Of a DNA stretch of 64,000 nt, positions 1 through 64,000 are shown one piece after another. The notes under the pieces are model-generated. The model was not told where the DNA came from. It did no database searches and saw only the letters and a list, made by a program, of their open reading frames with translations. Numbering within the stretch: the stretch's first letter is position 1; each line of letters begins with the position of its first letter. Both the position numbers and the translations under genes were made by a program. The stretch comes from Acidobacteriota bacterium. Its GTDB lineage: Bacteria; Acidobacteriota; UBA6911. Location of the stretch: positions 346-64,345 of the forward strand of contig JBBIMP010000030.1 of NCBI GenBank assembly GCA_037444305.1. The letters are read 5' to 3'.

Positions 1-939
1 GGGCTCATTCTGGTCTTCGATTGTCCGGCACAAGATCCGCTCTCCAGGGTCACAAAGCAGCAGAAATCGAACATTGCGGCTATAGCGCTGAGACTCTCCA
101 AGAGGGAACAGAATCCACTGCAGCGCGTTATTTCCTCGATCGTGCCCACTGATCCCAACGCTCATGCCACCGGCTTTCTTGTCGGAGAAGGGCTGGTGAT
201 GACCAGCTATCACGTCGTCTCCGGGAAGCTCAGCGCGCACAAGAAAACGATTCTTGGATTTAAGCCCGAGGACGAACTGCACGTCCGGGTATACGTCAAC
301 GGCCGCGAGGCGACAATTATCAAGACCGACGAAGCAGCGGACCTCGCGCTGCTGAAGGCCCACTCGACGAAGCCGGTTCAGCGGCCCACATTTCGATCTG
401 CGCCAGGCAAGGATGAGAAATTGCTCCTCATCGCACAGCCCGGCAGCCGGATATTTGTACGTGAAGCGAGTTACAATGGGCCCTATTTTTTCAGAGGAAC
501 AGACTATTGGTCTCTGCGGGTCGAAGGACAGGACGGATTCTCCGGCAGTCCCGTTTATGACAGCAACGGCGAGATTGTCGGCGTGTATTCCCTCTATGAC
601 TGGTTGCGCAGGGTAGCATTGATTATCCCTGCGCTGAAAGCGCAACAGTTCCTTGCGGATTATTATGCCAGTCAGCACCCACAGCCTCCGAAGGCGGCCG
701 TCGAGCCATCCGGTCGCGCCGCCGGAGCCACTTTGCGGGAGTGTGTCCGCGATCAGGCTCTCCATGCATACTACGGTGTGAGGGCAATTCCGGCCTCAAT
801 AGGGAGGGGAAAGCTGCAGTCCTGGCTCATCCGGGGGATTTGCCTGCGGGGCAATCCTGAGGCGAGTTCTCCGACCGCTCCGGGATATGAATGGGGCACG
901 GCGGAATGCGCCGGGCAGCGCAGTTGCAGATGCGGGTAA
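1..939 (+). CDS. Trypsin-like (S1/S1C family) serine peptidase, 5' partial (the reading frame is open to position 1 of the window)
   Basis: Frame 1 has no stop from position 1. The translation has a His motif (LVMTSYHVV), an Asp motif (AADLALLK) and a GDSGG-like Ser motif (GFSGSPV) in the S1 catalytic-triad order. A low-complexity C-terminal tail follows. Confidence 0.6.
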   Translation, partial: GLILVFDCPAQDPLSRVTKQQKSNIAAIALRLSKREQNPLQRVISSIVPTDPNAHATGFLVGEGLVMTSYHVVSGKLSAHKKTILGFKPEDELHVRVYVNGREATIIKTDEAADLALLKAHSTKPVQRPTFRSAPGKDEKLLLIAQPGSRIFVREASYNGPYFFRGTDYWSLRVEGQDGFSGSPVYDSNGEIVGVYSLYDWLRRVALIIPALKAQQFLADYYASQHPQPPKAAVEPSGRAAGATLRECVRDQALHAYYGVRAIPASIGRGKLQSWLIRGICLRGNPEASSPTAPGYEWGTAECAGQRSCRCG

Positions 940-1437
940 AAGCCGCCGTCCGACACCCTGTAGATGGAAGCGCACACGCTCGGGCTGCCAAGCGGGAGGA
1001 GGGGGTGAAAATGGACGCCGAGCCCTTTCGCCGTGCCTGGCCACCCCCCGGATTCCATGCACATCGGCATTTCGCCACCCTGGCCGCCATGGTCAAAGGT
1101 TCTATGGCACCTGCTCCAACCGCGCCCGCATTGCCGTATCTCCCGCAAAGGGCCAAAGCGCGACCTGCGCGGCAGGGAAACATCCCGAACAGGATGAGGC
1201 GGATTTCTCCCGCGAAGCCCGCAGCACATGGGTTCGGTTGATTAGGAAATATAAGTTGCTGTCGGAAATCCGATTGCTGTAATATAGCGCCATAAATTAG
1301 ATAAGCAGCTTCATTTTTACGATTGGGTGAAGAGCGCGGGAACAGCGAGCCGTTACCCTGGCATGGTTCCGGTCCTGAGTGCGATCTTCGCCTGCGGAAT
1401 GAATGGAGCTATTCCCACCAGCGAAGGAGTGACATTT

Positions 1438-4400
1438 ATGAGAGGAAGTTCCAGGTTGGGACGCCTTGTCCTGGCCATTACGGCCATCGCCGTATTGGGC
1501 ATTCCCCTTTTTGGGCAGTCCGTACGCGGTTCCATGAGCGGGCGCATCGATGACCCCTCCGGAGGCGTCATCCCCGGCGCATCCGTGGCCATCAAAAACA
1601 CCGCGACGGGCGAGGAGTACACGACGGTCAGCGACAGTCAGGGCAACTATGTATTTACGTCCATCGGTCTGGGCGGGTACAACCTGAGCGTCGAGGTTCC
1701 CGGCTTCAAGCGGGCTGAAGTCCAGGGCATCGTCGTGGAGGTAGGACGCCCGTCGATCATCAACGTCAGGCTGATTATCGGAACCGTGGAAGAGCAGGTC
1801 ATCGTAACCGGAGAGCAGCAGTCGGTGATCAACACCGTCAGCGCAACGCTGACCAACGTGGTGAGCACCCGGCAGGTGGCAGACCTGCCGCTGCCGAGCC
1901 GCAACCCGATGGACCTAGCCCGGCTGCAGGCCGGAATCGCCGTTACCGGAACCGACACGCGTAATGCAAGCGTGGGCGGCATGCGCGGTGCCGGAACCTA
2001 TGTCACCCAGGACGGCATCAACGCAATGGACAACTTCGTGAAAACGAGTTCGTTCTTTGCCATCAGCGCCCCGTCGGTGGGTGCCACGAGCGAGTTCAGC
2101 GTCACCGTCGGCACCGTGGATCCCACCGGCGGCCGCGGGCTGGCCCAGGTCCGGATGGTGACCAAGTCGGGCACCAACGACCTGCGCGGCGGCCTCTTCT
2201 GGATGCACCGCAACGACTGGCTGAACGCCAACACCTTTTTCAACAACATGTCCGGCACCCCCCGGACGATCCAGCGGCAGAACTACTTCGGCTTCAACGT
2301 CGGCGGGCCGGCATTCCTGCCCAAAATATACGACGGCAGGAACCGGAGTTTCTGGTTCTTCTCCTATGAGGGCTTCCGTGAGCCCTTCTCGGTTACGCGC
2401 AACCGGACGGTGCTGAGCGAGGACGCCCGCAAGGGCCTCTTCAAGTACACCGGATCGGACGGCGCGGAGAAATCGGTCAACCTTCTGGCAATCGGAAACG
2501 CCAGCGCCCTCAACACGATTACAACAAAGATGCTCAATGCCATGCCCCCCCCGAACAACTCCCTCGTGGGGGATGGCATGAACACGCTGGGCGCGAGATT
2601 CAACGTCAGCGGCAAGGACAAGAACGACAGGATCTCGATGCGCTTCGACCAGCAGCTGTTCCAGCATCGGACGCTGGGGGATCACAAGTTCGAGTTCGTA
2701 TATAACCGTGCGGAGTTCTCGCTCGATCCCGATACCTTCAACGGGCTTGAAGCTCCGTTCCCCGGCGGGGTCGACGCCCAACAGTCCTCGACCAGAACCC
2801 TGATGGCTGCCGCCATCAACTCGACGTTCGGGGCGAGAACGACCAACGAGGTGCGCTTCGGCCACCAGCGGGCGCCGGTAGGCTTCCTGCGCAAGGCGCC
2901 GCCGGAAAACCCGTTTTTCGTCTCATTAGCGTCCACATCGACCTACAACAACACGTTCATGTCGCAGGGACGCAACACTCTGGTTTACCAGTTCCTGGAC
3001 AACTTCGCGCTGATCCGCGGTTCGCACACCATCCGGCTGGGGATGGACTTCCAGTCCGTAACCGCCATCACGTTCAATGACGCGGGCATCCACCCGACGG
3101 TGACCCTGGGGACCAATTCCGCAAATCCAGACGGCATTTTGAATGCCGCCTTCCCCAGCCTCCCCTCGGGAACCGCCGGCACGGCCATCGTGAACCGCGC
3201 GCGCAGCGTCTTCGCCGACCTGACCGGATTCCTGGGTTCGGCTTCGCAGACCTTCAACGTGGCCAGCCAGACATCGGGTTTTGTTCCCGGGGCGAGCCGC
3301 GACCGCAATTTCAAGCAGCGGCAGCTGGCTCTCTACATTCAGGACCAGTGGCGGATGAGGCGGAATTTCATCATGAACTACGGTGTGCGCTATGAGTGGC
3401 AGGGCGTACCGTATGTCACCAACGGACTGGCGATTCAGCCGGCCAACGGAGTTGCCGGTCTCTACGGCATCTCCGGCGAGGGGAATCTGTTCAAGCCGGG
3501 CGTGTTGAAGGGATCTGCTCCCACTTCGCTCAACTGGGTGAACGGCGACACGGGCATCAAGTTGTACAACGACGATTGGAACAACTTCGCCCCGTTCCTC
3601 GGATTCGCCTATTCGCCGCGGTCCGAGTGGGCGCCGCTCCGGTTCCTGTTCGGACCCGAGGGCAAGAGTTCCATCCGCGCCGGATTCTCGATCAGCTATC
3701 TCAGCGACGGCTTCACCGTCGTGAGCAATGCCCTGGGTACAGGGACCACCAATCCCGGTCTCATCCAGAGTTCGGCGAACAATACTCCCACCGGAGTTCT
3801 GACCTCGAGCGGCGTCCCTGTCACTATACCGGTGTTCAAGATGCCGGTGACGGACGCCGAAAACCTCCTCCTGAATACCAACAACGGATTGTGGACCTTC
3901 GAGCCCAACCTCCGTGTGCCCTACGTTCAGCAGTGGTCGCTCAGCATCGAGCGGGAGATTGCCGCCAATACGGCACTCGAGATCCGCTACGCGGGCAACC
4001 ACGGCGTCAAGATTTTCCGGGCCATGGACATCAACGAGGTCAACATCTTCGAGAACGGATTCCTGGCGGAGTTCCTGAATGCCAAGAAAAACCTGGCGGC
4101 CAGCGGCGGGACCAACTTCTCCCCCGTGGGCGCCGACCGCGTTGCGACGCCTACGCTCAGCACACTCTTCGCCGGGCTGTCGTCTGGCAGCGCCTTCAGC
4201 AGCTCCACCTTCATCAGCAATCTGAACAACGACAACGTCGGCGCGATGGCCTCGACCCTGGCCTTCAGCTCGACGTATCGCGCCAACCGCGCCAACCTGG
4301 CACCCAACTTCTTCGTGGCCAACCCGAACGCCAACTTCGCGCGGGCTCTCACGAACACCTCATTCTCCAACTATCACTCCATGTCGATCGAGATCCGGCG

Positions 4401-5172
4401 GCGCTATTCGAACGGTCTGTATGCCCAGGGCAGCTACACCTTGAGCAAGACGATCACCGACAGCGCCGGCAGCCAGAGCACGCTGGAGTCTCCGCGCACG
4501 CTGCGCGATCTCGGCCTCGATCGCCACAGGCCGAGCACCGATCAGACTCACCGCGTTATTGCCAACTTCATCTATGAGATGCCGTTCGGCAGCAACAAGC
4601 GGTTCCTGAGCGGGGCGTTCCTGCCAATCCGGAAGCTGGTCGAGGGCTGGTCGGTCGGCTGCATCGCCAACTGGCAGAGCGGACCGCCGGTGGCGATCTA
4701 CTCCAACCGGTCGACGGTCAACTCGTGGAACGCAGGCCTTAATCCCGCCCAGCTGCTCGGGATGACCTTCGACGAATACAAGAAGGCTTCGGGCATCTAC
4801 CGCACCGGTGTTGGGGTGTTCTTCATCGATCCGAAGTATCTCAACATCACCACCAGTCCGACGACGGGGAGGCTGTCGGGCGCCACCTTGAAGGAAGGGC
4901 TTCTCGGCTCGCCTGCGCCTGGAACCTTCGGGAATTTCCCGCGGAACAAGTTCTCCGGACCTTCGTTCACCCAGTGGGACTTCAGCCTGATCAAGCGGAC
5001 GGCGTTCCACGAGAACAAGAACTTCGAGCTGCGGGTCACGTTCCTGAACGCGTTCAACCAGACCAACTTCATTTTCGGGAGCGCCAACTTCGACAGTTCG
5101 ACTTTCGGCCAGATCACCTCTCAGCGGGGATCGCCGAGAATCATCCACTTCCAGCTGGGAATTAACTTCTAG
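1438..5172 (+). CDS. TonB-dependent-receptor-like outer-membrane beta-barrel protein with an N-terminal carboxypeptidase regulatory-like domain
   Basis: The signal peptide is MRGSSRLGRLVLAITAIAVLGIPLFGQ, preceded by a GAAGGAG ribosome-binding site 7 nt upstream of the ATG at 1438. The segment SGRIDDPSGGVIPGASVAIKNTATGEEYTTVSDSQGNYVF...YNLSVEVPGFK is a classic CarbopepD_reg domain. The long body is Gly/Asn/Thr-rich. The C-terminus ends ...FQLGINF, and an aromatic last residue is typical of outer-membrane barrels. Confidence 0.8.
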   Translation: MRGSSRLGRLVLAITAIAVLGIPLFGQSVRGSMSGRIDDPSGGVIPGASVAIKNTATGEEYTTVSDSQGNYVFTSIGLGGYNLSVEVPGFKRAEVQGIVVEVGRPSIINVRLIIGTVEEQVIVTGEQQSVINTVSATLTNVVSTRQVADLPLPSRNPMDLARLQAGIAVTGTDTRNASVGGMRGAGTYVTQDGINAMDNFVKTSSFFAISAPSVGATSEFSVTVGTVDPTGGRGLAQVRMVTKSGTNDLRGGLFWMHRNDWLNANTFFNNMSGTPRTIQRQNYFGFNVGGPAFLPKIYDGRNRSFWFFSYEGFREPFSVTRNRTVLSEDARKGLFKYTGSDGAEKSVNLLAIGNASALNTITTKMLNAMPPPNNSLVGDGMNTLGARFNVSGKDKNDRISMRFDQQLFQHRTLGDHKFEFVYNRAEFSLDPDTFNGLEAPFPGGVDAQQSSTRTLMAAAINSTFGARTTNEVRFGHQRAPVGFLRKAPPENPFFVSLASTSTYNNTFMSQGRNTLVYQFLDNFALIRGSHTIRLGMDFQSVTAITFNDAGIHPTVTLGTNSANPDGILNAAFPSLPSGTAGTAIVNRARSVFADLTGFLGSASQTFNVASQTSGFVPGASRDRNFKQRQLALYIQDQWRMRRNFIMNYGVRYEWQGVPYVTNGLAIQPANGVAGLYGISGEGNLFKPGVLKGSAPTSLNWVNGDTGIKLYNDDWNNFAPFLGFAYSPRSEWAPLRFLFGPEGKSSIRAGFSISYLSDGFTVVSNALGTGTTNPGLIQSSANNTPTGVLTSSGVPVTIPVFKMPVTDAENLLLNTNNGLWTFEPNLRVPYVQQWSLSIEREIAANTALEIRYAGNHGVKIFRAMDINEVNIFENGFLAEFLNAKKNLAASGGTNFSPVGADRVATPTLSTLFAGLSSGSAFSSSTFISNLNNDNVGAMASTLAFSSTYRANRANLAPNFFVANPNANFARALTNTSFSNYHSMSIEIRRRYSNGLYAQGSYTLSKTITDSAGSQSTLESPRTLRDLGLDRHRPSTDQTHRVIANFIYEMPFGSNKRFLSGAFLPIRKLVEGWSVGCIANWQSGPPVAIYSNRSTVNSWNAGLNPAQLLGMTFDEYKKASGIYRTGVGVFFIDPKYLNITTSPTTGRLSGATLKEGLLGSPAPGTFGNFPRNKFSGPSFTQWDFSLIKRTAFHENKNFELRVTFLNAFNQTNFIFGSANFDSSTFGQITSQRGSPRIIHFQLGINF

Positions 5173-5261
5173 CCGGAACCAGTGTTTACTGCATGACCGG
5201 GCGGGGCGCCCGAGAGGGTTGCCCCGCCGGCTTTTCAGGTACAAATGAGAGGATGTCGAAG

Positions 5262-5666
5262 ATGAAGAGCATTTTGGCTGCGGCCGCGGCGATTCTCATG
5301 CTTGGGTCCGCTGCCATGGCCCAGCAGGCCGTGGGAGGCGGGACTTCTCCCGCGCGAAACAGGGGAGCGGAAACGCCGACACTGGCGCCGCCGGTTCACA
5401 TGTCCGGTGAGGTTCTGCAGATCGATTTGGAGCGTAACGCGATCCAGATCCGGATGAAGAGGAATAACCGGATGGTCGACGCGGGATTTGCATTGGATGC
5501 GCAGTGCAGGATCAAGGCGGACAAGAAGCAGTTCGGCAAGGGGCAGTTGGAGCTAGGCGAACTCAAGGCCGGATATCTGGTGGAGATGACGGTCCGGCCG
5601 TCGGACATGCTAGTCATCGAGATGAAAGTCAAGCTGCCCCGCGAAGCAACCCCTCTCAAGCCCTGA
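5262..5666 (+). CDS. Small secreted hypothetical protein
   Basis: MKSILAAAAAILMLGSAAMAQQ is a clear signal peptide. A GAGAGGA ribosome-binding site lies about 8 nt upstream. GC3 is biased. It sits immediately downstream of the barrel gene. Confidence 0.5.
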   Translation: MKSILAAAAAILMLGSAAMAQQAVGGGTSPARNRGAETPTLAPPVHMSGEVLQIDLERNAIQIRMKRNNRMVDAGFALDAQCRIKADKKQFGKGQLELGELKAGYLVEMTVRPSDMLVIEMKVKLPREATPLKP

Positions 5667-5684
5667 TCCCCATTCCGCTCTTGC

Positions 5685-5721
5685 GCCCCTGCCGCAGGGA
5701 TTTTGGAGGGGCTATTTTTTT
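5685..5721 (+). terminator. Rho-independent terminator (gcccct...aggggc stem followed by tattttttt)
   Basis: A 6-bp GC stem with a loop, followed by a run of 9 T residues, 19 nt after the TGA at 5664-5666. Confidence 0.55.
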
Positions 5722-5970
5722 GAGCAGTTCTCGACGCGGCTGGGCACCAGGGAGTTCGTGATGTACAACAAGCTCGACCGGCATGCGATGACAAGCCACG
5801 CCATGGCCATTCTCAAATCGACGCCCCAGCAGCTTTCCGTCAGGCGGGGGTATTACGCGGTTCACGACGCATCGACCCCGCACTGGAAGTACTTCTGGTT
5901 TGACTGACCTGCGCTCCGGAAGCACAGACCTGCGTTCGCTTTTGGTTGCTCTTCGCGCCCGCCCCCGACG

Positions 5971-8076
5971 CTACATTTCGACGAGGCCGGCGAGCTTCAG
6001 GATCTCCAGGTAATTCAGCAGGCTCTGCAGATTCGACTTCACCGGGTACTGGGCGTCGAGCGCGTTCAGGATATCCAGCGCGCTGCGCTTGCCGTTGATC
6101 AGCAGGTGCAGCTCCGTTAGGCTCCCGAAGTCGCGCTGCCCGAACGGGTGCTTCTTCCGCTCCGCTTCGGGCACCTTGGCCAGCAGCTCCTGGTAGCCGC
6201 GGTAGCCGTTCTCCTTCACCTTCGCGGTTGTCCGCGGGACGATCTTCGCCGCCTTCGCCTCCAGTTCGGTCAGCTTGATCGTCACCGGCGCCGTCTTGAG
6301 CCTCTTCGCCACGGCCTTCATGTGCTCGTCGACCGCCGCGAGCTGGGTCTTGCCCAGCTGCTCGACAGTGGCGGCCATGCGGCCCACGTAATCGCCCACG
6401 AGCGCCTTGTCCGCGCCCAGCTCGAGCACCGTCTGCAGCGTGGCCTTCTCGTTCTCGAGCGTGGTTTCGACCTGGATGCGGGCCATCCTGTAGTCCGCCG
6501 CCAGCGTTTCGACGGTGGCCACGTTCAGCGCCTCCAGCGCCACGTTGAGCTTGTAGCCCAGCCGGCGCGCCCCGTTCGCCGCGACCTCGCCCGCGATCTT
6601 GACCGCCATGTCGTCGTCCGCGGCCGCGACGGTGTAAGCCCCGGCCGCGCCGATGAAAACCACACGCTTCAGCTGCGTCGGGTCCGCCTTGTCCGTCCGG
6701 TCGCCCGAGGTGTGGTACCACTGGTCGGGCCAGGCGATCATCATGATGCCGGGGACCCGGACGCCCCAGTCGTTGAACACCTCGTGGTCCGAGGCGCCGT
6801 AGTGCGTCTCGATGCTGTAGTAGAACGGCTCATCCGCGCCGCTCGGCGCCACAAGGCGGTGCGGGATCCTCAGCTCATTGCCTCGATTGTGGATCCGTTC
6901 CCGGTTTCCCTCCCCAACGAAACGGTAGTAGTTCTCCATGACGTCGTTGATGTAGTGGGGGTTGCCGAACGTGGTCCGGATCAGCATCATGTGCGCCTTG
7001 TTCCTGCTCAGCCATTCCCCCACCATGTCCATGTTGATGTTGCACAGGGTCTTCGCCATCAGGTCCTTGTGGGCCTTGACCCACGGGCCGGTGCCGGCGA
7101 ATTCCGGCCCCCACAGGAAGCGGATGGTCCGTTTCGGGCGCGGCAGCCGGCCTTCCTGGATCAGCGTGTGCAGCGTGCGCGCCACGTCCAGGATCGCCCC
7201 GCTGCCGGAGCCGTTGTCGTTGGCCCCCTGCTTGGTGTAGCCCTCGAAGAGGTGCGCCGAGAGAATGACCTCGCCGGCCGCGGGGTCGGTCCCCGGGATG
7301 TGGCAGACGACGTTCTGGTTCACGTACTTCTCCATCGTCGTCTCGACCTGCGCGTGCGCCGTGATCTTCTGCCCCCGGAGCAGCCGCTGCTTCAAGTACT
7401 CCCCGTCGCGCGCGGTCATGTAGAACGCGAACTTCGCCGGCCTGTCGGCGCTGCCGCCCCGGATGCTGCTGAAGGGGATCTGCAGCGGATCGAAGTGCGG
7501 CCGCGAATCGGAGATCGCCACCACGCCGAGCGCACCCTTCTCCATGCAGGCGAGGTTGTGCGCGGTGGCGACGTTGCCATCCGTGACGACGATCTTTCCG
7601 TCCACTTTCGCCCGCTCGATCTCTTCCGCCGTGCCGCGTCCAACCCAGACCAGTTCTCCCTTGACGTCGGCCGAGTTGCTGCCGCGGACCAGCAGGACGG
7701 TCATGTCCGTGGCGGAGGACAGCTTCTGGCGCCGGGGCGAGACCTCCCACAACTCCCCCTTGACCGCATCCCAGACCTCCCCGCCCGGGTAGGTCACAAT
7801 CTCCGCCCCGGGAAGGCCATAGCGCTTCAGCATGTCGTAGACGTACTGGGCTTCGTAGAAGGTGCCGGCGTATTCCGCCTTCAGCCGATCCTTGTCGTAC
7901 CCGGCAAGTTCCATCGTGTGGTTCCAGGCGCTTTCGCCCGAAGCCTCGCCGATGATTTCGTCCCTCTGGCCCTGGGGCAGGAGCGTCCAGTAGAACCAGG
8001 GAAGCATCTGGGCGGCGGCCGTGCCGAGCAAAATCACTGCGACTGCAAACAGGCAAACCAGGATTCGTTTCGACAT
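5971..8076 (-). CDS. M28 family zinc aminopeptidase with a PA domain, secreted
   Basis: Signal peptide MSKRILVCLFAVAVILLGTAAAQ. The M28 signature GANDNGSGSGAILDVARTL and the metal-ligand context (HLFEG...NDNGSG...NMDMVGE) are present. 701 aa. Confidence 0.8.
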   Translation of the reverse strand: MSKRILVCLFAVAVILLGTAAAQMLPWFYWTLLPQGQRDEIIGEASGESAWNHTMELAGYDKDRLKAEYAGTFYEAQYVYDMLKRYGLPGAEIVTYPGGEVWDAVKGELWEVSPRRQKLSSATDMTVLLVRGSNSADVKGELVWVGRGTAEEIERAKVDGKIVVTDGNVATAHNLACMEKGALGVVAISDSRPHFDPLQIPFSSIRGGSADRPAKFAFYMTARDGEYLKQRLLRGQKITAHAQVETTMEKYVNQNVVCHIPGTDPAAGEVILSAHLFEGYTKQGANDNGSGSGAILDVARTLHTLIQEGRLPRPKRTIRFLWGPEFAGTGPWVKAHKDLMAKTLCNINMDMVGEWLSRNKAHMMLIRTTFGNPHYINDVMENYYRFVGEGNRERIHNRGNELRIPHRLVAPSGADEPFYYSIETHYGASDHEVFNDWGVRVPGIMMIAWPDQWYHTSGDRTDKADPTQLKRVVFIGAAGAYTVAAADDDMAVKIAGEVAANGARRLGYKLNVALEALNVATVETLAADYRMARIQVETTLENEKATLQTVLELGADKALVGDYVGRMAATVEQLGKTQLAAVDEHMKAVAKRLKTAPVTIKLTELEAKAAKIVPRTTAKVKENGYRGYQELLAKVPEAERKKHPFGQRDFGSLTELHLLINGKRSALDILNALDAQYPVKSNLQSLLNYLEILKLAGLVEM

Positions 8077-8127
8077 GTCAGTCCTCTGAGAGTTGTTTGT
8101 TGGTACCTGTGTGAAAGTACCCGCATT

Positions 8128-8439
8128 TCACCCAAGATCGATGTCCCTCACGGGCTTCTCGACCGGTTCGTCCTTACTCTTCTTCAGCGCCTCCTCGAAC
8201 TTCCGTTCGAGCAGGCGGGATTTCTGTTTTTCGTCCTCCGTGCTCTGGCGGAAAAGCGCTTCCCGCCGCGCGGCCTGCTCGCGAAGCAGCGATCCCGCCT
8301 TGTCCAGGTCCGGCGCACCGGAGGGCTTCGCCGGCGGCGCCTCGTAAGCTATCACCTTACCCATTTGTGGATCGATCAGCAGCCGCGCGCCACAGCACGG
8401 GCATGCGACGGAGATATCATTGCTGCTTGCTTTCGCCAT
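8128..8439 (-). CDS. Small zinc-ribbon-like protein (C-P-C-C-G motif) with a Lys/Glu-rich charged tail
   Basis: MAKASSNDISVACPCCGARLLIDPQMGKVIAYE..., 103 aa. It lies between the aminoacylase-like gene and the M28 gene on the same strand. Confidence 0.45.
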   Translation of the reverse strand: MAKASSNDISVACPCCGARLLIDPQMGKVIAYEAPPAKPSGAPDLDKAGSLLREQAARREALFRQSTEDEKQKSRLLERKFEEALKKSKDEPVEKPVRDIDLG

Positions 8440-8590
8440 CGTCGTCTCCTTCCGGGGCTGCCGAATCGCGGCAACCGGCCCGATCCTATCACAACGGGTT
8501 CCTTCGGGGCACCGGCTTGCCGCACCCTGTCCGGAACGAGTACGGGTTTTCGATGCAGCGGCCCCCGGCCCGGACCGTCGGGGGACGCGC

Positions 8591-10288
8591 TTACCTGCCC
8601 CTCCTCAGGGCCCGCCCCGGCCGCGCCCCGGTGTGTTCGCCGTTTTCCAGTACGAGTATTCCGTTCACCAGGACGTGGTGCACGCCGACCGAGTACTGGT
8701 GCGGCTGTTCGAACGTCGCCCGGTCCTGGATCCTGACCGGATCGAACACCACCACGTCGGCGAACATCCCCTCCTGGAGCGAGCCGCGGCCCTCGAGCCC
8801 CAGGTTTTCCGCGGGCAGTTTCGCGAGCCGCCGCACCGCCTCCTGCAGGGGAATCACGTTTTCGTCGCGAACATAGCGGGCCAGCAGCCGCGCGAAACTC
8901 CCGTAGGCCCGGGGGTGCGTGCTGATCTTCAGAAAACTCCCCTCCGGGGCCATGGAGGGGGAATCGGAGCAGAAGCTCACCCAGGGCAGTGCGATCTGCT
9001 TCCTCACGTTATCCTCGGACATGAGGAAATAGACCGCGCCCACGCGGCTCTCGTCTTCGCTCAGGAGGTCCAGAATCACCTCGGCCGGGTCCTTCTCCCG
9101 CATCCTCGCGACCTCGCCAAGGGTCATCCCCTGCAGCGGCTTCAATTCCTCCTTTTTGAATCCCACCAGGAGAATCCGTTCGGGCGAACCGGCGAGGAGG
9201 TAGAAGTTCTCCCACTCCTGCGAGGGCGTCTTCATATCGCGGAGAATCCGCTGCCGCTGGGCCGGATCGCGGAAGCGCTCCCGCATCGCCTCGGAACCGC
9301 CGCTCTGCGCCCACAGAGGGATGCACGCTTCCAGCCCCGTGGATCCGGCAGTGTACGTGTACATGTCCGCGGTAATCTTCAGCCCTTCCCGCCGTGCCTC
9401 CTCGACCATCCGGATCACGTTGTCCATCTTGGGCCAGTTGGCTTGACCCGCGGCCTTCAGGTGGTAGATTTCCGCCGGGATCCTCGCCGCGCGCGCGATC
9501 TGGAGGAATTCGCCGACGCTCTCCTCCAGCGCGTTTCCCTCGCTTCGCAGGTGCGAAATGTAGATTCCGCCGAACTCGGCGGAAACCTTGGCCAGTTCGA
9601 CGATCTCACCCGTCTTCGCATAGGATCCCGGGGCGTAAATGAGCGCCGTGGAAACCCCCAGCGCGCCCGCCTCCATCGCGCTGCGCACCAGCGAGCGCAT
9701 CAGCTCCATCTCCTCCGGCGTGGGCTCCCTGTCCTCCAGGCCCACGGCGTATTCGCGCACCGTGGCCGCGCCCACGAACGAGGCCACGTTTTGCGAGACC
9801 CCCTTCCCTTCGAGAAATCCGAGATACTCCGCCAGCGTGGTCCAGGTAACCGGATACCGGAGGTCCCCCTGTCTCTGCTCCATCCGCCTCTTCATATCCG
9901 GGGTCAGCGGTCCCATGGAATGCCCCTCCCCGAGGATCTGCGTCGTCACCCCCTGCCGCACATCCGACTGGGAGTTGCCGTCCTCGATGAGCGTCTCATT
10001 GGACCAGCTCATCATGTTGACGAAGCCGGGAGCCACCGCCAGTCCCTTCGCCTCTATCACCTTCCGCGCGGAGGCTGTGCCGACCGAACCTATCCGCACG
10101 ATTCTGTCGCCTTTGATCCCGACGTCGGCCTTGAACGGTTCATCCCCCGAGCCGTCGTAGACCGTGCCGTTTTTGATGACGATGTCATAGGAAGCCTGGT
10201 CCCCGCTCCTGCAGGACGCAATGGTCAATACCAGGATCAGCATTGACACCAATGCCGTAATGCGACGGATGCGATTCATGGTGGTCAC
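8591..10288 (-). CDS. N-acyl-D-amino-acid deacylase (D-aminoacylase) family amidohydrolase; lipoprotein-type signal
   Basis: The N-terminus DIVIKNGTVYDGSGDEPFKADVGIKGDRIVRIG and the overall layout match the D-aminoacylase/COG3653 family. LTIASC is a lipobox. The usual HxH motif after PGF is replaced by NMMSWS. Confidence 0.7.
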   Translation of the reverse strand: MTTMNRIRRITALVSMLILVLTIASCRSGDQASYDIVIKNGTVYDGSGDEPFKADVGIKGDRIVRIGSVGTASARKVIEAKGLAVAPGFVNMMSWSNETLIEDGNSQSDVRQGVTTQILGEGHSMGPLTPDMKRRMEQRQGDLRYPVTWTTLAEYLGFLEGKGVSQNVASFVGAATVREYAVGLEDREPTPEEMELMRSLVRSAMEAGALGVSTALIYAPGSYAKTGEIVELAKVSAEFGGIYISHLRSEGNALEESVGEFLQIARAARIPAEIYHLKAAGQANWPKMDNVIRMVEEARREGLKITADMYTYTAGSTGLEACIPLWAQSGGSEAMRERFRDPAQRQRILRDMKTPSQEWENFYLLAGSPERILLVGFKKEELKPLQGMTLGEVARMREKDPAEVILDLLSEDESRVGAVYFLMSEDNVRKQIALPWVSFCSDSPSMAPEGSFLKISTHPRAYGSFARLLARYVRDENVIPLQEAVRRLAKLPAENLGLEGRGSLQEGMFADVVVFDPVRIQDRATFEQPHQYSVGVHHVLVNGILVLENGEHTGARPGRALRRGR

Positions 10289-10499
10289 CCCTGGTAATGA
10301 AGGAAGCCGTCGGTAGATGGAGAACTGCCCCGCCCCATGCTTCCGGTCAATAGTGTAATATCTTTATCCATAGCAGAGCAGTTGAAGGCAGACCGGTTCG
10401 CATTAGGTAGCACAAATCCGGCAGCGGCGCACCTAATATTTCGCACCCTTTTTCGCGGGCCGGCGGGAGATTCGACGAAAGGGCGCGGGAGGACGGTCC

Positions 10500-11405
10500 A
10501 TGAAAATTCTCGTCTCCGGAGCATCGGGGCTGGTAGGATCCCACCTGGTCCCTCACCTGAAAAATAAGGGCCACGACCTGCACCGTCTTGGGCGTAAGGC
10601 CGCGGCGGGGGCTGGGGAAGTACCCTGGAACCCGGCGGCGGGGGACCTGGCCGCAGGCAGTCTGGAAGACTTCGACGCGGTGGTTCATCTCGCCGGCGAA
10701 AGCATTGCCGGAGGCCGCTGGACCGAAGCAAAAAAGCGAAGAATTCGTGACAGTCGCGTTCAGGGGACAGGCCTCCTGGCCCGGAAGCTGGCCGGCCTCC
10801 AGGCGCGCCCGATTGTATGCGTCTGCGCTTCAGCCATCGGTTATTACGGGGATCGGAAGGATGAGGCGCTGGCAGAGGACAGCGGGCCCGGAGAGGGATT
10901 TCTGGCCGAAGTCTGCCGGGAGTGGGAGGAGGCTGCCCGTCCTGCGGCAGAGGCAGGAATCCGACTGGTGAACCTCAGAATAGGCATCGTTCTCAGTTCC
11001 AAAGGAGGCGCGCTCGCGAAGATGCTCACGCCCTTCCGGCTGGGCATCGGGGGGATGACCGGCAGCGGACGGCAGTACATGAGCTGGGTGGCGCTGGACG
11101 ACCTGGTACGCATCATCGACTTTGCCGTTGCCACCGATGACCTCAGCGGACCGGTCAATGCGGTCGCGCCGAATCCGGTGACCAACGCCGAGTTCAGCCG
11201 GACGTTGGGCCGCGTCCTGGCCCGGCCCTCGCTGCTCCCGTTTCCCTCCATCGCGGCAAAGCTGCTGCTCGGCGAAATGGCCGAGGAATTGCTGCTGGCC
11301 AGCGCGCGGGTCCAGCCGAAGAAACTGCTCGAGGCGGGGTACGGCTTCCGGCATCCCGACCTGGAAGGAGCACTCCGCTGCGCCCTGGCGAGACAGTCCC
11401 ACTAG
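10500..11405 (+). CDS. TIGR01777/YfcH-type NAD-dependent epimerase family protein (C-terminal DUF1731)
   Basis: MKILVSGASGLVGSHLVPHL is a Rossmann GxxGxxG motif. The C-terminal region (...FRLGIGGMTGSGRQYMSWVALDDLV...) is typical of the YfcH family. Confidence 0.75.
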   Translation: MKILVSGASGLVGSHLVPHLKNKGHDLHRLGRKAAAGAGEVPWNPAAGDLAAGSLEDFDAVVHLAGESIAGGRWTEAKKRRIRDSRVQGTGLLARKLAGLQARPIVCVCASAIGYYGDRKDEALAEDSGPGEGFLAEVCREWEEAARPAAEAGIRLVNLRIGIVLSSKGGALAKMLTPFRLGIGGMTGSGRQYMSWVALDDLVRIIDFAVATDDLSGPVNAVAPNPVTNAEFSRTLGRVLARPSLLPFPSIAAKLLLGEMAEELLLASARVQPKKLLEAGYGFRHPDLEGALRCALARQSH

Positions 11406-11509
11406 CTCGGAATTTTCGTGAAATAGGGGGCAGAAAAATCATTGGACGCGGATGAACGCAGACCCACGCGGACAGAGGAACACTGAATCCGTGTGCAGGG
11501 CATTTGCCG

Positions 11510-11606
11510 CCTTTCTTTTCGGGTGAAGGCTGTCGAGCGCTGCCTTTGGTGTTCAAGGAAATGATTCATGAGGAAGCGTTCGACAGCCTTCACCCGAAAA
11601 GAAAGG
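11510..11606. repeat. 97-nt element with 32-bp near-perfect inverted repeats (31/32) flanking a 33-nt loop
   Basis: Arm1 is 11510-11541 (cctttcttttcgggtgaaggctgtcgagcgct). Arm2 is 11575-11606; its reverse complement differs by one base. Two further short GC hairpins follow at 11606-11660. Confidence 0.6.
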
Positions 11607-11715
11607 CCGGCGCGTAGCGCCGGGCCCTGCGGGCCGGCAAAAGCCCTGCCGGCGTTCTTCCGCGTCCCAAAGGCCTTCTTTCCTGAACGGATCTCCGTGT
11701 GCCCTATTTTGGAGG

Positions 11716-12396
11716 TTGATTGCGATGTCATCGGTTTTTGCGCCTGCACCTGATTCACGCCTGGAGTTCAGGCCCGCCGCGCACGGCCTCGAAGAGGCCA
11801 CGCGCGCCTTCTACCGGCGGGACACCCCTACCGTCGCCAGGGACCTGCTCGGCGCATGGCTCGCGCGCTGCCACCGGGGAAAATGGTACGGTGCAAGAAT
11901 CGTGGAAACCGAGGCGTACCTGGGCGCGGCAGACCGGGCCGCACACTCCTGGGGAGGTCGCCGCACGCCGCGCGTGGAACCCATGTACATGGACGGCGGG
12001 CACCTCTACGTCTTCTTCGTCTACGGCATGCACCACTGCGCCAACATCGTCACCCGGAAGGAAGGAATGGCGGAAGCGGTTTTGCTTCGTGCGGCGGAAG
12101 GCCCGCCGGGAACTCCCCTTCGCCTGATGGCCGGCCCCGGCAGGTTGTGCGCGGCCCTCGGCATCACCCGGGATGCGAGCGGATTTGATCTTCTTTGCGG
12201 AGGGGAGATCCGCCTCTTCACCCGGCAGGGCCCGCCGCCGAAGATCGAAGTCAGCGCGCGCATCGGCATCGCGTACGCGGGCGAGGCAAAGGACTGGCCC
12301 CTGAGGTTCTGCCTCGAGGATTCGCCGGCGCTGTCGGGCAGAAACCTGAAGGATCCGGACGAACGCGGGAAATCGCGTTCGTCCGGATCCCGTTGA
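11716..12396 (+). CDS. mpg: DNA-3-methyladenine glycosylase (Mpg/AAG family)
   Basis: The motifs ARDLLGAWL...IVETEAYLG..D.AAHS...GHLYVFFVYGMHHCANIV are diagnostic of the MPG family. Confidence 0.8.
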   Translation: MIAMSSVFAPAPDSRLEFRPAAHGLEEATRAFYRRDTPTVARDLLGAWLARCHRGKWYGARIVETEAYLGAADRAAHSWGGRRTPRVEPMYMDGGHLYVFFVYGMHHCANIVTRKEGMAEAVLLRAAEGPPGTPLRLMAGPGRLCAALGITRDASGFDLLCGGEIRLFTRQGPPPKIEVSARIGIAYAGEAKDWPLRFCLEDSPALSGRNLKDPDERGKSRSSGSR

Positions 12397-13908
12397 TCAG
12401 GGCTTGGGATACGCCATGGTGGCCGGATCGGGCAGCGGAATCCGCGTGACCTTGCCCTTGCTGATTTTCTGGAAGGAGTATTCCGGCTTGTCCGGGTCCC
12501 CCTTCTGAATGTCGTCCACGTTGCCCACCGCCAGGATGACCAGGTTCTCCGGGTGCAGGTACTTGCGCGCCACCCGCTGGACATCATCCAGCGTGACGGC
12601 GCGTATCCGGTCCCGGTATTTGTCCCAATAGCCGGCCTCGCGCCCGGTGAATTCATCGGCCGCGAATGTCCCCGCGACCGCCGATGCCGAAGAAAACAAC
12701 TGGCTGAGCGTCTCCACCGCGCTGGTCCTGACCGTGTCCAGTTCTTCCTGCGAGACCTTTTCGTTCCGGATCCGCTCGATCTCGTCCAGAACGATCTGCG
12801 TGGCCTGGGCCGCGGTAGAGCTCTTGCTCTGGAACGCTGCCCGGAACTGCCCCTCGTAATAGATCCCGGCAGAGAAGCCGGAACCGGCGCTGTAGGCCAA
12901 GCCTTCGTCGGAGCGGACGCGATTCATGATTCTCGAGGTGAATCCGCTCCCGCCCAGAATGTCGTTCATCATGTCGACGGCAAACTCATCCGGGTTTCCC
13001 CGGAGGATCCCGCGGTGACCCAGGGAGACGCGGGCCTGGTTGACGTCCGCCTTGTGGACCATGTACACGCCCGGGACAGGGGTCTGGGTTGGTTTTGGAA
13101 CTGCAGCGGCGGCTCCCGGCGGCTTGGGCCAGTCGGCCATGGCGCGCTCGAGCTTCGCCTTGAGCTCCGCGGTCTTGAAATCACCCGAAACGGCGAAGAT
13201 AAAATTCCCCGGGTGGTAGTGCTGCGCGTGAAAAGCGGCCATGTCCTCGCGGGTGATCGAGGAGACCGAGTCCCGCGTGGGCAGCCGGTTGGTGAAGTGC
13301 TCATCCCCGTAAATGAGGCGCCCCCACTCCCTGGCCTCGATGGCGTCGGTGCGGTCGTTGCGCCTTTCCAGCTGCTGGATCACCTGGCTCTTGTAAAGGT
13401 CGAGCCGGTTCTGCTGGAACGCCGGGCGGCGCAGCATCTCGAAGAAGAGTTCCAGCGCTTTGTCGGTGTCCTTGGTGAGGAAGTTCACGGAGGCGCCGCC
13501 CGAGGTGCTCCCGATCGAGCTGGAGATGGCGGCCGCCAGGAAATCGGCCTCCTCGTCATATTCCTCGGCCTTGTAGCCCGCTGTCCCTCCGGCACGCATC
13601 TGGCTGCCCACCGCCGAGGCCAGGCCCTGTTTCCCTGCGGGATCCAGATAGGATCCGACCCGGATGGTGACCGCTATGTTGACCAGCGGCAGTTCATGGT
13701 CTTCCACGAAATACCCGACCACGCCGTTGGCCATGACCTGCCGGTGTTTGGCGGCCTGGGGCGGCGTGTACTCGAGCGGTTTGTACTGGAGTTCATTCGG
13801 GTGCGCGGGCACCTGTGCCTGCTTCTGGAGTTGAGCCTGCTGTGCGAAGGAAAGAACCGTGCCGGCCAGCAGGCAGGCGAGTGCGACGACGATTGTCGCT
13901 CTTCTCAT
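12397..13908 (-). CDS. M16 family peptidase, non-catalytic (M16B-like) subunit, secreted
   Basis: Signal peptide MRRATIVVALACLLAGTVLSFAQQ. It has the insulinase-like fold but lacks the HxxEH motif. It overlaps the upstream M16 gene by 4 nt. Confidence 0.7.
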   Translation of the reverse strand: MRRATIVVALACLLAGTVLSFAQQAQLQKQAQVPAHPNELQYKPLEYTPPQAAKHRQVMANGVVGYFVEDHELPLVNIAVTIRVGSYLDPAGKQGLASAVGSQMRAGGTAGYKAEEYDEEADFLAAAISSSIGSTSGGASVNFLTKDTDKALELFFEMLRRPAFQQNRLDLYKSQVIQQLERRNDRTDAIEAREWGRLIYGDEHFTNRLPTRDSVSSITREDMAAFHAQHYHPGNFIFAVSGDFKTAELKAKLERAMADWPKPPGAAAAVPKPTQTPVPGVYMVHKADVNQARVSLGHRGILRGNPDEFAVDMMNDILGGSGFTSRIMNRVRSDEGLAYSAGSGFSAGIYYEGQFRAAFQSKSSTAAQATQIVLDEIERIRNEKVSQEELDTVRTSAVETLSQLFSSASAVAGTFAADEFTGREAGYWDKYRDRIRAVTLDDVQRVARKYLHPENLVILAVGNVDDIQKGDPDKPEYSFQKISKGKVTRIPLPDPATMAYPKP

Positions 13909-15638
13909 AAGGCACCTCCATCATTTTTGATCTTCTCTTCGAGCAGCTTCTTCATCCTCTCCATCAGCGGACGCATCTCCGGAGGCGCCGCGGCGCCCTG
14001 CGTCTCGATCTGCTGCAGCACCTGCCTGGCCTGTTCGACGCTCATCTGCGGCAGCATGGCGCGAAACTGCCTCAATTGCGCCTTCTGCTGGTCGTTGAGC
14101 CCTTCGAAGAGCGGATCTTCCTCCGTGGTCTCTGATTTCTTGGTGTAGTAGATCGCCACCGCGCGGTTTTCGGGCTTGAAGTACTGGATTGCGATCCTTT
14201 GAATGTCCTCGGCGGTAACCGCCTCGATCTTCTTCGGATCCTCGTTGAAGCTCTGCCAGCCGCGGTTGTTCTCCGCCAGCAGCAGCTGCAGCATCAGGGC
14301 GAAATTGCTCTGCAGCCTGCGGAAGTTCCCCGCCGCAAACTGGTTCTTCACCTTCTGGAGCTCTCTCTCTCCCACCTTCTCCTGCTGGAGTTTTTCGAGC
14401 TCCTTGTAGAGGGCTTGCTCCACCTCCTCGGGCGTGTGCCCCGGCTTAGCCGTGCCGCTCATCGAGAAAAATCCCTGCCACTTCATCGACCGCTGGCCGG
14501 CGCCGGCGTTGTTGGCCAGCTGCTGATCCAGCACGACCGACTTGTAGAGCCTGCCGGTCCGGCCGCTCATGAGGGAACCCAGCACGGTCAGCGCCGCGTC
14601 ATCGGCGTGGCCGTCAGCCACCGTGTGATAGCGGATTTCGACCTCGGGGGTGGTCTCGGCCCACGCCAGCATCCGCTTCTCGGCTTCCTGCGGAATCTCC
14701 CGGGTGCGGACCGGCGGCACCTGCTGCGGATGGCGTTTCAGACGGCCGAAGTACCGCTCGGCGAGCACCTTGGCCTCGTTCACATCAAAATCCCCCACGA
14801 GGCAGGCCGCAAGGTTGTTGGGGGCGTAGTTCATCTCGAAATAGGCCGCGGCCTCTTCGCGCGACAGGCCATCCAGATCGCTCGGCCAGCCGATGACCGG
14901 CCACTTGTACGGGGAGGCGGTCCAGAAGAGGGCGTTGAACTCCTCCTGGAACTTTCCTGTCGGGGTGCTCTCCACGCGCAGCCGGCGCTCCTCGTGAACG
15001 ACGTCCTTTTCGGCGTAGAATTCCCGGAACACCGGATTCAGCAGCCGGTCCGACTCCATCCAGAACCAGAGCTCCAGCTTGTTGGCCGGAACGTTGATGA
15101 AGTAGATAGTGAAATCCTCCGCCGTCCCCGCGTTCATCCCGCTGGCCCCGGCTGAGGTGTAGATCCGGTCGAACTCGTTCTTGACGATGAGTTCCTTCTG
15201 CCTGCGGTTGAGCTCCGCCATCCGGGCCAGGAGTTCGGTGTGTCTCGCCGTGCGGTTCTTCGGGTCCTTCAGGTCGGAGATTTCACCGAGTCGGAGCCGG
15301 TCGATCTGGGCCAGCTGCTCCTTCCGCAGCTCTGCGGCGACCGCGTCGATCTGCTCCATCAGTCTCAGATCCTCGGCTATGTTCCGGGTCCCGATGGCAT
15401 GCGTCCCCTTGAACATCATGTGCTCGAAGACGTGCGACAGCCCCGTGATCCCGGGCCGCTCGTTTACCGAGCCGACTTTCGCCACCCATCCGGCGGCCAC
15501 GTTGGGGTCGCCTTTGCGGGGGACCATGAGGAGCGTAAGACCGTTGTCCAGCACATACTCCTGCACTTCCACCTGCTGGGCGCACAGCGGAAGTGCGAGC
15601 CCGGCGGTAAGAAGCGCCGTGAGAAAAAGTCGTTTCAT
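13905..15638 (-). CDS. M16 family zinc peptidase (pitrilysin-like), catalytic subunit, secreted
   Basis: The inverted zinc motif HxxEH (GLSHVFEHMMFKGT) is present. Signal peptide MKRLFLTALLTAGLALPLCAQQ. A strong AAGGAGG ribosome-binding site precedes the ATG at 15638. Confidence 0.8.
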   Translation of the reverse strand: MKRLFLTALLTAGLALPLCAQQVEVQEYVLDNGLTLLMVPRKGDPNVAAGWVAKVGSVNERPGITGLSHVFEHMMFKGTHAIGTRNIAEDLRLMEQIDAVAAELRKEQLAQIDRLRLGEISDLKDPKNRTARHTELLARMAELNRRQKELIVKNEFDRIYTSAGASGMNAGTAEDFTIYFINVPANKLELWFWMESDRLLNPVFREFYAEKDVVHEERRLRVESTPTGKFQEEFNALFWTASPYKWPVIGWPSDLDGLSREEAAAYFEMNYAPNNLAACLVGDFDVNEAKVLAERYFGRLKRHPQQVPPVRTREIPQEAEKRMLAWAETTPEVEIRYHTVADGHADDAALTVLGSLMSGRTGRLYKSVVLDQQLANNAGAGQRSMKWQGFFSMSGTAKPGHTPEEVEQALYKELEKLQQEKVGERELQKVKNQFAAGNFRRLQSNFALMLQLLLAENNRGWQSFNEDPKKIEAVTAEDIQRIAIQYFKPENRAVAIYYTKKSETTEEDPLFEGLNDQQKAQLRQFRAMLPQMSVEQARQVLQQIETQGAAAPPEMRPLMERMKKLLEEKIKNDGGAL

Positions 15639-15675
15639 GCCTGCCTCCTTCGAATCAGGAGTTACGGTTGTCAAA

Positions 15676-17106
15676 TCAGCGCTTCACCGGGCCCGGCCGG
15701 CCGGCGGTTCCGGTCTCCGGTTCGCGTGTGCGCACCAGCGGCATCATCAGGCAGTGGGGCCCGCCATTGCGAATCGACAGGAGTTCCCCGTCGAAGGCGA
15801 GCACTTCTACGCCGGCCCGCCGCAGAGCCGCATTAGTGTATTTGTTGTGCTCATACGCCAGCACCCTGCCGGGCCTGAGCTGGGCTACGTTCACGCCCTG
15901 CCAGCGCAATTCGTAAAGTGCCCTTTCCATAAGATGCTTCTCCGCCGGGAGATCTTCCCGCTCGCCCCCGGCGAAGACCACCGTCCAGCCCTGGGCGCGC
16001 GCGTAATCGACCAGCTTCATGTCCAGCGCCACCGGCTTTGCGGTGCCGGCCTCGTATTTCGTCAGCCAGCCCACGTCCGCCAACACCTCGAGCGTGGTGC
16101 GCAGCTGCCGGGAGTCGCCCGTCCGCTCCCCTTCCCGGTGTGCCAGGATCTCGTCGGTCTGGCGCGCCAACCCCGAAAGCATACCCCTGACCGGATTCCC
16201 CGCGGCGTAGGCCTTTTCGAGAAAATAAGGAACCGCTACCGCCTTGTCCCGGTCGACCAGGTTGAACATGGAATCGAGATGGAGCAGCTGCCTCGTCAAC
16301 CCGTTGGGCTTGTCGCGCGGGGGCATGCTCACGGCGATGACGTCCATTCCCAGCTTCGAGGCCAGCAGCGGGGCCGCCTTGGGGTCGCTCCTCTGGCCCA
16401 CGCCTACAAGGAGCGTCTTTTCATCCTGGACGATCACATCCCCCCCGTCCAGCAGGACGCCCTCCTCCCCGGCATCGAATAACACGGGGAATGCCTTCAG
16501 GGCGGTGGCGTGGCGGAAGATCATGCGGGCGATGGCGTTTTCCATCGTGCGCCCGAAGTGCCGGCCGTTGCCGATGATCACGCCCCTGGGTGTGGATATG
16601 GCAAAGTCGCGCGCCCAGTACATCGAGCTGAGCGGCAGGAAGAGCGGGTCGGCCTCGCCATCGGGGCCCCGGTTGTAGAAAAACCCGTCCGAAATCTGAA
16701 GAACGGCATCCGCGTCGACTTTGTCCAGGTGCGGCATGATGCGGTCGGCCTGCGAGGGATAGGACTGCCGGATCCAGGCCTCCAGCTTTCCTTCCTTCCG
16801 GGCGTGGTTCAATGCGTCTTCCAGGAGGTCCCGCACCTGCAGGACTTCGATCCCCTCCCGCTCCAGCAGGCTCACGAAAGCGCGGTGTTCGCGGATCGTC
16901 CCCGGCGGAAGTCCCTTATTGAAGATCGGGTGGATGGAGGACCCCATTTCGGTTGACTTGTAGATCGTTTCGTCAACCGACATAACAATGACGGTTCGCA
17001 GGACCTCATAATCCGCCTGCACACCGCGAATCTCCTCTGCTGGAACCCGTGCGGCCACAAGCGAGGTCATCAGCAGAAAAATGAAAATTCCATGGTGTAG
17101 TTTCAT
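15676..17106 (-). CDS. Arginine deiminase-like / amidinotransferase-superfamily protein with a signal peptide
   Basis: The C-terminal catalytic-Cys motif NGGPHCLMMPLVR resembles the arginine deiminase GGxxCMxxPxxR motif. Signal peptide MKLHHGIFIFLLMTSLVAARVPAEE. 476 aa. Confidence 0.55.
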   Translation of the reverse strand: MKLHHGIFIFLLMTSLVAARVPAEEIRGVQADYEVLRTVIVMSVDETIYKSTEMGSSIHPIFNKGLPPGTIREHRAFVSLLEREGIEVLQVRDLLEDALNHARKEGKLEAWIRQSYPSQADRIMPHLDKVDADAVLQISDGFFYNRGPDGEADPLFLPLSSMYWARDFAISTPRGVIIGNGRHFGRTMENAIARMIFRHATALKAFPVLFDAGEEGVLLDGGDVIVQDEKTLLVGVGQRSDPKAAPLLASKLGMDVIAVSMPPRDKPNGLTRQLLHLDSMFNLVDRDKAVAVPYFLEKAYAAGNPVRGMLSGLARQTDEILAHREGERTGDSRQLRTTLEVLADVGWLTKYEAGTAKPVALDMKLVDYARAQGWTVVFAGGEREDLPAEKHLMERALYELRWQGVNVAQLRPGRVLAYEHNKYTNAALRRAGVEVLAFDGELLSIRNGGPHCLMMPLVRTREPETGTAGRPGPVKR

Positions 17107-17200
17107 AACCTGGGTCTTTCTTTCATGAGAACAGCCCTCTTACGGCGAGCGGACAGGATCCGTCTTCGCGTCTTGGCGCCTTTGCGTTGAAGAACTAAAC

Positions 17201-19441
17201 TCAGCGCATGGTGCTCGTCGGGCCTTCGGGCAGCTTGCCGCCCAGCAGCGTGCGCACCCAGAAATCGTGCGTCTCACGCGTGGCGTGACTTCGCTGCGAA
17301 GCCTGGATCCCGTGACGGCTGTCGGGGTAGAACATCAGTTCGAACCGTTTCCCGTTGCTGGTCAGCCAGTCCACCACCTGCATGGTGTTCTGCATGTGGA
17401 CATTGTCGTCTATGGTGCCGTGCGTGATCCTCATGAGCCCCTTGTACCTGTCGATCCAGGTCAAAACGGCCCCGTTTTTGTACCCCTCGGGATTCTCCGC
17501 GGGCGTGTCCATGTATCTCTCGGTATACACGGTGTCGTAGAGGCGCCAATCAGAGACCGACGCCCCTGCCTGCCCGAAGTTGAAGTGGTCGGCGCCCTGG
17601 GTGAGCGCCAGCATCGTCACGTAGCCGCCGTAACTGCTCCCCGTGATGCCGATCCTGTCCTTCGCCACAAAGGGTCTGGTTCGCAGCCATTCGGCCGCCT
17701 TGGTGTAGTCCGCCATCTCCCACTTCCCCAGGTTCCGGTGCATGAGCGCCGTCCCCCTTTTCCCGAAGTGGCCGCTGCCGCGGTGATCGACGCTGAAGGT
17801 GATCACGCCCCGCTGAGCCCAGTAATGGGCCGCAAGGCCCGGCCACTGATTGTGCACCCTGCCGGCATCGGGTCCGCCGTAAATGCTGAAGATGACGGGA
17901 TACTGCCGTCCGGGATCAAAATCCACCGGCAGGATCCAGTAGGCCGGAAGGTCGAATCCGTCCCCGGAGGGGATAGTGAAAAGCTCCGCCTTGCCCCAGG
18001 CGTATTCCTCCATCGCCTTGGTGCGGGAGTCCCCCAGGCTGCGCACGAGCGACCCGTCGCCCCGGTGGAGGCTCATCGCGGGCGGGCTCGTCAGCGTGCT
18101 GACGGTGTCGATGAAAAACTTTCCTCCGGGTGACACCTGGGCGCGGTGAATCCCGTCCCCCTGCGTGAGCGTTGCCATACCCGTTCCGTCCAGTTTTACG
18201 CGCATCAACTGGGCGTCCGAGGTGCGGCCCGGCCGGCCCATGAAGTAGACGTAGCCGCCGGCTTCGTCCACCTCGGCGATCGAGTTGACCCGCCATGCGC
18301 CCGAGGTGAGCCGTTTTTTCAGGGTGCCGTCGTTGTTGTAATAGTAGAGGTGGTCCCAGCCGTCCACATTCGACCGGAGCAGAAATCCGCTGCCGTCCTT
18401 GAAGTAATGGATGTCCTCGAAAAAGTCCACCCACGATGCCTGCTTTTCCTCGAAGATCGCCTTCTTCGTGCCCGTAGCCGGATCACAACTGTAGAAACGG
18501 ATCGTGTCCTGTCCGCGGTTCATCCACTGCACCGTGAGCGTCCTGCTGTCCCTGGTCCAGAAGGGCCACGCAATGTAATGGTCTGCCTTTTGCTCGAAGT
18601 CCAGCCAGACGGTTTTTCCCCGCGCCACCTCGACCACTCCCATGGACACCCATGGATTCGGGTCCCCGGCTTTCGGATAACGCTGCCTCTCCAGCGTTCC
18701 GTGCTGGCCGTCGGCGTGGTAGATGGGGAATTCCGGCACGGGATTGTCGTCGAAGCGCATGTAGGCCAGTCGGGAACTGTCGGGGGACCACCAGAAAGCC
18801 GCGTAGCGTGAACTGCGCCCCAGGATCTCCTCGAAGTACACCCAGGAGGCCCAGCCGTTGTAAACGAGATCGCCGCCGTCGGCGGTGTACTGGTGTTCCA
18901 CGAAATTTTCCAGGTCGTAGCCGAAGAGGTTGCCGCCGCGCGTGTAGGCGATCCACCTGCCGTCCGGGGAGAACCTGGGGTTCTGCTCCTTACCGGGCGT
19001 AGCCGTAAGCCGGCGGAAGGCGGTGGAAGCCGAGTTGTAGAAATAAAGATCGTCGTTCTGGTCGAAAATGAACCGGGCCAGGTCTTCGGTCATTGCGGCT
19101 GCCCGCTCGGCGCTGAATCCCTGGGGCAGATGTCTCTGTACCTCGCTGTAGTCCCGGTATATGCGCGCGCTGCCATCGGCCGCGCTGACGGCGTACACCT
19201 TCCTCTGTTTGTCCGCCGGGTCCGTGCGCGTCTCCAGATAGTGATCGCCATCCGCCCAGCCGCTGATCTGGGGGAGCCGGCCCACGATCTCCGTACCGGG
19301 TTCGCGCGCCGCCTCCGCGCCCGCCGGGGCGAAGACCTGGTCGTAGCTGAAGAACTTCCTGCCGGGGCTCTGTGCGGGGAGGAAAGGAAGGACGACGGCG
19401 AGCAGAGCGACGATTGCGATCGAGCGATGTGTCTGTTTCAT
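17201..19441 (-). CDS. S9 family dipeptidyl-peptidase (DPP-IV-like beta-propeller plus alpha/beta-hydrolase)
   Basis: GxSxGG nucleophile motif GITGSSYGGY. An N-terminal propeller region. Signal peptide MKQTHRSIAIVALLAVVLPFLPAQ. Confidence 0.8.
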   Translation of the reverse strand: MKQTHRSIAIVALLAVVLPFLPAQSPGRKFFSYDQVFAPAGAEAAREPGTEIVGRLPQISGWADGDHYLETRTDPADKQRKVYAVSAADGSARIYRDYSEVQRHLPQGFSAERAAAMTEDLARFIFDQNDDLYFYNSASTAFRRLTATPGKEQNPRFSPDGRWIAYTRGGNLFGYDLENFVEHQYTADGGDLVYNGWASWVYFEEILGRSSRYAAFWWSPDSSRLAYMRFDDNPVPEFPIYHADGQHGTLERQRYPKAGDPNPWVSMGVVEVARGKTVWLDFEQKADHYIAWPFWTRDSRTLTVQWMNRGQDTIRFYSCDPATGTKKAIFEEKQASWVDFFEDIHYFKDGSGFLLRSNVDGWDHLYYYNNDGTLKKRLTSGAWRVNSIAEVDEAGGYVYFMGRPGRTSDAQLMRVKLDGTGMATLTQGDGIHRAQVSPGGKFFIDTVSTLTSPPAMSLHRGDGSLVRSLGDSRTKAMEEYAWGKAELFTIPSGDGFDLPAYWILPVDFDPGRQYPVIFSIYGGPDAGRVHNQWPGLAAHYWAQRGVITFSVDHRGSGHFGKRGTALMHRNLGKWEMADYTKAAEWLRTRPFVAKDRIGITGSSYGGYVTMLALTQGADHFNFGQAGASVSDWRLYDTVYTERYMDTPAENPEGYKNGAVLTWIDRYKGLMRITHGTIDDNVHMQNTMQVVDWLTSNGKRFELMFYPDSRHGIQASQRSHATRETHDFWVRTLLGGKLPEGPTSTMR

Positions 19442-19475
19442 GGTGTTCTTCTCCGGTATAGGCATACCCAGCATT

Positions 19476-22148
19476 TCAGGAAAAAAGCGGCTCGGCCTTA
19501 GCCGGATCGATCCCCAGTTCGCGGATCGCCTCCGAGACCATCACGGCCTTGACCTTCCCCTCCCGCGACAGGGCTTCGAGCGCCGCCAGAGCAATGAACT
19601 CCGCGTCGACCTCGAAATGGCGCCGCAGCGCTTCCCGCGTGTCGCTGCGGCCGAAGCCGTCCGTCCCGAGCGTTACGTAGCGCTGCCGGATCCACGGCCG
19701 GATGAGATCGGGTACCGACTTCATGAAGTCCGTGGCGGCCACCACCGGGCCTGCAGCGCCTTCCAGCGCCCTGACCACATGAGGCGCCTTCGCCTCGTCT
19801 TCCGGATGAAGCCGGTTCCAGCGCTCCGCGACGAGGGCATCCCTCCGCAGTTGCTGATAGCTGGGCGCGCTCCAGACGTCCGCAGCCACCTTGAACCGGT
19901 CTTCCAGGATCCCCTGGGCCCGCAGCACGGCCTGCATGGCCGAGCCGCTGCCGAACAGCTGCACCCTGAGTTTTCGCTTCTTTGCCGCCGGCTGGTAGAG
20001 GTAGAGCCCGCGGATGATTCCTTCCTCCACGCCGTCGGGCATCGGCGGGTGTGCAATGTTCTCGTTGTACAGCGTGATGTAATAGAAAACGTCCTCCTGA
20101 TTGGCGCACATGCGCTTCAGCCCGTCCTTAACAATCACTGCCACTTCATAGGCATAGGCCGGATCGTAGGCGAGAATGTTGGGCAGCGACGTGGCCAGAA
20201 GATGACTGTGACCGTCCTGGTGCTGGAGCCCTTCTCCGTTGAGCGTGGTCCGCCCCGCGGTGGCTCCCATCAGGAATCCCCGCCCACGGGCGTCGCCGAA
20301 GGCCCAGACCTGGTCCCCGGTCCGCTGGAACCCGAACATGGAATAGAAGATATAGAAGGGGATCGTGATCTCGCCGTGGGTGGCGTAGCTGGTTCCGGCG
20401 GCCGCGAAGCTGGCCATGCTCCCCGCTTCGGTAATGCCCTCTTCGAGGATCTGGCCCTCTTTCGACTCGTAATAGCTGAGCAGCAGGTTTGCGTCGACCG
20501 ATTCGTAGAGCTGCCCGACGGAGGAATAGATGCCCACTTCCCGGAAGAGGGAATCCATCCCGAAGGTGCGCGCCTCGTCGGGGATGATGGGGACGATGCG
20601 GCGGCCGATCTCCTCGCTGCGCATGAGCCGGCGCAGCAGCCGGACGAACGCCATCGTCGTGGAGACCTCGCGGCTGCTGCCGGTGCCCGCCTTGAACTCG
20701 GCGTACAACTCTTCGCCCGGAAGTTTGAGCGGCCGGCTGCGCACGATGCGTTTCGGCAGGCAGCCGCCCAGTGCCGCCCGGCGGTCGAGCATGTACTGGA
20801 TCTCCAGGCTCTTCGGGCCCGGGTTGTAATAAGGGGCTTCCTCGAGCTTTTTGTCCGAGATCGGAAGTTCCAGCAGATCGCGGAATTCCCGCAGCTGGTC
20901 GAGATTCATCTTCTTGAGCTGGTGGGTGACATTCTTGCCCAAAAATCCCTCGCCCAGAGCCCAGCCCTTGACCGTCTTGGCCAGGATTACGGTGGGCTCG
21001 CCCCGGTGCTCCACTGCATGCTTGTAGGCCGCATAGAGCTTCTGGTAATCGTGGCCGCCTCTTCGGAGCGCGGCCAGTTCAGCGTCGCTCAGGTGCTCCA
21101 CCAGCTTGCGCAGGCGCGGATCGGGGCCGAAAAAGTGCTCGCGGATGTAGTCTCCCTTGGAGGTGGCGTATTTCTGGTAGGCCCCGTCCACCGTGTCATT
21201 CATCTTCTGCAGCAGCAGGCCGTCCACGTCCCGGTGAATGAGGTCGTCCCACTCGCGGCCCCAGATGACCTTGATGACGTTCCAGCCCGCTCCGCGGAAG
21301 ACCATCTCGAGTTCCTGGATGATCTTCCCGTTCCCCCGCACCGGGCCGTCGAGCCGCTGCAGGTTGCAGTTGACGACGAAAACGAGGTTGTCCAGTTTTT
21401 CGCGCGAGGCCAGAAAGAGGGACCCGAGGGTCTCCGGCTCGTCGCACTCGCCGTCCCCCACGAAACACCACACCCGCGACCGGTCGGTGTTGACGAGGTT
21501 GCGGGCGTGCAGGTAGCGGTTGAAGCGGGCCTGGTAAAGCGCCGCCAGCGGCCCCAATCCCATCGACACCGTGGGGAACTCCCAGAAGTCGGGCATCAGG
21601 CGAGGGTGCGGGTACGAGGACAATCCCTGCCCCGGCACGGTCTCGCGCCGGAAGTTATCCATCTGCGTCTCGGTGATGCGGCCCTCGAGGAAGGCCCTGG
21701 CGTAAATGCCCGGCGCGGCATGTCCCTGGAAATAGACCTGGTCGCCCGCTTCTTCGTCCTTGCCCCGGAAGAAGTGATTGAAGCCGGCCTCGTAGAGGCT
21801 TGCAGACGAGGCGTACGTGGAGATGTGGCCGCCGATGCCGTCGTATTGGGTGTTTGCGCGCGTGACCATGGCCGCGGCGTTCCAACGGATCATGCGGCGG
21901 ATGCGCTTCTCCATCTGTTCGTCCCCCGGGAACGGCGGTTCCTGTTCGGGCGAAATGGTGTTGATGTAAGGGGTCTGAACCAGTTCGGGAACCCCCACGT
22001 GAAGCATGCGGGAGCGTTTCAGGAGCTTGCGGACGATAAAGCGCGCACGAGGTTTGCCCGCACGCCTCAGGAGAGCGTCAAAGGAATCGATCCACTCGCC
22101 GGTTTCGACGGGATCGACATCGGGCAGTTGCTGCTTGAATTCGCTCAA
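19476..22148 (-). CDS. aceE: Pyruvate dehydrogenase E1 component (homodimeric type)
   Basis: 890 aa. MSEFKQQLPDVDPVETGEWIDSFDALLRRAG... and the TPP-binding region GDGECDEPE are typical of AceE. Confidence 0.9.
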   Translation of the reverse strand: MSEFKQQLPDVDPVETGEWIDSFDALLRRAGKPRARFIVRKLLKRSRMLHVGVPELVQTPYINTISPEQEPPFPGDEQMEKRIRRMIRWNAAAMVTRANTQYDGIGGHISTYASSASLYEAGFNHFFRGKDEEAGDQVYFQGHAAPGIYARAFLEGRITETQMDNFRRETVPGQGLSSYPHPRLMPDFWEFPTVSMGLGPLAALYQARFNRYLHARNLVNTDRSRVWCFVGDGECDEPETLGSLFLASREKLDNLVFVVNCNLQRLDGPVRGNGKIIQELEMVFRGAGWNVIKVIWGREWDDLIHRDVDGLLLQKMNDTVDGAYQKYATSKGDYIREHFFGPDPRLRKLVEHLSDAELAALRRGGHDYQKLYAAYKHAVEHRGEPTVILAKTVKGWALGEGFLGKNVTHQLKKMNLDQLREFRDLLELPISDKKLEEAPYYNPGPKSLEIQYMLDRRAALGGCLPKRIVRSRPLKLPGEELYAEFKAGTGSSREVSTTMAFVRLLRRLMRSEEIGRRIVPIIPDEARTFGMDSLFREVGIYSSVGQLYESVDANLLLSYYESKEGQILEEGITEAGSMASFAAAGTSYATHGEITIPFYIFYSMFGFQRTGDQVWAFGDARGRGFLMGATAGRTTLNGEGLQHQDGHSHLLATSLPNILAYDPAYAYEVAVIVKDGLKRMCANQEDVFYYITLYNENIAHPPMPDGVEEGIIRGLYLYQPAAKKRKLRVQLFGSGSAMQAVLRAQGILEDRFKVAADVWSAPSYQQLRRDALVAERWNRLHPEDEAKAPHVVRALEGAAGPVVAATDFMKSVPDLIRPWIRQRYVTLGTDGFGRSDTREALRRHFEVDAEFIALAALEALSREGKVKAVMVSEAIRELGIDPAKAEPLFS

Positions 22149-22266
22149 GATTCTCTCTCTTCAAAAAGCTAAATGATAAAGGCGGGTTGAGGGCTTTTCA
22201 ATTCGCCTTTTGGCGCCGGCCGACCGGAAGTTCGGACGGCGCGGGCAATTCCCGGCACTCGGCCTG

Positions 22267-23388
22267 CTACCAACCCCGGAAGATTTCCCAGCGGTCCGCC
22301 ACGCGATCGCCCTCCACCACGTGGTAGTGGTTGTGCTGGGCCGCCGCGAGGCAGGAGTGGTTGGCGACAATGCGCACCCGCGCGCCGATCTGGAGCTTGC
22401 CGAAAGCCCCTTCGCCCGCCCCCTCGAGGACGCCGTGTTCCTGGGACAGGGACCGCAACCGCAGGCCCAGGTTTTCCCCGTCGGTGCTCAGGACGGGCCC
22501 GTAGCCGCATTCGGGGTCCAGGTCCGCCGGTCCGGGATCTTTCGAAAGGGCGATCGCGCCGGCATCAACGATCACCTTGCGGCGCGATGCGTCCCGGTGG
22601 ACGACGGCTGCCAGAACCGTGAGGGCGCAGTCTTCCAAGCCGCAGCTCCCCAGGCGAACCTGCGTGGCGTCGAAGAAAATGTAGTTGCCCGGCCGCGCTT
22701 CGTCCACGCCGTCGAGGTGGTCCACGCAGCTGATCGAGGGCGTGGACCCAACGCTCACGGTAGGGACCTCCACGCCGGCGTTTCGCAGCCGGGATGCCAC
22801 TTCGACCATCACGTCGCGTTCCTGCCGGGCCACGGCCAGTGTTTCCGCCCCGCTCCTGCAGTGGTAGGAGTGTCCCGCGTGGGTCAAGATACCGGCAAAC
22901 CGCAGATGGGAAGCATCCTGAATGGCGCGGGGTATTTCGACTGCATGCGCGGATTCCGGCTGGACCCCGCAGCGGTGGTAGCCGCAGTCCACCTTGAGGA
23001 AGACATCCAGCCCAACGCCCGCGCGCCGCGCGGCCTCGTTGAGTGGACCGGGGATCCCCGGATCGTCGGTCAGGAGAGCGAACTTCTCGCACTGCCTGGA
23101 AATCTCGATCGCCTCGGCGAACTTCCCCGGCTCGATCGGAACGGCGTAGGTGACGTCCCCGAACCCGGCCGCGGCAAAAGCCCGCGCCTCTGCCAGGGTC
23201 GAGACCGTGATCGCACCCGCATGCCCCGCCGTCTGGATGCGCGCCACCTCGACGCACTTGTGGGTCTTGATGTGCGGGCGCAGCCTGGCGCCCATTTCCC
23301 GAACTCGTCCTCCGATCCTCGCGGCATTTTTCTTCACGCGGTCCGCATCCAGCAGGAGACAGGGGGTTTTGAGCGACTGCATTTTCAT
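22267..23388 (-). CDS. Alanine-racemase-N-domain / D-serine dehydratase-like PLP enzyme (DSD1 / D-threonine aldolase family)
   Basis: LLLDADRVKKNAARI...RLRPHIKTHKCVEVA carries the PLP-lysine motif. The C-terminal D-Ser-dehydratase-like region is present. Confidence 0.7.
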   Translation of the reverse strand: MKMQSLKTPCLLLDADRVKKNAARIGGRVREMGARLRPHIKTHKCVEVARIQTAGHAGAITVSTLAEARAFAAAGFGDVTYAVPIEPGKFAEAIEISRQCEKFALLTDDPGIPGPLNEAARRAGVGLDVFLKVDCGYHRCGVQPESAHAVEIPRAIQDASHLRFAGILTHAGHSYHCRSGAETLAVARQERDVMVEVASRLRNAGVEVPTVSVGSTPSISCVDHLDGVDEARPGNYIFFDATQVRLGSCGLEDCALTVLAAVVHRDASRRKVIVDAGAIALSKDPGPADLDPECGYGPVLSTDGENLGLRLRSLSQEHGVLEGAGEGAFGKLQIGARVRIVANHSCLAAAQHNHYHVVEGDRVADRWEIFRGW

Positions 23389-23431
23389 TGTGCGTTCTCC
23401 GGAAATGTGACCAGGAATCAGTGTGAACGGC

Positions 23432-24430
23432 TCATTCCTCTTTCAGCGATCTGTCCATCAGCTCGCGGATGGCCTCTCGGGGCGTCACTTCCCCCTCCAG
23501 GAGCCTGTGCACCTGCCGGGTTATGGGAACCTCGATTCCGAGTTTCCGTGCAAGGGTGTATGTCGCCCTCGTGGTCTTGACTCCCTCGGCCACCATGCGC
23601 ATGGAACCGACGATCTCCTGCAGCGACCTGCCTCTTCCGAGTTCATATCCGACCGTCCGGTTCCGGCTCAGGTCGCTGGTGCACGTGAGCGCAAGGTCCC
23701 CCATGCCGGCCAGGCCGGCGAGCGTCTCCGGGCGCGCGCCGCAGGCGCAGGCCAAACGGTTCAATTCCGCCAGGCCGCGCGTCAGCAGGGCGGCATTGGT
23801 GTTGTGCCCCAGTCCAAGGCCGGCGATGACCCCGGCGGCAATGGCGATCACGTTTTTGACGGCCCCGCCCAGCTCGACGCCGATCACGTCGGTGGAAGTG
23901 TACAGGCGCAATGATTCCGAGGAAAAAACCTGCTGCACGCGAGCCGCCAGCGCCCCATCCACGGATGCCACAACCACGGCCGTCGGATCCCCGCGGACGA
24001 CTTCCTTGGCGAAGCTAGGCCCCGAGAGCACGCACAGCCGGGGCTGGAAACGGGGCGCGATGACGGCCTCGATGACCTGGCTCATCCGCATCAGGCTTTC
24101 CGTTTCGATCCCTTTCGTGGCGCTGACGAAAATCATGCAGGCTTCGAGCCATGGGAGCATCCGCTCGAACAGCCCGCGGCAGACGTGGGAGGGCATTACC
24201 GTCAGGACGATCGCGGCGCCGGCCAGCGCTGCGCGCAGGTCGCCCGTAGGCACGATTCCCGCCGGCAGCTCCACCCCGGGCATGTAGAGCGAATTCTCGC
24301 GGCGGCGAAGGATGCTCTCCACCACCTCCGGTTCATAGGCCCATATTCTGACAGGCAGGCCTTTGCGCGCCAGCGTGAGCGCCAGCGCCGTCCCCCAGTT
24401 CCCGGCACCTATGACCGTTATGTGTTCCAT
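23432..24430 (-). CDS. gpsA: NAD(P)H-dependent glycerol-3-phosphate dehydrogenase
   Basis: MEHITVIGAGNWGTALALTLARKG... together with a typical GpsA body. Confidence 0.9.
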   Translation of the reverse strand: MEHITVIGAGNWGTALALTLARKGLPVRIWAYEPEVVESILRRRENSLYMPGVELPAGIVPTGDLRAALAGAAIVLTVMPSHVCRGLFERMLPWLEACMIFVSATKGIETESLMRMSQVIEAVIAPRFQPRLCVLSGPSFAKEVVRGDPTAVVVASVDGALAARVQQVFSSESLRLYTSTDVIGVELGGAVKNVIAIAAGVIAGLGLGHNTNAALLTRGLAELNRLACACGARPETLAGLAGMGDLALTCTSDLSRNRTVGYELGRGRSLQEIVGSMRMVAEGVKTTRATYTLARKLGIEVPITRQVHRLLEGEVTPREAIRELMDRSLKEE

Positions 24431-24776
24431 GCGACCGATCCATCGTACACAAGATGCCAGGACCGGATCAACCGGATGCAGTCAGGCGTTGACAGTTCTG
24501 CCGGCCGGAGGCGAGCCGCCGCCAGCCCGGCTGCCCGCCGACAGGGTAAGACTGAAAAACGATTGCTACAGGACCGGCGAGCTAGTAACTTAGCACCTCC
24601 GACCGGGGATGCGGCACGGCTCCGATCACAACCCGAACCTAATCCCAAGATGGCGATGGCGAAGCAGCGGAAGAAAGAATCTCAAAAACAACGCCGGCAT
24701 CCTCATATTAAGGAGATTGGAGTGGCGGGAAGAGACTGGAGCGGGGGGAAGAAAACGAGCATTCATCTGGCCGTTG

Positions 24777-25199
24777 ATGCCAGCGACATTGCTGGCGCTG
24801 GCGGTCACCGCGGCCGACGCGCGGCTCGCTGGCAGCGCCAAGGAGGCCGCCGCGCAGGTGCACGACAGCTTTGCGCGCCAATCCTCCACGACCTGGTTCC
24901 AGGGGCACTGGGGATTTCAGTACTACATGGAACTGCTCGGGGCACGGGCGCTCGACTTCAGCAACGCCACCCTCAACTCCGGCGACTTCCTGGCAATCCC
25001 TTACAACAACACCAACATACAGGCGGTTTCCAGCGAGCAGATGATCCGAAGGTTGATGATCGAACAGATGCCCAATCGCCTGCTGGGGACGATGAACCAG
25101 AATGCCGGCGCCGGATTTTACTCGGACATCTGGGGACCCCTTCCATTTGCTGTGGGGCCCATGGCTCCAGAACGGGTTGAGGTACTGCAGGTAAAATAG
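24777..25199 (+). CDS. Hypothetical protein, possibly secreted (or a C-terminal fragment of a larger gene)
   Basis: The translation is protein-like with GC3 bias (...TWFQGHWGFQYYMELLGARALDF...). The ribosome-binding site is weak. The frame upstream of the ATG is Arg-rich and looks like non-coding sequence. Confidence 0.35.
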   Translation: MPATLLALAVTAADARLAGSAKEAAAQVHDSFARQSSTTWFQGHWGFQYYMELLGARALDFSNATLNSGDFLAIPYNNTNIQAVSSEQMIRRLMIEQMPNRLLGTMNQNAGAGFYSDIWGPLPFAVGPMAPERVEVLQVK

Positions 25200-25239
25200 A
25201 CAGGCAGGCGCCGCATCGCGGCCGGACAGGACACCCATC

Positions 25240-26007
25240 GTGCTGCACGACAAACGAATCGCAGTCATCATGCCCGCATACAACGCCGCCAGAACGCTCC
25301 GGCGCACCTATGACGAGGTCATGGCCCAGGGCATCGTGGACCAGGTGATCGTCGTGGACGATGCCAGCCGCGACGAGACCACGTCGATCGCCAGGACCCT
25401 GCCGCACACGCAGGTTCACACGCACCCCGAAAACCGGGGCTACGGGGCAAACCAGAAGACCTGCTACAGGCTGGCGCTCGAGGCGGGATGCGACATCGTG
25501 ATCATGGTCCACCCGGACTATCAGTACACCCCGCGGCTTATCCCAGCCATGGCCTCCATGATCGCTTCCAACCTCTACCCCTGCGTCCTGGCCTCGAGAA
25601 TTCTGGGGGGTTACGCGATGAAGGGGGGTATGCCCATCTGGAAGTACGTGGCCAACAGGTTTCTCACGCTTGCCGCCAACTTCCTTATGGGGGCAAAGCT
25701 CTCCGAGTACCACACCGGTTACCGGGCGTTCTCCGCCGACCTGCTGCGTGGCCTTCAGCTCGAACATCTCTCGGATGACTTCGTCTTCGACAACCAGATG
25801 CTGGCCCAGATTCTCTGGCAGGGCCATACCATTGCCGAGGTTTCCTGTCCGACGCGGTACGAGGCCGACTCCTCCTCCATCAACCTTCGTCGCAGCATCA
25901 CCTACGGGATCGGCTGCCTGCGCACGGCCCTCGCCTTCAGACTGGCCGAGATGCGGCTGATGGAATCGGCATTGTTTCCCCGCGAGATGCACCGACGGAC
26001 AGGTTGA
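25240..26007 (+). CDS. Family 2 glycosyltransferase (polyprenol-phosphate hexosyltransferase-like, DPM1/ArnC-like)
   Basis: RIAVIMPAYNAARTL...VIVVDDASRDET...GYGANQKTCYRLALE is a GT2 signature. GTG start. Confidence 0.8.
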   Translation: MLHDKRIAVIMPAYNAARTLRRTYDEVMAQGIVDQVIVVDDASRDETTSIARTLPHTQVHTHPENRGYGANQKTCYRLALEAGCDIVIMVHPDYQYTPRLIPAMASMIASNLYPCVLASRILGGYAMKGGMPIWKYVANRFLTLAANFLMGAKLSEYHTGYRAFSADLLRGLQLEHLSDDFVFDNQMLAQILWQGHTIAEVSCPTRYEADSSSINLRRSITYGIGCLRTALAFRLAEMRLMESALFPREMHRRTG

Positions 26008-26206
26008 AATCCGGCCCGCATCCGCAGTCCGCCGGCTGTGTCATGTGACCTTCGAAAGAGCGCTGCAGAGGGGTGATTCGTCCTCGATTCACCTTGCAGG
26101 CAAACCGGCAAATGAACAGAATAGCCCCGGGCTTACTGATCCGAGAGCCGGGATGCTCGGAATCGCCGACATTCCCGGCAATAAAGAAGCAACAGGAGGC
26201 AACACC

Positions 26207-27097
26207 ATGACGTTCGAAAAAGTGACTGTGATCGGTTGCGGGCTGATGGGTGCCGGCATCGCCCAGGTCTGCGCCCAGGCCGGCCGCAAAGTGACGGTGG
26301 TGGAGGTGTCGGAGGAGCTGCTGAAGAAAGGATTTGCCTCCATCGACCGCTCACTCGGCAAGCTCGTCGATAAGGGCAAGCTCGAAGGCGCGGCAAAAGA
26401 CAGGGCGATGGGCCTTTTGAAGGGCACCACGCGCCTCGAGGATGCGGCCGACGCGGACCTGGTGATCGAGGCCGTCATCGAGAACATCGAGGAGAAGAAC
26501 AAGCTGTTCGGGAGGCTGGACCAGATCTGCCGGCCGTCGGCGGTTTTCGCCTCCAACACCTCGAGCCTGTCCATCACGCGCATGATGACGGCGACGAGCC
26601 TCGAGCGGCAGCGCCGCTTCATCGGCCTGCACTTCTTCAATCCCGTACCCCTCATGAAACTGGTCGAGGTCATCCGCACGATTCTGACCGACGCCGCAGT
26701 GTTCGAACAGGCGGCCGCCTTCGGTGAAGAGATCGGCAAGGTCGTCGTGCGCACCTCCGACCGCACGGGCTTCATCGTCAACCGGCTGCTCGTCCCCTAC
26801 CTGCTCGACGCCATCCGCGCCCTGGAAGAGGGAGCCGGATCCATAAAAGACATCGACAACGCCATGATGCTCGGGTGCGGACATCCCATGGGGCCCTTTA
26901 CGCTCCTCGATTTCGTGGGACTGGATACTACATATTACATCGCCGACATAATGTTCAACGAGTTCAGGGAGAAGCGGTTTGCGCCGCCGCCCTTGTTGAA
27001 GCGGATGGTGATGGCGGGCCTTTACGGGAAAAAGAACGGCCGCGGTTTCTACGATTACCAGGATCCGAAAAATCCGGTCCCGATCCGGCTCGCCTGA
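26207..27097 (+). CDS. hbd: 3-hydroxybutyryl-CoA dehydrogenase / 3-hydroxyacyl-CoA dehydrogenase
   Basis: MTFEKVTVIGCGLMGAGIAQV is an NAD-binding motif. An AGGAGG ribosome-binding site lies 8 nt upstream. The C-terminal 3HCDH domain is present. Confidence 0.85.
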   Translation: MTFEKVTVIGCGLMGAGIAQVCAQAGRKVTVVEVSEELLKKGFASIDRSLGKLVDKGKLEGAAKDRAMGLLKGTTRLEDAADADLVIEAVIENIEEKNKLFGRLDQICRPSAVFASNTSSLSITRMMTATSLERQRRFIGLHFFNPVPLMKLVEVIRTILTDAAVFEQAAAFGEEIGKVVVRTSDRTGFIVNRLLVPYLLDAIRALEEGAGSIKDIDNAMMLGCGHPMGPFTLLDFVGLDTTYYIADIMFNEFREKRFAPPPLLKRMVMAGLYGKKNGRGFYDYQDPKNPVPIRLA

Positions 27098-27199
27098 TGC
27101 CCGAACCGGTCGCTGCCGGAAGGCAAAAACCGCCTGAACTTCCGCCCACGCCCGCTCGTACTGGCATTCAGGACCGCTGAGGGCGAAGCTGCGGCAAAG

Positions 27200-28861
27200 T
27201 CAGCGCTGGATCGTCTCCCGCACGAGATTGGCCGGCTCCAGGAGCCTGAAGACCGGATACGCCTGGGGACCGCCGCCCCACTGCACCGTAAGGTAGCGGT
27301 CGAAGAAATTCCAGACCAGCAGGCCGTCGTCGCTTTCCGGCTCCAGCAGGACCGCGGCCAGCCCGCCCAGCGCCTGCGCCGTGCTGACGTAAATCGTCCC
27401 CGCGGGAAACTCCCTCTCCACCCTGGAGTAGGAGCCCTTCACCGAGGTCGTGTAGTGCCCCTGGTTCAGGCGGGTCGCCCCGGTCACCTCGGTGGTGGTG
27501 AATAACTCCACGGCCAGGCGCGCCGGTTCGACCAGCCGCTCGACAGTAAGCCCGTGATCCAGCAGTTTCTTCACGACCGCTTCATCATGGATAGGGATCA
27601 GGTAACCGCGGGGGAATGGAACCGTTCGCTTGGCGGTGTATTTCGCGAAGTAGGGAACATCGGTGTAGGTTTTTTTCCGGTCTGTCACCCGGAAGCGGGG
27701 CCGGGCCCCTCCCTCCTGCGTTATCTCCATCTCATATCCCAGGATGGTGAGCCTTTCGTCGATCGGTTCCCGGTCGGTCTCCACGATGAAAACGTCGTTC
27801 TCCGACGGCGCCGAACCTTTGGCCACCGCCCGCCTGTCGGCTTCGCGCACGAGCGCCACAACTTCGTCCCTGTTCGCGTGCAGGTGGTCCAAAAAGGCAA
27901 GAAAGAGGTTGTAGCAGCCGCGCACCCGCGTTTCGAAATCGACGTAGGGGTACTGCTCGTTCAGCACCGCAAGCCGGTTGCGCACGCCCACGTAGTTGCT
28001 CAGGTAGCGGATCTGCGCCTCGAGCGGAACCCACCCCTTCTCCGGTTCGCGCACGTCCATGAAGTCCCCGTGCGGCAGCGTGAGGGTGCCGTATCTTTCC
28101 TTCATCTGCTTCGTGATGGCCGGCAGCAGCCTGTCGGACATGTACCGGAGAATCGCGCTGTCGCCGTTCGGGTTCAGTCCCCAGGTCCAGGTGACCGGCT
28201 CCTCGTGGTAGGAACCGTTGTGCGTGTGGCTGTCCAGAAAGAACACCGGATCCCACCTCTGCAGGACGTTGCGCACCAGTCCCTGCACCTCCGGGCTTTC
28301 CATTTTGGCGCCGTCGCGGTTGAGGTCGAGATTCTGCCCGTTGTGGCGCACTCCCACCCCCTGCTCCGGGCCGCGCTGGTTGCGCCGGTTCTCCGTGCTG
28401 ATCTTTTCGTTGCCGTCGGCGTTGAAGATCGGCGCGATCAGGATCACGAGCTTGTCGAGATACTCGGGCGTTCTGCCCTGGAGAATGTCCCTTGCCAGCA
28501 TCAGGGCGGCCTCCTTGCCCTCCACCTCCCCGGCGTGGATGTTGGCCTGGAAGTAGACGACCGCCCGGCTGTCGAAGCGGAGGTCGGCAGGAGATGCGGG
28601 AACCGGTTTTCCGATCACGATCAGCGGCACATCCCTGCCTTCGGGGCTCGTGCAGAGTGTCTCGACACGCACCATCGGGCTCAGCCGCTGCAGTTCACGG
28701 ATGAAACCCATGACATCCGCGTAGCGCGAGGTGGCCTTGAATCCGCTCGTTTCCGCCACCGTCAGCGGTCCCGGCTGCTGGGCAGCGCTCCACGCGGGTC
28801 CGCACAGTATCATCACCATTGTCAGAGCTGAAATCACCATCGTTGCCGGCTTAGGTCTCAT
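27200..28861 (-). CDS. M14 family zinc carboxypeptidase-like protein, secreted
   Basis: HAGE zinc-binding motif (QANIHAGEVEGKEAALML). Signal peptide MRPKPATMVISALTMVMILCGPAWSAAQQ. Confidence 0.7.
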   Translation of the reverse strand: MRPKPATMVISALTMVMILCGPAWSAAQQPGPLTVAETSGFKATSRYADVMGFIRELQRLSPMVRVETLCTSPEGRDVPLIVIGKPVPASPADLRFDSRAVVYFQANIHAGEVEGKEAALMLARDILQGRTPEYLDKLVILIAPIFNADGNEKISTENRRNQRGPEQGVGVRHNGQNLDLNRDGAKMESPEVQGLVRNVLQRWDPVFFLDSHTHNGSYHEEPVTWTWGLNPNGDSAILRYMSDRLLPAITKQMKERYGTLTLPHGDFMDVREPEKGWVPLEAQIRYLSNYVGVRNRLAVLNEQYPYVDFETRVRGCYNLFLAFLDHLHANRDEVVALVREADRRAVAKGSAPSENDVFIVETDREPIDERLTILGYEMEITQEGGARPRFRVTDRKKTYTDVPYFAKYTAKRTVPFPRGYLIPIHDEAVVKKLLDHGLTVERLVEPARLAVELFTTTEVTGATRLNQGHYTTSVKGSYSRVEREFPAGTIYVSTAQALGGLAAVLLEPESDDGLLVWNFFDRYLTVQWGGGPQAYPVFRLLEPANLVRETIQR

Positions 28862-29026
28862 GGATGCGCCCCCGGGCATTGGAACCTCGAATTGGACATA
28901 AGGTGTGCAGCATGCGGCGTAGGATAATGAAACGCGCGGCAGCTTCGCAAGCTTCATTCCCGGGCGGAATCCCGGGGTGGAATGACTGGCGGGGAGCCAA
29001 GTTGTTGTCCTCCCTCAGGGAAGGAT

Positions 29027-29575
29027 TCACAGCCCGAGGATGATACGGCTCATGGGGAGGCGTCTGCCGCTTTTGGCCCGGCTGATTCCGGCTCGCCGGC
29101 AGAAGGCCAAGTTTGCCCTGACCAGGCGCTCGTTGAGAGCGTCCAGGGGCACGAGGCGGTCTTTCATCAGGTCAGCGGCCGCGGAGGCGCGGCTGAAATT
29201 CAGCGGGCAGCAATCGACTTCCAATTCCCCCGTGGCGGTTTCATAAAGCAACGGCAGGCCTTGGGTCCTGCAGATGATGGGGCGGTCTCCGTAAATCGCG
29301 CAGAGGTCGTGCACGAGCAGGGGGCATGGCGCCTCCTTTCCGCCAAGGGCGGCGCTACGGGCCGCGCGCGCCGCCCGTATGATTTCATCCATGATCTCAT
29401 CCGGCATCCGGGAGAGAGCCCGGCGCACCTGGTCGGCCTCCACTTCGAAGACCGAGAGATCGTGGGCGCAGCAATCGCTGCAGCCGGCGCGGCAAACCAA
29501 GTGCCCGGCATAAAACAGACTCAGTTCGGCCGCCAGGCGGTCCGCCGCACCCCGCAGATCAAGGTACAGGCTCAT
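29027..29575 (-). CDS. YkgJ-family (UPF0153) Cys-rich zinc/iron-chelating domain protein
   Basis: Cysteine clusters CRAGCSDCCAHD, CPLL and CRTQG...CCPLNF match the CxxCxxCC putative Fe-S/Zn domain. Confidence 0.65.
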   Translation of the reverse strand: MSLYLDLRGAADRLAAELSLFYAGHLVCRAGCSDCCAHDLSVFEVEADQVRRALSRMPDEIMDEIIRAARAARSAALGGKEAPCPLLVHDLCAIYGDRPIICRTQGLPLLYETATGELEVDCCPLNFSRASAAADLMKDRLVPLDALNERLVRANLAFCRRAGISRAKSGRRLPMSRIILGL

Positions 29576-30626
29576 GTCGCCTCTCCGGCGGGCCCGGAGC
29601 GATCGCCGGAGCCCTCAGCGCTGCCCTGTAGCTCTTCCGCGCTCGAACCTGCGCTCCCGGAAGGGTCACGGCGACGTCAATCGACCTGATGCTGCCATCA
29701 AGTTTCGACTCCTCCGGGTAAAAGCCCAGCAGGTACTGCTGGCGCATTTCGCCGGCGATTTTGGAAAACACCTGGTCCAGGCGCCGAACATCGCTGGGGT
29801 AGAAACTCCCCGAAGAACCTTCCGAAAGCGACCTGAGCAGCTCCGCGCCCGCCTCCTGGTATTCAAGCCAGGAAGGCAAAGACCCGTCCGCCCGACCCCG
29901 CCTTCCGGGCATGCGCGAGGAAACGCCGAAAAGCTTCTTCATCATCTCCCTGGGGTCGACGCTGTAATGGATGGAATAGACCACCGTGTGGGATTCGTCG
30001 AGCAACTCCATGAGCCCGGCCGGGCTTGTTGCGCTCCCGGTGTCCTGGCCATCGGAAAGCAGGACGATGGCCTTTCTTCCAGGGACGGATCCGAAAGGCC
30101 CTTCGAGCGTTTCGGCCAGGGCGTCCCGCAGTCGCGTGTAGGGTCTTTCCCCGACTGAGGCCCGCCGGACCGCCCGCTCCAGGGCCTGGTGGTCCGAAGT
30201 CATGGAGCTCAGGATCTTTATTTCATCGTCGAAACTGACCACCATGGCGGCATCCGCCGGCCGCAACTGCTTCACGAAGCGCGAGGCCGCCTTGCGAATC
30301 CGGTCCAGGACCGTAATCGTGCTCTTGCTGGTATCCAGCAGAAGCGCCACGTGGATCGGTTCCGTTGTCGCCGCGAAAAAGGCGATTTCCTTCCGGCTGC
30401 CGTCTTCGTAAAGCATGAATTCGCCCCTGGCCAGTCCCGGGAGGTATCGGCCCTGGGCGTCAGTGACAAAGACCGGCACGCTCACGAGCGCGCTCTGGAC
30501 GCGGATGATGTGATCGCGCTTCTGGAGAAGATCGGTTGTGTCGCCGCCCGCGATGCCGGCGCACACCAGAGCCATGAAAAGCCCCGAAGCCGCCCGGCCA
30601 AATACTCCAGATTTCTTCCGTGTCAT
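29559..30626 (-). CDS. VWA domain protein of the Acidobacterial VWFA-related type (TIGR03436-like), with an N-terminal signal/TM
   Basis: The beta-sandwich segment ...VPVFVTDAQGRYLPGLARGEFMLYEDGSRKEIAFF is followed by a VWA domain with the MIDAS motif LLLDTSKS. It overlaps the downstream YkgJ-like gene by 17 nt. Confidence 0.7.
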   Translation of the reverse strand: MTRKKSGVFGRAASGLFMALVCAGIAGGDTTDLLQKRDHIIRVQSALVSVPVFVTDAQGRYLPGLARGEFMLYEDGSRKEIAFFAATTEPIHVALLLDTSKSTITVLDRIRKAASRFVKQLRPADAAMVVSFDDEIKILSSMTSDHQALERAVRRASVGERPYTRLRDALAETLEGPFGSVPGRKAIVLLSDGQDTGSATSPAGLMELLDESHTVVYSIHYSVDPREMMKKLFGVSSRMPGRRGRADGSLPSWLEYQEAGAELLRSLSEGSSGSFYPSDVRRLDQVFSKIAGEMRQQYLLGFYPEESKLDGSIRSIDVAVTLPGAQVRARKSYRAALRAPAIAPGPPERRHEPVP

Positions 30627-30730
30627 TGCACGCCCGTCCATCTGCCCTGTCAAATGATAACAGCTTTCACCTTGGTCAGAAATCCCAGGCAAAATGCCGG
30701 TATAGTAGTGGATATTTGGAGGTCGAGCCG

Positions 30731-31180
30731 ATGTCAGGAAGAGATTCGCGAGCAGGGGATGACACAAGGAGAGGCTTCATCGCCGAGGCCCGGCGGGAGC
30801 AGGAACTGCGGATGCAGGGGTATCGCGAGCGGGCTCTCAAGCTGTTCCCGCCGGTCTGCGGCCACTGCGGGCGGGAGTTCGAGGGCAAACGGCTCAGGGA
30901 GCTCACGGTCCACCACAAGGATCATGATCACGAGAACAACCCGCCGGACGGAAGCAACTGGGAACTGCTGTGCGTCTACTGCCACGAAAACGAGCACTCC
31001 CGGCATGGGGTCGCGGACTGGTCTGAGGGGCCGGCGCCGGGCGGCAGTCAGACTTCAGTCTCCACACACCAGCCTTTCGCCGGTCTCGCCGCCCTGCTGA
31101 AAAAGCCGGCGCCCGGCGACGCGGCCGGCCTTTCTCCGCAGAGGGAGAGCGCTTCGGCTGAACCGGATGCTGAGGATTGA
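30731..31180 (+). CDS. yajD: YajD-family HNH endonuclease
   Basis: CGHCGREFEGKRLRELTVHHKDHDHENNPPDGSNWELLCVYCHENEH shows HNH with zinc-finger Cys pairs. A GGAGG ribosome-binding site is present. Confidence 0.75.
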   Translation: MSGRDSRAGDDTRRGFIAEARREQELRMQGYRERALKLFPPVCGHCGREFEGKRLRELTVHHKDHDHENNPPDGSNWELLCVYCHENEHSRHGVADWSEGPAPGGSQTSVSTHQPFAGLAALLKKPAPGDAAGLSPQRESASAEPDAED

Positions 31181-31421
31181 GAGCCCATCCGGGCTAGTTC
31201 CTCCACCGGGCCTCCAGAATCGGCAGGGATTCTTGGTCGGCTGTCGAGGGCCGTTTCTGCAATTATACCTTAGACCAGCCGGCTCATAGCCCAGCGATGC
31301 GCACCGGACCTGTTCCGGAACCGCCGCGAGGCAATCCCCGCTTTTCGATCTCCGAACACTGCGCTATCATCAACCATCACCAGGCACCGCGAACGTCGAA
31401 TCCGAACATGGAGAGGCCGCC

Positions 31422-32231
31422 ATGAATCTCAACGAACGCCTGATGGCCAAGCCGGGCACGACCCCGGATCTCACCAGGCTGAATCCCGGCGCCACCCCGG
31501 GCGTCAAGGGCAAGAAGGCTGCCGCCGGTCTGCTCAAGCGGAATATCGACCGGCTCAACGAACTGCAGTACCTGCTCTACGCGGAAAACAAGCACGCCGT
31601 CCTGGTAGTGCTGCAGGCGATGGACGCCGCGGGCAAGGACGGGACGATCCGGCACGTAATGGCCGGGCTGAATCCGCAGGGCTGCTCGGTGACGCCGTTC
31701 AAGGTCCCCTCGGACGAGGAGCGCGATCACGATTTTCTCTGGCGGATCCACAAGGCCGCGCCGCGCATCGGCGAATTCGGCATCTTCAACCGGTCGCATT
31801 ACGAGGATGTCCTGGTCGTGCGCGTGCACAGCCTGGTGCCGCCGGAAGTCTGGTCAAAGCGCTACGAACAGATCAACGCCTTCGAAAAGCTGCTGGCCGA
31901 CAATGGCGTCACGATCCTCAAGTTCTTCCTGCACATCAGCAAGGAAGAGCAGAAGCGCCGGTTTCGCAAGCGCCTGGAGGATCCCAGGAAGCACTGGAAG
32001 CTGTCGCAGAAGGACTTCGACGAACGGGCCTTCTGGGAGGACTACATGCAGGCGTACACGGAGGCGCTGGCTCGCTGCAGCACGCCGTGGGCGCCCTGGT
32101 ACATCATCCCCTCGGACCGAAAGTGGTACCGTAACCTGGCCGTGTCGCAGATCATCGTCGAAGTCCTCGAACAGCTCGACATGCAGTTTCCTCCGCCCGG
32201 AATGGATGTCTCCCGGTTCCGGCTGGAATGA
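31422..32231 (+). CDS. ppk2: Polyphosphate kinase 2 family (polyphosphate:nucleotide phosphotransferase)
   Basis: VLQAMDAAGKDGTIRHV is a Walker-A-like motif, with a PPK2 lid and body. 269 aa, single domain. Confidence 0.85.
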   Translation: MNLNERLMAKPGTTPDLTRLNPGATPGVKGKKAAAGLLKRNIDRLNELQYLLYAENKHAVLVVLQAMDAAGKDGTIRHVMAGLNPQGCSVTPFKVPSDEERDHDFLWRIHKAAPRIGEFGIFNRSHYEDVLVVRVHSLVPPEVWSKRYEQINAFEKLLADNGVTILKFFLHISKEEQKRRFRKRLEDPRKHWKLSQKDFDERAFWEDYMQAYTEALARCSTPWAPWYIIPSDRKWYRNLAVSQIIVEVLEQLDMQFPPPGMDVSRFRLE

Positions 32232-32241
32232 GTTTGGGGAA

Positions 32242-32820
32242 ATGAAGCTCCAGGAGACCATACAGAGGCGGCTGGAAGGACTCGAACTCCGGGAACTGGC
32301 CGAGGATTACCGGCGCGAAGCCGCGGTCCTGATCCCCATTTTCGAGCGCGGCGGCGAACCGCATTTTCTGCTCACGCTCCGGACCGAAGAGGTGAAGTCC
32401 CACAAGGGCCAGGTGTCCTTCCCCGGAGGGATGCGCCAGGACGGGGAGAGCTTCAGCGAGACGGCGCTGCGTGAGACCTTCGAGGAAGTAGGCATCGCGT
32501 CCGAGAACATCGAGCTGCTGGGCCGGTTCCACGAATACCTTTCCATCACCCACTACCGCGTCGTCCCCTTTGTCGGCTACCTGAAATGCCCCTTCTCCAC
32601 CACTCCGCACGCAATGGAAGTCGCGGAGATATTTTCCGTGCCGTTCGGCATCTTCGGCGGGCCGTCCAATCTCCGCGTGGAGAAGATGAAAAGGTTCGGC
32701 CGCGTCATGGACGTGTATTTCTATCGGTACGGTGCGCGGGAGATCTGGGGACTCACGGCCTGCATCATCCGGGATTTCCTGGCGGAGATGGATCTTCTCG
32801 GAAGTTGCGCTCCTCAGTGA
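32242..32820 (+). CDS. nudL: NUDIX hydrolase, CoA pyrophosphatase (NudL-type)
   Basis: The Nudix box GGMRQDGESFSETALRETFEEVGI is present. The CoA-pyrophosphatase signature LLTLRTEEVKSHKGQVSFPGG matches LLTxR...FPGG. Confidence 0.85.
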   Translation: MKLQETIQRRLEGLELRELAEDYRREAAVLIPIFERGGEPHFLLTLRTEEVKSHKGQVSFPGGMRQDGESFSETALRETFEEVGIASENIELLGRFHEYLSITHYRVVPFVGYLKCPFSTTPHAMEVAEIFSVPFGIFGGPSNLRVEKMKRFGRVMDVYFYRYGAREIWGLTACIIRDFLAEMDLLGSCAPQ

Positions 32821-33151
32821 GGCCTTCGGTCACCTGCTTCCCCTATCCAAAGGAGGCGTTCCGCAGCCGCTACTGGCGCAAAGGCTACCGCGGGAACAAC
32901 AGCTCCGACGTCCTGATCCAGGACCTCAAGACGAAAAAAATCTCACAACTCACCGATACCAACCTGCAGAACTTCCGCAACCACACACAGGACGTCTACC
33001 CCATGTGGGGGGCGCGTGTCATCCCCCCAGCTCCGCTCGCGGGGCTGCCCGGTCGCGACCGCCCCCGTCCGGAGGCTTCAAGCCGTGGATCCCTTCGGCA
33101 TTGACGCCCACCCCATGCCATGCTATTTGTTGGCTTTTTCGGGACAGCGGG

Positions 33152-33982
33152 ATGCTTAGGGAGATTCCTGATCTAAAACTCGGCGCCCGGGACCGCCAGC
33201 CGGAAGGCTCGGTGGTCGATGTCGGCGGGGTACCCATCGGCGGACGCAATCCGGTCGTGGTGGCGGGACCCTGTTCGGTCGAGAGCCCCGAACAGATGCT
33301 GGCGGTCGCGCAGGCGGTCCAGCGCTCCGGCGCGAGGATTCTCCGGGGAGGGGCCTACAAACCCCGCACCTCCCCCTACACCTTCCGCGGGCTCGGCGAA
33401 GAAGGCCTGAGGATACTGGCGGATGTCCGGCGCGAAACGGGGCTTCCCGTCGTCACCGAAGCGATGGATGCGCGCCACCTCGAGGCCGTCTGCGCCCACG
33501 CGGACATGGTCCAGGTCGGCTCGCGCAACATGCAGAATTTCACCCTGCTCGATGAGGTCGGCCGCTGCAAGCTGCCGGTCCTGCTCAAGCGAGGCCTGGC
33601 CGCGACCCTCGAGGAACTCCTGCTGGCGGCCGAGTACATCGCCAGCGGCGGCAACGAGCGGATTGTGCTGTGCGAGCGGGGCATCCGGACGTTCGAGACC
33701 TCCGCGCGGAACACGCTCGATCTGAACTCCGTGCCGATGCTGAAGGCGCTGAGCCATTATCCCGTGATCGTGGACCCGAGCCACGGAACCGGCCTGTGGT
33801 GGATGGTAACGCCGCTGGCAAGGGCGGCCGTCGCCGTCGGCGCCGACGGGATCCTGGTAGAAGTGCATGGAGACCCGTGCGGCGCGCTCTGCGACGGCGC
33901 GCAGTCTCTGCTGCCGGAGCGATTCGAGGCGATGATGTCCGAACTGCGTCCCTTGGCGGCTGCGATGGGAAAGGAAGTCTGA
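33152..33982 (+). CDS. aroF: 3-deoxy-7-phosphoheptulonate (DAHP) synthase, class I-beta (unfused catalytic barrel)
   Basis: VAGPCSVES...[23 protein letters not shown]...VGSRNMQNF...LLKRG...[10 protein letters not shown] matches the B. subtilis AroA/KdsA-type barrel. A KdsA assignment cannot be fully excluded. Confidence 0.75.
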
Positions 33983-34211
33983 GCTGCGAGGATCCCCGAC
34001 AGCACTCAAGAAGGGCAGGGGCGCAACACCGCACATGACTTCCCTCACCCGCATCCCGGGTTGCGGCAACCAGCAAATCCCCCACAGTAATAATTGAAAT
34101 CCACCGCCCCTTGGGAATAGCATCAAAGCACATGCGGCAGGAGTTTGCCCCCCGGGCCGCCGGTCCGGGAGCCAGGCGTTCGATATCGAGTTCTCTCTTC
34201 CGGAGACCGGA

Positions 34212-34823
34212 GTGGCGGCACACATATTGACCAGACGCGGACTTCTAGCGCACCCCGCATTCGCCATCTCGGAACTCCTCCGCACATTGCCCGAAGCCGA
34301 TACGCCCGGTCCTGAGGCCAAAACCGCCGGGGGACTCAGCGACACCGATGTCCAACGCATGCTTCATGCCCTCGCCGACCTCGAGCGGGCCAGCCGGGCT
34401 TTCCAGACGCTGGCCGCGGGACAGGAATCGGTCGTGCGGGATCTGAAGGATATCCTGCGGGATATGCAGGAAATGGCTGCCGGCGGGGAGGCGCAAAACC
34501 GGCGTCAACTGGTCGAGGATTTCCTGCCTCTGAGCGACAGCCTGCACCGCATGTCGAGGGCGCTCGCCAACTGGGAGAGCGGCGCCCTGGCGGCAGGGGC
34601 GGACAGGCTGGCCGGAAGGGCCGACGACTTTCTCTCGTCCCTGGGTGTCGAGATCGTACCTACCTTAGGGGAAAGATTCGATCCTCTGGTCCACCAGGCG
34701 CTGGAAATCAAACCGGCCCCGCCGGACATGCAAGGGCGTGTCCTTGAGGAGATTTCCAGGGGCTACCGCTTCGAAAACCGGATTCTGAGAGCGGCTCACG
34801 TCATCGTCGGCAGGAGGGAGTGA
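34212..34823 (+). CDS. GrpE-like nucleotide-exchange-factor homologue
   Basis: The C-terminal GERFDPLVHQALEI...GRVLEEISRGYRFENRILRAAHVIVG resembles the GrpE beta-domain signature (FDP..HEA...GY...R..LRPA.V.V). Confidence 0.5.
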   Translation: MAAHILTRRGLLAHPAFAISELLRTLPEADTPGPEAKTAGGLSDTDVQRMLHALADLERASRAFQTLAAGQESVVRDLKDILRDMQEMAAGGEAQNRRQLVEDFLPLSDSLHRMSRALANWESGALAAGADRLAGRADDFLSSLGVEIVPTLGERFDPLVHQALEIKPAPPDMQGRVLEEISRGYRFENRILRAAHVIVGRRE

Positions 34824-34866
34824 TGGGATCGGCTCTGCTGCCGGCGACGGCGGGACGGAACCACGC

Positions 34867-35835
34867 ATGAGGGCGGATTCGCTGTTCAACGAGGGGCTCC
34901 GGAGAGCGCGCACGGGAGACTACGTGCCGGCGCTCGCCCTTCTGCGCGAGTCGCTCGCCCTGGATGCCGACCGCGCCGAAACCTGCCGCCTGATGGGAAA
35001 AGTCTGCCTGCACCTGGGACAGCTGGACGAAGCCGAGGCCTGCTGGGAGAGGGCGCTTGCACTCGAACCGAGCGACAGCGAGGCCGCCCGCTGCCTGCGC
35101 GTTCTCGGCCGGCACCGGACGCTGCGGCATGCGTGGTCGGCAGCACTCGTGCTCATCCTCGCCGCGGTTGTCACGGCAGTGTCCTGGCATCATTACCGAT
35201 CTCTGCGCGGTTTCGAAACCGCCCTGGCGCGCCTGGAAACCCGGCTGCAAGTTGCCGCGCAGCCGCAGTTGCCGGAGCAGGAGGCCCCGGAGCCGCCGGG
35301 AGCCCCGGCTGCGCCGCCGGCCGCCCAACCGCAGCCAGAAGCGCCGGCAGAGCCCGTCCAGGAGCCCGCTGCGCCTCCTGCCCCGCCTCCGATCCCGACG
35401 CGTGCACCCGCGGCTGCGCCGCCTCCATCGCCGGCAAGGGCGCCTGAAACGTCTGTGCCTTTCGCGGACCGATACCAGACCGCCCTATCGGCGGCCCTTG
35501 CCGGCGAACTTGCCAAAGCGAGAGGCCTGTTCGAGCCGCTGGCGCAGGAAGTTCACGCGAAGGAACCGCTCGCGGGCAACGCCCACTACTGGCTCGGTCG
35601 CTGCCTCTACGAGCTCGGCGACACGCGGGCGGCACTCCAGCGCTTCAATCTCGTATTGGCGCAATATCCGCGTTCGTATAAGGTCGGGGATGCCATGCTC
35701 GACAGCGGCAGGTGCCATCTCCGTCTCGGGGATCCGGAAAAAGCACGGGAGGCATGGCAGAAGCTGCTCGACGGCAGATACGAAGCACGCGTGAAGGAAG
35801 CCGCCCGGCGCCTCATGCGCGAAGCCGGTTTTTAA
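34867..35835 (+). CDS. TPR-repeat protein with a TM helix and an Ala/Pro-rich linker (YbgF/CpoB-like C-terminal TPR)
   Basis: N-terminal TPRs, a hydrophobic segment AALVLILAAVVTAV, an about 90-aa Pro/Ala linker, and a C-terminal TPR module (...AHYWLGRCLYELGDTRAAL...). Confidence 0.6.
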   Translation: MRADSLFNEGLRRARTGDYVPALALLRESLALDADRAETCRLMGKVCLHLGQLDEAEACWERALALEPSDSEAARCLRVLGRHRTLRHAWSAALVLILAAVVTAVSWHHYRSLRGFETALARLETRLQVAAQPQLPEQEAPEPPGAPAAPPAAQPQPEAPAEPVQEPAAPPAPPPIPTRAPAAAPPPSPARAPETSVPFADRYQTALSAALAGELAKARGLFEPLAQEVHAKEPLAGNAHYWLGRCLYELGDTRAALQRFNLVLAQYPRSYKVGDAMLDSGRCHLRLGDPEKAREAWQKLLDGRYEARVKEAARRLMREAGF

Positions 35836-35955
35836 AAGCAGTGGGCTTCGTGCCCCTCTGGGTCTTGACCTCTGGGAGGCAAAAACGGGGAAGCGGCAAA
35901 GGCCCGAAGGTACACACCGTCGAGGCAGGCGTACTCCCGATTTCGGCAAGCGGAA

Positions 35956-37050
35956 TTATTCGTAGACGTGGATCGCAATGGCCTTCACGGCCGCGAAGAG
36001 GATCTCGCCGGCAACCATGTGCAACGAGGCGGCCGCCTCGCGCGTGACCTCGGCCCGGACCGGCAGCCCCGCGTCGATGGTGACCCTCACGCGATCGGCA
36101 AGCGCCAGGACTTCCGTAACAGTTCCTCGGAACACATTCCGCGGCGAACCTTCGGGCCGCTCGTGAAACAGCGTCACGTCGGCCGGCGCGAACGTCAGGA
36201 AGACCTCCCCCGCCAGTGCATCGGCGATCACATGAAACTCCAGCGGGCCCGCGTGGGCCGATTTGAGCCCCGCACCGGAATCCAGCACTGCCTGGAAGAG
36301 ATTCAAACCGGTGAATTCGGCCACGAAGCCTGTTCTCGGCTGCTTCTGCAGGTCGCTCAACCGCCCCGTCTGGCTGACCCGCCCCTCCTCCAGGACGATG
36401 ATGCTTTCCCCCAGGACCAGGGCGTCCAGCGGATCGTGCGTCACGATGAGCACGGGAATGGCGACCTCGGCCAGGAACTCCCTCAGTTCCCGGCGCACCG
36501 ACATGGACGTGGCAACGTCCAGCGAGCGGAAGGGCTCGTCCAGCAGAAGACACTCGGGGTCGGCCGCCAATGCCCGCGCCAGCGCCACCTTCTGCTTTTC
36601 GCCACCCGAGAGCCGAGCGACATCCGCTCCGGCGAGCGCCTCGATGCCGAGCCTCGCCAGCCACCAGTCCACAGCCCTCTCCCGCTCCGGCCGCCGCGCA
36701 GAACGCACGCGGGGGCCGAAGGAGATGTTTTCCCGCACGGTCAGGTGAGGGAAGAGCGCGTAGTCCTGGAAAAGCAGGCCGACCCGGCGCCGCGAAGGAG
36801 CGAGGTGCACGCCCGCACCCGCGTCCGAGAGGACGCTCTCCCCGAGCGAGATCCTGCCCCTGTCCGGCTGCAGCAGGCCGGCAATCAGCCTCAGGCAGGT
36901 GCTTTTGCCCGAGCCGTTCGGCCCGATCAGGACGGTCGGGGAACCTGGTTTGACCTCGAAGCAGGCGTCGAAGGCGAAGCCTCCGAGAGCAACACCCGCG
37001 TCGACCGTGAGTGACTGCGCTTGGCCCAGCTGCCGGCTCAAATCGTGCAT
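35956..37050 (-). CDS. modC: Molybdate ABC transporter ATP-binding protein with a C-terminal TOBE domain
   Basis: Walker A GPNGSGKST. Signature LSGGEKQKVALARAL. A C-terminal TOBE-like domain. Confidence 0.85.
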   Translation of the reverse strand: MHDLSRQLGQAQSLTVDAGVALGGFAFDACFEVKPGSPTVLIGPNGSGKSTCLRLIAGLLQPDRGRISLGESVLSDAGAGVHLAPSRRRVGLLFQDYALFPHLTVRENISFGPRVRSARRPERERAVDWWLARLGIEALAGADVARLSGGEKQKVALARALAADPECLLLDEPFRSLDVATSMSVRRELREFLAEVAIPVLIVTHDPLDALVLGESIIVLEEGRVSQTGRLSDLQKQPRTGFVAEFTGLNLFQAVLDSGAGLKSAHAGPLEFHVIADALAGEVFLTFAPADVTLFHERPEGSPRNVFRGTVTEVLALADRVRVTIDAGLPVRAEVTREAAASLHMVAGEILFAAVKAIAIHVYE

Positions 37051-37054
37051 GGTC

Positions 37055-37894
37055 TCAGACAACGGAGGGCCTCCAGCGCGCCGCCAGCCACTTGGCGGCA
37101 ACGAGCGTGACGATCGACAGGATCAGGACGAGGGTAGAGACAGCAACCGCAGTCGGGAGGTCGGACTCCATCGCGCTCATGACCGCGAGGGTGAGCGTCT
37201 GGGTTCTTCCCGGAAAGTTCCCCGCGAACATCATGGTGGCGCCGAACTCCGAGAGGGCGCGCGCCCAGACCAGCAGCACCCCGGCCAGGAGCGAGGGGCG
37301 GGCCAGCGGGAGAACGACAAAGCGGAAAGTCTTCCACGGGCCTGCCCCCAGTGTGGCAGCTGCCGCCACCAGGTTGCGGTCCACCGTCTCGAATCCCGCG
37401 CGCGCCGATTTGATGAAATACGGGCTGGCCACGAACACCTGCGCCATGACGACCGCGGCGCTCGTGAACCCGATTTCGAGGCCGAAAACCGAAAGGTGCT
37501 TCCCAATCAGCCCGTTCCGTCCGAATGCCAGCAGCAGTGCAACTCCGGCCACCACCGGGGGGACGGTCAGCGGAAGATCCACCAGCGTATCCAGCCACTC
37601 CTTGCCGCGGAACCTTCCGCCCGCCAGCAGCAGGGCGACCGGAGTCCCTGCCGCCACGCAGATGGCGGTGGCGGCCAGGGATGTCTTCAGCGTGACCAGG
37701 AGGGCTCGCACGGCCGATTCGGAGCGGATGTGCAGCCACCAATCCGCCGGCGAAAGAAAGAGCAGCAGCGCGGCGAGCGGGAAAAGCAGAAACAGCAGCA
37801 GCGGAAGCGATCCGAGCGCAAGCCCCGTCAACGAGCCGCCCGGCTCGCGTCGCCGCTGCCCGTCCTTCCCGCGAGCGTCATTGGAAGAAGCCAT
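37055..37894 (-). CDS. modB: Molybdate ABC transporter permease
   Basis: Typical ModB/CysT-type permease with the EAA-like loop (ARALSEFGATMMFAGN). Confidence 0.85.
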   Translation of the reverse strand: MASSNDARGKDGQRRREPGGSLTGLALGSLPLLLFLLFPLAALLLFLSPADWWLHIRSESAVRALLVTLKTSLAATAICVAAGTPVALLLAGGRFRGKEWLDTLVDLPLTVPPVVAGVALLLAFGRNGLIGKHLSVFGLEIGFTSAAVVMAQVFVASPYFIKSARAGFETVDRNLVAAAATLGAGPWKTFRFVVLPLARPSLLAGVLLVWARALSEFGATMMFAGNFPGRTQTLTLAVMSAMESDLPTAVAVSTLVLILSIVTLVAAKWLAARWRPSVV

Positions 37895-38714
37895 GCTCGT
37901 TCAGTATCTTCCGGCCCCGTTCACCCAGAACGAACCGGACAAAGGCGCCGGAGTGTTCCCGGGCCGCAGCTTTGGCGAGAACCGCTATCCAATAGTCCGC
38001 CGTAATCTCCACTCCCGGGGGAAGCGCGAGGATCCGGACCTTGTCCCCGGCCGCCACGGCATCCGTCTGATAGACGAAGCCGGCGTCGGCTTCCCCCAGC
38101 ACCACGCGCGACAGCACGGCGCGCACACTGGTCTCGTGGCTCAGAACGTTGGACTCGACACCTGCAGAATAATCCGGTCTGAATCCCTCGATCACGGAAA
38201 GCGCGTTCACGAGTGCCCGTGCATACCGGCCCGCGGGAACGGCTTCCGCGGCCATCACTACCTTCACGCCGGGAAGCGCGAGATCCTCCGGACGGGTAAC
38301 ATTCCCGCAGCCGCTGCAGGCAATCGCCACGATTCGATTGCGGGCCAGGAGGGCAGGATCACGAGCCAGCGATCCCTGCCTCAGCGCCTCCATTTCTTCC
38401 GTGTCGGCGGAAGCGAAAACGTCCGCCGGCGCCCCCTGCTCGATCTGTGTCCGCAGCAACTGGCTGCCGCCAAAGTGAAACTCGATGCGCATTCCCGGAT
38501 GGGCCTTCTCATACTCGGCGCCGACCGCGCGGAATGCATCCGTCAGGGAAGATGCCGCGAAGACCTTCAGCTCCCGGGATTCCCCCACGCGGCAGGCCAT
38601 GGTGAATGCAGAGAGCGACACGAAGAGAAGTGCGGCCTCGAGGGCTGCGATCCTCCAGCGCCAGGCGCATTGCAGAATCTCACGGAGTTGCCCGCAGGGT
38701 TGTGCCTGTGCCAT
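37878..38714 (-). CDS. modA: Molybdate-binding periplasmic protein
   Basis: VFAASSLTDAFRAVGAEYEKAHPGMRIEFHFGGSQLL...ADVFASAD is a ModA signature. It overlaps modB by 17 nt. Confidence 0.8.
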   Translation of the reverse strand: MAQAQPCGQLREILQCAWRWRIAALEAALLFVSLSAFTMACRVGESRELKVFAASSLTDAFRAVGAEYEKAHPGMRIEFHFGGSQLLRTQIEQGAPADVFASADTEEMEALRQGSLARDPALLARNRIVAIACSGCGNVTRPEDLALPGVKVVMAAEAVPAGRYARALVNALSVIEGFRPDYSAGVESNVLSHETSVRAVLSRVVLGEADAGFVYQTDAVAAGDKVRILALPPGVEITADYWIAVLAKAAAREHSGAFVRFVLGERGRKILNEHGFFQ

Positions 38715-38753
38715 GAACTCCCGAGGCCGGCGGCGCGTCAGGGATGGGGTACG

Positions 38754-39320
38754 CTAGAAGTGAATTGCGATCCCCGTGGTTATCAGAAGGTTGGAATCCC
38801 ACTTGGCGCGATCCCTGGCGCCCGTGATGTCCGGCAGGCCCATCGCCATCTGGTTCAGCTCCAGGAGGAGGTGAAAGCCGGGGCTCAGCCGGATCTGCGC
38901 GCCGCCGCCGTAACTAAAGGTCTGGCCGTAGCTCACCAGGGTAAAACCGGGCTGCTCGAATACATACCGGGTGAAGCCGACGCCGCCCTTCGCAAAGAAG
39001 TTGAACGGGCCCACGTCCCTCTTGGTCACCAAGAGTCCCTGCATCTCGTTGATGAGATTCAGATCGAGTCCGCCCTGCTTGACTCCAGTGTAGAACCCCA
39101 TCTGCTGCCAGAGCCCGAAGACACCGGTGATGTTGTAGGCGAAGCCGAATCCGCCGCCTTTCAGGCCGGCGTCCCTGATGTCGAACGCAGGGCTCCCCGA
39201 ACGGTAATCGAAGCTCCGGTTCCCCTGGTAGAAGACCTGCAATTCGCCCTGGGGAAAGCTCTGCGCCATCGCGGTGCCGACACCGAAGAGCACGACCGCC
39301 GCCACCAGTATGTTTTTCAT
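38754..39320 (-). CDS. Small outer-membrane beta-barrel protein (OmpW/OmpA-barrel-like), first gene of the mod cluster
   Basis: Signal peptide MKNILVAAVVLFGVGTAMAQ. Alternating hydrophobic residues and aromatic girdles. It ends ...TGIAIHF. It lies 39 nt upstream of modA on the same strand. Confidence 0.65.
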   Translation of the reverse strand: MKNILVAAVVLFGVGTAMAQSFPQGELQVFYQGNRSFDYRSGSPAFDIRDAGLKGGGFGFAYNITGVFGLWQQMGFYTGVKQGGLDLNLINEMQGLLVTKRDVGPFNFFAKGGVGFTRYVFEQPGFTLVSYGQTFSYGGGAQIRLSPGFHLLLELNQMAMGLPDITGARDRAKWDSNLLITTGIAIHF

Positions 39321-39334
39321 AGGACCCCCGTGAA

Positions 39335-39363
39335 AATCTAGCCGCCGGGTGCTGGTCTGTCAA
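39335..39363 (-). promoter_or_regulatory. Candidate sigma70-type promoter for the OMP-modABC cluster (TTGACA-17-TAGATT on the minus strand)
   Basis: The reverse complement of 39335-39363 reads ttgaca gaccagcacccggcggc tagatt, 14 nt upstream of the OMP ATG. Confidence 0.4.
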
Positions 39364-39573
39364 CGGCTATTCGGGAAGCGGGATTCCCCCACCAACCAAT
39401 AGGAGATGGGCATGACTGAGAGATCCGCAAGGGGATTGTGTTTCTGGTTGCGGCGCCTTGCCTGCGCCTCGTGCCTCGTCGGCTTCGCCGCCGGGGTGGC
39501 GCCCGCTCAAGGTTCCCAGTCGTGGCTCGAAGCCTGCCGAGCCGCCGCTATCCGGCCGGCCGGGTCTGCCATG

Positions 39574-40055
39574 CTATTCCAAGGGTGGCGAGTCGAGAAC
39601 CTCCCGCACCTTGAGCGTCAATTGATCCAGATCAAAAGGCTTCTTCAGGAACCGGCCGGGCGCCTCCGGCAGATTGCTTTTCGAAAAGTCGGCGTATCCC
39701 GACATGAAGAGAATCCTAAGGGCCGGCCGCATGCGGTGCACAGCATCAACTTGCCTCCGTCGGGCATGGCATCGCGGGCGTTGACCGCCAGGTTCATGAT
39801 GACCTGCTCGAGCCGGCCGCGGTCAGCCCAGACATGTTCCAGTCCGGGATCCAGGTCAAAGACGATTTCTATGTCCTCCCCGATCAACCGCTGCAGCATC
39901 CTCGCGATGTCCTGCACGACCTTGTTCATGTCGAGAACGGCGGGCTGCAGAACCTGTCGGCGACTGAAGGCAAGAAGCTGGGAAGTGAGCTTGGCAGCGC
40001 GGTCTGCCGCCGTGCGGATCTCCTGGAGATCGAACTTCGGCCCTGCGAAGCGCAT
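39574..40055 (-). pseudogene. Remnant of a hybrid histidine kinase: a post-H-box/N-box fragment joined out of frame to the last about 50 aa of a receiver domain
   Basis: The frame from 40055 reads ...LTSQLLAFSRRQ...LEQVIMNLAVNARDAMPDGGKL, which includes an N-box, and then degenerates. From 39732 in another frame it reads MRPALRILFMSGYADFSKSNLPEAPGRFLKKPFDLDQLTLKVREVLDSPPLE*, which is a receiver C-terminus. There is no H-box, no G1/G2 boxes and no receiver Asp region. Confidence 0.6.
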
Positions 40056-40090
40056 GGCCGAAAAGGGCAGCCATCGCCGCCGCGCTTTTC

Positions 40091-41536
40091 GTGACGGTGG
40101 CGGCCGCTACGCTGGGTGTCAAGCATCTGCAGGACCGAAGACGGGCGGCGCAGTATTTTACCGAGGCACGGGTGGCGGTGGAAGAGCATTACTCCGGCAG
40201 CAGCCTCAACGGCATGCGGCTGGATCTTCCGTTTCGCGTCGCCGGAGGCGTCCGCAGCACGCAGCCCGGCGAGGGCATGACTAGGGCGGAAATGCTCTTT
40301 CACCGGGCACTCACCCTCGACGAAGACATGCCCGAAGCGCGGCTGGGACTGGCGGCGGTCTATCTGCAGAGCGGCAGATTCGCGCAGGCCCGCGAGGAGT
40401 TCGGCAGGATCCTCGTTCGGCACGGCGGGCATCTGCAGGCGCTCATCGGGAGGGCGGCTGCATATTACGAGGAGGCGCTCTCGGAGCAGGATCCTTTGCG
40501 ACACCAGACGCTCCTTCATTCATCCCTCGCAGACTGTAACCGGGCCCTGCAGGCCGAGCCTCAATCCGCCGAGGCTCGGTACAACCGGATCTGGACGCTT
40601 TATGAACTGGGTCGACACCGGGAGGCGCTCGAAGAGAGCGAGCGCTACCTCGAACAGGATGCCACCTCCATCTGGTCGGCGCGCGTTCGGGAACTCCGGC
40701 GGCGGATGGCGCTTTCGGCCCCGGAGGCTTACAAGGAAGAGGTCCGGCGCGCCGCGGCAGCACGCGATCCGGCTTCGCTCATCACGCTGGTGCAGCTGGT
40801 CCCCGATGTGATCCCGGCGGCCATTCGCCATGCCCTGCAGGGCAGCCTGGATGCCGGCGAGGCATCCGGGCCGTCCGGGACCGGGGCGGACTATCGCTGG
40901 GCAGCGTCGACCATGGAGGGGGCGTATCGGGCGGCCACCGGCGACAATGCCTATGAAAGGCTCATCGACTACGTGGACAGGCTTACCCCCCGGCAGCGGG
41001 AAACCAAGCGCGAATTGGACAAACGCTTCCAGGAGCTGCTGGAACTCCACAGAAAGGGCGAGGCCGCCGCGGTGCCGGCCGCAACCGGCCCCGTTGCCGT
41101 TGCTTTCGAGCGGCTTTACGACTTTTGGCAGCTGGTCAACGTTCATCATCTCCGCGGCAACTGCCGCTTCTACCAGGCGGATTTTGCCGGGCACTCGGAA
41201 TCGATCCACGGAGCCCCTGCGCTCATCCTGCGCAGGGGCAGCGAAGCGCATCGTATGGAGAGCGGAGCGATCCAATCCTGGAATCTCGCGCGCAACCGGC
41301 TCGTGGTTCTGGCCGGCTGCGAAACGGGAACCGGCCCACTCGCCGCCGGGGAGAGTCCCTGGGGTCTGGCGCCCGCCTTCTTCAAGGCCGGCGTCCCGGC
41401 GCTGGTGCTTTCCCTGCTCCCGCTCGAGGAGGCGGCGCTCCGGCAGCATCTCGAGGATTGTCCTGCCTGTCTGGAGCGTCTCGCATCCTACCTGGAGCTC
41501 GTCGGCCGGCCCGCCGCCAGCCTGAAGGTTATGTAG
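40091..41536 (+). CDS. CHAT-domain (caspase-like protease) protein with TPR-like N-terminal repeats; the 5' end is probably truncated or displaced
   Basis: The C-terminus ...FAGHSESIHGAPALIL...LVVLAGCETGTG...GLAPAFFKAGVPALVLSLLP matches the CHAT His/Cys dyad context. N-terminal TPR-like helices are present. The N-terminus (MTVAAATLGVKHLQDRRRAAQYF...) is atypical, and the gene starts 36 nt from the kinase remnant. Confidence 0.55.
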   Translation: MTVAAATLGVKHLQDRRRAAQYFTEARVAVEEHYSGSSLNGMRLDLPFRVAGGVRSTQPGEGMTRAEMLFHRALTLDEDMPEARLGLAAVYLQSGRFAQAREEFGRILVRHGGHLQALIGRAAAYYEEALSEQDPLRHQTLLHSSLADCNRALQAEPQSAEARYNRIWTLYELGRHREALEESERYLEQDATSIWSARVRELRRRMALSAPEAYKEEVRRAAAARDPASLITLVQLVPDVIPAAIRHALQGSLDAGEASGPSGTGADYRWAASTMEGAYRAATGDNAYERLIDYVDRLTPRQRETKRELDKRFQELLELHRKGEAAAVPAATGPVAVAFERLYDFWQLVNVHHLRGNCRFYQADFAGHSESIHGAPALILRRGSEAHRMESGAIQSWNLARNRLVVLAGCETGTGPLAAGESPWGLAPAFFKAGVPALVLSLLPLEEAALRQHLEDCPACLERLASYLELVGRPAASLKVM

Positions 41537-41692
41537 CCTATTGAGGCGCCGGCGCCACGAGTGATTCCGGCCTCGCCCAGGGGGAGCGGGTCCGGAGAAG
41601 CCGGATGGGATGCGGGGGACCGATCCCATTCAGTCCTTATGGGTTCGCCGGCGCCATCAGGAATTCCGTCCCGGGCTCCTCGCCTGCCGGTT

Positions 41693-42481
41693 TTACTTCA
41701 GTTCCCTCACGTAGCAGGGATATTCCGTGCGGGCACGCTCCGCCCAGGAAGGATCCAGGTCGTGGAAGACGACGGGAGTACTCCTGGATGTTTGGGCTAC
41801 GAGATCCCCCTCGGGATCGACCACCCACCCGCACCCGCCGAACTGCTGTCCCCGGGAGTCGAGTCCGCCGCGGTTGGAGGAAACCGCGTAGCAGCCCGAG
41901 ACGATCGCGGCCATTTTCAATGCCGCCAGCCAGCGACCGAGCGAGCCGCGGCCCACGGCCCGCGGCACGGCGAGCAGGTGCGCGTGCTCCCGCCCGTACC
42001 TCCGCGCGTGCTCGTTGAACATGAGCTCCGTGCAGACGAGAAAGCCCGCGCCGATGCCGGCTGCCTGCACCACACGAAAGTGGCGCTCACCCGGTTGAAA
42101 CCACCGGGCCTCGTAGTAGCCCTCCTCGTCGGGAAAATACTGCTTGGTGTGAACCCCTGTCGCCCCTTCCTCCGGCGTCCAGACGAACGCCTCGTTTACC
42201 AGCCGTTCCTGCCGGCGGGCCGGCCGCGTTCCCAGGACGCAGCGGGCGCCGAGCTCGTGCAGCAGCGCTATCCCCCTATCGTGCAAAACGAGGGATTCCT
42301 CGATCTGTGCGGCATCCGGTTCCCGGCCCGCCGCGAGCCACCGGCCGAAGGGCATTTCGTTCAGCAGGAATAGATCCGGTCCACCCGCACGACTTCTCCC
42401 GGCCAGTGCCTGCCACTCCTCCGATCCCGGCAGCATTTCCGGGCTCGATTCACAGACGGCGATTCTCAGCAATCCGGACAT
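41693..42481 (-). CDS. Carbon-nitrogen hydrolase (nitrilase superfamily) protein
   Basis: The E-K-C triad context is present: LLNEMPF (Glu), VHTKQYF (Lys) and GFLVCTELMF (Cys). Confidence 0.8.
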   Translation of the reverse strand: MSGLLRIAVCESSPEMLPGSEEWQALAGRSRAGGPDLFLLNEMPFGRWLAAGREPDAAQIEESLVLHDRGIALLHELGARCVLGTRPARRQERLVNEAFVWTPEEGATGVHTKQYFPDEEGYYEARWFQPGERHFRVVQAAGIGAGFLVCTELMFNEHARRYGREHAHLLAVPRAVGRGSLGRWLAALKMAAIVSGCYAVSSNRGGLDSRGQQFGGCGWVVDPEGDLVAQTSRSTPVVFHDLDPSWAERARTEYPCYVRELK

Positions 42482-42494
42482 CCCCCTCTCCCGC

Positions 42495-43457
42495 TCAGTA
42501 GCCGAGGCTCAACCGCCCGCCGACGTCGAAGTTGCCGCCGCTCACAACCGCCACGACGCGTGTGCCGCCCGGCAGCGGCACTTTCCCCCGGAGCAGCGCC
42601 GCCACGGCTGCCGCGCCCGCCGGTTCCGCCAGCAGCTTGGCGCGCTCGAGGAGAAACCGGATCGCCTCCAACATCTCCGCGTCGCTGACGGTGACCAGAG
42701 CGTCCACATTCCGGTCGATGATCTCGAAGATGTCCGGATCGGTCCTCCGCGTGGCGAGCCCGTCGGCGATCGTCCGGACCTCATCTAGGTCCGTGCACGC
42801 TCCACTTCGCCGGCTCTGGTACATGTTCGCGGAGCCCTCGGGTTCCACTCCGACGATCCGGACCTCCGGCTTGTGCACTTTGAGCGCCATCGCCATTCCC
42901 GCCAGCAGACCGCCGCCCCCGATCGGCACGACGACGGCTTCCACTTCCGGGACATCTTCCAGGATTTCCAGGGCTACCGTCCCCTGCCCGGCCAGAATGT
43001 AGGGATCCTTGAAAGGGTGCACATAGACCAATCCCCTCTCAATCGCCAGTTCCTGGGAGCGGGTGAAGGCATCGTCCCACAGCCGGCCGAACTGTATAGC
43101 TTGCGCTCCGTATTCCTTTACGGCTGCGACCTTGCCCGGATTGGCTTTTTCCGGCATGACGACATAACCCGGGATCTTCTCGTGGGAGGCGACATAGGCC
43201 AGCGCCTGGCCGTGATTCCCCGCCGAGGCCGTGATCACGCCGCGGCGCGCCTCGGCCCGGGGAAGATGGCGTATCTTGTTGAACGCGCCGCGCGGCTTGA
43301 ACGAACCGGTCTTTTGCAGGTTTTCCGCCTTCAGATAGGCGCGGATCGCGCAGCGCTCGCTCAGCGACCGCGAGCTGAAAACCGGCGTCCGGTGCACGAG
43401 GCCGCCGATCGCCGTGCGGGCTTCATGGAAATCTCGTTGCGTCAGGTCATATTTCAT
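42495..43457 (-). CDS. PLP-dependent threonine/serine dehydratase (TdcB/IlvA catabolic type, no ACT domains)
   Basis: The PLP-lysine motif SFKPRGAFNK, plus ITASAGNHGQALAYVA and the glycine-rich loop VPIGGGGLLAG. Confidence 0.8.
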   Translation of the reverse strand: MKYDLTQRDFHEARTAIGGLVHRTPVFSSRSLSERCAIRAYLKAENLQKTGSFKPRGAFNKIRHLPRAEARRGVITASAGNHGQALAYVASHEKIPGYVVMPEKANPGKVAAVKEYGAQAIQFGRLWDDAFTRSQELAIERGLVYVHPFKDPYILAGQGTVALEILEDVPEVEAVVVPIGGGGLLAGMAMALKVHKPEVRIVGVEPEGSANMYQSRRSGACTDLDEVRTIADGLATRRTDPDIFEIIDRNVDALVTVSDAEMLEAIRFLLERAKLLAEPAGAAAVAALLRGKVPLPGGTRVVAVVSGGNFDVGGRLSLGY

Positions 43458-43678
43458 GCGTTCTTTCTGCCACAGCGGCCCGTGGAAATACAAATGCAAT
43501 TCCGTTGTATGGTCCCATGCCCTGAATTGCCGCCCCTGCATTTTTGCGGAAGCAAGGGGCACAGCCGGCCGATAAGCGGAAAACGGGCCCCGGCCGGAAG
43601 TGCGTTTCCCGGAAGCGGATGGAATTTTGGGAGCAAAACCACTATGCTGATCAAGCGGTTAACTTGCCCATAGAGAGG

Positions 43679-44305
43679 ATGAGGAAAGTGAAAAATATCT
43701 TGTGCGGCGTCCTGGTTTTTGTGTTGGCATCGGGCTTCTCCCTGCAGGCGCAGAATCCTCCGTCGGCGCCTCGGGCCCCTGCGCAGCCTGCGAAGGTGGA
43801 AAATCCACAGGCGGTACCCAAGGACTACGTGATAGGACTGGAGGATGGGCTCGCAATCGTCGTCTGGCGCGAACCGGAGTTGTCCGTCAAGGAGACCTTC
43901 GTGCGGCCTGATGGCAAAATAACGCTGCCGCTGATCAACGACATCCAGGCCAGCGGCCTGACCGCCGAGCAGCTGCAGGAGCAGATCGCCGAGAAGCTGA
44001 AGGAGTTCGTCGCCGCGCCGAACGTGACGGTCATAATCACCAGGATTTCAAGCCAGAAGGTATCCATCGTGGGCGAGATCTCCGCCCCCGGGATTTACAC
44101 GCTCGGCTCTCCCATGACCGTGCTCGAGCTGATCGCCAAGGCCGGCGGCCTGCGGGAATATGCCAATAAGAAGAAAATCAGGATTGTCCGCGAGGAGGGT
44201 GGCCGCACTCTCCAGTTCATGTTCAATTACAAGGATGTCGTCCAGGGGAAGAACCTGAAGCAGAACATCCCGTTGAAAAACGGCGACATCGTGATCGTGC
44301 CCTAG
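43679..44305 (+). CDS. wza: Polysaccharide export outer-membrane protein (Wza/GumB family; Poly_export + SLBB)
   Basis: DYVIGLEDGLAIVVW...DGKITLPLINDIQASGLTAEQLQEQI...VSIVGEI..PGIY matches the Wza family. An N-terminal signal peptide is present. Confidence 0.8.
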   Translation: MRKVKNILCGVLVFVLASGFSLQAQNPPSAPRAPAQPAKVENPQAVPKDYVIGLEDGLAIVVWREPELSVKETFVRPDGKITLPLINDIQASGLTAEQLQEQIAEKLKEFVAAPNVTVIITRISSQKVSIVGEISAPGIYTLGSPMTVLELIAKAGGLREYANKKKIRIVREEGGRTLQFMFNYKDVVQGKNLKQNIPLKNGDIVIVP

Positions 44306-44632
44306 CGGATCCCGAGAAGGATTGCCCGGGGGCGGCCGCCCTCATGCCTCTGCCTCTACTTCTGCGGAGCCCGTGGCGGAAGGACGACTGCCGGCGCTCC
44401 CTTGCCGGCAACGACCTTGTTGAAGGCGGGAAGGTCGGATTCCAGCACCCGGGTGGTGTAACTCTGCAGCACTTTCCCCCTTCGTCCAGAAGCGCGAGCG
44501 AGGCAGTGATTCTCATCATTTTCATATCTCCATCGAAAGGCTCGGTTCAAAAAGGAAGACCACTCTTTGCGGTAAACGGTGCGATCCACCCCAAAGACAC
44601 CAGGGCGCAAAGATCCGCAAAGAACGCACGGG

Positions 44633-45118
44633 CTATCGCGCCGGTTCGGGAATGTTCGTGTAGGCGAGGGCCGCTATTCTCCATGCGCCGCCCCGGCGCT
44701 GCAGGATGAAATGGTTCACGCCCATGGCGACCACACTTCCCTCCCTGGCGATGCGGAATGCGGCGCGCACGTGCGCGAGTTGGCCGCTCTCCACCGTGAC
44801 CACGGGTTCGATCAGCTCCTCCCGGAATGGCTTTGCATTCGGGTTGTTCTTCAGTTCCTCCATCCACTCGCCGGCCGTGTGGAGCGTGTGGGAGAAATCC
44901 GACGTCCCCTTGCGGCTCACAATGCGGACGGCACCCGGCAGGAACCGGCGGGCAGCCTGTTCCAGCCGAAGTTCGCCAAGATCCGCGAGAAAATCCTCAA
45001 CCGCAGATATGATTTCGGATCTCTCATCAGCCGCGAGACCAACGTCGGCAAATGAGGCGGACAGGACTGTAAGAAAACATAGCGCAATAATGGCGCGGGC
45101 TCCCGTCGTGCGTTTCAT
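44633..45118 (-). CDS. NTF2-like (SnoaL/DUF4440-type) secreted protein
   Basis: Signal peptide MKRTTGARAIIALCFLTVLSASFA. The about 130-aa body has an NTF2-like pattern (...AVEDFLADL...SGQLAHVRAAFRI...). Confidence 0.5.
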   Translation of the reverse strand: MKRTTGARAIIALCFLTVLSASFADVGLAADERSEIISAVEDFLADLGELRLEQAARRFLPGAVRIVSRKGTSDFSHTLHTAGEWMEELKNNPNAKPFREELIEPVVTVESGQLAHVRAAFRIAREGSVVAMGVNHFILQRRGGAWRIAALAYTNIPEPAR

Positions 45119-45491
45119 GTCGGCTTCCCCTGCTTTGATGGATGGAAATGTTCGTTAGTGTGCCCGAATTCTAGCATAGCACGGCGGCGCCGCAGCCGAG
45201 GAAAGCCGGATTTAAGGGGCGCGGTAGGCGGAACCGCGAACGCCAGTGAGCGGTCAGCTGCCCCGGTCGGGGGAAGCGACCCGTCGCTGCCGCTCCGGGC
45301 TCCGTGGGATTCCCACCGGCAAACATAACTCGCAGATATGGCAGCGTGGTGCCGTTGCCGTTTGAGCTTGCTTCATACGCGGGAGACATTTTGCGGATCA
45401 GCAAAACAGGGCCGTTCGGCGATTCCGGCTATATGAACATATGGCATTTGTCCAGTCTTCGGGACTACACTGGGACCGGGGAGTTCCGGAC

Positions 45492-46523
45492 ATGGAAGCA
45501 CCGGTCATCATCGGCCTGAACGCCGTCATCGTTGCCGTGACTCAGGAGATTCCGCGCATCCTGACGGTGAAGCGCGCCGAGCACATCCTCGCCGAAAATT
45601 CCGCCCGGACCCGGGGCGGCCGTACGGCCGTGCAAACCCCCGATGCGCTCCCATTCGGCCCGCTCGATCCCGCGGCCGATCGCACGCTCGAACTGGGGCT
45701 CAGGCGCTGGGTGCGCGAGCAGACCGGGATCGAGATCGGCTACGTGGAACAGCTCTACACCTTCGGGAACCGCCACCGCGACCCTCTGGAGCGAGAAGGG
45801 GGGCCGCGGGTCATATCGGTGGCCTACCTGGCGCTGGTGCAGGAGGGCAGGCTGGCGGGGACCGGGGATGCCGTCTGGCGCGACTGGTATCGCTTTCTCC
45901 CCTGGGAGGACTGGCGGCACGGGCGCCCCGAGGTGATCGACGGGATCATCGCACCGGCTCTGGGGCACTGGGTCCGGAAGGCGCCCGGCAAAGGCGCCGG
46001 AACCGAGAGGCGGGAAAGGAGCGACATCTGCTTCGGGCTCCGGGGCGCCCCGTGGGTCGCGGAAAGGGTGCTGGACCGCTTCGAGCTCATTTACGAGACC
46101 GGGATGGCCGAGGAAGCGCAAAGAGACAGGAGCGTCGCCGGGCACCGCGCGGCCGCCGCCGACGCCGCGCCGCCGAGACCGGCCCTCGGCCTGCCGATGG
46201 CGTTCGACCACCGCCGCATCATCGCCACCGCGCTTGGCCGCCTGCGCGGCAAACTCAAGTACCGGCCGGTGGTCTTCGAACTGCTCCCGGAGAGCTTCAC
46301 GCTCCTGCAGCTGCAGCGCGTCGTCGAGGCGCTGGCCGGCATGGAGCTGCACAAGCAGAACCTCCGCCGGCTCGTGGAAAAAGGGGGGCTGGTGGAGGGA
46401 ACGGGAAAGCTCGACGCGCACACCGGCGGCCGCCCCGCGGAGCTGTTCCGCTTCCGCCGGGAGGTCCTGCGGGAGCGCCCGGCTCCCGGAGTCGGACTCC
46501 CCGGCCTGAAGCACACCGGCTGA
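45492..46523 (+). CDS. nrtR: NrtR-like Nudix-related transcriptional regulator (Nudix-like ADP-ribose-sensing domain plus C-terminal winged helix)
   Basis: A degenerate Nudix box (RRWVREQTGIEIGYVEQL). A C-terminal wHTH-like region (FELLPESFTLLQLQRVVEALAG...). It is immediately upstream of nadA-nadC. Confidence 0.6.
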   Translation: MEAPVIIGLNAVIVAVTQEIPRILTVKRAEHILAENSARTRGGRTAVQTPDALPFGPLDPAADRTLELGLRRWVREQTGIEIGYVEQLYTFGNRHRDPLEREGGPRVISVAYLALVQEGRLAGTGDAVWRDWYRFLPWEDWRHGRPEVIDGIIAPALGHWVRKAPGKGAGTERRERSDICFGLRGAPWVAERVLDRFELIYETGMAEEAQRDRSVAGHRAAAADAAPPRPALGLPMAFDHRRIIATALGRLRGKLKYRPVVFELLPESFTLLQLQRVVEALAGMELHKQNLRRLVEKGGLVEGTGKLDAHTGGRPAELFRFRREVLRERPAPGVGLPGLKHTG

Positions 46524-46601
46524 GGCGCGCGGGCAGCCCTTCCGCCACCCCGGTTTCTCCCGGCACAGCCCGGCGGCCGCAAAACAAGTGGCACGCGGGC
46601 A

Positions 46602-46630
46602 TTGACAAGAGTTATGCTCATGCTTAGTAT
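46602..46630 (+). promoter_or_regulatory. Near-consensus sigma70-type promoter TTGACA-17-TAGTAT upstream of nadA
   Basis: ttgaca at 46602-46607, a 17-nt spacer, and tagtat at 46625-46630, inside an AT-rich island within GC-rich DNA. Confidence 0.5.
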
Positions 46631-46639
46631 AAGTGCTGT

Positions 46640-46667
46640 GGGTCCGGCGGGACCGGACCCGTTTTTT
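46640..46667 (+). promoter_or_regulatory. Terminator-like hairpin (gggtccgg-cggga-ccggaccc followed by g+TTTTTT) located between the promoter and the nadA start
   Basis: An 8-bp perfect GC-rich stem, a 5-nt loop and a T6 tract. It could terminate nrtR read-through or act as an attenuator in the nadA leader. Confidence 0.45.
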
Positions 46668-46675
46668 GAATCCCA

Positions 46676-46696
46676 ATATGCTCATAATGAGCATAT
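46676..46696. promoter_or_regulatory. Perfect 21-bp palindrome ATATGCTCAT-A-ATGAGCATAT, a candidate operator (NrtR box?)
   Basis: The two 10-nt arms are exact reverse complements around a central A. It lies 15 nt upstream of the nadA ATG at 46711. Confidence 0.5.
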
Positions 46697-46710
46697 ATAG
46701 GCGCGAAGGC

Positions 46711-47754
46711 ATGGGCACAAAGACGATCGAATTTCCGGCGGACCGGGACGCGCTGGAGTACACCCCCGAAGTCGAACACGGAACCGCCGCCATCTACGAG
46801 CGTGTCCGCCGCGTCATCCCCGAGATCGAGTGGCCGGCCCACGCCCCCTATGTCGCCGCGATCAACGAACTCAAAACGCGGATGAAGGCGGTGATCCTGG
46901 CGCACAACTACCAGACGCCCGAGATCTTCCACGGCGTGGCCGACCTGACGGGAGATTCTCTCGCCCTGGCGCGGGAAGCCGCCAGGACCGAGGCCGAGGT
47001 CATCGTCCTCTGCGGCGTCCACTTCATGGCCGAGACCGCGAAGTTGATGAATCCGGAAAAGACCGTCCTGATCCCCGACCTCGAGGCCGGCTGCTCGCTG
47101 GCCTCTTCGATCACGGCCGAGGACGTGCGCCTTCTGCGGGAGCGCTACCCCGGTGTGCCCGTCGTGACCTACGTGAACACCTCCGCCGACGTGAAGGCGG
47201 CCTCCGACATCTGCTGCACGTCGGCCAACGCGGTGGAGATCGTCGAGGCGCTCGGGTCCGACAGGGTCATCTTCCTGCCGGACGAGTATCTCGGGCGCTA
47301 TGTGGCCTCCCAGACCAGCGTCGAGGTCATCCTCTGGCAGGGACACTGCGAAGTCCACGAGCGCTTCTCGGCGGAAGACCTGCGTGCCTATCGCGAGCAG
47401 TACCGGGACCTCGTCATCCTCGCCCATCCCGAGTGCCCTCCGGACGTGCTGGCGGAAGCCGACTACATCGGCTCCACCTCGGGGATGATACGGCAGGTCG
47501 GCCTGACCAGGCCGAGCCGGGTCGTCATGGTCACCGAGTGTTCGATGAGCGACAACGTGGCGGCGGAATACCCATCGATCGAGTTCATCCGCCCCTGCGC
47601 CCTCTGCCCGCACATGAAACGCATCACCCTGCCCGGAATCCTGCGGTCGCTTCAGACCATGGAGTACGAGGTGACCGTGGATCCCGCCGTGGCCGAAAAG
47701 GCCCGCGAGGCCGTTCAGCGGATGCTCGACCTCGGATCTCGGCCTGCCAAATAA
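46711..47754 (+). CDS. nadA: Quinolinate synthase
   Basis: ...[15 protein letters not shown]...[11 protein letters not shown]...Cys ligands (CSLASS, ...HCEVHE, ...CALCPHMK). Typical NadA. 347 aa. Confidence 0.9.
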
Positions 47755-47755
47755 C

Positions 47756-48628
47756 ATGGCCGCCTCGCCCGAGTTCCTCCCGCCCCTGCACCCGCTGCTG
47801 TATGAAGACCTCGTGCGCCGCGCTCTGCTCGAGGACCTAGGCCTCGCGGGCGACCTGACAACCGACGCCATTGTGCCGCAGGGCCGCGAAAGCGCCGCCA
47901 TAGTGGTGGCGCGGGCCGAGGGCCGGATCGCAGGGCTGGAAGTCGCCTGTTCCGCTTTCCGCCTGCTCGACCCTTCCTCCCGGATCGAGCTTCACGCGCA
48001 TGACGGCGCCGATGCGCCGGCGGGAAGCCGGCTGGCCACGGTCACCGGGTCTGCCCGGGCGCTGCTCTCGGCCGAAAGGACGTCGCTCAACCTCCTCGGG
48101 CGCATGTGCGGCATTGCCACCGCGACGCGCGCCATCGTCGCCGCTGTAGCCGGCCATAACTGCCGCGTCGTCTGCACGCGCAAGACCGCTCCGGGACTGA
48201 GGATGCTCGAAAAGTACGCCGTCCGCGCCGGCGGCGGATTCAACCACCGCTTCGGCCTCGACGACGCCGTCCTCATCAAGGACAACCATCGGCAGATCGC
48301 CGGCGGCGTGGCCGAGGCGCTGCGGCGCGTGCGCAGAGCCGCCGGGCACATGGTGAAGATCGAACTGGAGGTCGACACGCTGGAGCAGCTCCAGGAGGCT
48401 CTTGGCCTGGGGGTGGATGCGGTCCTGCTCGACAATATGCCGCCCGAGATCCTGGCGCGGGCCGTCCGCATGGCCAAGGGCAAGGCGCTCACCGAAGCCT
48501 CCGGCGGCATTACGCCCGCTACCGCCGCTGCCGTCGCCGCCACCGGCGTCGACCTGCTCTCGGTCGGCTGGCTCACCCACAGCGCGCCCGCCCTCGACGT
48601 CTCGCTCGACCTCGCCCACGAGCTATAA
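47756..48628 (+). CDS. nadC: Nicotinate-nucleotide diphosphorylase (quinolinate phosphoribosyltransferase)
   Basis: LYEDLVRRALLEDLGLAGDLTTDAIV...the ERTSLNLLGRMCGIAT...KTAPGLR...LDNM motifs. It starts 1 nt after the nadA stop. Confidence 0.9.
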   Translation: MAASPEFLPPLHPLLYEDLVRRALLEDLGLAGDLTTDAIVPQGRESAAIVVARAEGRIAGLEVACSAFRLLDPSSRIELHAHDGADAPAGSRLATVTGSARALLSAERTSLNLLGRMCGIATATRAIVAAVAGHNCRVVCTRKTAPGLRMLEKYAVRAGGGFNHRFGLDDAVLIKDNHRQIAGGVAEALRRVRRAAGHMVKIELEVDTLEQLQEALGLGVDAVLLDNMPPEILARAVRMAKGKALTEASGGITPATAAAVAATGVDLLSVGWLTHSAPALDVSLDLAHEL

Positions 48629-48771
48629 GCGATCAGCCATGGATTCCCAGGATTGCCCGAGATCGGGCCGCCGGGCACTGCTGTTCGTTGTTCTGCGCCC
48701 ACGGGCGTGACGGCCGGCCCATGGGCGGCAGTTATTTGTTCCGTGAAATCCGTGGCTGCCTTTTTCCAGCG

Positions 48772-51120
48772 CTAGACCTTGCGGTCGAGGGTCAGCTTCT
48801 GCAGCATGTCGTCGAGCTGCTTCTGCGCCGCGTCTTTCCCGGTCTCCAGCCTGTTCCGCTCCATCCGGATCGCGCCCAGGCGCGTCTCCTGCTGCTCCAG
48901 CTGCCGGATATACCGCTGCCGCAGCGAGGCCTCCTCGGGCGTCTGTCCCAGGCGGGCCAGGTTGCCGCGCACGCGCTCCTGGTCGCGGAAGATCTCGTTC
49001 TGCTCACGGTCCAGCTCGGCCATCTTCTGCGCGAACGCGTTGATCTCGGCCTTCCTGGCCACGATCCCCGAAAGCGCCTTCTCGATTTCCGGATCGATGG
49101 ACCGCTCCCGCACCCAGAGCTGAATCTGCTCCGGCGTGACGTTGCTGATAATGTAGGTCGTCTCCTGGGGGGTTTCCTCGCGCACCGTGAACTCGGTCGT
49201 CGCCTTGGCCTTTGCCTCCACCCGGAACCTGTGGTAGCTGGCCGAGGATTCGGCGGGAGGCGGCGTATCCGCCATTTTCCAGCCGGTGCGCACAGGATGC
49301 TCCAGGATGACCGCCCGGGCCTTCTCGTCATTATTGCGGATCACATAGCTCCGCTTTTCGGTCAGCTTCGAGTGCATCCTCAGGATGCCGCGGTGGATTT
49401 CCACCCGTTCGACCCGCTGCCGCTCGCTCTGCGTTCCGCCGGTAACCTCGAGGCCGAGATCCAGCGCGTAGCTCAGGAGGCGGCTCTCGCCCGGCTGGAT
49501 GGTGTCGACCAGCCCTTCGCCGGCAAAAGCATTGGTGTCGATCACGGTAAACGAACCGCTGTCCAGCGTCAGCCCGCTGGAATTGCGCAGCCACACCGCC
49601 AGGCGCGGCCTGCGCTCTCCCGCCGAGGCGTTGTAGAGAGATACCTTCTCGCCCTCGACTTCCGCATGAAGGATCGGCAGCAGGCCGGACTCGTTCCGGC
49701 GGATCGTGACCGGCTGTTTCAGCCGATATTCGAACTGCTCCCCGAGTGCCTGCGTCTCGGCCCCCGGAGGCGCCTCCTGGCGCATCAGGCCGCCGATCCC
49801 CCCGGCCCTTTCCATGGCAGCCTCCATGGGGGCCGCCGCCGGCGCTATGGCGGCAACCGGTCCCTCGGCCCGGCGCTTCGGCAGGCTCAACCGGTCGTCA
49901 GCCATGGCCTCCATCTCCGCCCCCTGGAGACTGAAGTTCAGCGCCGTTGTCCGGCCCTGGGTTACCTCGATACCCGGGTATTCGGCCCCACGCAGTCCCG
50001 GGTAGCTGGCGCTAACGCGGTAGTTGCCTGCGGCCACCTGGGCCAGGTAGACGCCGTTGCCGTCGGTCGTGACCGTGCGCAAGGGCGACCCGTCCGGACC
50101 GATCACGACAACCGCAGCCCCGGCAAGCGGCCCGCCCCGGGAGTCAAAGACCGACCCGCTGATGGCCGTCATCCCCCCCGGCGCCGCCATCGTTCCTTCG
50201 TGCAGCTGGGGGCTGACCTGGAAGCCCTCCGGCAACGGAACCACCGGGCGGCGCGCATAGACCGGCTGGGAGAGGTTCTGGATGAAGCTGACCGGGGCTC
50301 CCGCCACGAGCGAAAGGGTCACGTCGAGCCAGTCCACGGGCGTCGTGTTGTCCACGATCGCCCAGCCCTGCAGGAGCGGCTTCTGCTTCGGGTCGAGCAC
50401 CACACGGTATGTGGTCTTCCACACCGGCGCCTCGGAGGTATAGCTGACATATAGCTGCCGCTCGCCCGAGCCCGCCGTCTGGATGTGCAGCTTGCGGATG
50501 TCGCGCCGGTGCGTCGTGTTGAGCAGCTCCATGTAGCGGGCCATGTCGGCGGCGAGCTCCGGTTCGGTGAAACGCAGCGAACCCGCCGATTCAAGGTCGA
50601 TCAACCGAAGCTCCCCGCCGCTTGAAAGGAGGGTGATCTGGACATACTGGACGATGGTGCCGGCGCCCGCGCTGCGCGTGCGCAGCTCCGCTCCGACGAT
50701 CTTCCCGGTCACGCTGCCGCCCGGGGCCTTGATCTCCACCGCCGCCCCCCGCAGCTGGTTCAACAGTCCGACTGTGCCCTGCGCGGAATCCAGGTCGATC
50801 GGCAGTTCGGCCAGCCGCCTGTCGAGCGGCGCGCTGGAGTCGTAGGTGACGCCCGTGACCATTCCCCTGCCCAGGTCCAGCACCGTGAGCGACTTCAGCA
50901 CGTCGTTCAGCTGCGTGCGCGGCAACGATATCTCCACCGCCTGGGCGCCCCGGACGGGTCCCAGGTGTTCGAAGTAGCCCATGCCGTTTTTGTAGAGCAC
51001 AACTTTCCGCACCGGCAGCGGGATGGAGTCCTGTGCCGTCAGGAGCCGCTCGGACTCGGCGAGACCGAAGCCCTGCGGGAGCCAAAGGAGAAAGGAAAGC
51101 AAGACGATTCGCTTATGCAT
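48772..51120 (-). CDS. DUF4139/DUF4140-family (MuiA-like, TIGR02231-like) secreted protein with an embedded carboxypeptidase-regulatory-like domain and a C-terminal coiled coil
   Basis: Signal peptide. The N-terminal VVLYKNGMGYFEH segment is typical of the DUF4140 N-terminus. The middle segment GSVFDSRGGPLAGAAVVVIGPDGSPLRTVTTDGNGVYLAQVAAGNYRVSAS is CarbopepD_reg-like. The last about 120 aa are charged and heptad-like. Confidence 0.55.
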   Translation of the reverse strand: MHKRIVLLSFLLWLPQGFGLAESERLLTAQDSIPLPVRKVVLYKNGMGYFEHLGPVRGAQAVEISLPRTQLNDVLKSLTVLDLGRGMVTGVTYDSSAPLDRRLAELPIDLDSAQGTVGLLNQLRGAAVEIKAPGGSVTGKIVGAELRTRSAGAGTIVQYVQITLLSSGGELRLIDLESAGSLRFTEPELAADMARYMELLNTTHRRDIRKLHIQTAGSGERQLYVSYTSEAPVWKTTYRVVLDPKQKPLLQGWAIVDNTTPVDWLDVTLSLVAGAPVSFIQNLSQPVYARRPVVPLPEGFQVSPQLHEGTMAAPGGMTAISGSVFDSRGGPLAGAAVVVIGPDGSPLRTVTTDGNGVYLAQVAAGNYRVSASYPGLRGAEYPGIEVTQGRTTALNFSLQGAEMEAMADDRLSLPKRRAEGPVAAIAPAAAPMEAAMERAGGIGGLMRQEAPPGAETQALGEQFEYRLKQPVTIRRNESGLLPILHAEVEGEKVSLYNASAGERRPRLAVWLRNSSGLTLDSGSFTVIDTNAFAGEGLVDTIQPGESRLLSYALDLGLEVTGGTQSERQRVERVEIHRGILRMHSKLTEKRSYVIRNNDEKARAVILEHPVRTGWKMADTPPPAESSASYHRFRVEAKAKATTEFTVREETPQETTYIISNVTPEQIQLWVRERSIDPEIEKALSGIVARKAEINAFAQKMAELDREQNEIFRDQERVRGNLARLGQTPEEASLRQRYIRQLEQQETRLGAIRMERNRLETGKDAAQKQLDDMLQKLTLDRKV

Positions 51121-51446
51121 GATAGTCCTCCATGAAACGGTGATGCCCTTTCATCCGGGGAGACCGCGAAGGCACCGCGTTCGTTACACTCTACAGGACG
51201 GCGGCGGGTGCGCACCCTTGCAGGGTTTTTTTGCCCGGCGCGTGAATTCATCATACCGCTTGTGCGTCCCGCGGGATACAGCAGGGATCGGGGCAGACAG
51301 AGACGGTTCCACCGTGCACCGGGGAGAAGCGCGGAGGTCACCGAGAAATGCCCGAGGGGCGGAAGACAGCGTGTCTTTCCCGGCGACTCTCCGTACCGCT
51401 CAGTGTCTCTCCGTGCAATTCCTCTTGGCGGCCCGAGGCGTTCGAC

Positions 51447-51474
51447 TTGACTTGATCCGCGTGTGACATAAAAT
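51447..51474 (+). promoter_or_regulatory. Candidate promoter TTGACT-16-TAAAAT for the giant-protein operon
   Basis: It lies in the only AT-rich patch of the intergenic region (gacttgacttgatccgcgtgtgacataaaattaatcaatc), about 60 nt upstream of the predicted start. Confidence 0.35.
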
Positions 51475-51534
51475 TAATCAATCTCTATTCAGAAACCGCA
51501 ACAAGCTTGGGCATTGTTCGGGGAGGCAGCGGCC

Positions 51535-54500
51535 GTGCTCTCGCTCTATCGAGGTTTCACTGCAGTCACGTTCGTCCTCCTTCTCCGCCTTCTCTGCGCT
51601 CCGGGCGGGGCTGCCCCCGGATATGCCGCGCAGACGCAGGATCCGCTGTTCATGTCCGTTTTCCGGACGGAGGGTTCCGTTGCACCGCCGGGAGACTACC
51701 GGATTCTCGTCGGCGGAGAAGGTGCGGCACTGCACTCCGCCACAAAACTGCGTCCCGGCCGCCCCCTGCTTGTCATTGTGGACCCGGGATCTTTTGCGCG
51801 CGAGGCGGCGCGCGAACGCCTCGCGTCGCTGCTGGACAATGTCGAGCGGGTAATGCCACAGGGGCAGCCGCTCCGCTTCGGCATCGCCATCCTGGACGGC
51901 ATCCTCAGAGATCCGGTGGTCGATCCTGCCGAAGCCCGGCGGGAACTCGAGAGCGTGATCCGCAGCTACGTGCCGGAGCGGGTCGAGTTCACCGGCATCG
52001 GCCCCGGGCGGTTCTTCGACATCGTGGCCGGACTGATCGAAAGGGCCCAGGAAGAACAGGGCGATCTGGACTGCCTCCTCCTCGCCCGCGACCGACTCAT
52101 CGAGGACGAAGAAGCGGATTACGTTTTTCGGGCGCTCGAGCGGCGCCTTCTGCACATCTGCCTCCGAAAGGGATCTACCGTTTACGGTTTCATGTCGGAC
52201 AAGGGCATTTGGAGCGGTCTGGCGCCGGCCACCGGGGGCGAGTGGTTCGACTCCTCGGCGGCCCCCGCGGCCGTGGTAGACCTCATATTCCGCAACCGGC
52301 AAAACGGCGTCAGGCTCGAATTCACTGCTGCCGGGGCGGGCGCTGCTGCCGGCCGCCTGCCGATGACGGTGGAATCCGCTTCCGGCGGCGGACCGGCGCT
52401 GCAACTCCGCAGCATGCCGTCGCTCTGGCGCGGCTTTGGCCGGGAGCCGCCCCCGGATTACTTCCGCATCCGCCAGGCGCTGGACTGGAGAAGACGGAGC
52501 CGCGAGGCCGAGGCGGACAACAACCTCACGGTCGCGCTCCGCTTCATCGAGAGTTCGCTCGCCGAGGACCCCTGGAACGGCGACACCCATTTCCAGGCCG
52601 GCCGCCTCGCCTTCCTGCTGAAGGATACAGACGGTGCCGCGGCTTTCCTCGCGCAAGCCATCCGCTTTTCGCCGCCCACCGCCGGCGCGGTGGCGCTCTT
52701 CGCCGAGGTCGGCGAGAAACTGGGCCGGAGCCGCGAAGCCCTGCAGACCCTGCAGGCCATGCGCGACGACGGCCAGGCTTCCGGCCGCGCTATCCTCCTG
52801 GCCCGCGCGCGCCTGCTGGTTTCTTTGGACCGGCAGGCCGAAGCCCGTGCGCTCTACGAGGAATTGCTGCGCGCAGTGCCCGCGGAAATCCGTTTGCAGG
52901 GGGAATACGGCAGGATTCTGTGGTCCGTCGGCGAGCGCGTGCTGGCGGAAAAACTCTTCAATTCGGTCATCGGCCAGGATCCGGAAAACCTTCATGCGCT
53001 GACCGGCCTGTCGGAAGCTGCCCTGGCCAGGCACGATCTCGAGACCGCCTCCGCCTGGGCCGCACGCGCGCTGCAGGCGGCTCCGGGGCAGCCGGACGCG
53101 TTTTTTCAGGCCGGCAGGGTCGAGTTGGCTGCAGGCAGAACGGATCAGGCGTTGAAATCCCTCAGGTCAGCATGGGAAACGGCGCCCCATCGGCACGACA
53201 TACTCTCTGCCTTCGTGGAAGCCGAGATTGGAGCCGACCGCTTTAACGAAGCCAGGCAGACCCTGCTCGAGGCCCAGGCCGCGTATCCCGCCTCCCCAAG
53301 GGTCTACGAGACACTCGCCGGACTCGAGGTCCGCCTCGGCAACCTCGGCCCCGCAGCCACCGTGCTCGAAGCCGGCGCAGCTCTGAGCGGCACCGGCCGG
53401 GCCGAATTGTACCGGCAGGCAGCCGCGATCAGGGAGCGGCGGGGCGAGCATGGACAGGCGCTTCTGGACTACCGCGCAATGCTGCAAGTCGCCGATCCCG
53501 AGGATTCCGGCTCGCTCTCCGCACGTTACGAGCGGCACCTGGCCTACCTGGGCCTGCTTCTCGGGAGCGGCGACAGGAACGCCGACCAGCAACCGACCGG
53601 AGATGACGGGGAGAGCCGCCGGCAAGCTGACAGCAATTCGCAGGCTGTCCCGGCGGGCATCCCGGCCGGCGGGCTGATCATTCCGGGCGGAACCGCGTTG
53701 CTTGCCCGCACCGCCGGCTTGAATCCCGACCAGTTGCACGGACCGCAAGCCGCTGAGCGGCTGTTCCACTTCATCCTAGAAAGCATGCCGCTGGCCGGGC
53801 ACAAAAGCCACGACGCCTCTCTCCGCGGGGATCTGCTGGGCTACCTCCGCGAGTATGGCGCACTCGTCCGGTTCCTCGAAAAACGAGGCTTGATACCGGT
53901 CGCTACGGGTGCGCCCGTGAGCTTCTCGTTTCCCCTCGTCGGCTCGAAACCGGAACTTGAACCGACAAAACGCATCCTCGCCTTCTTCGGGGTGAGCCAC
54001 CGGCTGCGCATGCAGAAGACCGGTCATACGCAGGTGGAATTGACCCTGAAGCAGGGTAGAAAGCACTCGGACAGGCAGCGGCTCCTGCGCAACCTGGGCG
54101 TGAATCTCCTTGATCCCGCCATCCGCGAAGTGCGCTTCACCATCGCGGACGAGGACCTCTTCCTCCACGCCGGCGCCGCGGCCTGGACCGGAAAGATACT
54201 GGACAAACCGGATCTTCCGCCGCGGGACCTGCTCGGGCAGTTCGTCAAGGATCCCGTCGCCATGCAGCTGTACGTCACGCTGGCCGAGTGCTCGGAGGAA
54301 GCGCGGGCGCAGATCGTGTCTTCCTCCGCTCCCGGCGAACTGCTGCGCCAGGCGGAAATGTTGCGGCTGTTTGCCAAGTTCCTCGATGTCCACGCAGGCC
54401 GGCTCTCTTTTCCTGGGGATGACCGGGCCTGGCTCCGCCTTCTCGCCTCCCCGGAGCCGAGGGCTCCCGACGACCTGATGCGTCTGCTCCTGCACCGCGA

Positions 54501-56733
54501 TCAGGGAAGGACCGTGGCGCTGTATGCGCTGCTGGGCGCGATGCCGGAGGCTGCACGGGATTTTCTGACCTCGACGCCGGCCATGCTCGAGGAGTTCTAC
54601 CGCGCAATCTCCGCGAATCTGCCGAAGCTGGATGATCGGACCTCCGAACGCGTGTGGCAAAACGCCACCCGGCTGGCAGCACTCGTCGAGGCCGACGGGC
54701 AGGGCCTCTACATCGGCGTGGATCCGAAGGCCGCCCAACAGCTGCTTTCATCCTGGGAGATTCCCTCCGGCGGCAAAGCCGATTCGCAGGTGCTGCGCCT
54801 GGAACCCCGTGAGTTCGCGGCGCTGCTGGGCAGCGCGGCCACCCTGTCGCGACCGACTTCGTTTCCGGTTGCGGAAGCCCTTGAATTTCTGAGGCAAATC
54901 CGCCGGGAGTATCCGGGCCTTTTCGCCGACCGCCGCGTGCCGGATTTATCGGCCGCCGCGGGGCTCCTGGACCTTGTGTGGGACCTGGCACCCGATTCCG
55001 AGCTTGCCTTCCACTATCTGGAATACTTCCGGCGGCTTGCCGGGCTGCGCCAAAAGGACGAGTTGGTCAACCGCGCCCGCACAAGCCAGGCCCTTTTCGT
55101 CCTGCTCGGCGCGTTCTGCCGCCAGGGAACGCTGTCGCCGCAGGAAGGCAGGCGGCTGCTCGCCGACCTGCTCGACCAATTGCCGGCAGACGAGGAGGCG
55201 GTCTTCGCTTTCCGCGTGGCGGATTATCTCTCGACGCGGCTGCTTCCGGCCTTGGCGGCGGTTCAGGGCGAAGAAATCAAATCCGGGGAGACACTTCTTT
55301 CCGCACTGAGCGGGCCAAAGGGAAAACACCGTGTCCCGCACGACGGGAGAATGTTCGAGGCCGATCTGGCGGTCCACCGGGCAGCCAGGATAAAACAGGT
55401 GCTGCTGCAGCAGCACCACACCCCGCTCGACATTCTCCTGAGGATCTATCGCGAACTTTCGACGCTGCGGCAGGCCGGGGGGGAACGCCAGGCTATCGGA
55501 CCGGTCACGGACGCTATCGGTTTGCTGCAGGTCCCGGAGTTTTCTCCTGGCAAGAAAAAGGCGGCGGAGTCCATTCCGGCGGCGGCTGTTGCCCATCTGC
55601 GATTCATGTGGACGGAAGCGGTCCAGCCGGGCAGAACTCTCCCGGCCAGAGAACGCGAGAGGCTGGTGAAGCAGACGGCCGAAGAACTGCACATTGAGCT
55701 GGGCGTAACCCTCCTGGCCTATGTCTACGCCTTCAGTTCCTCCCCCGAAAACGACGCGCTGGCGTTCGATCCGCTCTTCGTTCGCAAGCACTCATTCGGG
55801 CGGGATGGCACCCCTGGAGGCACCGAGTGGCCCGCGGCGGAACTGCGCGCAGACGAGAAGCTCGGCTCCTTCATCGCGGGCTCGCTCTCCGGATTGGGTT
55901 ACGAGCTTGCCCGGCTGGAAACCGCCCAGGCGGTTACCGGATACGGCACGAAAGCCAGTGGGACGATGCTGCCGACGATGCTGGCCGGCATGCGCGCCGT
56001 TGTGCCGGGATTGCGCAGCGAGCGGGCGCAGGAGTATGTGGCCCTGACCATGCGATTGGGACGGAAGGCCCTCGCCCTTTCCATCCTGGAGGCAGGGTTG
56101 CGGTCCTGGACAGAACATCGGTTGACCCTCCAGGTATCGCCCGGGAGGCGAACGGCGATACTGGATTTCCTCGGGATTCGGAATCTGGATGGAGCATTGG
56201 CACTGCTTTCGCCTTCGGAGTTGTTCCTGCTCGGCCGCGATTATGCCGCAACGAAGGAATTCGAGGACCCTGGCTGCCCCATTGCGAGCCGCCTGCTCGA
56301 GCTGCAGCCCACTCCCGGATCCGAGGAAGACCGGGCGTTCCGCGCGGAGATCGACCAGTACGGCATCCTTCTGAGGAAACGCGCGGGGCTGAACCAGGTC
56401 GCGCTCACCGCTCTGATCTCCTACGAACGGCTCGCGGCGGGAGCCCAGGAAGGCCTGCTCTCGGAGCGGATCTGCGACCTGAAATTCCGCGTGGCGGAAC
56501 TGGCCCATGCGCGTGCCATCCCGGCTCCCCTGGTCGAACTGTTGGGCGAGAGCGCGCTTCGGGACCTGCGGCCGGATCCAGGGGCCGTCGGACCCGACAA
56601 CTGGATGCTGGTCCTCGACCAGATTGCGTATCTGGGCACAGGACACATGCTCGCGTGGATCGAGGAACTGCTCGACAAGGGATTGCTGGTTCCCCTCGGC
56701 GAGAATATCCGGGACGGGAAGGAAATGCCATGA
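51535..56733 (+). CDS. Giant (about 1733 aa) secreted protein: a degenerate VWA-like N-terminal region, a TPR block, and an about 1000-aa alpha-helical domain of unknown function
   Basis: A GGGGAGG ribosome-binding site, then GTG at 51535, giving MLSLYRGFTAVTFVLLLRLLCAPGGAAPGYAAQ (signal-like). A TTG start at 51514 is an alternative. TPR-like repeats occupy roughly aa 330-690. The remainder has no recognisable catalytic motif. The stop overlaps the next start (ATGA). Confidence 0.7.
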   Translation: MLSLYRGFTAVTFVLLLRLLCAPGGAAPGYAAQTQDPLFMSVFRTEGSVAPPGDYRILVGGEGAALHSATKLRPGRPLLVIVDPGSFAREAARERLASLLDNVERVMPQGQPLRFGIAILDGILRDPVVDPAEARRELESVIRSYVPERVEFTGIGPGRFFDIVAGLIERAQEEQGDLDCLLLARDRLIEDEEADYVFRALERRLLHICLRKGSTVYGFMSDKGIWSGLAPATGGEWFDSSAAPAAVVDLIFRNRQNGVRLEFTAAGAGAAAGRLPMTVESASGGGPALQLRSMPSLWRGFGREPPPDYFRIRQALDWRRRSREAEADNNLTVALRFIESSLAEDPWNGDTHFQAGRLAFLLKDTDGAAAFLAQAIRFSPPTAGAVALFAEVGEKLGRSREALQTLQAMRDDGQASGRAILLARARLLVSLDRQAEARALYEELLRAVPAEIRLQGEYGRILWSVGERVLAEKLFNSVIGQDPENLHALTGLSEAALARHDLETASAWAARALQAAPGQPDAFFQAGRVELAAGRTDQALKSLRSAWETAPHRHDILSAFVEAEIGADRFNEARQTLLEAQAAYPASPRVYETLAGLEVRLGNLGPAATVLEAGAALSGTGRAELYRQAAAIRERRGEHGQALLDYRAMLQVADPEDSGSLSARYERHLAYLGLLLGSGDRNADQQPTGDDGESRRQADSNSQAVPAGIPAGGLIIPGGTALLARTAGLNPDQLHGPQAAERLFHFILESMPLAGHKSHDASLRGDLLGYLREYGALVRFLEKRGLIPVATGAPVSFSFPLVGSKPELEPTKRILAFFGVSHRLRMQKTGHTQVELTLKQGRKHSDRQRLLRNLGVNLLDPAIREVRFTIADEDLFLHAGAAAWTGKILDKPDLPPRDLLGQFVKDPVAMQLYVTLAECSEEARAQIVSSSAPGELLRQAEMLRLFAKFLDVHAGRLSFPGDDRAWLRLLASPEPRAPDDLMRLLLHRDQGRTVALYALLGAMPEAARDFLTSTPAMLEEFYRAISANLPKLDDRTSERVWQNATRLAALVEADGQGLYIGVDPKAAQQLLSSWEIPSGGKADSQVLRLEPREFAALLGSAATLSRPTSFPVAEALEFLRQIRREYPGLFADRRVPDLSAAAGLLDLVWDLAPDSELAFHYLEYFRRLAGLRQKDELVNRARTSQALFVLLGAFCRQGTLSPQEGRRLLADLLDQLPADEEAVFAFRVADYLSTRLLPALAAVQGEEIKSGETLLSALSGPKGKHRVPHDGRMFEADLAVHRAARIKQVLLQQHHTPLDILLRIYRELSTLRQAGGERQAIGPVTDAIGLLQVPEFSPGKKKAAESIPAAAVAHLRFMWTEAVQPGRTLPARERERLVKQTAEELHIELGVTLLAYVYAFSSSPENDALAFDPLFVRKHSFGRDGTPGGTEWPAAELRADEKLGSFIAGSLSGLGYELARLETAQAVTGYGTKASGTMLPTMLAGMRAVVPGLRSERAQEYVALTMRLGRKALALSILEAGLRSWTEHRLTLQVSPGRRTAILDFLGIRNLDGALALLSPSELFLLGRDYAATKEFEDPGCPIASRLLELQPTPGSEEDRAFRAEIDQYGILLRKRAGLNQVALTALISYERLAAGAQEGLLSERICDLKFRVAELAHARAIPAPLVELLGESALRDLRPDPGAVGPDNWMLVLDQIAYLGTGHMLAWIEELLDKGLLVPLGENIRDGKEMP

Positions 56734-59669
56734 GGTTGAAGATCGTCTTGCTCTTTATGTTCGCAGCGGTTGGCGCTGCCGGCGCACAGGGGCAACAGGC
56801 GCGGGAAACCGCGCCGTGGACCTATAACATCCGGTCCCATTTGGTGCAGTTCTACCTGACCGTAACCGAGGGCCCGCGCCGGGTCACGGGCCTCGACAAG
56901 TCCGCCTTCTCGCTCAAGGAGGATGGAATCCCCCGGGAAGTGCACCGCCTCGACGCTGGCGAGGTGCCGCTGCAGATCGCGCTTCTGCTGGATACGAGCG
57001 GAAGCATGCGCGAATCTCTGCCCGTGGTTCAGGAGGCGGCGGTATATTTCTTGCAAACCCTCAGGCCCGCCGACAGGGTGACGCTTGTCCCCTTCAACGT
57101 GGACATCCATCACATTTCGCAGCTGACCAATGACCGGCAGCCGCTGGTGCAGGCCATCCGCAGCACCCAGGCGAGAGGGGCCACCAAGCTGTACGATGCG
57201 CTGCTGTACGCCATGAAGCTCCTCGCCGACAAGGAGGGACGCAAGGCGATCGTCGCCTTTTCGGACGGCCAGGACACCGGCCTGAGCGCGTCGCTGGATC
57301 TCGTGCAATCGGCCGCAGCGAGGTACGGTTTTCCCATCTATACGATCGGCGCGGGCGCAGGCCTGCGGAGCGACGACCTGCGGAGGATCCTGCTCCAGAT
57401 TGCAGAGATCAACGGCGGCCGGACCTACTACGTCAAGGAACCGGGGGAACTCCGCACCGCCTTCGAGGAAGTCGGAGAAGAATTGCGGTCCGCCTACGTG
57501 CTGAACTACTACACGACCGTTCCCCACGACGGCCGCTGGCACGATGTCTCGATCCAGGCAGCCAATCCCAGATACCGGGTACACACGAGGCGGGGATTTT
57601 ACGCCAGGACCGGAGGCGCAGGCCCGTCGTTCAGGGACGCCATCGAACCGGGTCCGGGAAAACCGGCGGCCATTCCGGCGCTGACCGGCCCCGACGCCGC
57701 ACGCGTGGCGCAATCCGCCGAGGCCGCGGCGGCCGAGATCCTCAACCCTGCGATCCCGGACAGGCAGATAGACGCGGCGCGCATCCGGAGCGCCCTCGCC
57801 TCGGCGGAAAAGGAAACGAGGCCTTCCGGCAAGCCTCTGTTCAAAGTCGAAACGCGGTTTGTGGAGGTCCCGGTCCTGGTCGAGTCCCTGGCCGGAAGGG
57901 AAATACCGAAGCTCACCGCGAAGGATTTCCGCATCTACGAGAACAACACGCGGCGCGAAATAGCCTTTTTTGATCCCGAGCTCGAGGCAGGCGGTGTGGC
58001 CCAGATGCGGGATACCGCCATCCGCAGGCTGCGAAAGGCGGACGACGAAGCAGCGCTCGCGCCGGCGGCGAGCGAGCCGCGCGATCTCGTGCTCGGGCGC
58101 GTCTACCTGGTGCTGGACAACCTGTCCTCCGCGGCGCAGACCTTTCTCGAAATCAAGCGCGCCGCAGAGCGGATCGTCCGGGAGCAATTCACCCCATTCC
58201 GGCCCGTTTCGCTGCATCTGACGAGCGATGCGGACGCCGATGTGCTGCCGGCTTCGGATGTCGATGCCCTGCTGAACAGGATACGGCGCGCCTCGCTGCC
58301 GGCCGGATCCGCCCCGCTGCTGCACGAAAAGATCATGAACATTCACGAAGCCTACCTGATCGACCGGGGAAACATGGACGCACAGCACCTGGCGGAATTG
58401 CGCCTGGCCTACAGCCTGGGAGTGCAGCACTTCAACGAACTCGGGCAGGTGGACGGCCAGGAGGTGATGTCGCCCGAAGCAATCGAACGGGAGGTCGTCA
58501 ACACCAGCCGGCAGCTCATAGCCCTGAACTCCTCCCTCGTCAACCGCGTCTGCGACGGCTTGCGCGTGGTCGTCAACGCCGCAGCCGCCGATCCCGCCGG
58601 CTATCCCAAGACGGTGATTTTTGTCTCCTCGGGAGTGGTCCTCGGTTTCGGCGAGCTTTCCGGGCGGCTGGAGCACGTGCTGCTGGAGGCCAGGAGAAAC
58701 GGAATCCGTGTGTTCTCCATCGATGCCGCGGGGCTGACCCTCTCTCAGCCTTATTCGATCGAGTCAGGCGCCGGATACCTGGTGCGCAATCCCCATCTCA
58801 CCTCCCTGCTCCTGCAGCACAATGACGGATTGTCGCTCGAGCAAAAATCCTCGTTGACTCGCATGGCGGAGAAAACCGGCGGGCGCTTTTTTCACTCCAC
58901 CAACGACCTTGCCGGATCCGCCGCCGTCGCTGCGCGCACGACCGGCCGGATCTTCTACCTGGGATACCTGTCCACCCAGCCGGCGGACGGGAGGTTCCAT
59001 CAGATACGCGTGACTACCTCCGAGCGGTCGGTGCGCCTGCATGCGCGGAAGGGCTACTATGCCATCACACGAGGCGCGGCGCAGGCGGCATCGGAAACCG
59101 GTACCGAGGAAGAAGACTGGGGCGCCGTCCTGAAGCTTGCAGCCGAAGGGCTGGCCGCCGGCAATACTCCGATCGTGATCCAGAGCCTGGAAAAACTCAC
59201 GGCCAGGTTTCCCGATGAGGCCGGCCTCTGGTACAACCTGGGCGCGGCATACCTGAAGGAGAACAACGCAGAGGCCGCCATTGAACGTCTGCAGAAGGGG
59301 TTCGCGCTTGCCCCGGGCGACAGGGAGATCGGCACGACCCTTGCGCGGGCTCTGGTGGCCGGAGGCTATACGGATGCCGCTGCCGATACCCTCGTCAGCC
59401 TGCTGCGGCGATATCCCGGTGATGCCGAGCTGTTCCTGAATCTGGGCAGGGTTTACGAGGCGGCTTCCCGCACGGCCGAGGCTTTCCAGGTCTACCGGAG
59501 CATGCTCGACATGAGGGCGGCGCTCCCCATCGAGGTCTATCTCGCGCTGACACGCACTTCACTCAGCCTGGGCCGCAAGGTGGAAGGCGCGCTGTTCATC
59601 CGGGACTACCTGGAGAACGGGGGCGATCCGTCTTCCGTACGGCCGTGGCAGCAGGAACGGTCTCCCTGA
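56730..59669 (+). CDS. Tandem VWA-domain protein of the Acidobacterial VWFA-related type (TIGR03436-like x2) with C-terminal TPR repeats, secreted
   Basis: Signal peptide MRLKIVLLFMFAAVGAAGAQ. Module 1 is a beta-sandwich (TYNIRSHLVQFYLTVTEG...) followed by a VWA domain with the MIDAS motif LLLDTSGSM. Module 2 (FKVETRFVEVPVLVESLAG...EIAFFD followed by ...VIFVSSG...) has no DxSxS. The C-terminal TPRs include WYNLGAAYLKENNAEAAIERL. Confidence 0.75.
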   Translation: MRLKIVLLFMFAAVGAAGAQGQQARETAPWTYNIRSHLVQFYLTVTEGPRRVTGLDKSAFSLKEDGIPREVHRLDAGEVPLQIALLLDTSGSMRESLPVVQEAAVYFLQTLRPADRVTLVPFNVDIHHISQLTNDRQPLVQAIRSTQARGATKLYDALLYAMKLLADKEGRKAIVAFSDGQDTGLSASLDLVQSAAARYGFPIYTIGAGAGLRSDDLRRILLQIAEINGGRTYYVKEPGELRTAFEEVGEELRSAYVLNYYTTVPHDGRWHDVSIQAANPRYRVHTRRGFYARTGGAGPSFRDAIEPGPGKPAAIPALTGPDAARVAQSAEAAAAEILNPAIPDRQIDAARIRSALASAEKETRPSGKPLFKVETRFVEVPVLVESLAGREIPKLTAKDFRIYENNTRREIAFFDPELEAGGVAQMRDTAIRRLRKADDEAALAPAASEPRDLVLGRVYLVLDNLSSAAQTFLEIKRAAERIVREQFTPFRPVSLHLTSDADADVLPASDVDALLNRIRRASLPAGSAPLLHEKIMNIHEAYLIDRGNMDAQHLAELRLAYSLGVQHFNELGQVDGQEVMSPEAIEREVVNTSRQLIALNSSLVNRVCDGLRVVVNAAAADPAGYPKTVIFVSSGVVLGFGELSGRLEHVLLEARRNGIRVFSIDAAGLTLSQPYSIESGAGYLVRNPHLTSLLLQHNDGLSLEQKSSLTRMAEKTGGRFFHSTNDLAGSAAVAARTTGRIFYLGYLSTQPADGRFHQIRVTTSERSVRLHARKGYYAITRGAAQAASETGTEEEDWGAVLKLAAEGLAAGNTPIVIQSLEKLTARFPDEAGLWYNLGAAYLKENNAEAAIERLQKGFALAPGDREIGTTLARALVAGGYTDAAADTLVSLLRRYPGDAELFLNLGRVYEAASRTAEAFQVYRSMLDMRAALPIEVYLALTRTSLSLGRKVEGALFIRDYLENGGDPSSVRPWQQERSP

Positions 59670-59737
59670 CCGCGGCATCCTGTGATTCGCGGTTCCTCGC
59701 GGCTTCCTCCGGGGCTGCGAAAGGGATCCGGGAGGCT

Positions 59738-61198
59738 CTACGGCGGCCGCCGTTTCAGCTCTCCGAGCGCTGCGAGGGCGCGCGCGCGCGCCTCGGAGTG
59801 GTCCACGACCGGCAGGGGATAATCCCGGCCGAATTTTATGCCTGCCTCGGCGAGAACCTGTTGCGGCGCCTCCCAGGGCCTGTGGATCCAGCGTGCGGGG
59901 AGTCCGGAAAGCTCCGGAACCCACGCGCGGACATAATCCCCTAGAGGATCGAACTTCTCCCCCTGCAGCACGGGATTGAATATGCGGAAAAACGGCGCGG
60001 CATCGGCGCCGCAGCCTGCCGTCCACTGCCACCCCAGGGTATTGCCGGCCAGATCGGCGTCCACCAGGGTATCCCAGAACCAGCGGGCGCCTTCCCGCCA
60101 CGGCAGAAGCAGGTCCTTCACCAGGAAGGATGCGGCAATCATCCGTACGCGGTTGTGCATCCAGCCACAGCCCCATAGCTCCCGCATGCCGGCATCCACG
60201 ATCGGGTATCCCGTGAGGCCGCGCTGCCAGGCCCGAAGCCCTCGGGGATTTCTTGCCCACGGAAAATCATCGAATTCCGGCCTGAGCGGCCTTTCCGCCA
60301 TGTCCGGAAAATGGTAGAGCAGGTGATGGGCGAATTCCCGCCACCCGAGCTCGCGCAGATACACGCGCGCGGCCTGCTTGAGAACCTTCCCCGGATCACC
60401 GCGGAGGGCCTCCGAAATCTCGTGCCAGATCCGCCGGACGCTGATCTCGCCGAAGTGCAGGTGCGGCGAAAGCCGCGAGCTTCCCCGCCTGTCGGGCCGA
60501 TTCCGCTCCTCGGGATAGACCGCCATGGGTCCGTCGAGGAATTCCCTCAGCTGCGCCGCGGCGCCCTGCTCCCCCGGCTTCCACGCAGCACGGAGACCAG
60601 CCGCCCAGTCGATTTCAGGTTTCAGCGCAAGACCGTTCAACGGCAGCGAGACCGGCCAGGACTGCGGCGAGAGGATTCGAACGGGTGGCGGAGCGGGCGG
60701 GCGAGGACCCGGTCCCGACATGCACGACCGCCAGAAAGGGGTGAAGACCTTGTAAGGGCCGCCGCTGCCGGTCCGGATATCTTCCGGGTGGAACAACAGG
60801 TTTTCCGCATGCGGGCGAACCTCCACGCCCAGATCCCGGAGCGCGGAGGCCACCCTTGCTTCACGCGCTCTTGCCGCGGGTTCCATCCGCCGGTTCCAAT
60901 GAACCGACCCGGCTCGCGTCGCTCTGACTATGGCTTCCAGCTCCCGGATACTGTCGCCGGAACGCAGGATGAGCCTCGACTCGACCCCTTTCAGGCGTGA
61001 GGCGAAGGCCGCAAGCGAATGGTGCAGCCACCAACGCGAGGCGGCGCCGGGCGGCCAGTTCCCTTCCTCCTCGGGGGACCAGACGAAGACCGGCACAACC
61101 GGCCCCGCGGCGGCAACAGCCGCCGCAAAGGCCGGGTTGTCATCCAGCCTCAGGTCCTCCCGCGTCCACACAACCGCCGGACTGCCGACCACCTGCAT
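59738..61198 (-). CDS. phr: Deoxyribodipyrimidine photolyase (class I CPD photolyase/cryptochrome family)
   Basis: VVWTREDLRLDDNPAFAAAVAAAGPVVPVFVW together with the FAD-binding C-terminal domain (WREFAHHLLYHFPDMAE...GWMHNRVRMIAASFLVKDL). Confidence 0.9.
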   Translation of the reverse strand: MQVVGSPAVVWTREDLRLDDNPAFAAAVAAAGPVVPVFVWSPEEEGNWPPGAASRWWLHHSLAAFASRLKGVESRLILRSGDSIRELEAIVRATRAGSVHWNRRMEPAARAREARVASALRDLGVEVRPHAENLLFHPEDIRTGSGGPYKVFTPFWRSCMSGPGPRPPAPPPVRILSPQSWPVSLPLNGLALKPEIDWAAGLRAAWKPGEQGAAAQLREFLDGPMAVYPEERNRPDRRGSSRLSPHLHFGEISVRRIWHEISEALRGDPGKVLKQAARVYLRELGWREFAHHLLYHFPDMAERPLRPEFDDFPWARNPRGLRAWQRGLTGYPIVDAGMRELWGCGWMHNRVRMIAASFLVKDLLLPWREGARWFWDTLVDADLAGNTLGWQWTAGCGADAAPFFRIFNPVLQGEKFDPLGDYVRAWVPELSGLPARWIHRPWEAPQQVLAEAGIKFGRDYPLPVVDHSEARARALAALGELKRRPP

Positions 61199-61498
61199 CC
61201 TCCCTTCAATCCTTGCCGCAAAGGTGATTCGTGATTCCGGCCTCCCGTGCGCTCGCGCACGACAGGACCGATAATAGTCAAGCAGGCGTCAATGTATTAC
61301 ACTTTACCTTCGCCCGGCACAGATTGCACGCTTCGTTCATCTTGCGGTGACCCGGCGGCACGACTGAGCGCTCCGGCTGGGAGTGCTGGAGGATTTGGCA
61401 ATTCAAGCACATACTGCGAAATACACACCCATAACGCTTGGGCTTTTCATCCGGCGATTCTACCGGGATTCGGCGGCATTTACAGGGATGATTGCCGG

Positions 61499-62923
61499 AT
61501 GATTCTGCTCACGGGCGCCACGGGATACGTGGGGGGACGCCTTCTGCGCAAGCTCGAGGAGCGCTCCATGGGCGTCCGCTGCCTGGTCCGCGATCCCGAC
61601 CGCCTCAACGGCCACGTGGCGCCCGCCACGGAAGTGGTCACGGGCGACGTCATGGATGCCCCGTCGCTGGCCGCGCCCATGGCAGGGGTCGACACCGCCT
61701 TCTATCTCGTCCATTCTCTGGGATTAGCCGGGGACTTTGAGCAGGCCGAGCAGACAGCCGCGGAAAACTTCGCCGCGGTGGCGAAGGCGGCCGGAGTGAA
61801 AAAGATCGTCTATCTGGGCGGCCTGGGCAGGCCGGACGGCGATTTGTCCCCGCACCTGCGCAGCCGCCATAACGTCGGCAGGGTGCTGTCCGCCTCCGGC
61901 GTGCCCGTCATCGAATTCCGGGCTTCGGTCATCATCGGGTCGGGCAGCCTTTCCTTCGAGATGATACGCTCGCTGGCGGAGCGCCTCCCGGTCATGGTGA
62001 CACCCCGGTGGGTGCGCGTTCCGGCACAGCCGATCGGAATCGAAGACGTCAAAGCCTACCTGCTGGCGGCCCTGAGCACGCAGCCCGAAGGCCACACGAT
62101 CTATGAAATCGGCGGGCCCGAGATCATGTCCTACGGCGGCCTCATGCGCGAGTATGCCCGTTGCCGGTCGCTCCGTCGCCTGATGATTCCCGTGCCGGTG
62201 CTCACCCCGCGCCTGTCCAGCCTCTGGCTCGGGCTGGTCACGCCGCTGTATGCCCGCGTGGGGCGCAAGCTGATCGACAGCATCCGCCACCCGACCGTGG
62301 TGAGGGACGACAAAGCGGCAAGGAAGTTCGCCATCCGCCCGATGGGCGTCAGGGAGGCAATCGAACGGGCGCTGAACAACGAGGACCGGGAGTTCGCGCT
62401 GACGCGCTGGTCCGATGCCCAATCCTCCTCGGGAATCGCACGGCAATGGGGCGGCGTCCGCTTCGGCAACCGTCTCGTAGACGTGCGCTCGGTTCGCATC
62501 GAGGCGCCCCCCTCCCGGTCGTTCCGCCCGATCCGCCGCATCGGCGGCCGGACGGGATGGTATTTCGGCAACTTTCTCTGGCGCGTGCGGGGATGGCTGG
62601 ATCTTCTGGTGGGCGGCGTCGGCATGCGCCGCGGCCGGCGGGATCCGGAAAACCTGCGGGTCGGCGATGCCCTGGACTGCTGGCGCGTCGAGGCCTTCGA
62701 GCCTGACAGCCGCCTGCTTCTGCGGGCTGAAATGAAGCTCCCCGGCCGGGCCTGGCTGGAATTCGAAGTGGATGCGGAGGGCCAGGGCTCCCGGATCACG
62801 CAGACGGCCCTATTCGATCCGGATGGTTTGCTGGGCCTTGCCTACTGGTACGTCATCCGGCCAATGCACGAGCTGATCTTCCGCGGAATGCTGCAGGGAA
62901 TCGCCCGCGAGGCGGCACGCTGA
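61499..62923 (+). CDS. NAD(P)-binding (NmrA/atypical SDR-like) protein with a C-terminal DUF2867 domain
   Basis: MILLTGATGYVGGRLLRKL is a Rossmann motif. The C-terminal about 150 aa (GGRTGWYFGNFLWRVRGWLDLLVGG...) is typical of DUF2867. Confidence 0.75.
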   Translation: MILLTGATGYVGGRLLRKLEERSMGVRCLVRDPDRLNGHVAPATEVVTGDVMDAPSLAAPMAGVDTAFYLVHSLGLAGDFEQAEQTAAENFAAVAKAAGVKKIVYLGGLGRPDGDLSPHLRSRHNVGRVLSASGVPVIEFRASVIIGSGSLSFEMIRSLAERLPVMVTPRWVRVPAQPIGIEDVKAYLLAALSTQPEGHTIYEIGGPEIMSYGGLMREYARCRSLRRLMIPVPVLTPRLSSLWLGLVTPLYARVGRKLIDSIRHPTVVRDDKAARKFAIRPMGVREAIERALNNEDREFALTRWSDAQSSSGIARQWGGVRFGNRLVDVRSVRIEAPPSRSFRPIRRIGGRTGWYFGNFLWRVRGWLDLLVGGVGMRRGRRDPENLRVGDALDCWRVEAFEPDSRLLLRAEMKLPGRAWLEFEVDAEGQGSRITQTALFDPDGLLGLAYWYVIRPMHELIFRGMLQGIAREAAR

Positions 62924-63191
62924 TACCGTCCGAAGATTCCGCGACGATTTCCCGGTGCAGCCCGGCGCGGGAAGCATGCGACCCGAATCCCCCAAATACC
63001 TGCCAGATCGCCGCCTGCATCAGCGGTCCTGTCGGCGCCCGCCATAGCCATACCCCCGGTGGCGGCCCGGTTTCGCTATTCTCAGGACGGTTGACTGTAT
63101 ATAATGAGCCCGCCACAAAACACCACGAATGATTCTCCGTGCCGGGGCGCCCTGCCTGCCCGCGCCGCCGGATACGAGGGAGGATAAACAC

Positions 63192-64000
63192 ATGGCGCAT
63201 AACGACGGATTCAATCGCAGGGCATTCCTGAAATGCGCCGGGGTGGCGGCGCTCTCAAGCTCTGTCGGGCACGGCGTCGCCAGGGCCGCCGCGCCGCCCT
63301 CCGTAGCTCCCCGTCCGGCAAACGCCGTGTTCGATTTCGACACCCCCTACGACCGTGTCGGCACGAACTCCGTCAAGTGGGACCGACAGATCGAGCGGTT
63401 CGGTCGGGACAAGATCGAAGTAGGCATGGGCATCGCGGACTTGGATTTCAAAGCGGCGCCTTGCATCGGCAGAGCCCTGGAGGAGCGCTGCCGGCACGAA
63501 AACTGGGGCTATTTGAACGCGACGAAATCGTACGTCGAGGCCATCGTCTCCTGGAACAAGCGGCGCCGCAACCTCGAGATAGATCCCAACACGATCGTGC
63601 TGTCCGATGGCGTTCACCCGGCATTGATTGCCGCGCTGAAGACATTCTCGCCCCCGGGAAGCAGGGTCCTGCTGCTGACCCCCGCCTACAGCGGTTTTTA
63701 TTCAGACCTACGCGCGAGCTTCACGCTGCCGGCAGACAGTCCCATGAAGCTCGTAAACGGCCGCTACTCGATCGATTTCGACGATTTGGCTTCGCGCATC
63801 TCTGCCGACACCCATGCGCTGATACTGTGCAATCCGGAGAATCCCACTGGAAACTGCTGGTCGAAAGAGGAATTGACGAGACTCGGCAGACTGTGCCTTG
63901 AGCGCCGCATTGTCGTTCTGGCCGACGAGATTCATTGCGATCTGGTCATGAAGGGGCAGAAGTTCACGCCGTTTGCGTGCCTCCCGGACAAGGACATCGT
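63192..64000 (+). CDS. PatB/MalY-type PLP-dependent C-S lyase/aminotransferase (class I/II fold) with a twin-arginine signal peptide, 3' partial
   Basis: A GGGAGG ribosome-binding site. MAHNDGFNRRAFLKCAGVAALSSSVGHGVARAAA contains the Tat motif RRxFLK. The segment ...DRVGTNSVKWD...GMGIADLDFKAAPCIGRALEE...GYLN matches the MalY/PatB N-terminus. The frame is open to the window end. It is absent from the supplied ORF track because no in-window stop exists. Confidence 0.7.
   Translation, partial: MAHNDGFNRRAFLKCAGVAALSSSVGHGVARAAAPPSVAPRPANAVFDFDTPYDRVGTNSVKWDRQIERFGRDKIEVGMGIADLDFKAAPCIGRALEERCRHENWGYLNATKSYVEAIVSWNKRRRNLEIDPNTIVLSDGVHPALIAALKTFSPPGSRVLLLTPAYSGFYSDLRASFTLPADSPMKLVNGRYSIDFDDLASRISADTHALILCNPENPTGNCWSKEELTRLGRLCLERRIVVLADEIHCDLVMKGQKFTPFACLPDKDI

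Follow-up and report, generated by a model that had tools for sequence, protein, structure and literature searches.

Positions 39574 to 41536 of the 64-kb window (the whole 64,000-nucleotide stretch of DNA that was analysed) hold five fragments of regulatory genes, each defined by homology, which abut without spacer DNA at junctions J1 to J4; at a further junction, J5, the family homology stops early. The flanking genes are intact (modABC, an outer-membrane protein gene, CN_hydrolase and PALP), while every catalytic or partner-binding module between them is incomplete or missing. The features are as follows.

39335-39363, minus strand: the sole promoter-like site in 39200-41800 (TTGACA, 17-nt spacer, TAGATT; one found in the promoter scan against 0.1 expected)
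39574-39735, minus strand: receiver-domain tail, spanning about beta4 to alpha5 as judged from where it falls in the domain, and ending at its natural stop TAG at 39576-39574 (PDB match and alignment to the L087 kinase)
39730-39741, minus strand: junction J1, kinase residue ~316 joined to receiver residue ~495 with ~178 residues lost (homology blocks overlapping by 10 nt)
39736-40040, minus strand: histidine-kinase fragment that runs from DHp helix 2 into the beginning of the catalytic domain and includes the N-box NLAVNARDAMPDGGKL (kinase homology and GC phase)
40032-40052, no strand: junction J2, the 5'-truncated kinase (minus) set against a 5'-truncated anti-sigma gene (plus) (homology ends)
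40040-41185, plus strand: anti-sigma family positions 96-479, covering the putative membrane helix, linker and first TPR/scaffold region (family HMM, 449.8 bits, E 1.5e-135)
41183-41185, plus strand: junction J3, in frame, from family position 479 to 1010 at a common Phe codon (QADF/AGH; adjacent HMM blocks)
41183-41437, plus strand: CHAT core fragment, family positions 1010-1094 (family HMM, 114.7 bits, E 2.2e-34)
~41432-41437, plus strand: junction J4, the CHAT fragment fused in frame to a zinc-finger fragment (family profile)
41429-41503, plus strand: displaced zinc-finger anti-sigma fragment HLEDCPAC (H-x3-C-x2-C), family positions 34-58 (N-terminal profile match)
41504-41536, plus strand: eleven codons without detected homology, then the stop; junction J5, the family homology ending at 41503 (family HMM)

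On the minus strand, the translation of 40055-39645 runs ...DLQEIRTAADRAAKLTSQLLAFSRRQVLQP...RLEQVIMNLAVNARDAMPDGGKLMLCT and is nonsense thereafter; the frame one base earlier yields (V)HRMRPALRILFMSGYAD...FLKKPFDLDQLTLKVREVLDSPPLE up to the TAG at 39574, and no single continuous reading frame crosses J1. The codon-position GC periodicity changes phase where the fragments switch, the third position being in phase 0 in the kinase piece and in phase 1 in the receiver tail. In a large-database phmmer search, the kinase fragment matched thousands of histidine kinases at E ~1e-30 and 60-68% identity, and its retained N-box aligns with the N-box of many kinases; the H-box, the sensor and the G1/F/G2 boxes are absent. 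The receiver piece, the last 50 residues of its domain, matched a solved hybrid-kinase receiver domain in the PDB (28tm_A, residues 69-119, E 2.9e-5). As the equivalent of residues 69-119 in a 133-residue receiver, it is an incomplete domain in which the phospho-acceptor Asp region is missing. Since the two pieces are so short, Pfam is nearly blank on them, with HisKA below threshold (E 0.061) and no match for HATPase_c or Response_reg. Thus, of the domains that the sequence-only reading had named for this region, CHAT was recovered as a partial profile, and HATPase_c and Response_reg escaped Pfam, both pieces being confirmed by phmmer and the PDB search instead.

The extent of the loss is clear from an alignment to the intact 549-aa hybrid kinase of L087. 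Its residues 217-316 correspond to 40031-39732 and its residues 495-548 to 39741-39586, two blocks that share 10 nt but lie in different frames, and residues 317-494 have no counterpart in the window. The L087 H-box (HDFNNLL, by inspection) lies ~30 residues before the start of the kinase homology at residue 217; the window DNA upstream of that homology is coding sequence of the anti-sigma remnant on the opposite strand. Because ~178 residues are missing and the blocks overlap in different frames, a single-base correction cannot restore the kinase. Programmed frameshifting at J1 was also considered and rejected, as inspection revealed no slippery heptamer of the X XXY YYZ type, and a frameshifted product would still miss the H-box, ATP lid and Asp. 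The window kinase is dead, through a 5' truncation and an out-of-frame internal deletion that removed the ATP lid and the phospho-acceptor half of the receiver. The sequence-only reading had proposed exactly such a damaged hybrid kinase, an N-box fragment out of frame with a receiver tail; its ORFs and motifs lie as placed, and the junction that it put near 39725-39735 was found at ~39735.

Hybrid sensor histidine kinases of the HisKA-HATPase_c-receiver type are abundant in Acidobacteriota and related phyla. Compared with them, the window copy keeps DHp helix 2, the N-box and the receiver C-terminus at 55-68% identity, in the normal order and on one strand, but lacks the sensor, H-box, G1/F/G2 lid and Asp region, and its pieces are out of frame. 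The L087 kinase was rejected as its orthologue, being 55% identical as against 65-68% for unrelated kinases. Given this low identity, the position of the L087 kinase beside the operon of the best relative of the second gene is treated as incidental.

That second gene is represented on the plus strand by a real 481-aa ORF (40091-41536, start codon GTG 40091). Since TPR words saturated the candidate list, a word-indexed protein search with this ORF returned one relative, and an exhaustive search was used instead. Among 1.84 billion cluster representatives, none exceeded 50% identity to the ORF protein, which forms a cluster of its own (n = 1). The relatives are 1107-1154 aa long (~1145) and carry a zinc-finger anti-sigma domain, one membrane helix (an Ala-rich hydrophobic segment taken as such by inspection), a TPR scaffold and a CHAT domain. 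Invariant among them are the N-terminal H-x3-C-x2-C (H39, C43, C46) and the CHAT His and Cys; in P0123 the full CHAT domain spans residues 873-1140 (profile positions 3-289). That another relative, P0002, shares the window truncation was tested and rejected, its frame being open to the contig edge and the gene partial; it carries an independent in-frame deletion.

Against this family, the window retains positions 96-479, 1010-1094 and then 34-58, having lost ~95 N-terminal, ~530 internal and ~55 C-terminal residues. The scaffold block is 47% identical to P0123 residues 115-487 and 40% identical to P0122 residues 111-433. Positions 1-95 are missing at the 5' end, and the zinc-finger piece stands at the 3' end instead. 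The putative membrane-helix stretch AWPKRAAIAAALFVTVAAATLGV is encoded at 40052-40120, and the first start codon, GTG 40091, falls in mid-helix with only the second half downstream. At J3 the HMM blocks end at 41185 and start at 41183, where relatives read ...YYQADF-KRAE... and ...ILHF-AGH..., and the loss includes the N-terminal part of the CHAT fold. The CHAT fragment, 50% identical to residues 447-530 of the L005 CHAT ORF, is covered by Pfam CHAT over profile positions 150-237 only (E 2.6e-8), 85 of 289 positions being left and about two thirds gone; the His (FAGH, 41183-41194) and Cys (AGCET, 41312-41326) are kept and align with the family invariants H1007 and C1049. The zinc-finger fragment is the top match to the N-terminal profile in a six-frame search of the whole window (12.9 bits, E 0.006, the runner-up scoring 6 bits), an assignment based on 25 residues and with an E-value that holds within the window; it also matches Pfam zf-HC2 (E 0.01) and is 44% identical to P0122 residues 32-58. 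Coding-type GC periodicity is preserved across the ORF. The 481-codon frame stays intact over two in-frame junctions and carries no point lesions, a pattern that selection on the ORF could likewise explain, although chance alone would keep two of three junctions in frame with a probability of ~0.26.

The family profile also matches 8rot_B, a 991-residue CHAT-domain chain (E 5.4e-11), which we link to Myxococcus DdvA because this length fits DdvA, whose CHAT domain comprises residues 702-991 (DdvA paper). A single family sequence used as query gave no match, and only the family profile detects the remote likeness. The DdvA paper itself reported the anti-sigma/TPR-CHAT architecture from Myxococcota and one Comamonas species only. 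The intact relatives share the layout of DdvA and a small sigma-like gene upstream, which overlaps the start of the anti-sigma gene in L005, L087, L088 and L089 and scores below Pfam thresholds; they are, however, only remotely similar to DdvA, and no defence genes were noticed beside them. The window copy differs further: it lacks the N-terminal anti-sigma domain, keeps half of a putative membrane helix and 85 of 289 CHAT positions, and has no sigma partner, for which a tblastn search with the L088 protein found no match in the 64-kb window at E up to 1. By these comparisons, the 481-aa ORF appears to be the wreckage of a ~1145-aa DdvA-like transmembrane anti-sigma factor and no working protease gene. 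The free-standing TPR-CHAT protease suggested earlier thus gives way to a damaged anti-sigma factor with most of its CHAT domain lost, a misplaced zinc finger and no sigma partner.

The two remnants meet head to head at J2, where the kinase homology ends at 40031 and the family HMM begins at 40040-40043 (profile position 96-97) with no intergenic DNA. No promoter-like site lies at J2, and both remnants lack a recognisable promoter and Shine-Dalgarno sequence; the site at 39335-39363 serves the intact outer-membrane beta-barrel gene 39320-38754 (Pfam OMP_b-brl, E 6.4e-5). The truncation of both genes at this single junction fits a deletion that spanned both 5' ends. An inversion model for J2 predicts minus-strand remnants of the zinc finger or sigma gene to the left of the receiver tail, and none were found.

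Taken together, 39574-41536 very probably represents the non-functional remnants of two adjacent regulatory genes, joined at no fewer than five rearrangement junctions and produced by ordinary gene decay. The minus strand would once have carried a hybrid sensor histidine kinase (gene 1) and the plus strand a DdvA-like transmembrane anti-sigma factor (gene 2), the pair having shrunk from an estimated 6 kb at least to 2 kb. One deletion across the divergent promoter region would have produced J2 and cost both genes their 5' ends, the sigma gene probably being lost as well. Separate deletions may account for the loss of the ATP lid and N-terminal receiver part of the kinase (J1, out of frame), of the middle of the anti-sigma factor (J3, in frame at the common Phe codon) and of its tail (J5). 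The topology of J4 is that of a tandem-duplication joint, and it could equally reflect a deletion into a downstream paralogue since lost. These events were probably recent or simultaneous, because ~1.9 kb of remnant coding sequence contains no stop codon or small frameshift. Any product that is still made is predicted, from the modules left in it, to be unable to work as a kinase, receiver, anti-sigma factor or caspase-like protease.

Large deletions that strip parts of non-essential genes and leave the flanking housekeeping genes intact are a familiar route of bacterial pseudogene decay. The present locus likewise shows partial gene loss between intact flanking genes, but the density is unusual for ordinary decay: five or more junctions are packed into 2 kb, one being of duplication type, and the surviving pieces are free of small frameshifts and stops. 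A single event that pieced fragments of the two adjacent genes together, whether by serial template switching at microhomologies or by the error-prone repair of a segment that had shattered, would account for the five junctions, of which one is backward and duplication-type and one strand-opposed, as well as for the absent point lesions. We regard this origin of all the junctions as rather unlikely; if true, it would be a natural bacterial rearrangement of a chromothripsis-like or MMBIR-like local kind.

It is improbable that only the kinase is dead and that the 481-aa ORF lives on as a shortened gene, a DdvA-like ancestor having given rise to a soluble TPR protein in which a His-Cys segment persists as a vestige. 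Such a gene would agree with a frame that is open over two in-frame junctions without stops, with the retained GC periodicity, with the gene callers reporting the ORF and with a TPR/scaffold block that scores 450 bits against the family HMM. It would, however, have to be expressed without a Shine-Dalgarno sequence or promoter-like site from a first available start codon in mid-membrane helix, with 85 of 289 CHAT profile positions left and the sigma partner missing, and its architecture is found in no other protein, the cluster having one member. Still less probable is an artefact, in which metagenome assembly or chimeric amplification created the junctions and the real genome carries intact genes. 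The contigs are metagenome-assembled, and four seamless junctions in 2 kb without point lesions are unusual. Nevertheless, two other assemblies, which may share reads, gave the identical sequence in this region, namely a 162-kb NCBI MAG contig (GCA_964538715.1) and an 11.6-kb Logan contig assembled from SRR11582151; the MAG contig differs at three positions (44200, 50410 and 50572), all of them outside the scar. Moreover, the junctions are not flanked by repeats long enough to mislead an assembler, and internal deletions at non-repeated sites rarely arise from assembly errors.

The sequence-only reading had named the insertion or rearrangement of the CHAT gene as a possible cause of the kinase truncation. 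The one junction common to both genes could be read in this way, but an otherwise functional TPR-CHAT gene is hard to reconcile with truncation at that same junction and damage at three further points, and no mobile-element genes, repeats or tRNA genes were found nearby; nothing in the data suggests such an insertion, and we give it very little credence. The window as a whole holds no repeats, Rfam families, tRNA genes or further anti-sigma or CHAT copies. In place of an insertion, the decay of both genes is the reading that we prefer.

How the genes were ordered ancestrally, and how many events took place in which sequence, are drawn from family-level comparison at 40-47% identity. The CN_hydrolase flank matched GTDB genomes at no more than 61% identity over its full length, with no neighbours in common, and JGI contigs at no more than 63% without synteny; the outer-membrane protein flank had no match in JGI contigs. 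With no close relative or conserved neighbourhood found, the ancestral locus cannot be rebuilt.

A tie to the CRISPR-associated TPR-CHAT proteases finds no support. PADLOC gave no match for the ORF or its full-length relative P0123, and neither CRISPR nor cas genes were noticed among the genes called nearby. The likeness to Csx29/craspase of type III-E CRISPR, in which TPR and CHAT domains are also combined, is at the domain level only, and the architecture of the relatives is that of a membrane anti-sigma factor, not a cytoplasmic protein. The locus is a cautionary case for annotation, because Pfam CHAT and TPR matches suggest an effector protease though two thirds of the fold are gone. The 136-aa and 481-aa ORFs reported by gene callers should be flagged as pseudogene fragments, and not as a kinase or a CHAT-domain protease. 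Of modest value in their own right, the intact relatives would make up a DdvA-like anti-sigma factor family of some size among uncultured bacteria.

The feature is real and lies where the sequence-only reading had placed it; it is ordinary pseudogene wreckage, and the stretch 39574-41536 very probably consists of non-functional remnants. On the minus strand, the ORF at 40055-39645 and the frame that overlaps it and runs to the TAG at 39574 read as that account had stated, a hybrid-kinase fragment followed by a receiver tail. Its proposed Pfam check would have led us to drop the finding, because Pfam barely detects the kinase pieces (HisKA E 0.061, receiver tail unmatched), and it was settled by more sensitive comparisons. 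The kinase is of the very common hybrid type. A two-piece query matched 3543 proteins at E ⩽ 1e-10. Many HisKA/HATPase_c proteins match its kinase part at 60-68% identity (E ~1e-30), and the receiver part aligns with residues 69-119 of a hybrid kinase's receiver domain of known structure (133 residues; E 2.9e-5). When the intact 549-aa kinase of comparison locus L087 is aligned, its residues 217-316 fall on 40031-39732 and residues 495-548 on 39741-39586, two blocks that overlap by 10 nt in different frames. The alignment gap between them means that 178 residues are missing, comprising the G1, F and G2 boxes, the linker and the Asp-bearing half of the receiver; nothing of the kinase ahead of the second DHp helix is left either. 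The kinase is not recoverable by any single-base correction. Codon-position GC periodicity shifts phase where one fragment gives way to the next, which is what genuine coding remnants should show.

Four metagenome hybrid-kinase remnants, P0002 (L086 33-521), P0005 (L170 4001-4747), P0006 and P0007 (L171 4001-4552), were also seen, in which the ATP lid is deleted and the N-box region continues in frame to a partial receiver domain. Their junctions are all at different positions, and P0005 and P0007 are flanked by unrelated genes; they came from a concatenated query designed to pick out such cases.

The "TPR-CHAT gene" (481-aa ORF, plus strand, 40091-41536), previously taken as free-standing, is a remnant as well, its CHAT domain being incomplete and its relatives (P0123-P0143) typically 1107-1154 aa long. 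Among 1.84 billion cluster representatives searched exhaustively, no relative exceeded 50% identity; residues 5-375 of the ORF align with residues ~115-487 of the relatives at 40-47% identity. A family profile built from 18 full-length members fits one plus-strand frame of the window as three abutting blocks.

Blocks of the family profile in the window
40040-41185, plus strand: family positions 96-479, 450 bits; membrane helix, linker and first TPR/scaffold region
41183-41437, plus strand: family positions 1010-1094, 115 bits; CHAT core with FAGH and AGCET
41429-41503, plus strand: family positions 34-58, 12.9 bits; zinc-finger fragment HLEDCPAC

Short as it is, the zinc-finger block outscores (E 0.006) every other match of the family's N-terminal profile across all six frames of the 64 kb, the next-best scoring 6 bits. 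From this mapping, the window copy is therefore truncated and carries a displaced zinc-finger piece at its 3' end, the wrong one; an intact member has ~95 N-terminal, 530 internal (including most of the CHAT fold) and ~55 C-terminal residues more. The Pfam CHAT match in the ORF, which spans only profile positions 150-237 of 289, agrees with this loss.

The intact relatives have the layout of DdvA, a Myxococcus membrane anti-sigma factor with TPR-CHAT: a zinc-finger anti-sigma motif (H-x3-C-x2-C) at the N-terminus, then a hydrophobic, Ala-rich segment (taken by inspection as a single membrane helix), a long TPR scaffold and, at the C-terminus, a complete CHAT domain (in P0123 covering Pfam profile positions 3-289). 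Upstream stands a 185-243-aa gene whose stop overlaps the relative's start and which has sub-threshold similarity to sigma-70 regions 2 and 4. This layout (~1145 aa) is found at L087 8001-11429, L088 4467-7895, L089 4096-7545 and L005 10001-13277, and the family counts 39 cluster representatives at E ⩽ 1e-30. The L005 member (P0122, found by word-indexed search) falls into two ORFs of 524 and 583 aa that overlap at 11526-11575, owing either to a frameshift or to a sequencing error. The family profile matches 8rot_B, a 991-residue CHAT-domain chain (E 5.4e-11) whose length agrees with DdvA, in which CHAT occupies residues 702-991 (DdvA paper); a single member as query does not reach it. Most features that define this family are missing from the window copy, and no sigma-like partner was detected anywhere in the 64 kb. 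The earlier allusion to CRISPR-associated TPR-CHAT effectors does not apply, since the copy has no similarity to defence-system models.

Junctions between the fragments
J1, ~39735: kinase joined to receiver tail, out of frame
J2, 40032-40052: 5'-truncated kinase and 5'-truncated anti-sigma gene head to head, intergenic DNA absent
J3, 41185: in-frame deletion at a Phe codon
J4, ~41435: CHAT position 1094 joined in frame to zinc-finger position ~35
J5, after 41503: homology ends, followed by eleven codons and a stop

In the anti-sigma frame, homology already begins ahead of the first start codon available, AWPKRAAIAAALF preceding the GTG at 40091, and this GTG falls in the middle of the membrane helix. 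Relatives conserve the Phe codon of J3 at each of the two parental sites (...QADF and ...LHF-AGH). The topology of J4, where end meets beginning in the same orientation, is that of a tandem-duplication joint; a deletion running into a downstream paralogue, since lost, could also have produced it. The 156 nt separating the ORF's stop from the end of the CN_hydrolase gene hold an imperfect 26-nt direct repeat (41547-41572 and 41646-41671; 81% identity, 99 nt apart); in GC-rich DNA this could have arisen by chance.

The flanking genes, all on the minus strand, are apparently intact.

Flanking genes
35956-38714, minus strand: modC, modB, modA
38754-39320, minus strand: outer-membrane beta-barrel gene, with the sole promoter-like site of the area
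41693-42481, minus strand: carbon-nitrogen hydrolase (CN_hydrolase)
42495-43562, minus strand: PALP enzyme

Between the outer-membrane gene and the receiver tail, a plus-strand ORF begins (39406-39560) with AGGAG ahead of its start and a signal-peptide-like beginning, MTERSARGLCFWLRRLACASCLVGFAAGVAPAQ, and continues antisense across the kinase remnant. This ORF could be what is left of the 5' end of a third gene, or it could have arisen by chance. The window is from an uncultured bacterium; the closest genomes by flanking gene, Acidobacteriota and Thermoanaerobaculia MAGs, reach only ~60% amino-acid identity. For CN_hydrolase, the best full-length match among 160 loci (L006-L169 set, GTDB genomes and JGI contigs) is 63% identical, and of the loci checked for gene order, the 53 most similar, none has any of the window's other neighbours next to it. 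This lineage is thinly sampled, and its local gene order is not conserved.

The simplest account is that a kinase gene and a sigma/anti-sigma operon, arranged divergently on opposite strands, both decayed. Loss of the sigma gene and of the 5' ends of both genes (J2) could go back to a single deletion over the shared promoter region; J1, J3 and J5 would stem from further deletions, and J4 from one duplication-type or paralogue-fusion event. We can only infer this history: no genome or metagenome contig was found with more than ~63% identity in a flanking gene, and in none is the neighbourhood shared. Neither a stop codon nor a small frameshift interrupts the surviving 1.9 kb, an indication that the events were recent or that a single complex event took place.

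That a shortened TPR protein survives is unlikely: the two in-frame junctions among the three testable are not significant (chance ~0.26), and neither remnant has a promoter-like site in a promoter scan or, by inspection, a Shine-Dalgarno sequence. An assembly or amplification artefact is slightly less likely; contig CAZIEJ010000004.1 (MAG GCA_964538715.1) differs from window 30091-51536 by three mismatches (44200, 50410 and 50572), none within the region of interest, and a Logan assembly contig of run SRR11582151 is identical to 33668-45305. Least probable, by a small margin, is the earlier suggestion of an insertion; the junctions are not accompanied by repeats, mobile-element genes, tRNA genes or known RNA families, and ARAGORN found no tRNA or tmRNA gene in the whole 64 kb (1-64000).

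The chief value of the feature is as a warning for annotation. As a side gain, DdvA-like anti-sigma factors, an architecture reported only in Myxococcota and one Comamonas species (DdvA paper), are seen to form a family in uncultured bacteria.

Follow-up and report, generated by a model that had tools for sequence, protein, structure and literature searches.

What do two overlapping genes of an Acidobacteriota bacterium build together, when one encodes a giant protein ending in about 1000 residues unlike any known family and the other a duplicated VWA protein? The genes lie on the forward strand of a 64,000-nucleotide stretch of contig JBBIMP010000030.1 (assembly GCA_037444305.1), which was analysed as a whole and is called the window here. 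The first-pass annotation of the window had described a translationally coupled pair with an ATGA stop/start overlap, encoding proteins of 1733 and 980 aa. As shown in Table 1, both ORFs and the overlap are seen in the sequence. The genes stand as described and the protein lengths do not: the stop codon had been counted, and the products have 1732 and 979 residues. The ORF1 frame opens at TTG 51514, its likely start is GTG 51535 and its stop codon occupies 56731-56733. The promoter proposed upstream of ORF1 was recovered as a candidate by pattern match: 10 of its 12 positions agree, and where 1 such site was seen, shuffled sequences would give 0.1.

Table 1. Features of the gene pair (window coordinates; aa, amino acid residues of the respective protein).
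Feature	Coordinates	Strand	Remarks
Sigma-70-like promoter candidate	51447..51474	+	TTGACT-16 nt-TAAAAT; upstream of ORF1; pattern match only
Shine-Dalgarno-like GGGGAGG	51520..51526	+	8 nt before ORF1 GTG; read directly
ORF1	51535..56733	+	1732 aa: signal sequence, N-domain, TPR array, C-module
ORF1 hydrophobic segment	51535..51618	+	aa ~4-28; presumed signal peptide or anchor; sole Kyte-Doolittle segment >=1.6 in the protein
ORF1 N-domain	51667..52554	+	aa ~45-340; conserved in both subfamilies
ORF1 TPR array	52585..53484	+	aa ~351-650; TPR_19 70 bits, TPR_14 39 bits, others
ORF1 C-module	53659..56703	+	aa ~709-1723 (~1010 aa); IPGG motif at its start, aa 716-719
C-module signature	55726..55797	+	Y1398-A ... 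D1412-P-L-F-V-R1417-K-H1419-S-F1421; D1412, candidate MIDAS ligand
Shine-Dalgarno-like GGAAGGA	56717..56723	+	inside ORF1 end, 7-13 nt before ORF2 ATG; read directly
ORF2	56730..59669	+	979 aa: signal peptide, VWA module 1 (MIDAS+), module 2 (MIDAS-), TPR; ATG start
ATGA start/stop overlap, ORF2/ORF1	56730..56733	+	read directly
ORF2 predicted signal peptide	56730..56786	+	aa 1-19, ...AGA|QG; hydropathy
ORF2 TIGR03436 module 1	56829..57605	+	aa 34-292; beta-sandwich + VWA, intact MIDAS; VWA 75.6 bits
ORF2 TIGR03436 module 2	57837..59063	+	aa ~370-778; ~90-aa insertion; MIDAS lost (DNLSS; VSSG)
ORF2 C-terminal TPR array	59127..59534	+	aa ~800-935; TPR_19 40.7, TPR_14 34.8, TPR_17 31.6 bits

An independent gene caller gave the same two genes in record GCA_964538715.1, an independent assembly (L002), and gene calls from the NCBI record and from a Logan assembly yielded an identical ORF1 protein (P0001). 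The orthologous pairs, too, consist of two genes in every case, with 4-nt overlaps in L004, L005, L009, L015 and L016 and otherwise gaps of at most about 27 nt. The Kyte-Doolittle plots of ORF1 and ORF2 each had exactly one hydrophobic segment, which is N-terminal, and showed no TM helix further inside the protein, in agreement with the signal sequences annotated earlier; from hydropathy we infer that both proteins are exported. The ORF1 N-terminus is less canonical, with an Arg within the hydrophobic core, and the homologues of ORF1 have clearer signal peptides. Partner VWA proteins elsewhere have an N-terminus of the same type as that of ORF2.

The whole of ORF2 matched the NCBIfam model TIGR03436 (acidobact_VWFA) in two stretches with 275.6 bits, the curated cut-off being 81.25 bits. 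Module 2 by itself scored 127.5 bits, also above the cut-off, and aligned with module 1 in hhalign at 98.5% (E 2e-15). The MIDAS of module 1 is complete (D88, S90, S92, T152 and D179, with DTSGS, aa 88-92, at 56991-57005). These scores, the alignment and the motifs bear out the earlier description of a duplicated VWA protein with the MIDAS intact in the first copy and lost in the second, and the degenerate MIDAS of module 2 is also kept in orthologues. Among non-redundant partner modules the MIDAS residues were invariant in 52 of 52, position 90 being S or T. The TPR modules previously assigned to both products exceed the Pfam gathering cut-offs.

The N-domain of ORF1 is conserved between the two subfamilies (hhalign 96%, E 4e-9). 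It had zero sequence matches in Pfam and NCBIfam (scan of aa 1-340) or in PDB, and a word-indexed homology search with it found nothing. The annotation had called this region VWA-like and MIDAS-less. The second half of that claim stood: the aligned position reads VDPGSF in ORF1 and D-t-L-s-p in subfamily B, and the T and D positions are unconserved. For VWA descent the match was weak, with P 5e-4, a probability of 31% and 213 collinear columns in hhalign against the partner VWA modules, and P 0.003 against VWA2. The N-domain is probably, with weak support from this sequence comparison, a degenerate MIDAS-less beta-sandwich and VWA module of the TIGR03436 type. No Peptidase_C14 (caspase) domain was found in ORF1 by Pfam scan.

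The C-terminal part of ORF1, here termed the C-module, had been reported as alpha-helical and of unknown kind, and both statements held. Its predicted structure is a single compact, mostly helical body, confidently modelled (pTM 0.91), that includes three beta-hairpins and an insert of beta-alpha-beta-beta-alpha-beta order. Scans of aa 700-1732 against Pfam and NCBIfam were without a match. A PDB profile search gave nothing with an alignment of the C-module only, and TPR proteins only with the full-length ORF1 alignment. The model had no confident structural match to any known fold in PDB and BFVD, and the novelty of the fold is relative to these two libraries only. Vinculin, alpha-catenin and talin rod matched about 90-180 of 1033 residues at 5-12% identity with no global match, which is typical of generic helical packing, without sign of homology. 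We therefore describe the C-module, on the basis of the model, as a candidate new fold in no known family (versus Pfam, NCBIfam, PDB and BFVD). Internal repeats or a solenoid were looked for, and only one short motif, PGG followed by a helix, was seen to repeat.

A word-indexed search gave 3 proteins, which would make the C-module a near-orphan; this was overturned by an exhaustive HMM search, in which the family had 721 cluster representatives at 50% identity. In an alignment of 70 sequences the Y, R, H and G of the signature are invariant or nearly so. The invariant or near-invariant polar residues of the C-module are Y1398, R1417, K1418, H1419, R1538, Y1630, E1631 and R1645, and subfamily B has an additional invariant C-x-H-x-H. 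Of the 67 ordinary members, 66 have D1412. The three caspase-headed variants (P0078, P0095 and P0100) have K, S or Y at this position; in them a caspase replaces the N-domain, and they are the sole Peptidase_C14 carriers among the members scanned. None of the three has a VWA gene directly downstream; they adjoin genes for Ser/Thr kinases and DUF4384 proteins. Residues E1631, Y1398, H1419, R1538 and R1645 stay conserved in them too, and L936, L1504 and P1663 are further conserved positions that differ in all three. The three variants behind the D1412 correlation are probably one clade.

A survey of gene neighbourhoods showed that the pair is conserved. A TIGR03436-type VWA gene lies directly 3' of the C-module gene in 71 of 71 assessable subfamily-B loci, which are from distant metagenomes, and in the closer loci it is directly downstream wherever this could be judged (close orthologues L003-L005 and L010-L020). 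The same pair occurs in the same order and on the same strand in about 85 independent loci, a recurrence far beyond chance. Because the pair is present in all related soil Acidobacteria loci that allowed a check, it constitutes a genuine, widespread and uncharacterised two-protein module. All 11 genome loci are Acidobacteriota or Terriglobia MAGs. In distant C-module members the partner is a single VWA protein of about 290 aa with one TIGR03436 module above the curated cut-off. No conserved third gene was found in 95 related loci, and no MoxR, DUF58, BatD or other Bat genes were found near the pair or in those loci, in line with the absence noted at first pass. With no third conserved gene and no MoxR, the ancestral core is therefore the C-module and a single VWA protein; the pair is conserved as neighbours, and its conserved core is smaller than the first-pass annotation implied. 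Three lineage-specific accretions onto it emerge from comparison of the loci: the N-domain, the TPRs and the second VWA module.

Pilus, sortase and Glt genes were absent from the vicinity, the 95-locus survey included. A 782-aa divergent DUF4139/MuiA-like gene, a photolyase gene and NAD genes were considered as members of the system and rejected, because they are absent from every other locus. No PADLOC family was matched by ORF1, ORF2 or the 782-aa neighbour. A TPR+CHAT gene is located 10 kb upstream of the pair in the window and is unlinked in other loci.

We propose, with a probability of about 45%, that the pair is a self-contained co-translated cassette whose two exported proteins work as one MIDAS-linked complex. 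The VWA subunit would grip an acidic side chain through the MIDAS metal ion in the fashion of an integrin I-domain. The most likely ligand would be the C-module itself, through D1412 in the D-P-x-F-V-R-K-H loop, because this residue is kept with the VWA partner and missing from the three caspase-headed variants, which lack a VWA gene directly downstream. The C-module's helical body would serve as a platform and might have a pocket for binding or catalysis, with Y1398, R1417, H1419, R1538, E1631 and R1645 lining it. Added scaffolding that enlarges the assembly in this lineage may be provided by the TPR arrays together with the two VWA-type modules that lack a MIDAS (the ORF1 N-domain and ORF2 module 2). 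Such a complex would act outside the cytoplasm, in the periplasm or at the cell surface of soil Acidobacteriota, without an ATPase, and envelope or surface assembly or adhesion would be the most plausible role of the pair. A fuller version is more tentative: that the C-module has a new fold and serves a TIGR03436 subset as its dedicated, MIDAS-engaged partner, the two forming an ATP-independent extracytoplasmic machine with D1412 as the metal-bridged contact.

The conserved polar residues are equally compatible with an enzymatic C-module and a VWA protein that binds a third, external ligand. The C-module would then be an extracytoplasmic enzyme of new fold acting, for example, on a polysaccharide, lipid or peptide, and the MIDAS-VWA protein an adhesin that targets it to its substrate or to a surface. 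Active sites typically have invariant polar residues, those of the C-module persist even in the caspase-headed variants with no downstream VWA gene, and the C-x-H-x-H of subfamily B points the same way. VWA MIDAS domains, moreover, commonly bind external ligands, as in integrins and pilus-tip VWA adhesins. However, the C-module resembles no known enzyme fold in PDB and BFVD and gave no sequence signal in Pfam or PDB, a stoichiometric complex explains the strict 1:1 coupling in translation better than an enzyme with a separate adhesin does, and the D1412 pattern suggests a partner contact. We consider an enzyme with a targeting adhesin unlikely, while giving it real weight. It is improbable that the pair is a relative, lacking MoxR, of the envelope complex known as Bat (Bacteroides aerotolerance, BatA-E) and concerned with oxidative-stress tolerance. 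The MoxR-DUF58-VWA operons of Bacteroides and Leptospira also encode envelope-directed VWA and VWA+TPR proteins together with TPR proteins; ORF2 has a BatB-like layout of VWA and TPR, and TPR arrays occur in ORF1 and ORF2 as in BatB, BatC and BatE. The NCBIfam matches to Leptospira BatA are nevertheless weak (27.3 bits for ORF2 and 21-43 bits for the short partners), far under the equivalog cut-off of 380 bits, and the VWA modules are of the TIGR03436 type instead. The pair is without the MoxR AAA+, DUF58 and BatD genes, here and in the 95 related loci, and its main partner, the novel C-module, has no counterpart in Bat operons. BatA and BatB are membrane-anchored, whereas the signal sequences of the VWA proteins described here are of the cleavable type.

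Multicellular bacteria have NTP-dependent conflict systems that combine vWA, caspase/CHAT and TPR domains, and the caspase-headed C-module members beside Ser/Thr kinases and DUF4384 proteins, as well as the TPR+CHAT gene in the window, would fit a cytoplasmic or membrane-associated defence module of this kind. We regard such a module as very improbable: N-termini of the export type are seen in both proteins and in almost every partner, neither an NTPase nor an effector is conserved nearby, the CHAT gene is unlinked elsewhere, no PADLOC model matched, and the flanks are variable, without a defence-island signature. That the two genes are unrelated neighbours, or a single gene that a frameshift in sequencing has divided, has a negligible chance. 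Such artefacts do occur, since in the Logan assembly L004 the giant gene is spread over three frames, but the two-gene structure is identical in the independent assembly L002 and order and strand are kept in about 85 loci, by which both possibilities are refuted. Each gene has its own start, stop and signal sequence, and ORF2 its own Shine-Dalgarno-like sequence, so the pair is not a frameshifted fusion and the annotation as two genes was right.

The VWA and TPR components are by themselves ordinary. We take TIGR03436 to describe a VWA family expanded in Acidobacteria and one of their larger paralogue families. A literature search on TIGR03436 and acidobacterial VWA/TPR proteins found no function or partner, and one genome paper gives no more than a list of VWA paralogues. 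ORF2 has two modules of this family, the short proteins paired with distant C-modules have one, and the phylum is the same; the subset here differs in being obligately linked to a helical protein of about 1000 aa, and ORF2 in adding a MIDAS-less module and TPRs. This subset is now tied to a fixed partner family (721 clusters) that is missing from Pfam, NCBIfam and PDB. The gains are a confident structural model, a testable contact (partner MIDAS to D1412) and a defined two-protein unit for studying acidobacterial VWA proteins. Acidobacteriota are among the most abundant soil bacteria. If the fuller version is right, the machine would be a hitherto unrecognised one, a surface or envelope assembly-adhesion complex or else a new enzyme-adhesin pair, widespread in soil Acidobacteriota.

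Like the integrin alpha-I domain and surface VWA adhesins such as CglB of the Myxococcus gliding machinery, PilY1-type proteins and RrgA, the partner is a VWA protein, predicted to be extracytoplasmic, whose complete MIDAS (D-x-S/T-x-S, T, D) should bind an acidic ligand residue via a metal. In sequence the relationship to these adhesins does not go beyond the generic VWA fold, and unlike theirs the ligand proposed here is an encoded partner protein. The GltE model, a TPR lipoprotein of the gliding system, gave a weak TPR match.

Two long ORFs, both on the plus strand, were read in this region; their coordinates and those of the surrounding features are given in the table below. The GTG start of ORF1, which is also that of the public gene call, is preceded at 8 nt by a strong GGGGAGG box; ORF2 has GGAAGGA 7-13 nt before its ATG. 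Each product has a single hydrophobic segment, located at the N-terminus, and none elsewhere. No terminator-like site was found 3' of ORF2.

Features of the two-gene cassette and its surroundings (positions in the window)
Feature	Position	Strand	Remarks
TPR + CHAT protein gene	40091-41536	+	481 aa; CHAT is caspase-like
Wza-like Poly_export/SLBB protein gene	43544-44305	+	5' of NAD cluster
NrtR-NadA-NadC cluster	45441-48628	+	NAD biosynthesis, with Nudix-type regulator
782-aa protein gene	48772-51120	-	divergent from ORF1; CarboxypepD_reg, DUF4139, weak MuiA-family (mucoidy inhibitor) similarity
Promoter-like site	51447-51474		TTGACT-16-TAAAAT, pattern match
ORF1	51535-56733	+	1732 aa; frame opens at TTG 51514, start GTG 51535
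[IV]PGG-helix motif	53665-53770		ORF1 aa ~711-745, opens the C-module
P-G...W motif	54394-54495		ORF1 aa ~954-987
ORF1/ORF2 overlap	56730-56733		ATGA
ORF2	56730-59669	+	979 aa; start ATG 56730

The first-pass annotation had taken the two genes for a coupled unit, and their arrangement in relatives bears this out. Close relatives, with 31-38% identity in the C-module (the C-terminal part of ORF1, aa ~709-1723), were drawn from metagenome contigs and from 11 genome loci, each in an Acidobacteriota or Terriglobia MAG. In every close locus with downstream DNA present, an ORF2 orthologue of 47-49% identity, with its VWA-VWA-TPR layout kept, followed the giant ORF1-type gene on the same strand, often with a 4-nt overlap. 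For distant members (18-23% identity) and proteins consisting of the module only, the next gene begins at -4 to +14 nt and encodes a protein of ~285-307 aa, made up of one TIGR03436 module with a score of 141-176 bits. A metagenome scan with the distant-subfamily profile gave 80 loci, 9 of them not assessable for downstream sequence; in 71 of the 71 others a TIGR03436-type VWA module lay 3' on the same strand, beginning 47-225 nt past the end of the giant's match. The window belongs to contig CAZIEJ010000004.1 (MAG GCA_964538715.1); the identical gene pair is present in an independent Logan assembly, and the reading of the pair as chance adjacency or a frameshift was refuted and keeps next to no probability. 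The minimal cassette, presumably also the ancestral one, comprises the C-module and one VWA module, to which ORF1 adds its N-domain and TPRs, and ORF2 its module 2 and TPRs.

Some loci departed from this layout. In one Terriglobia MAG (MFD04408.bin.2.106), the giant and VWA genes of locus L017 are 1.3 kb apart (11132-12418), and the spacer holds REP-like repeats and a 150-aa IS200/RAYT-like ORF (11307-11759, HVH motif); L013 is a second copy of the cassette in this MAG. In the Logan locus L004 (1561-6802), immediately 3' of a Y1_Tnp transposase gene, the giant gene appears as three overlapping ORFs of 440, 767 and 577 aa; it is either a pseudogene or carries a frameshift from the assembly. Similar single breaks occur in L013, L016 and L019.

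ORF2 matched Pfam VWA (75.6 bits) and, in two stretches, NCBIfam TIGR03436 'acidobact_VWFA' (275.6 bits, cut-off 81.25). Module 1 has a full MIDAS (D88-T-S90-G-S92, T152, D179). Module 2, which has a ~90-aa insertion and scores 127.5 bits alone, aligned with module 1 (hhalign probability 98.5%, E 2e-15), and its MIDAS is degenerate (DNLSS + VSSG), as in the orthologues. The earlier description of a duplicated VWA protein with one intact and one lost MIDAS was therefore accurate, and ORF2 is a bona fide TIGR03436 member in a two-module version with TPRs (aa ~800-935, after the VWA modules). In ORF1, TPRs (aa ~351-650) were the sole Pfam and NCBIfam models matched, and aa 1-340 and 700-1732 matched no family in either; the TPR arrays of the cassette are ordinary. 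The N-domain of ORF1 is kept in both subfamilies (hhalign 96%, E 4e-9). It matched ORF2 module 2 weakly (P 0.003), as it did the partner VWA (60- against 51-sequence profiles: P 5e-4, probability 31%, 213 columns), in an alignment collinear across the whole module that pairs PLLVIVD with LLLDTTGSM, DCLLLARDR with AIVvFTDG, GSTVYG with GvPIYTI and ATGG with TGG. No MIDAS residues occur in the N-domain in this alignment, as first proposed; of its proposed VWA ancestry there is this weak collinear signal, and the N-domain is likely a degenerate TIGR03436-type module by origin.

The C-module is the largest component of the cassette and represents a new family with no structural neighbour in the PDB. 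A word-indexed homology search returned ORF1 itself and two relatives, and an exhaustive HMM search with the C-terminal profile gave 721 representatives of 50%-identity clusters at E<=1e-3, 108 of them reaching E<=1e-30. They are of two kinds, ~1700-aa proteins laid out as ORF1 and ~1000-1150-aa proteins in which the signal peptide leads directly into a C-module opening with [IV]PGG; their source annotation is 'hypothetical protein' only. Against Pfam, 32 diverse members matched only TPRs, plus Peptidase_C14 in three, and 21 module-only members matched nothing recurrent even at E<=1. The AlphaFold2 model (70-sequence alignment; pLDDT 89.8, pTM 0.91, 776 of 1033 residues at pLDDT >=90) predicts with confidence one mostly helical body, with a beta-alpha-beta-beta-alpha-beta insert at module residues ~96-171 and three beta-hairpins. 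Sequence-profile searches of the PDB and a BFVD search with the model gave no match, and the best Foldseek hit in the PDB had E 0.064 and TM ~0.1; together with Pfam and NCBIfam, these searches agree with the first-pass annotation, which had recognised no motif or family here. Segment-against-segment hhalign detected no extended internal repeat; the opening [IV]PGG-helix motif resembles an invariant P-G...W motif ~245 residues on (P 2.4e-4, 34 columns), and nothing more.

Invariant C-module positions (ORF1 numbering) are P960, W966, Y1398 and G1449; G718, G719, Y913, Q1293, A1399, D1412, R1417, H1419, F1421, R1538, Y1630, E1631, R1645 and W1690 are at least 90% conserved, and the signature reads YA...D-P-x-[FL]-[VL]-R-K-H-x-F. 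The distant subfamily has an invariant C-x-H-x-H (CSHPH; alignment A10, around residues 1608-1620 of member P0128) just before a conserved P-Y-E. The window's subfamily lacks Cys and His at that place, and the motif may form a metal site peculiar to the distant one.

All 52 of the 52 non-redundant partner modules keep the five MIDAS residues unchanged (second position S or T), which argues that metal-dependent ligand binding by the partner VWA is under strict selection. Three members (P0078, P0095, P0100) have a caspase (Peptidase_C14) in place of the N-domain, and this branch (L008 5340-10538; L102 314-5668; L103 6001-11334) has no VWA gene directly downstream. The genes in L102 and L103 adjoin Ser/Thr protein kinase and DUF4384 genes; L008 has neither. 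We compared the 36 most conserved C-module positions between these three and the other members. Y1398, H1419, R1538, E1631 and R1645 were kept in all three and R1417 was lost in two, whereas D1412, an Asp in 66 of 67 other members, was K, S or Y. In integrin I-domain ligands, an acidic residue completes the MIDAS metal coordination. Among the conserved acidic C-module residues, D1412 alone is kept or lost together with the VWA partner. By this analogy it is the best candidate for such a role, as suggested by three probably related sequences.

Our preferred reading, tentative at a probability of about 0.45, is that ORF1 and ORF2 would form an exported, stoichiometric complex in which the helical C-module binds the MIDAS-VWA subunit or serves to operate it; the TPR arrays and dead VWA modules would form an accessory scaffold, and the complex would need no ATPase for its work at the cell surface or in the periplasm. 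That the C-module is an enzyme of new fold and the VWA a targeting adhesin is a less probable account, though a serious one. When 1361 flanking ORFs from 95 loci were clustered all against all, no third conserved gene emerged, the biggest cluster covering 8 closely related loci, so the cassette has no MoxR, DUF58 or other fixed cis partner there, and the absence of MoxR noted at first holds throughout. A MoxR-less Bat-like complex is improbable, since the genes that define such operons are missing and scores on the BatA model fall far under its cut-off. Similarly improbable is a conflict or defence module, given the export signals, no PADLOC match and no NTPase. By the membership criteria applied, the cassette is neither a Bat/MoxR-VWA operon nor a known defence system.

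The exported complex would belong to a known kind, extracytoplasmic MIDAS-VWA/TPR proteins acting with dedicated partners, of which the cassette is a variant with a new C-module family. It would be categorically new if the C-module turned out to have a new fold and to build a machine of a new type, which we consider possible but doubtful. A literature search found no published account of TIGR03436 function or of the C-module/VWA pairing. The cassette bears directly on no long-standing question; it is a genuine, widely distributed and tightly linked unit that lacks a structural explanation, and the contact proposed for it is concrete enough to test.

Downstream of ORF2 lie a convergent photolyase gene and then an NmrA/DUF2867 protein gene. 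Neither these nor the upstream NAD genes and the 782-aa gene adjoin the cassette in any other locus examined, and on this ground the 782-aa DUF4139/MuiA-like gene, the photolyase gene and the NAD genes were rejected as members. The TPR + CHAT gene, ~10 kb 5' of the cassette, has no evidence of linkage to it. On the same contig past the window's 3' end (contig record L001, 23203-25199), ~5-7 kb 3' of the cassette, are toxin-antitoxin-type genes: an HTH_3/Gp49 pair, a nucleotidyltransferase and a ParE toxin.
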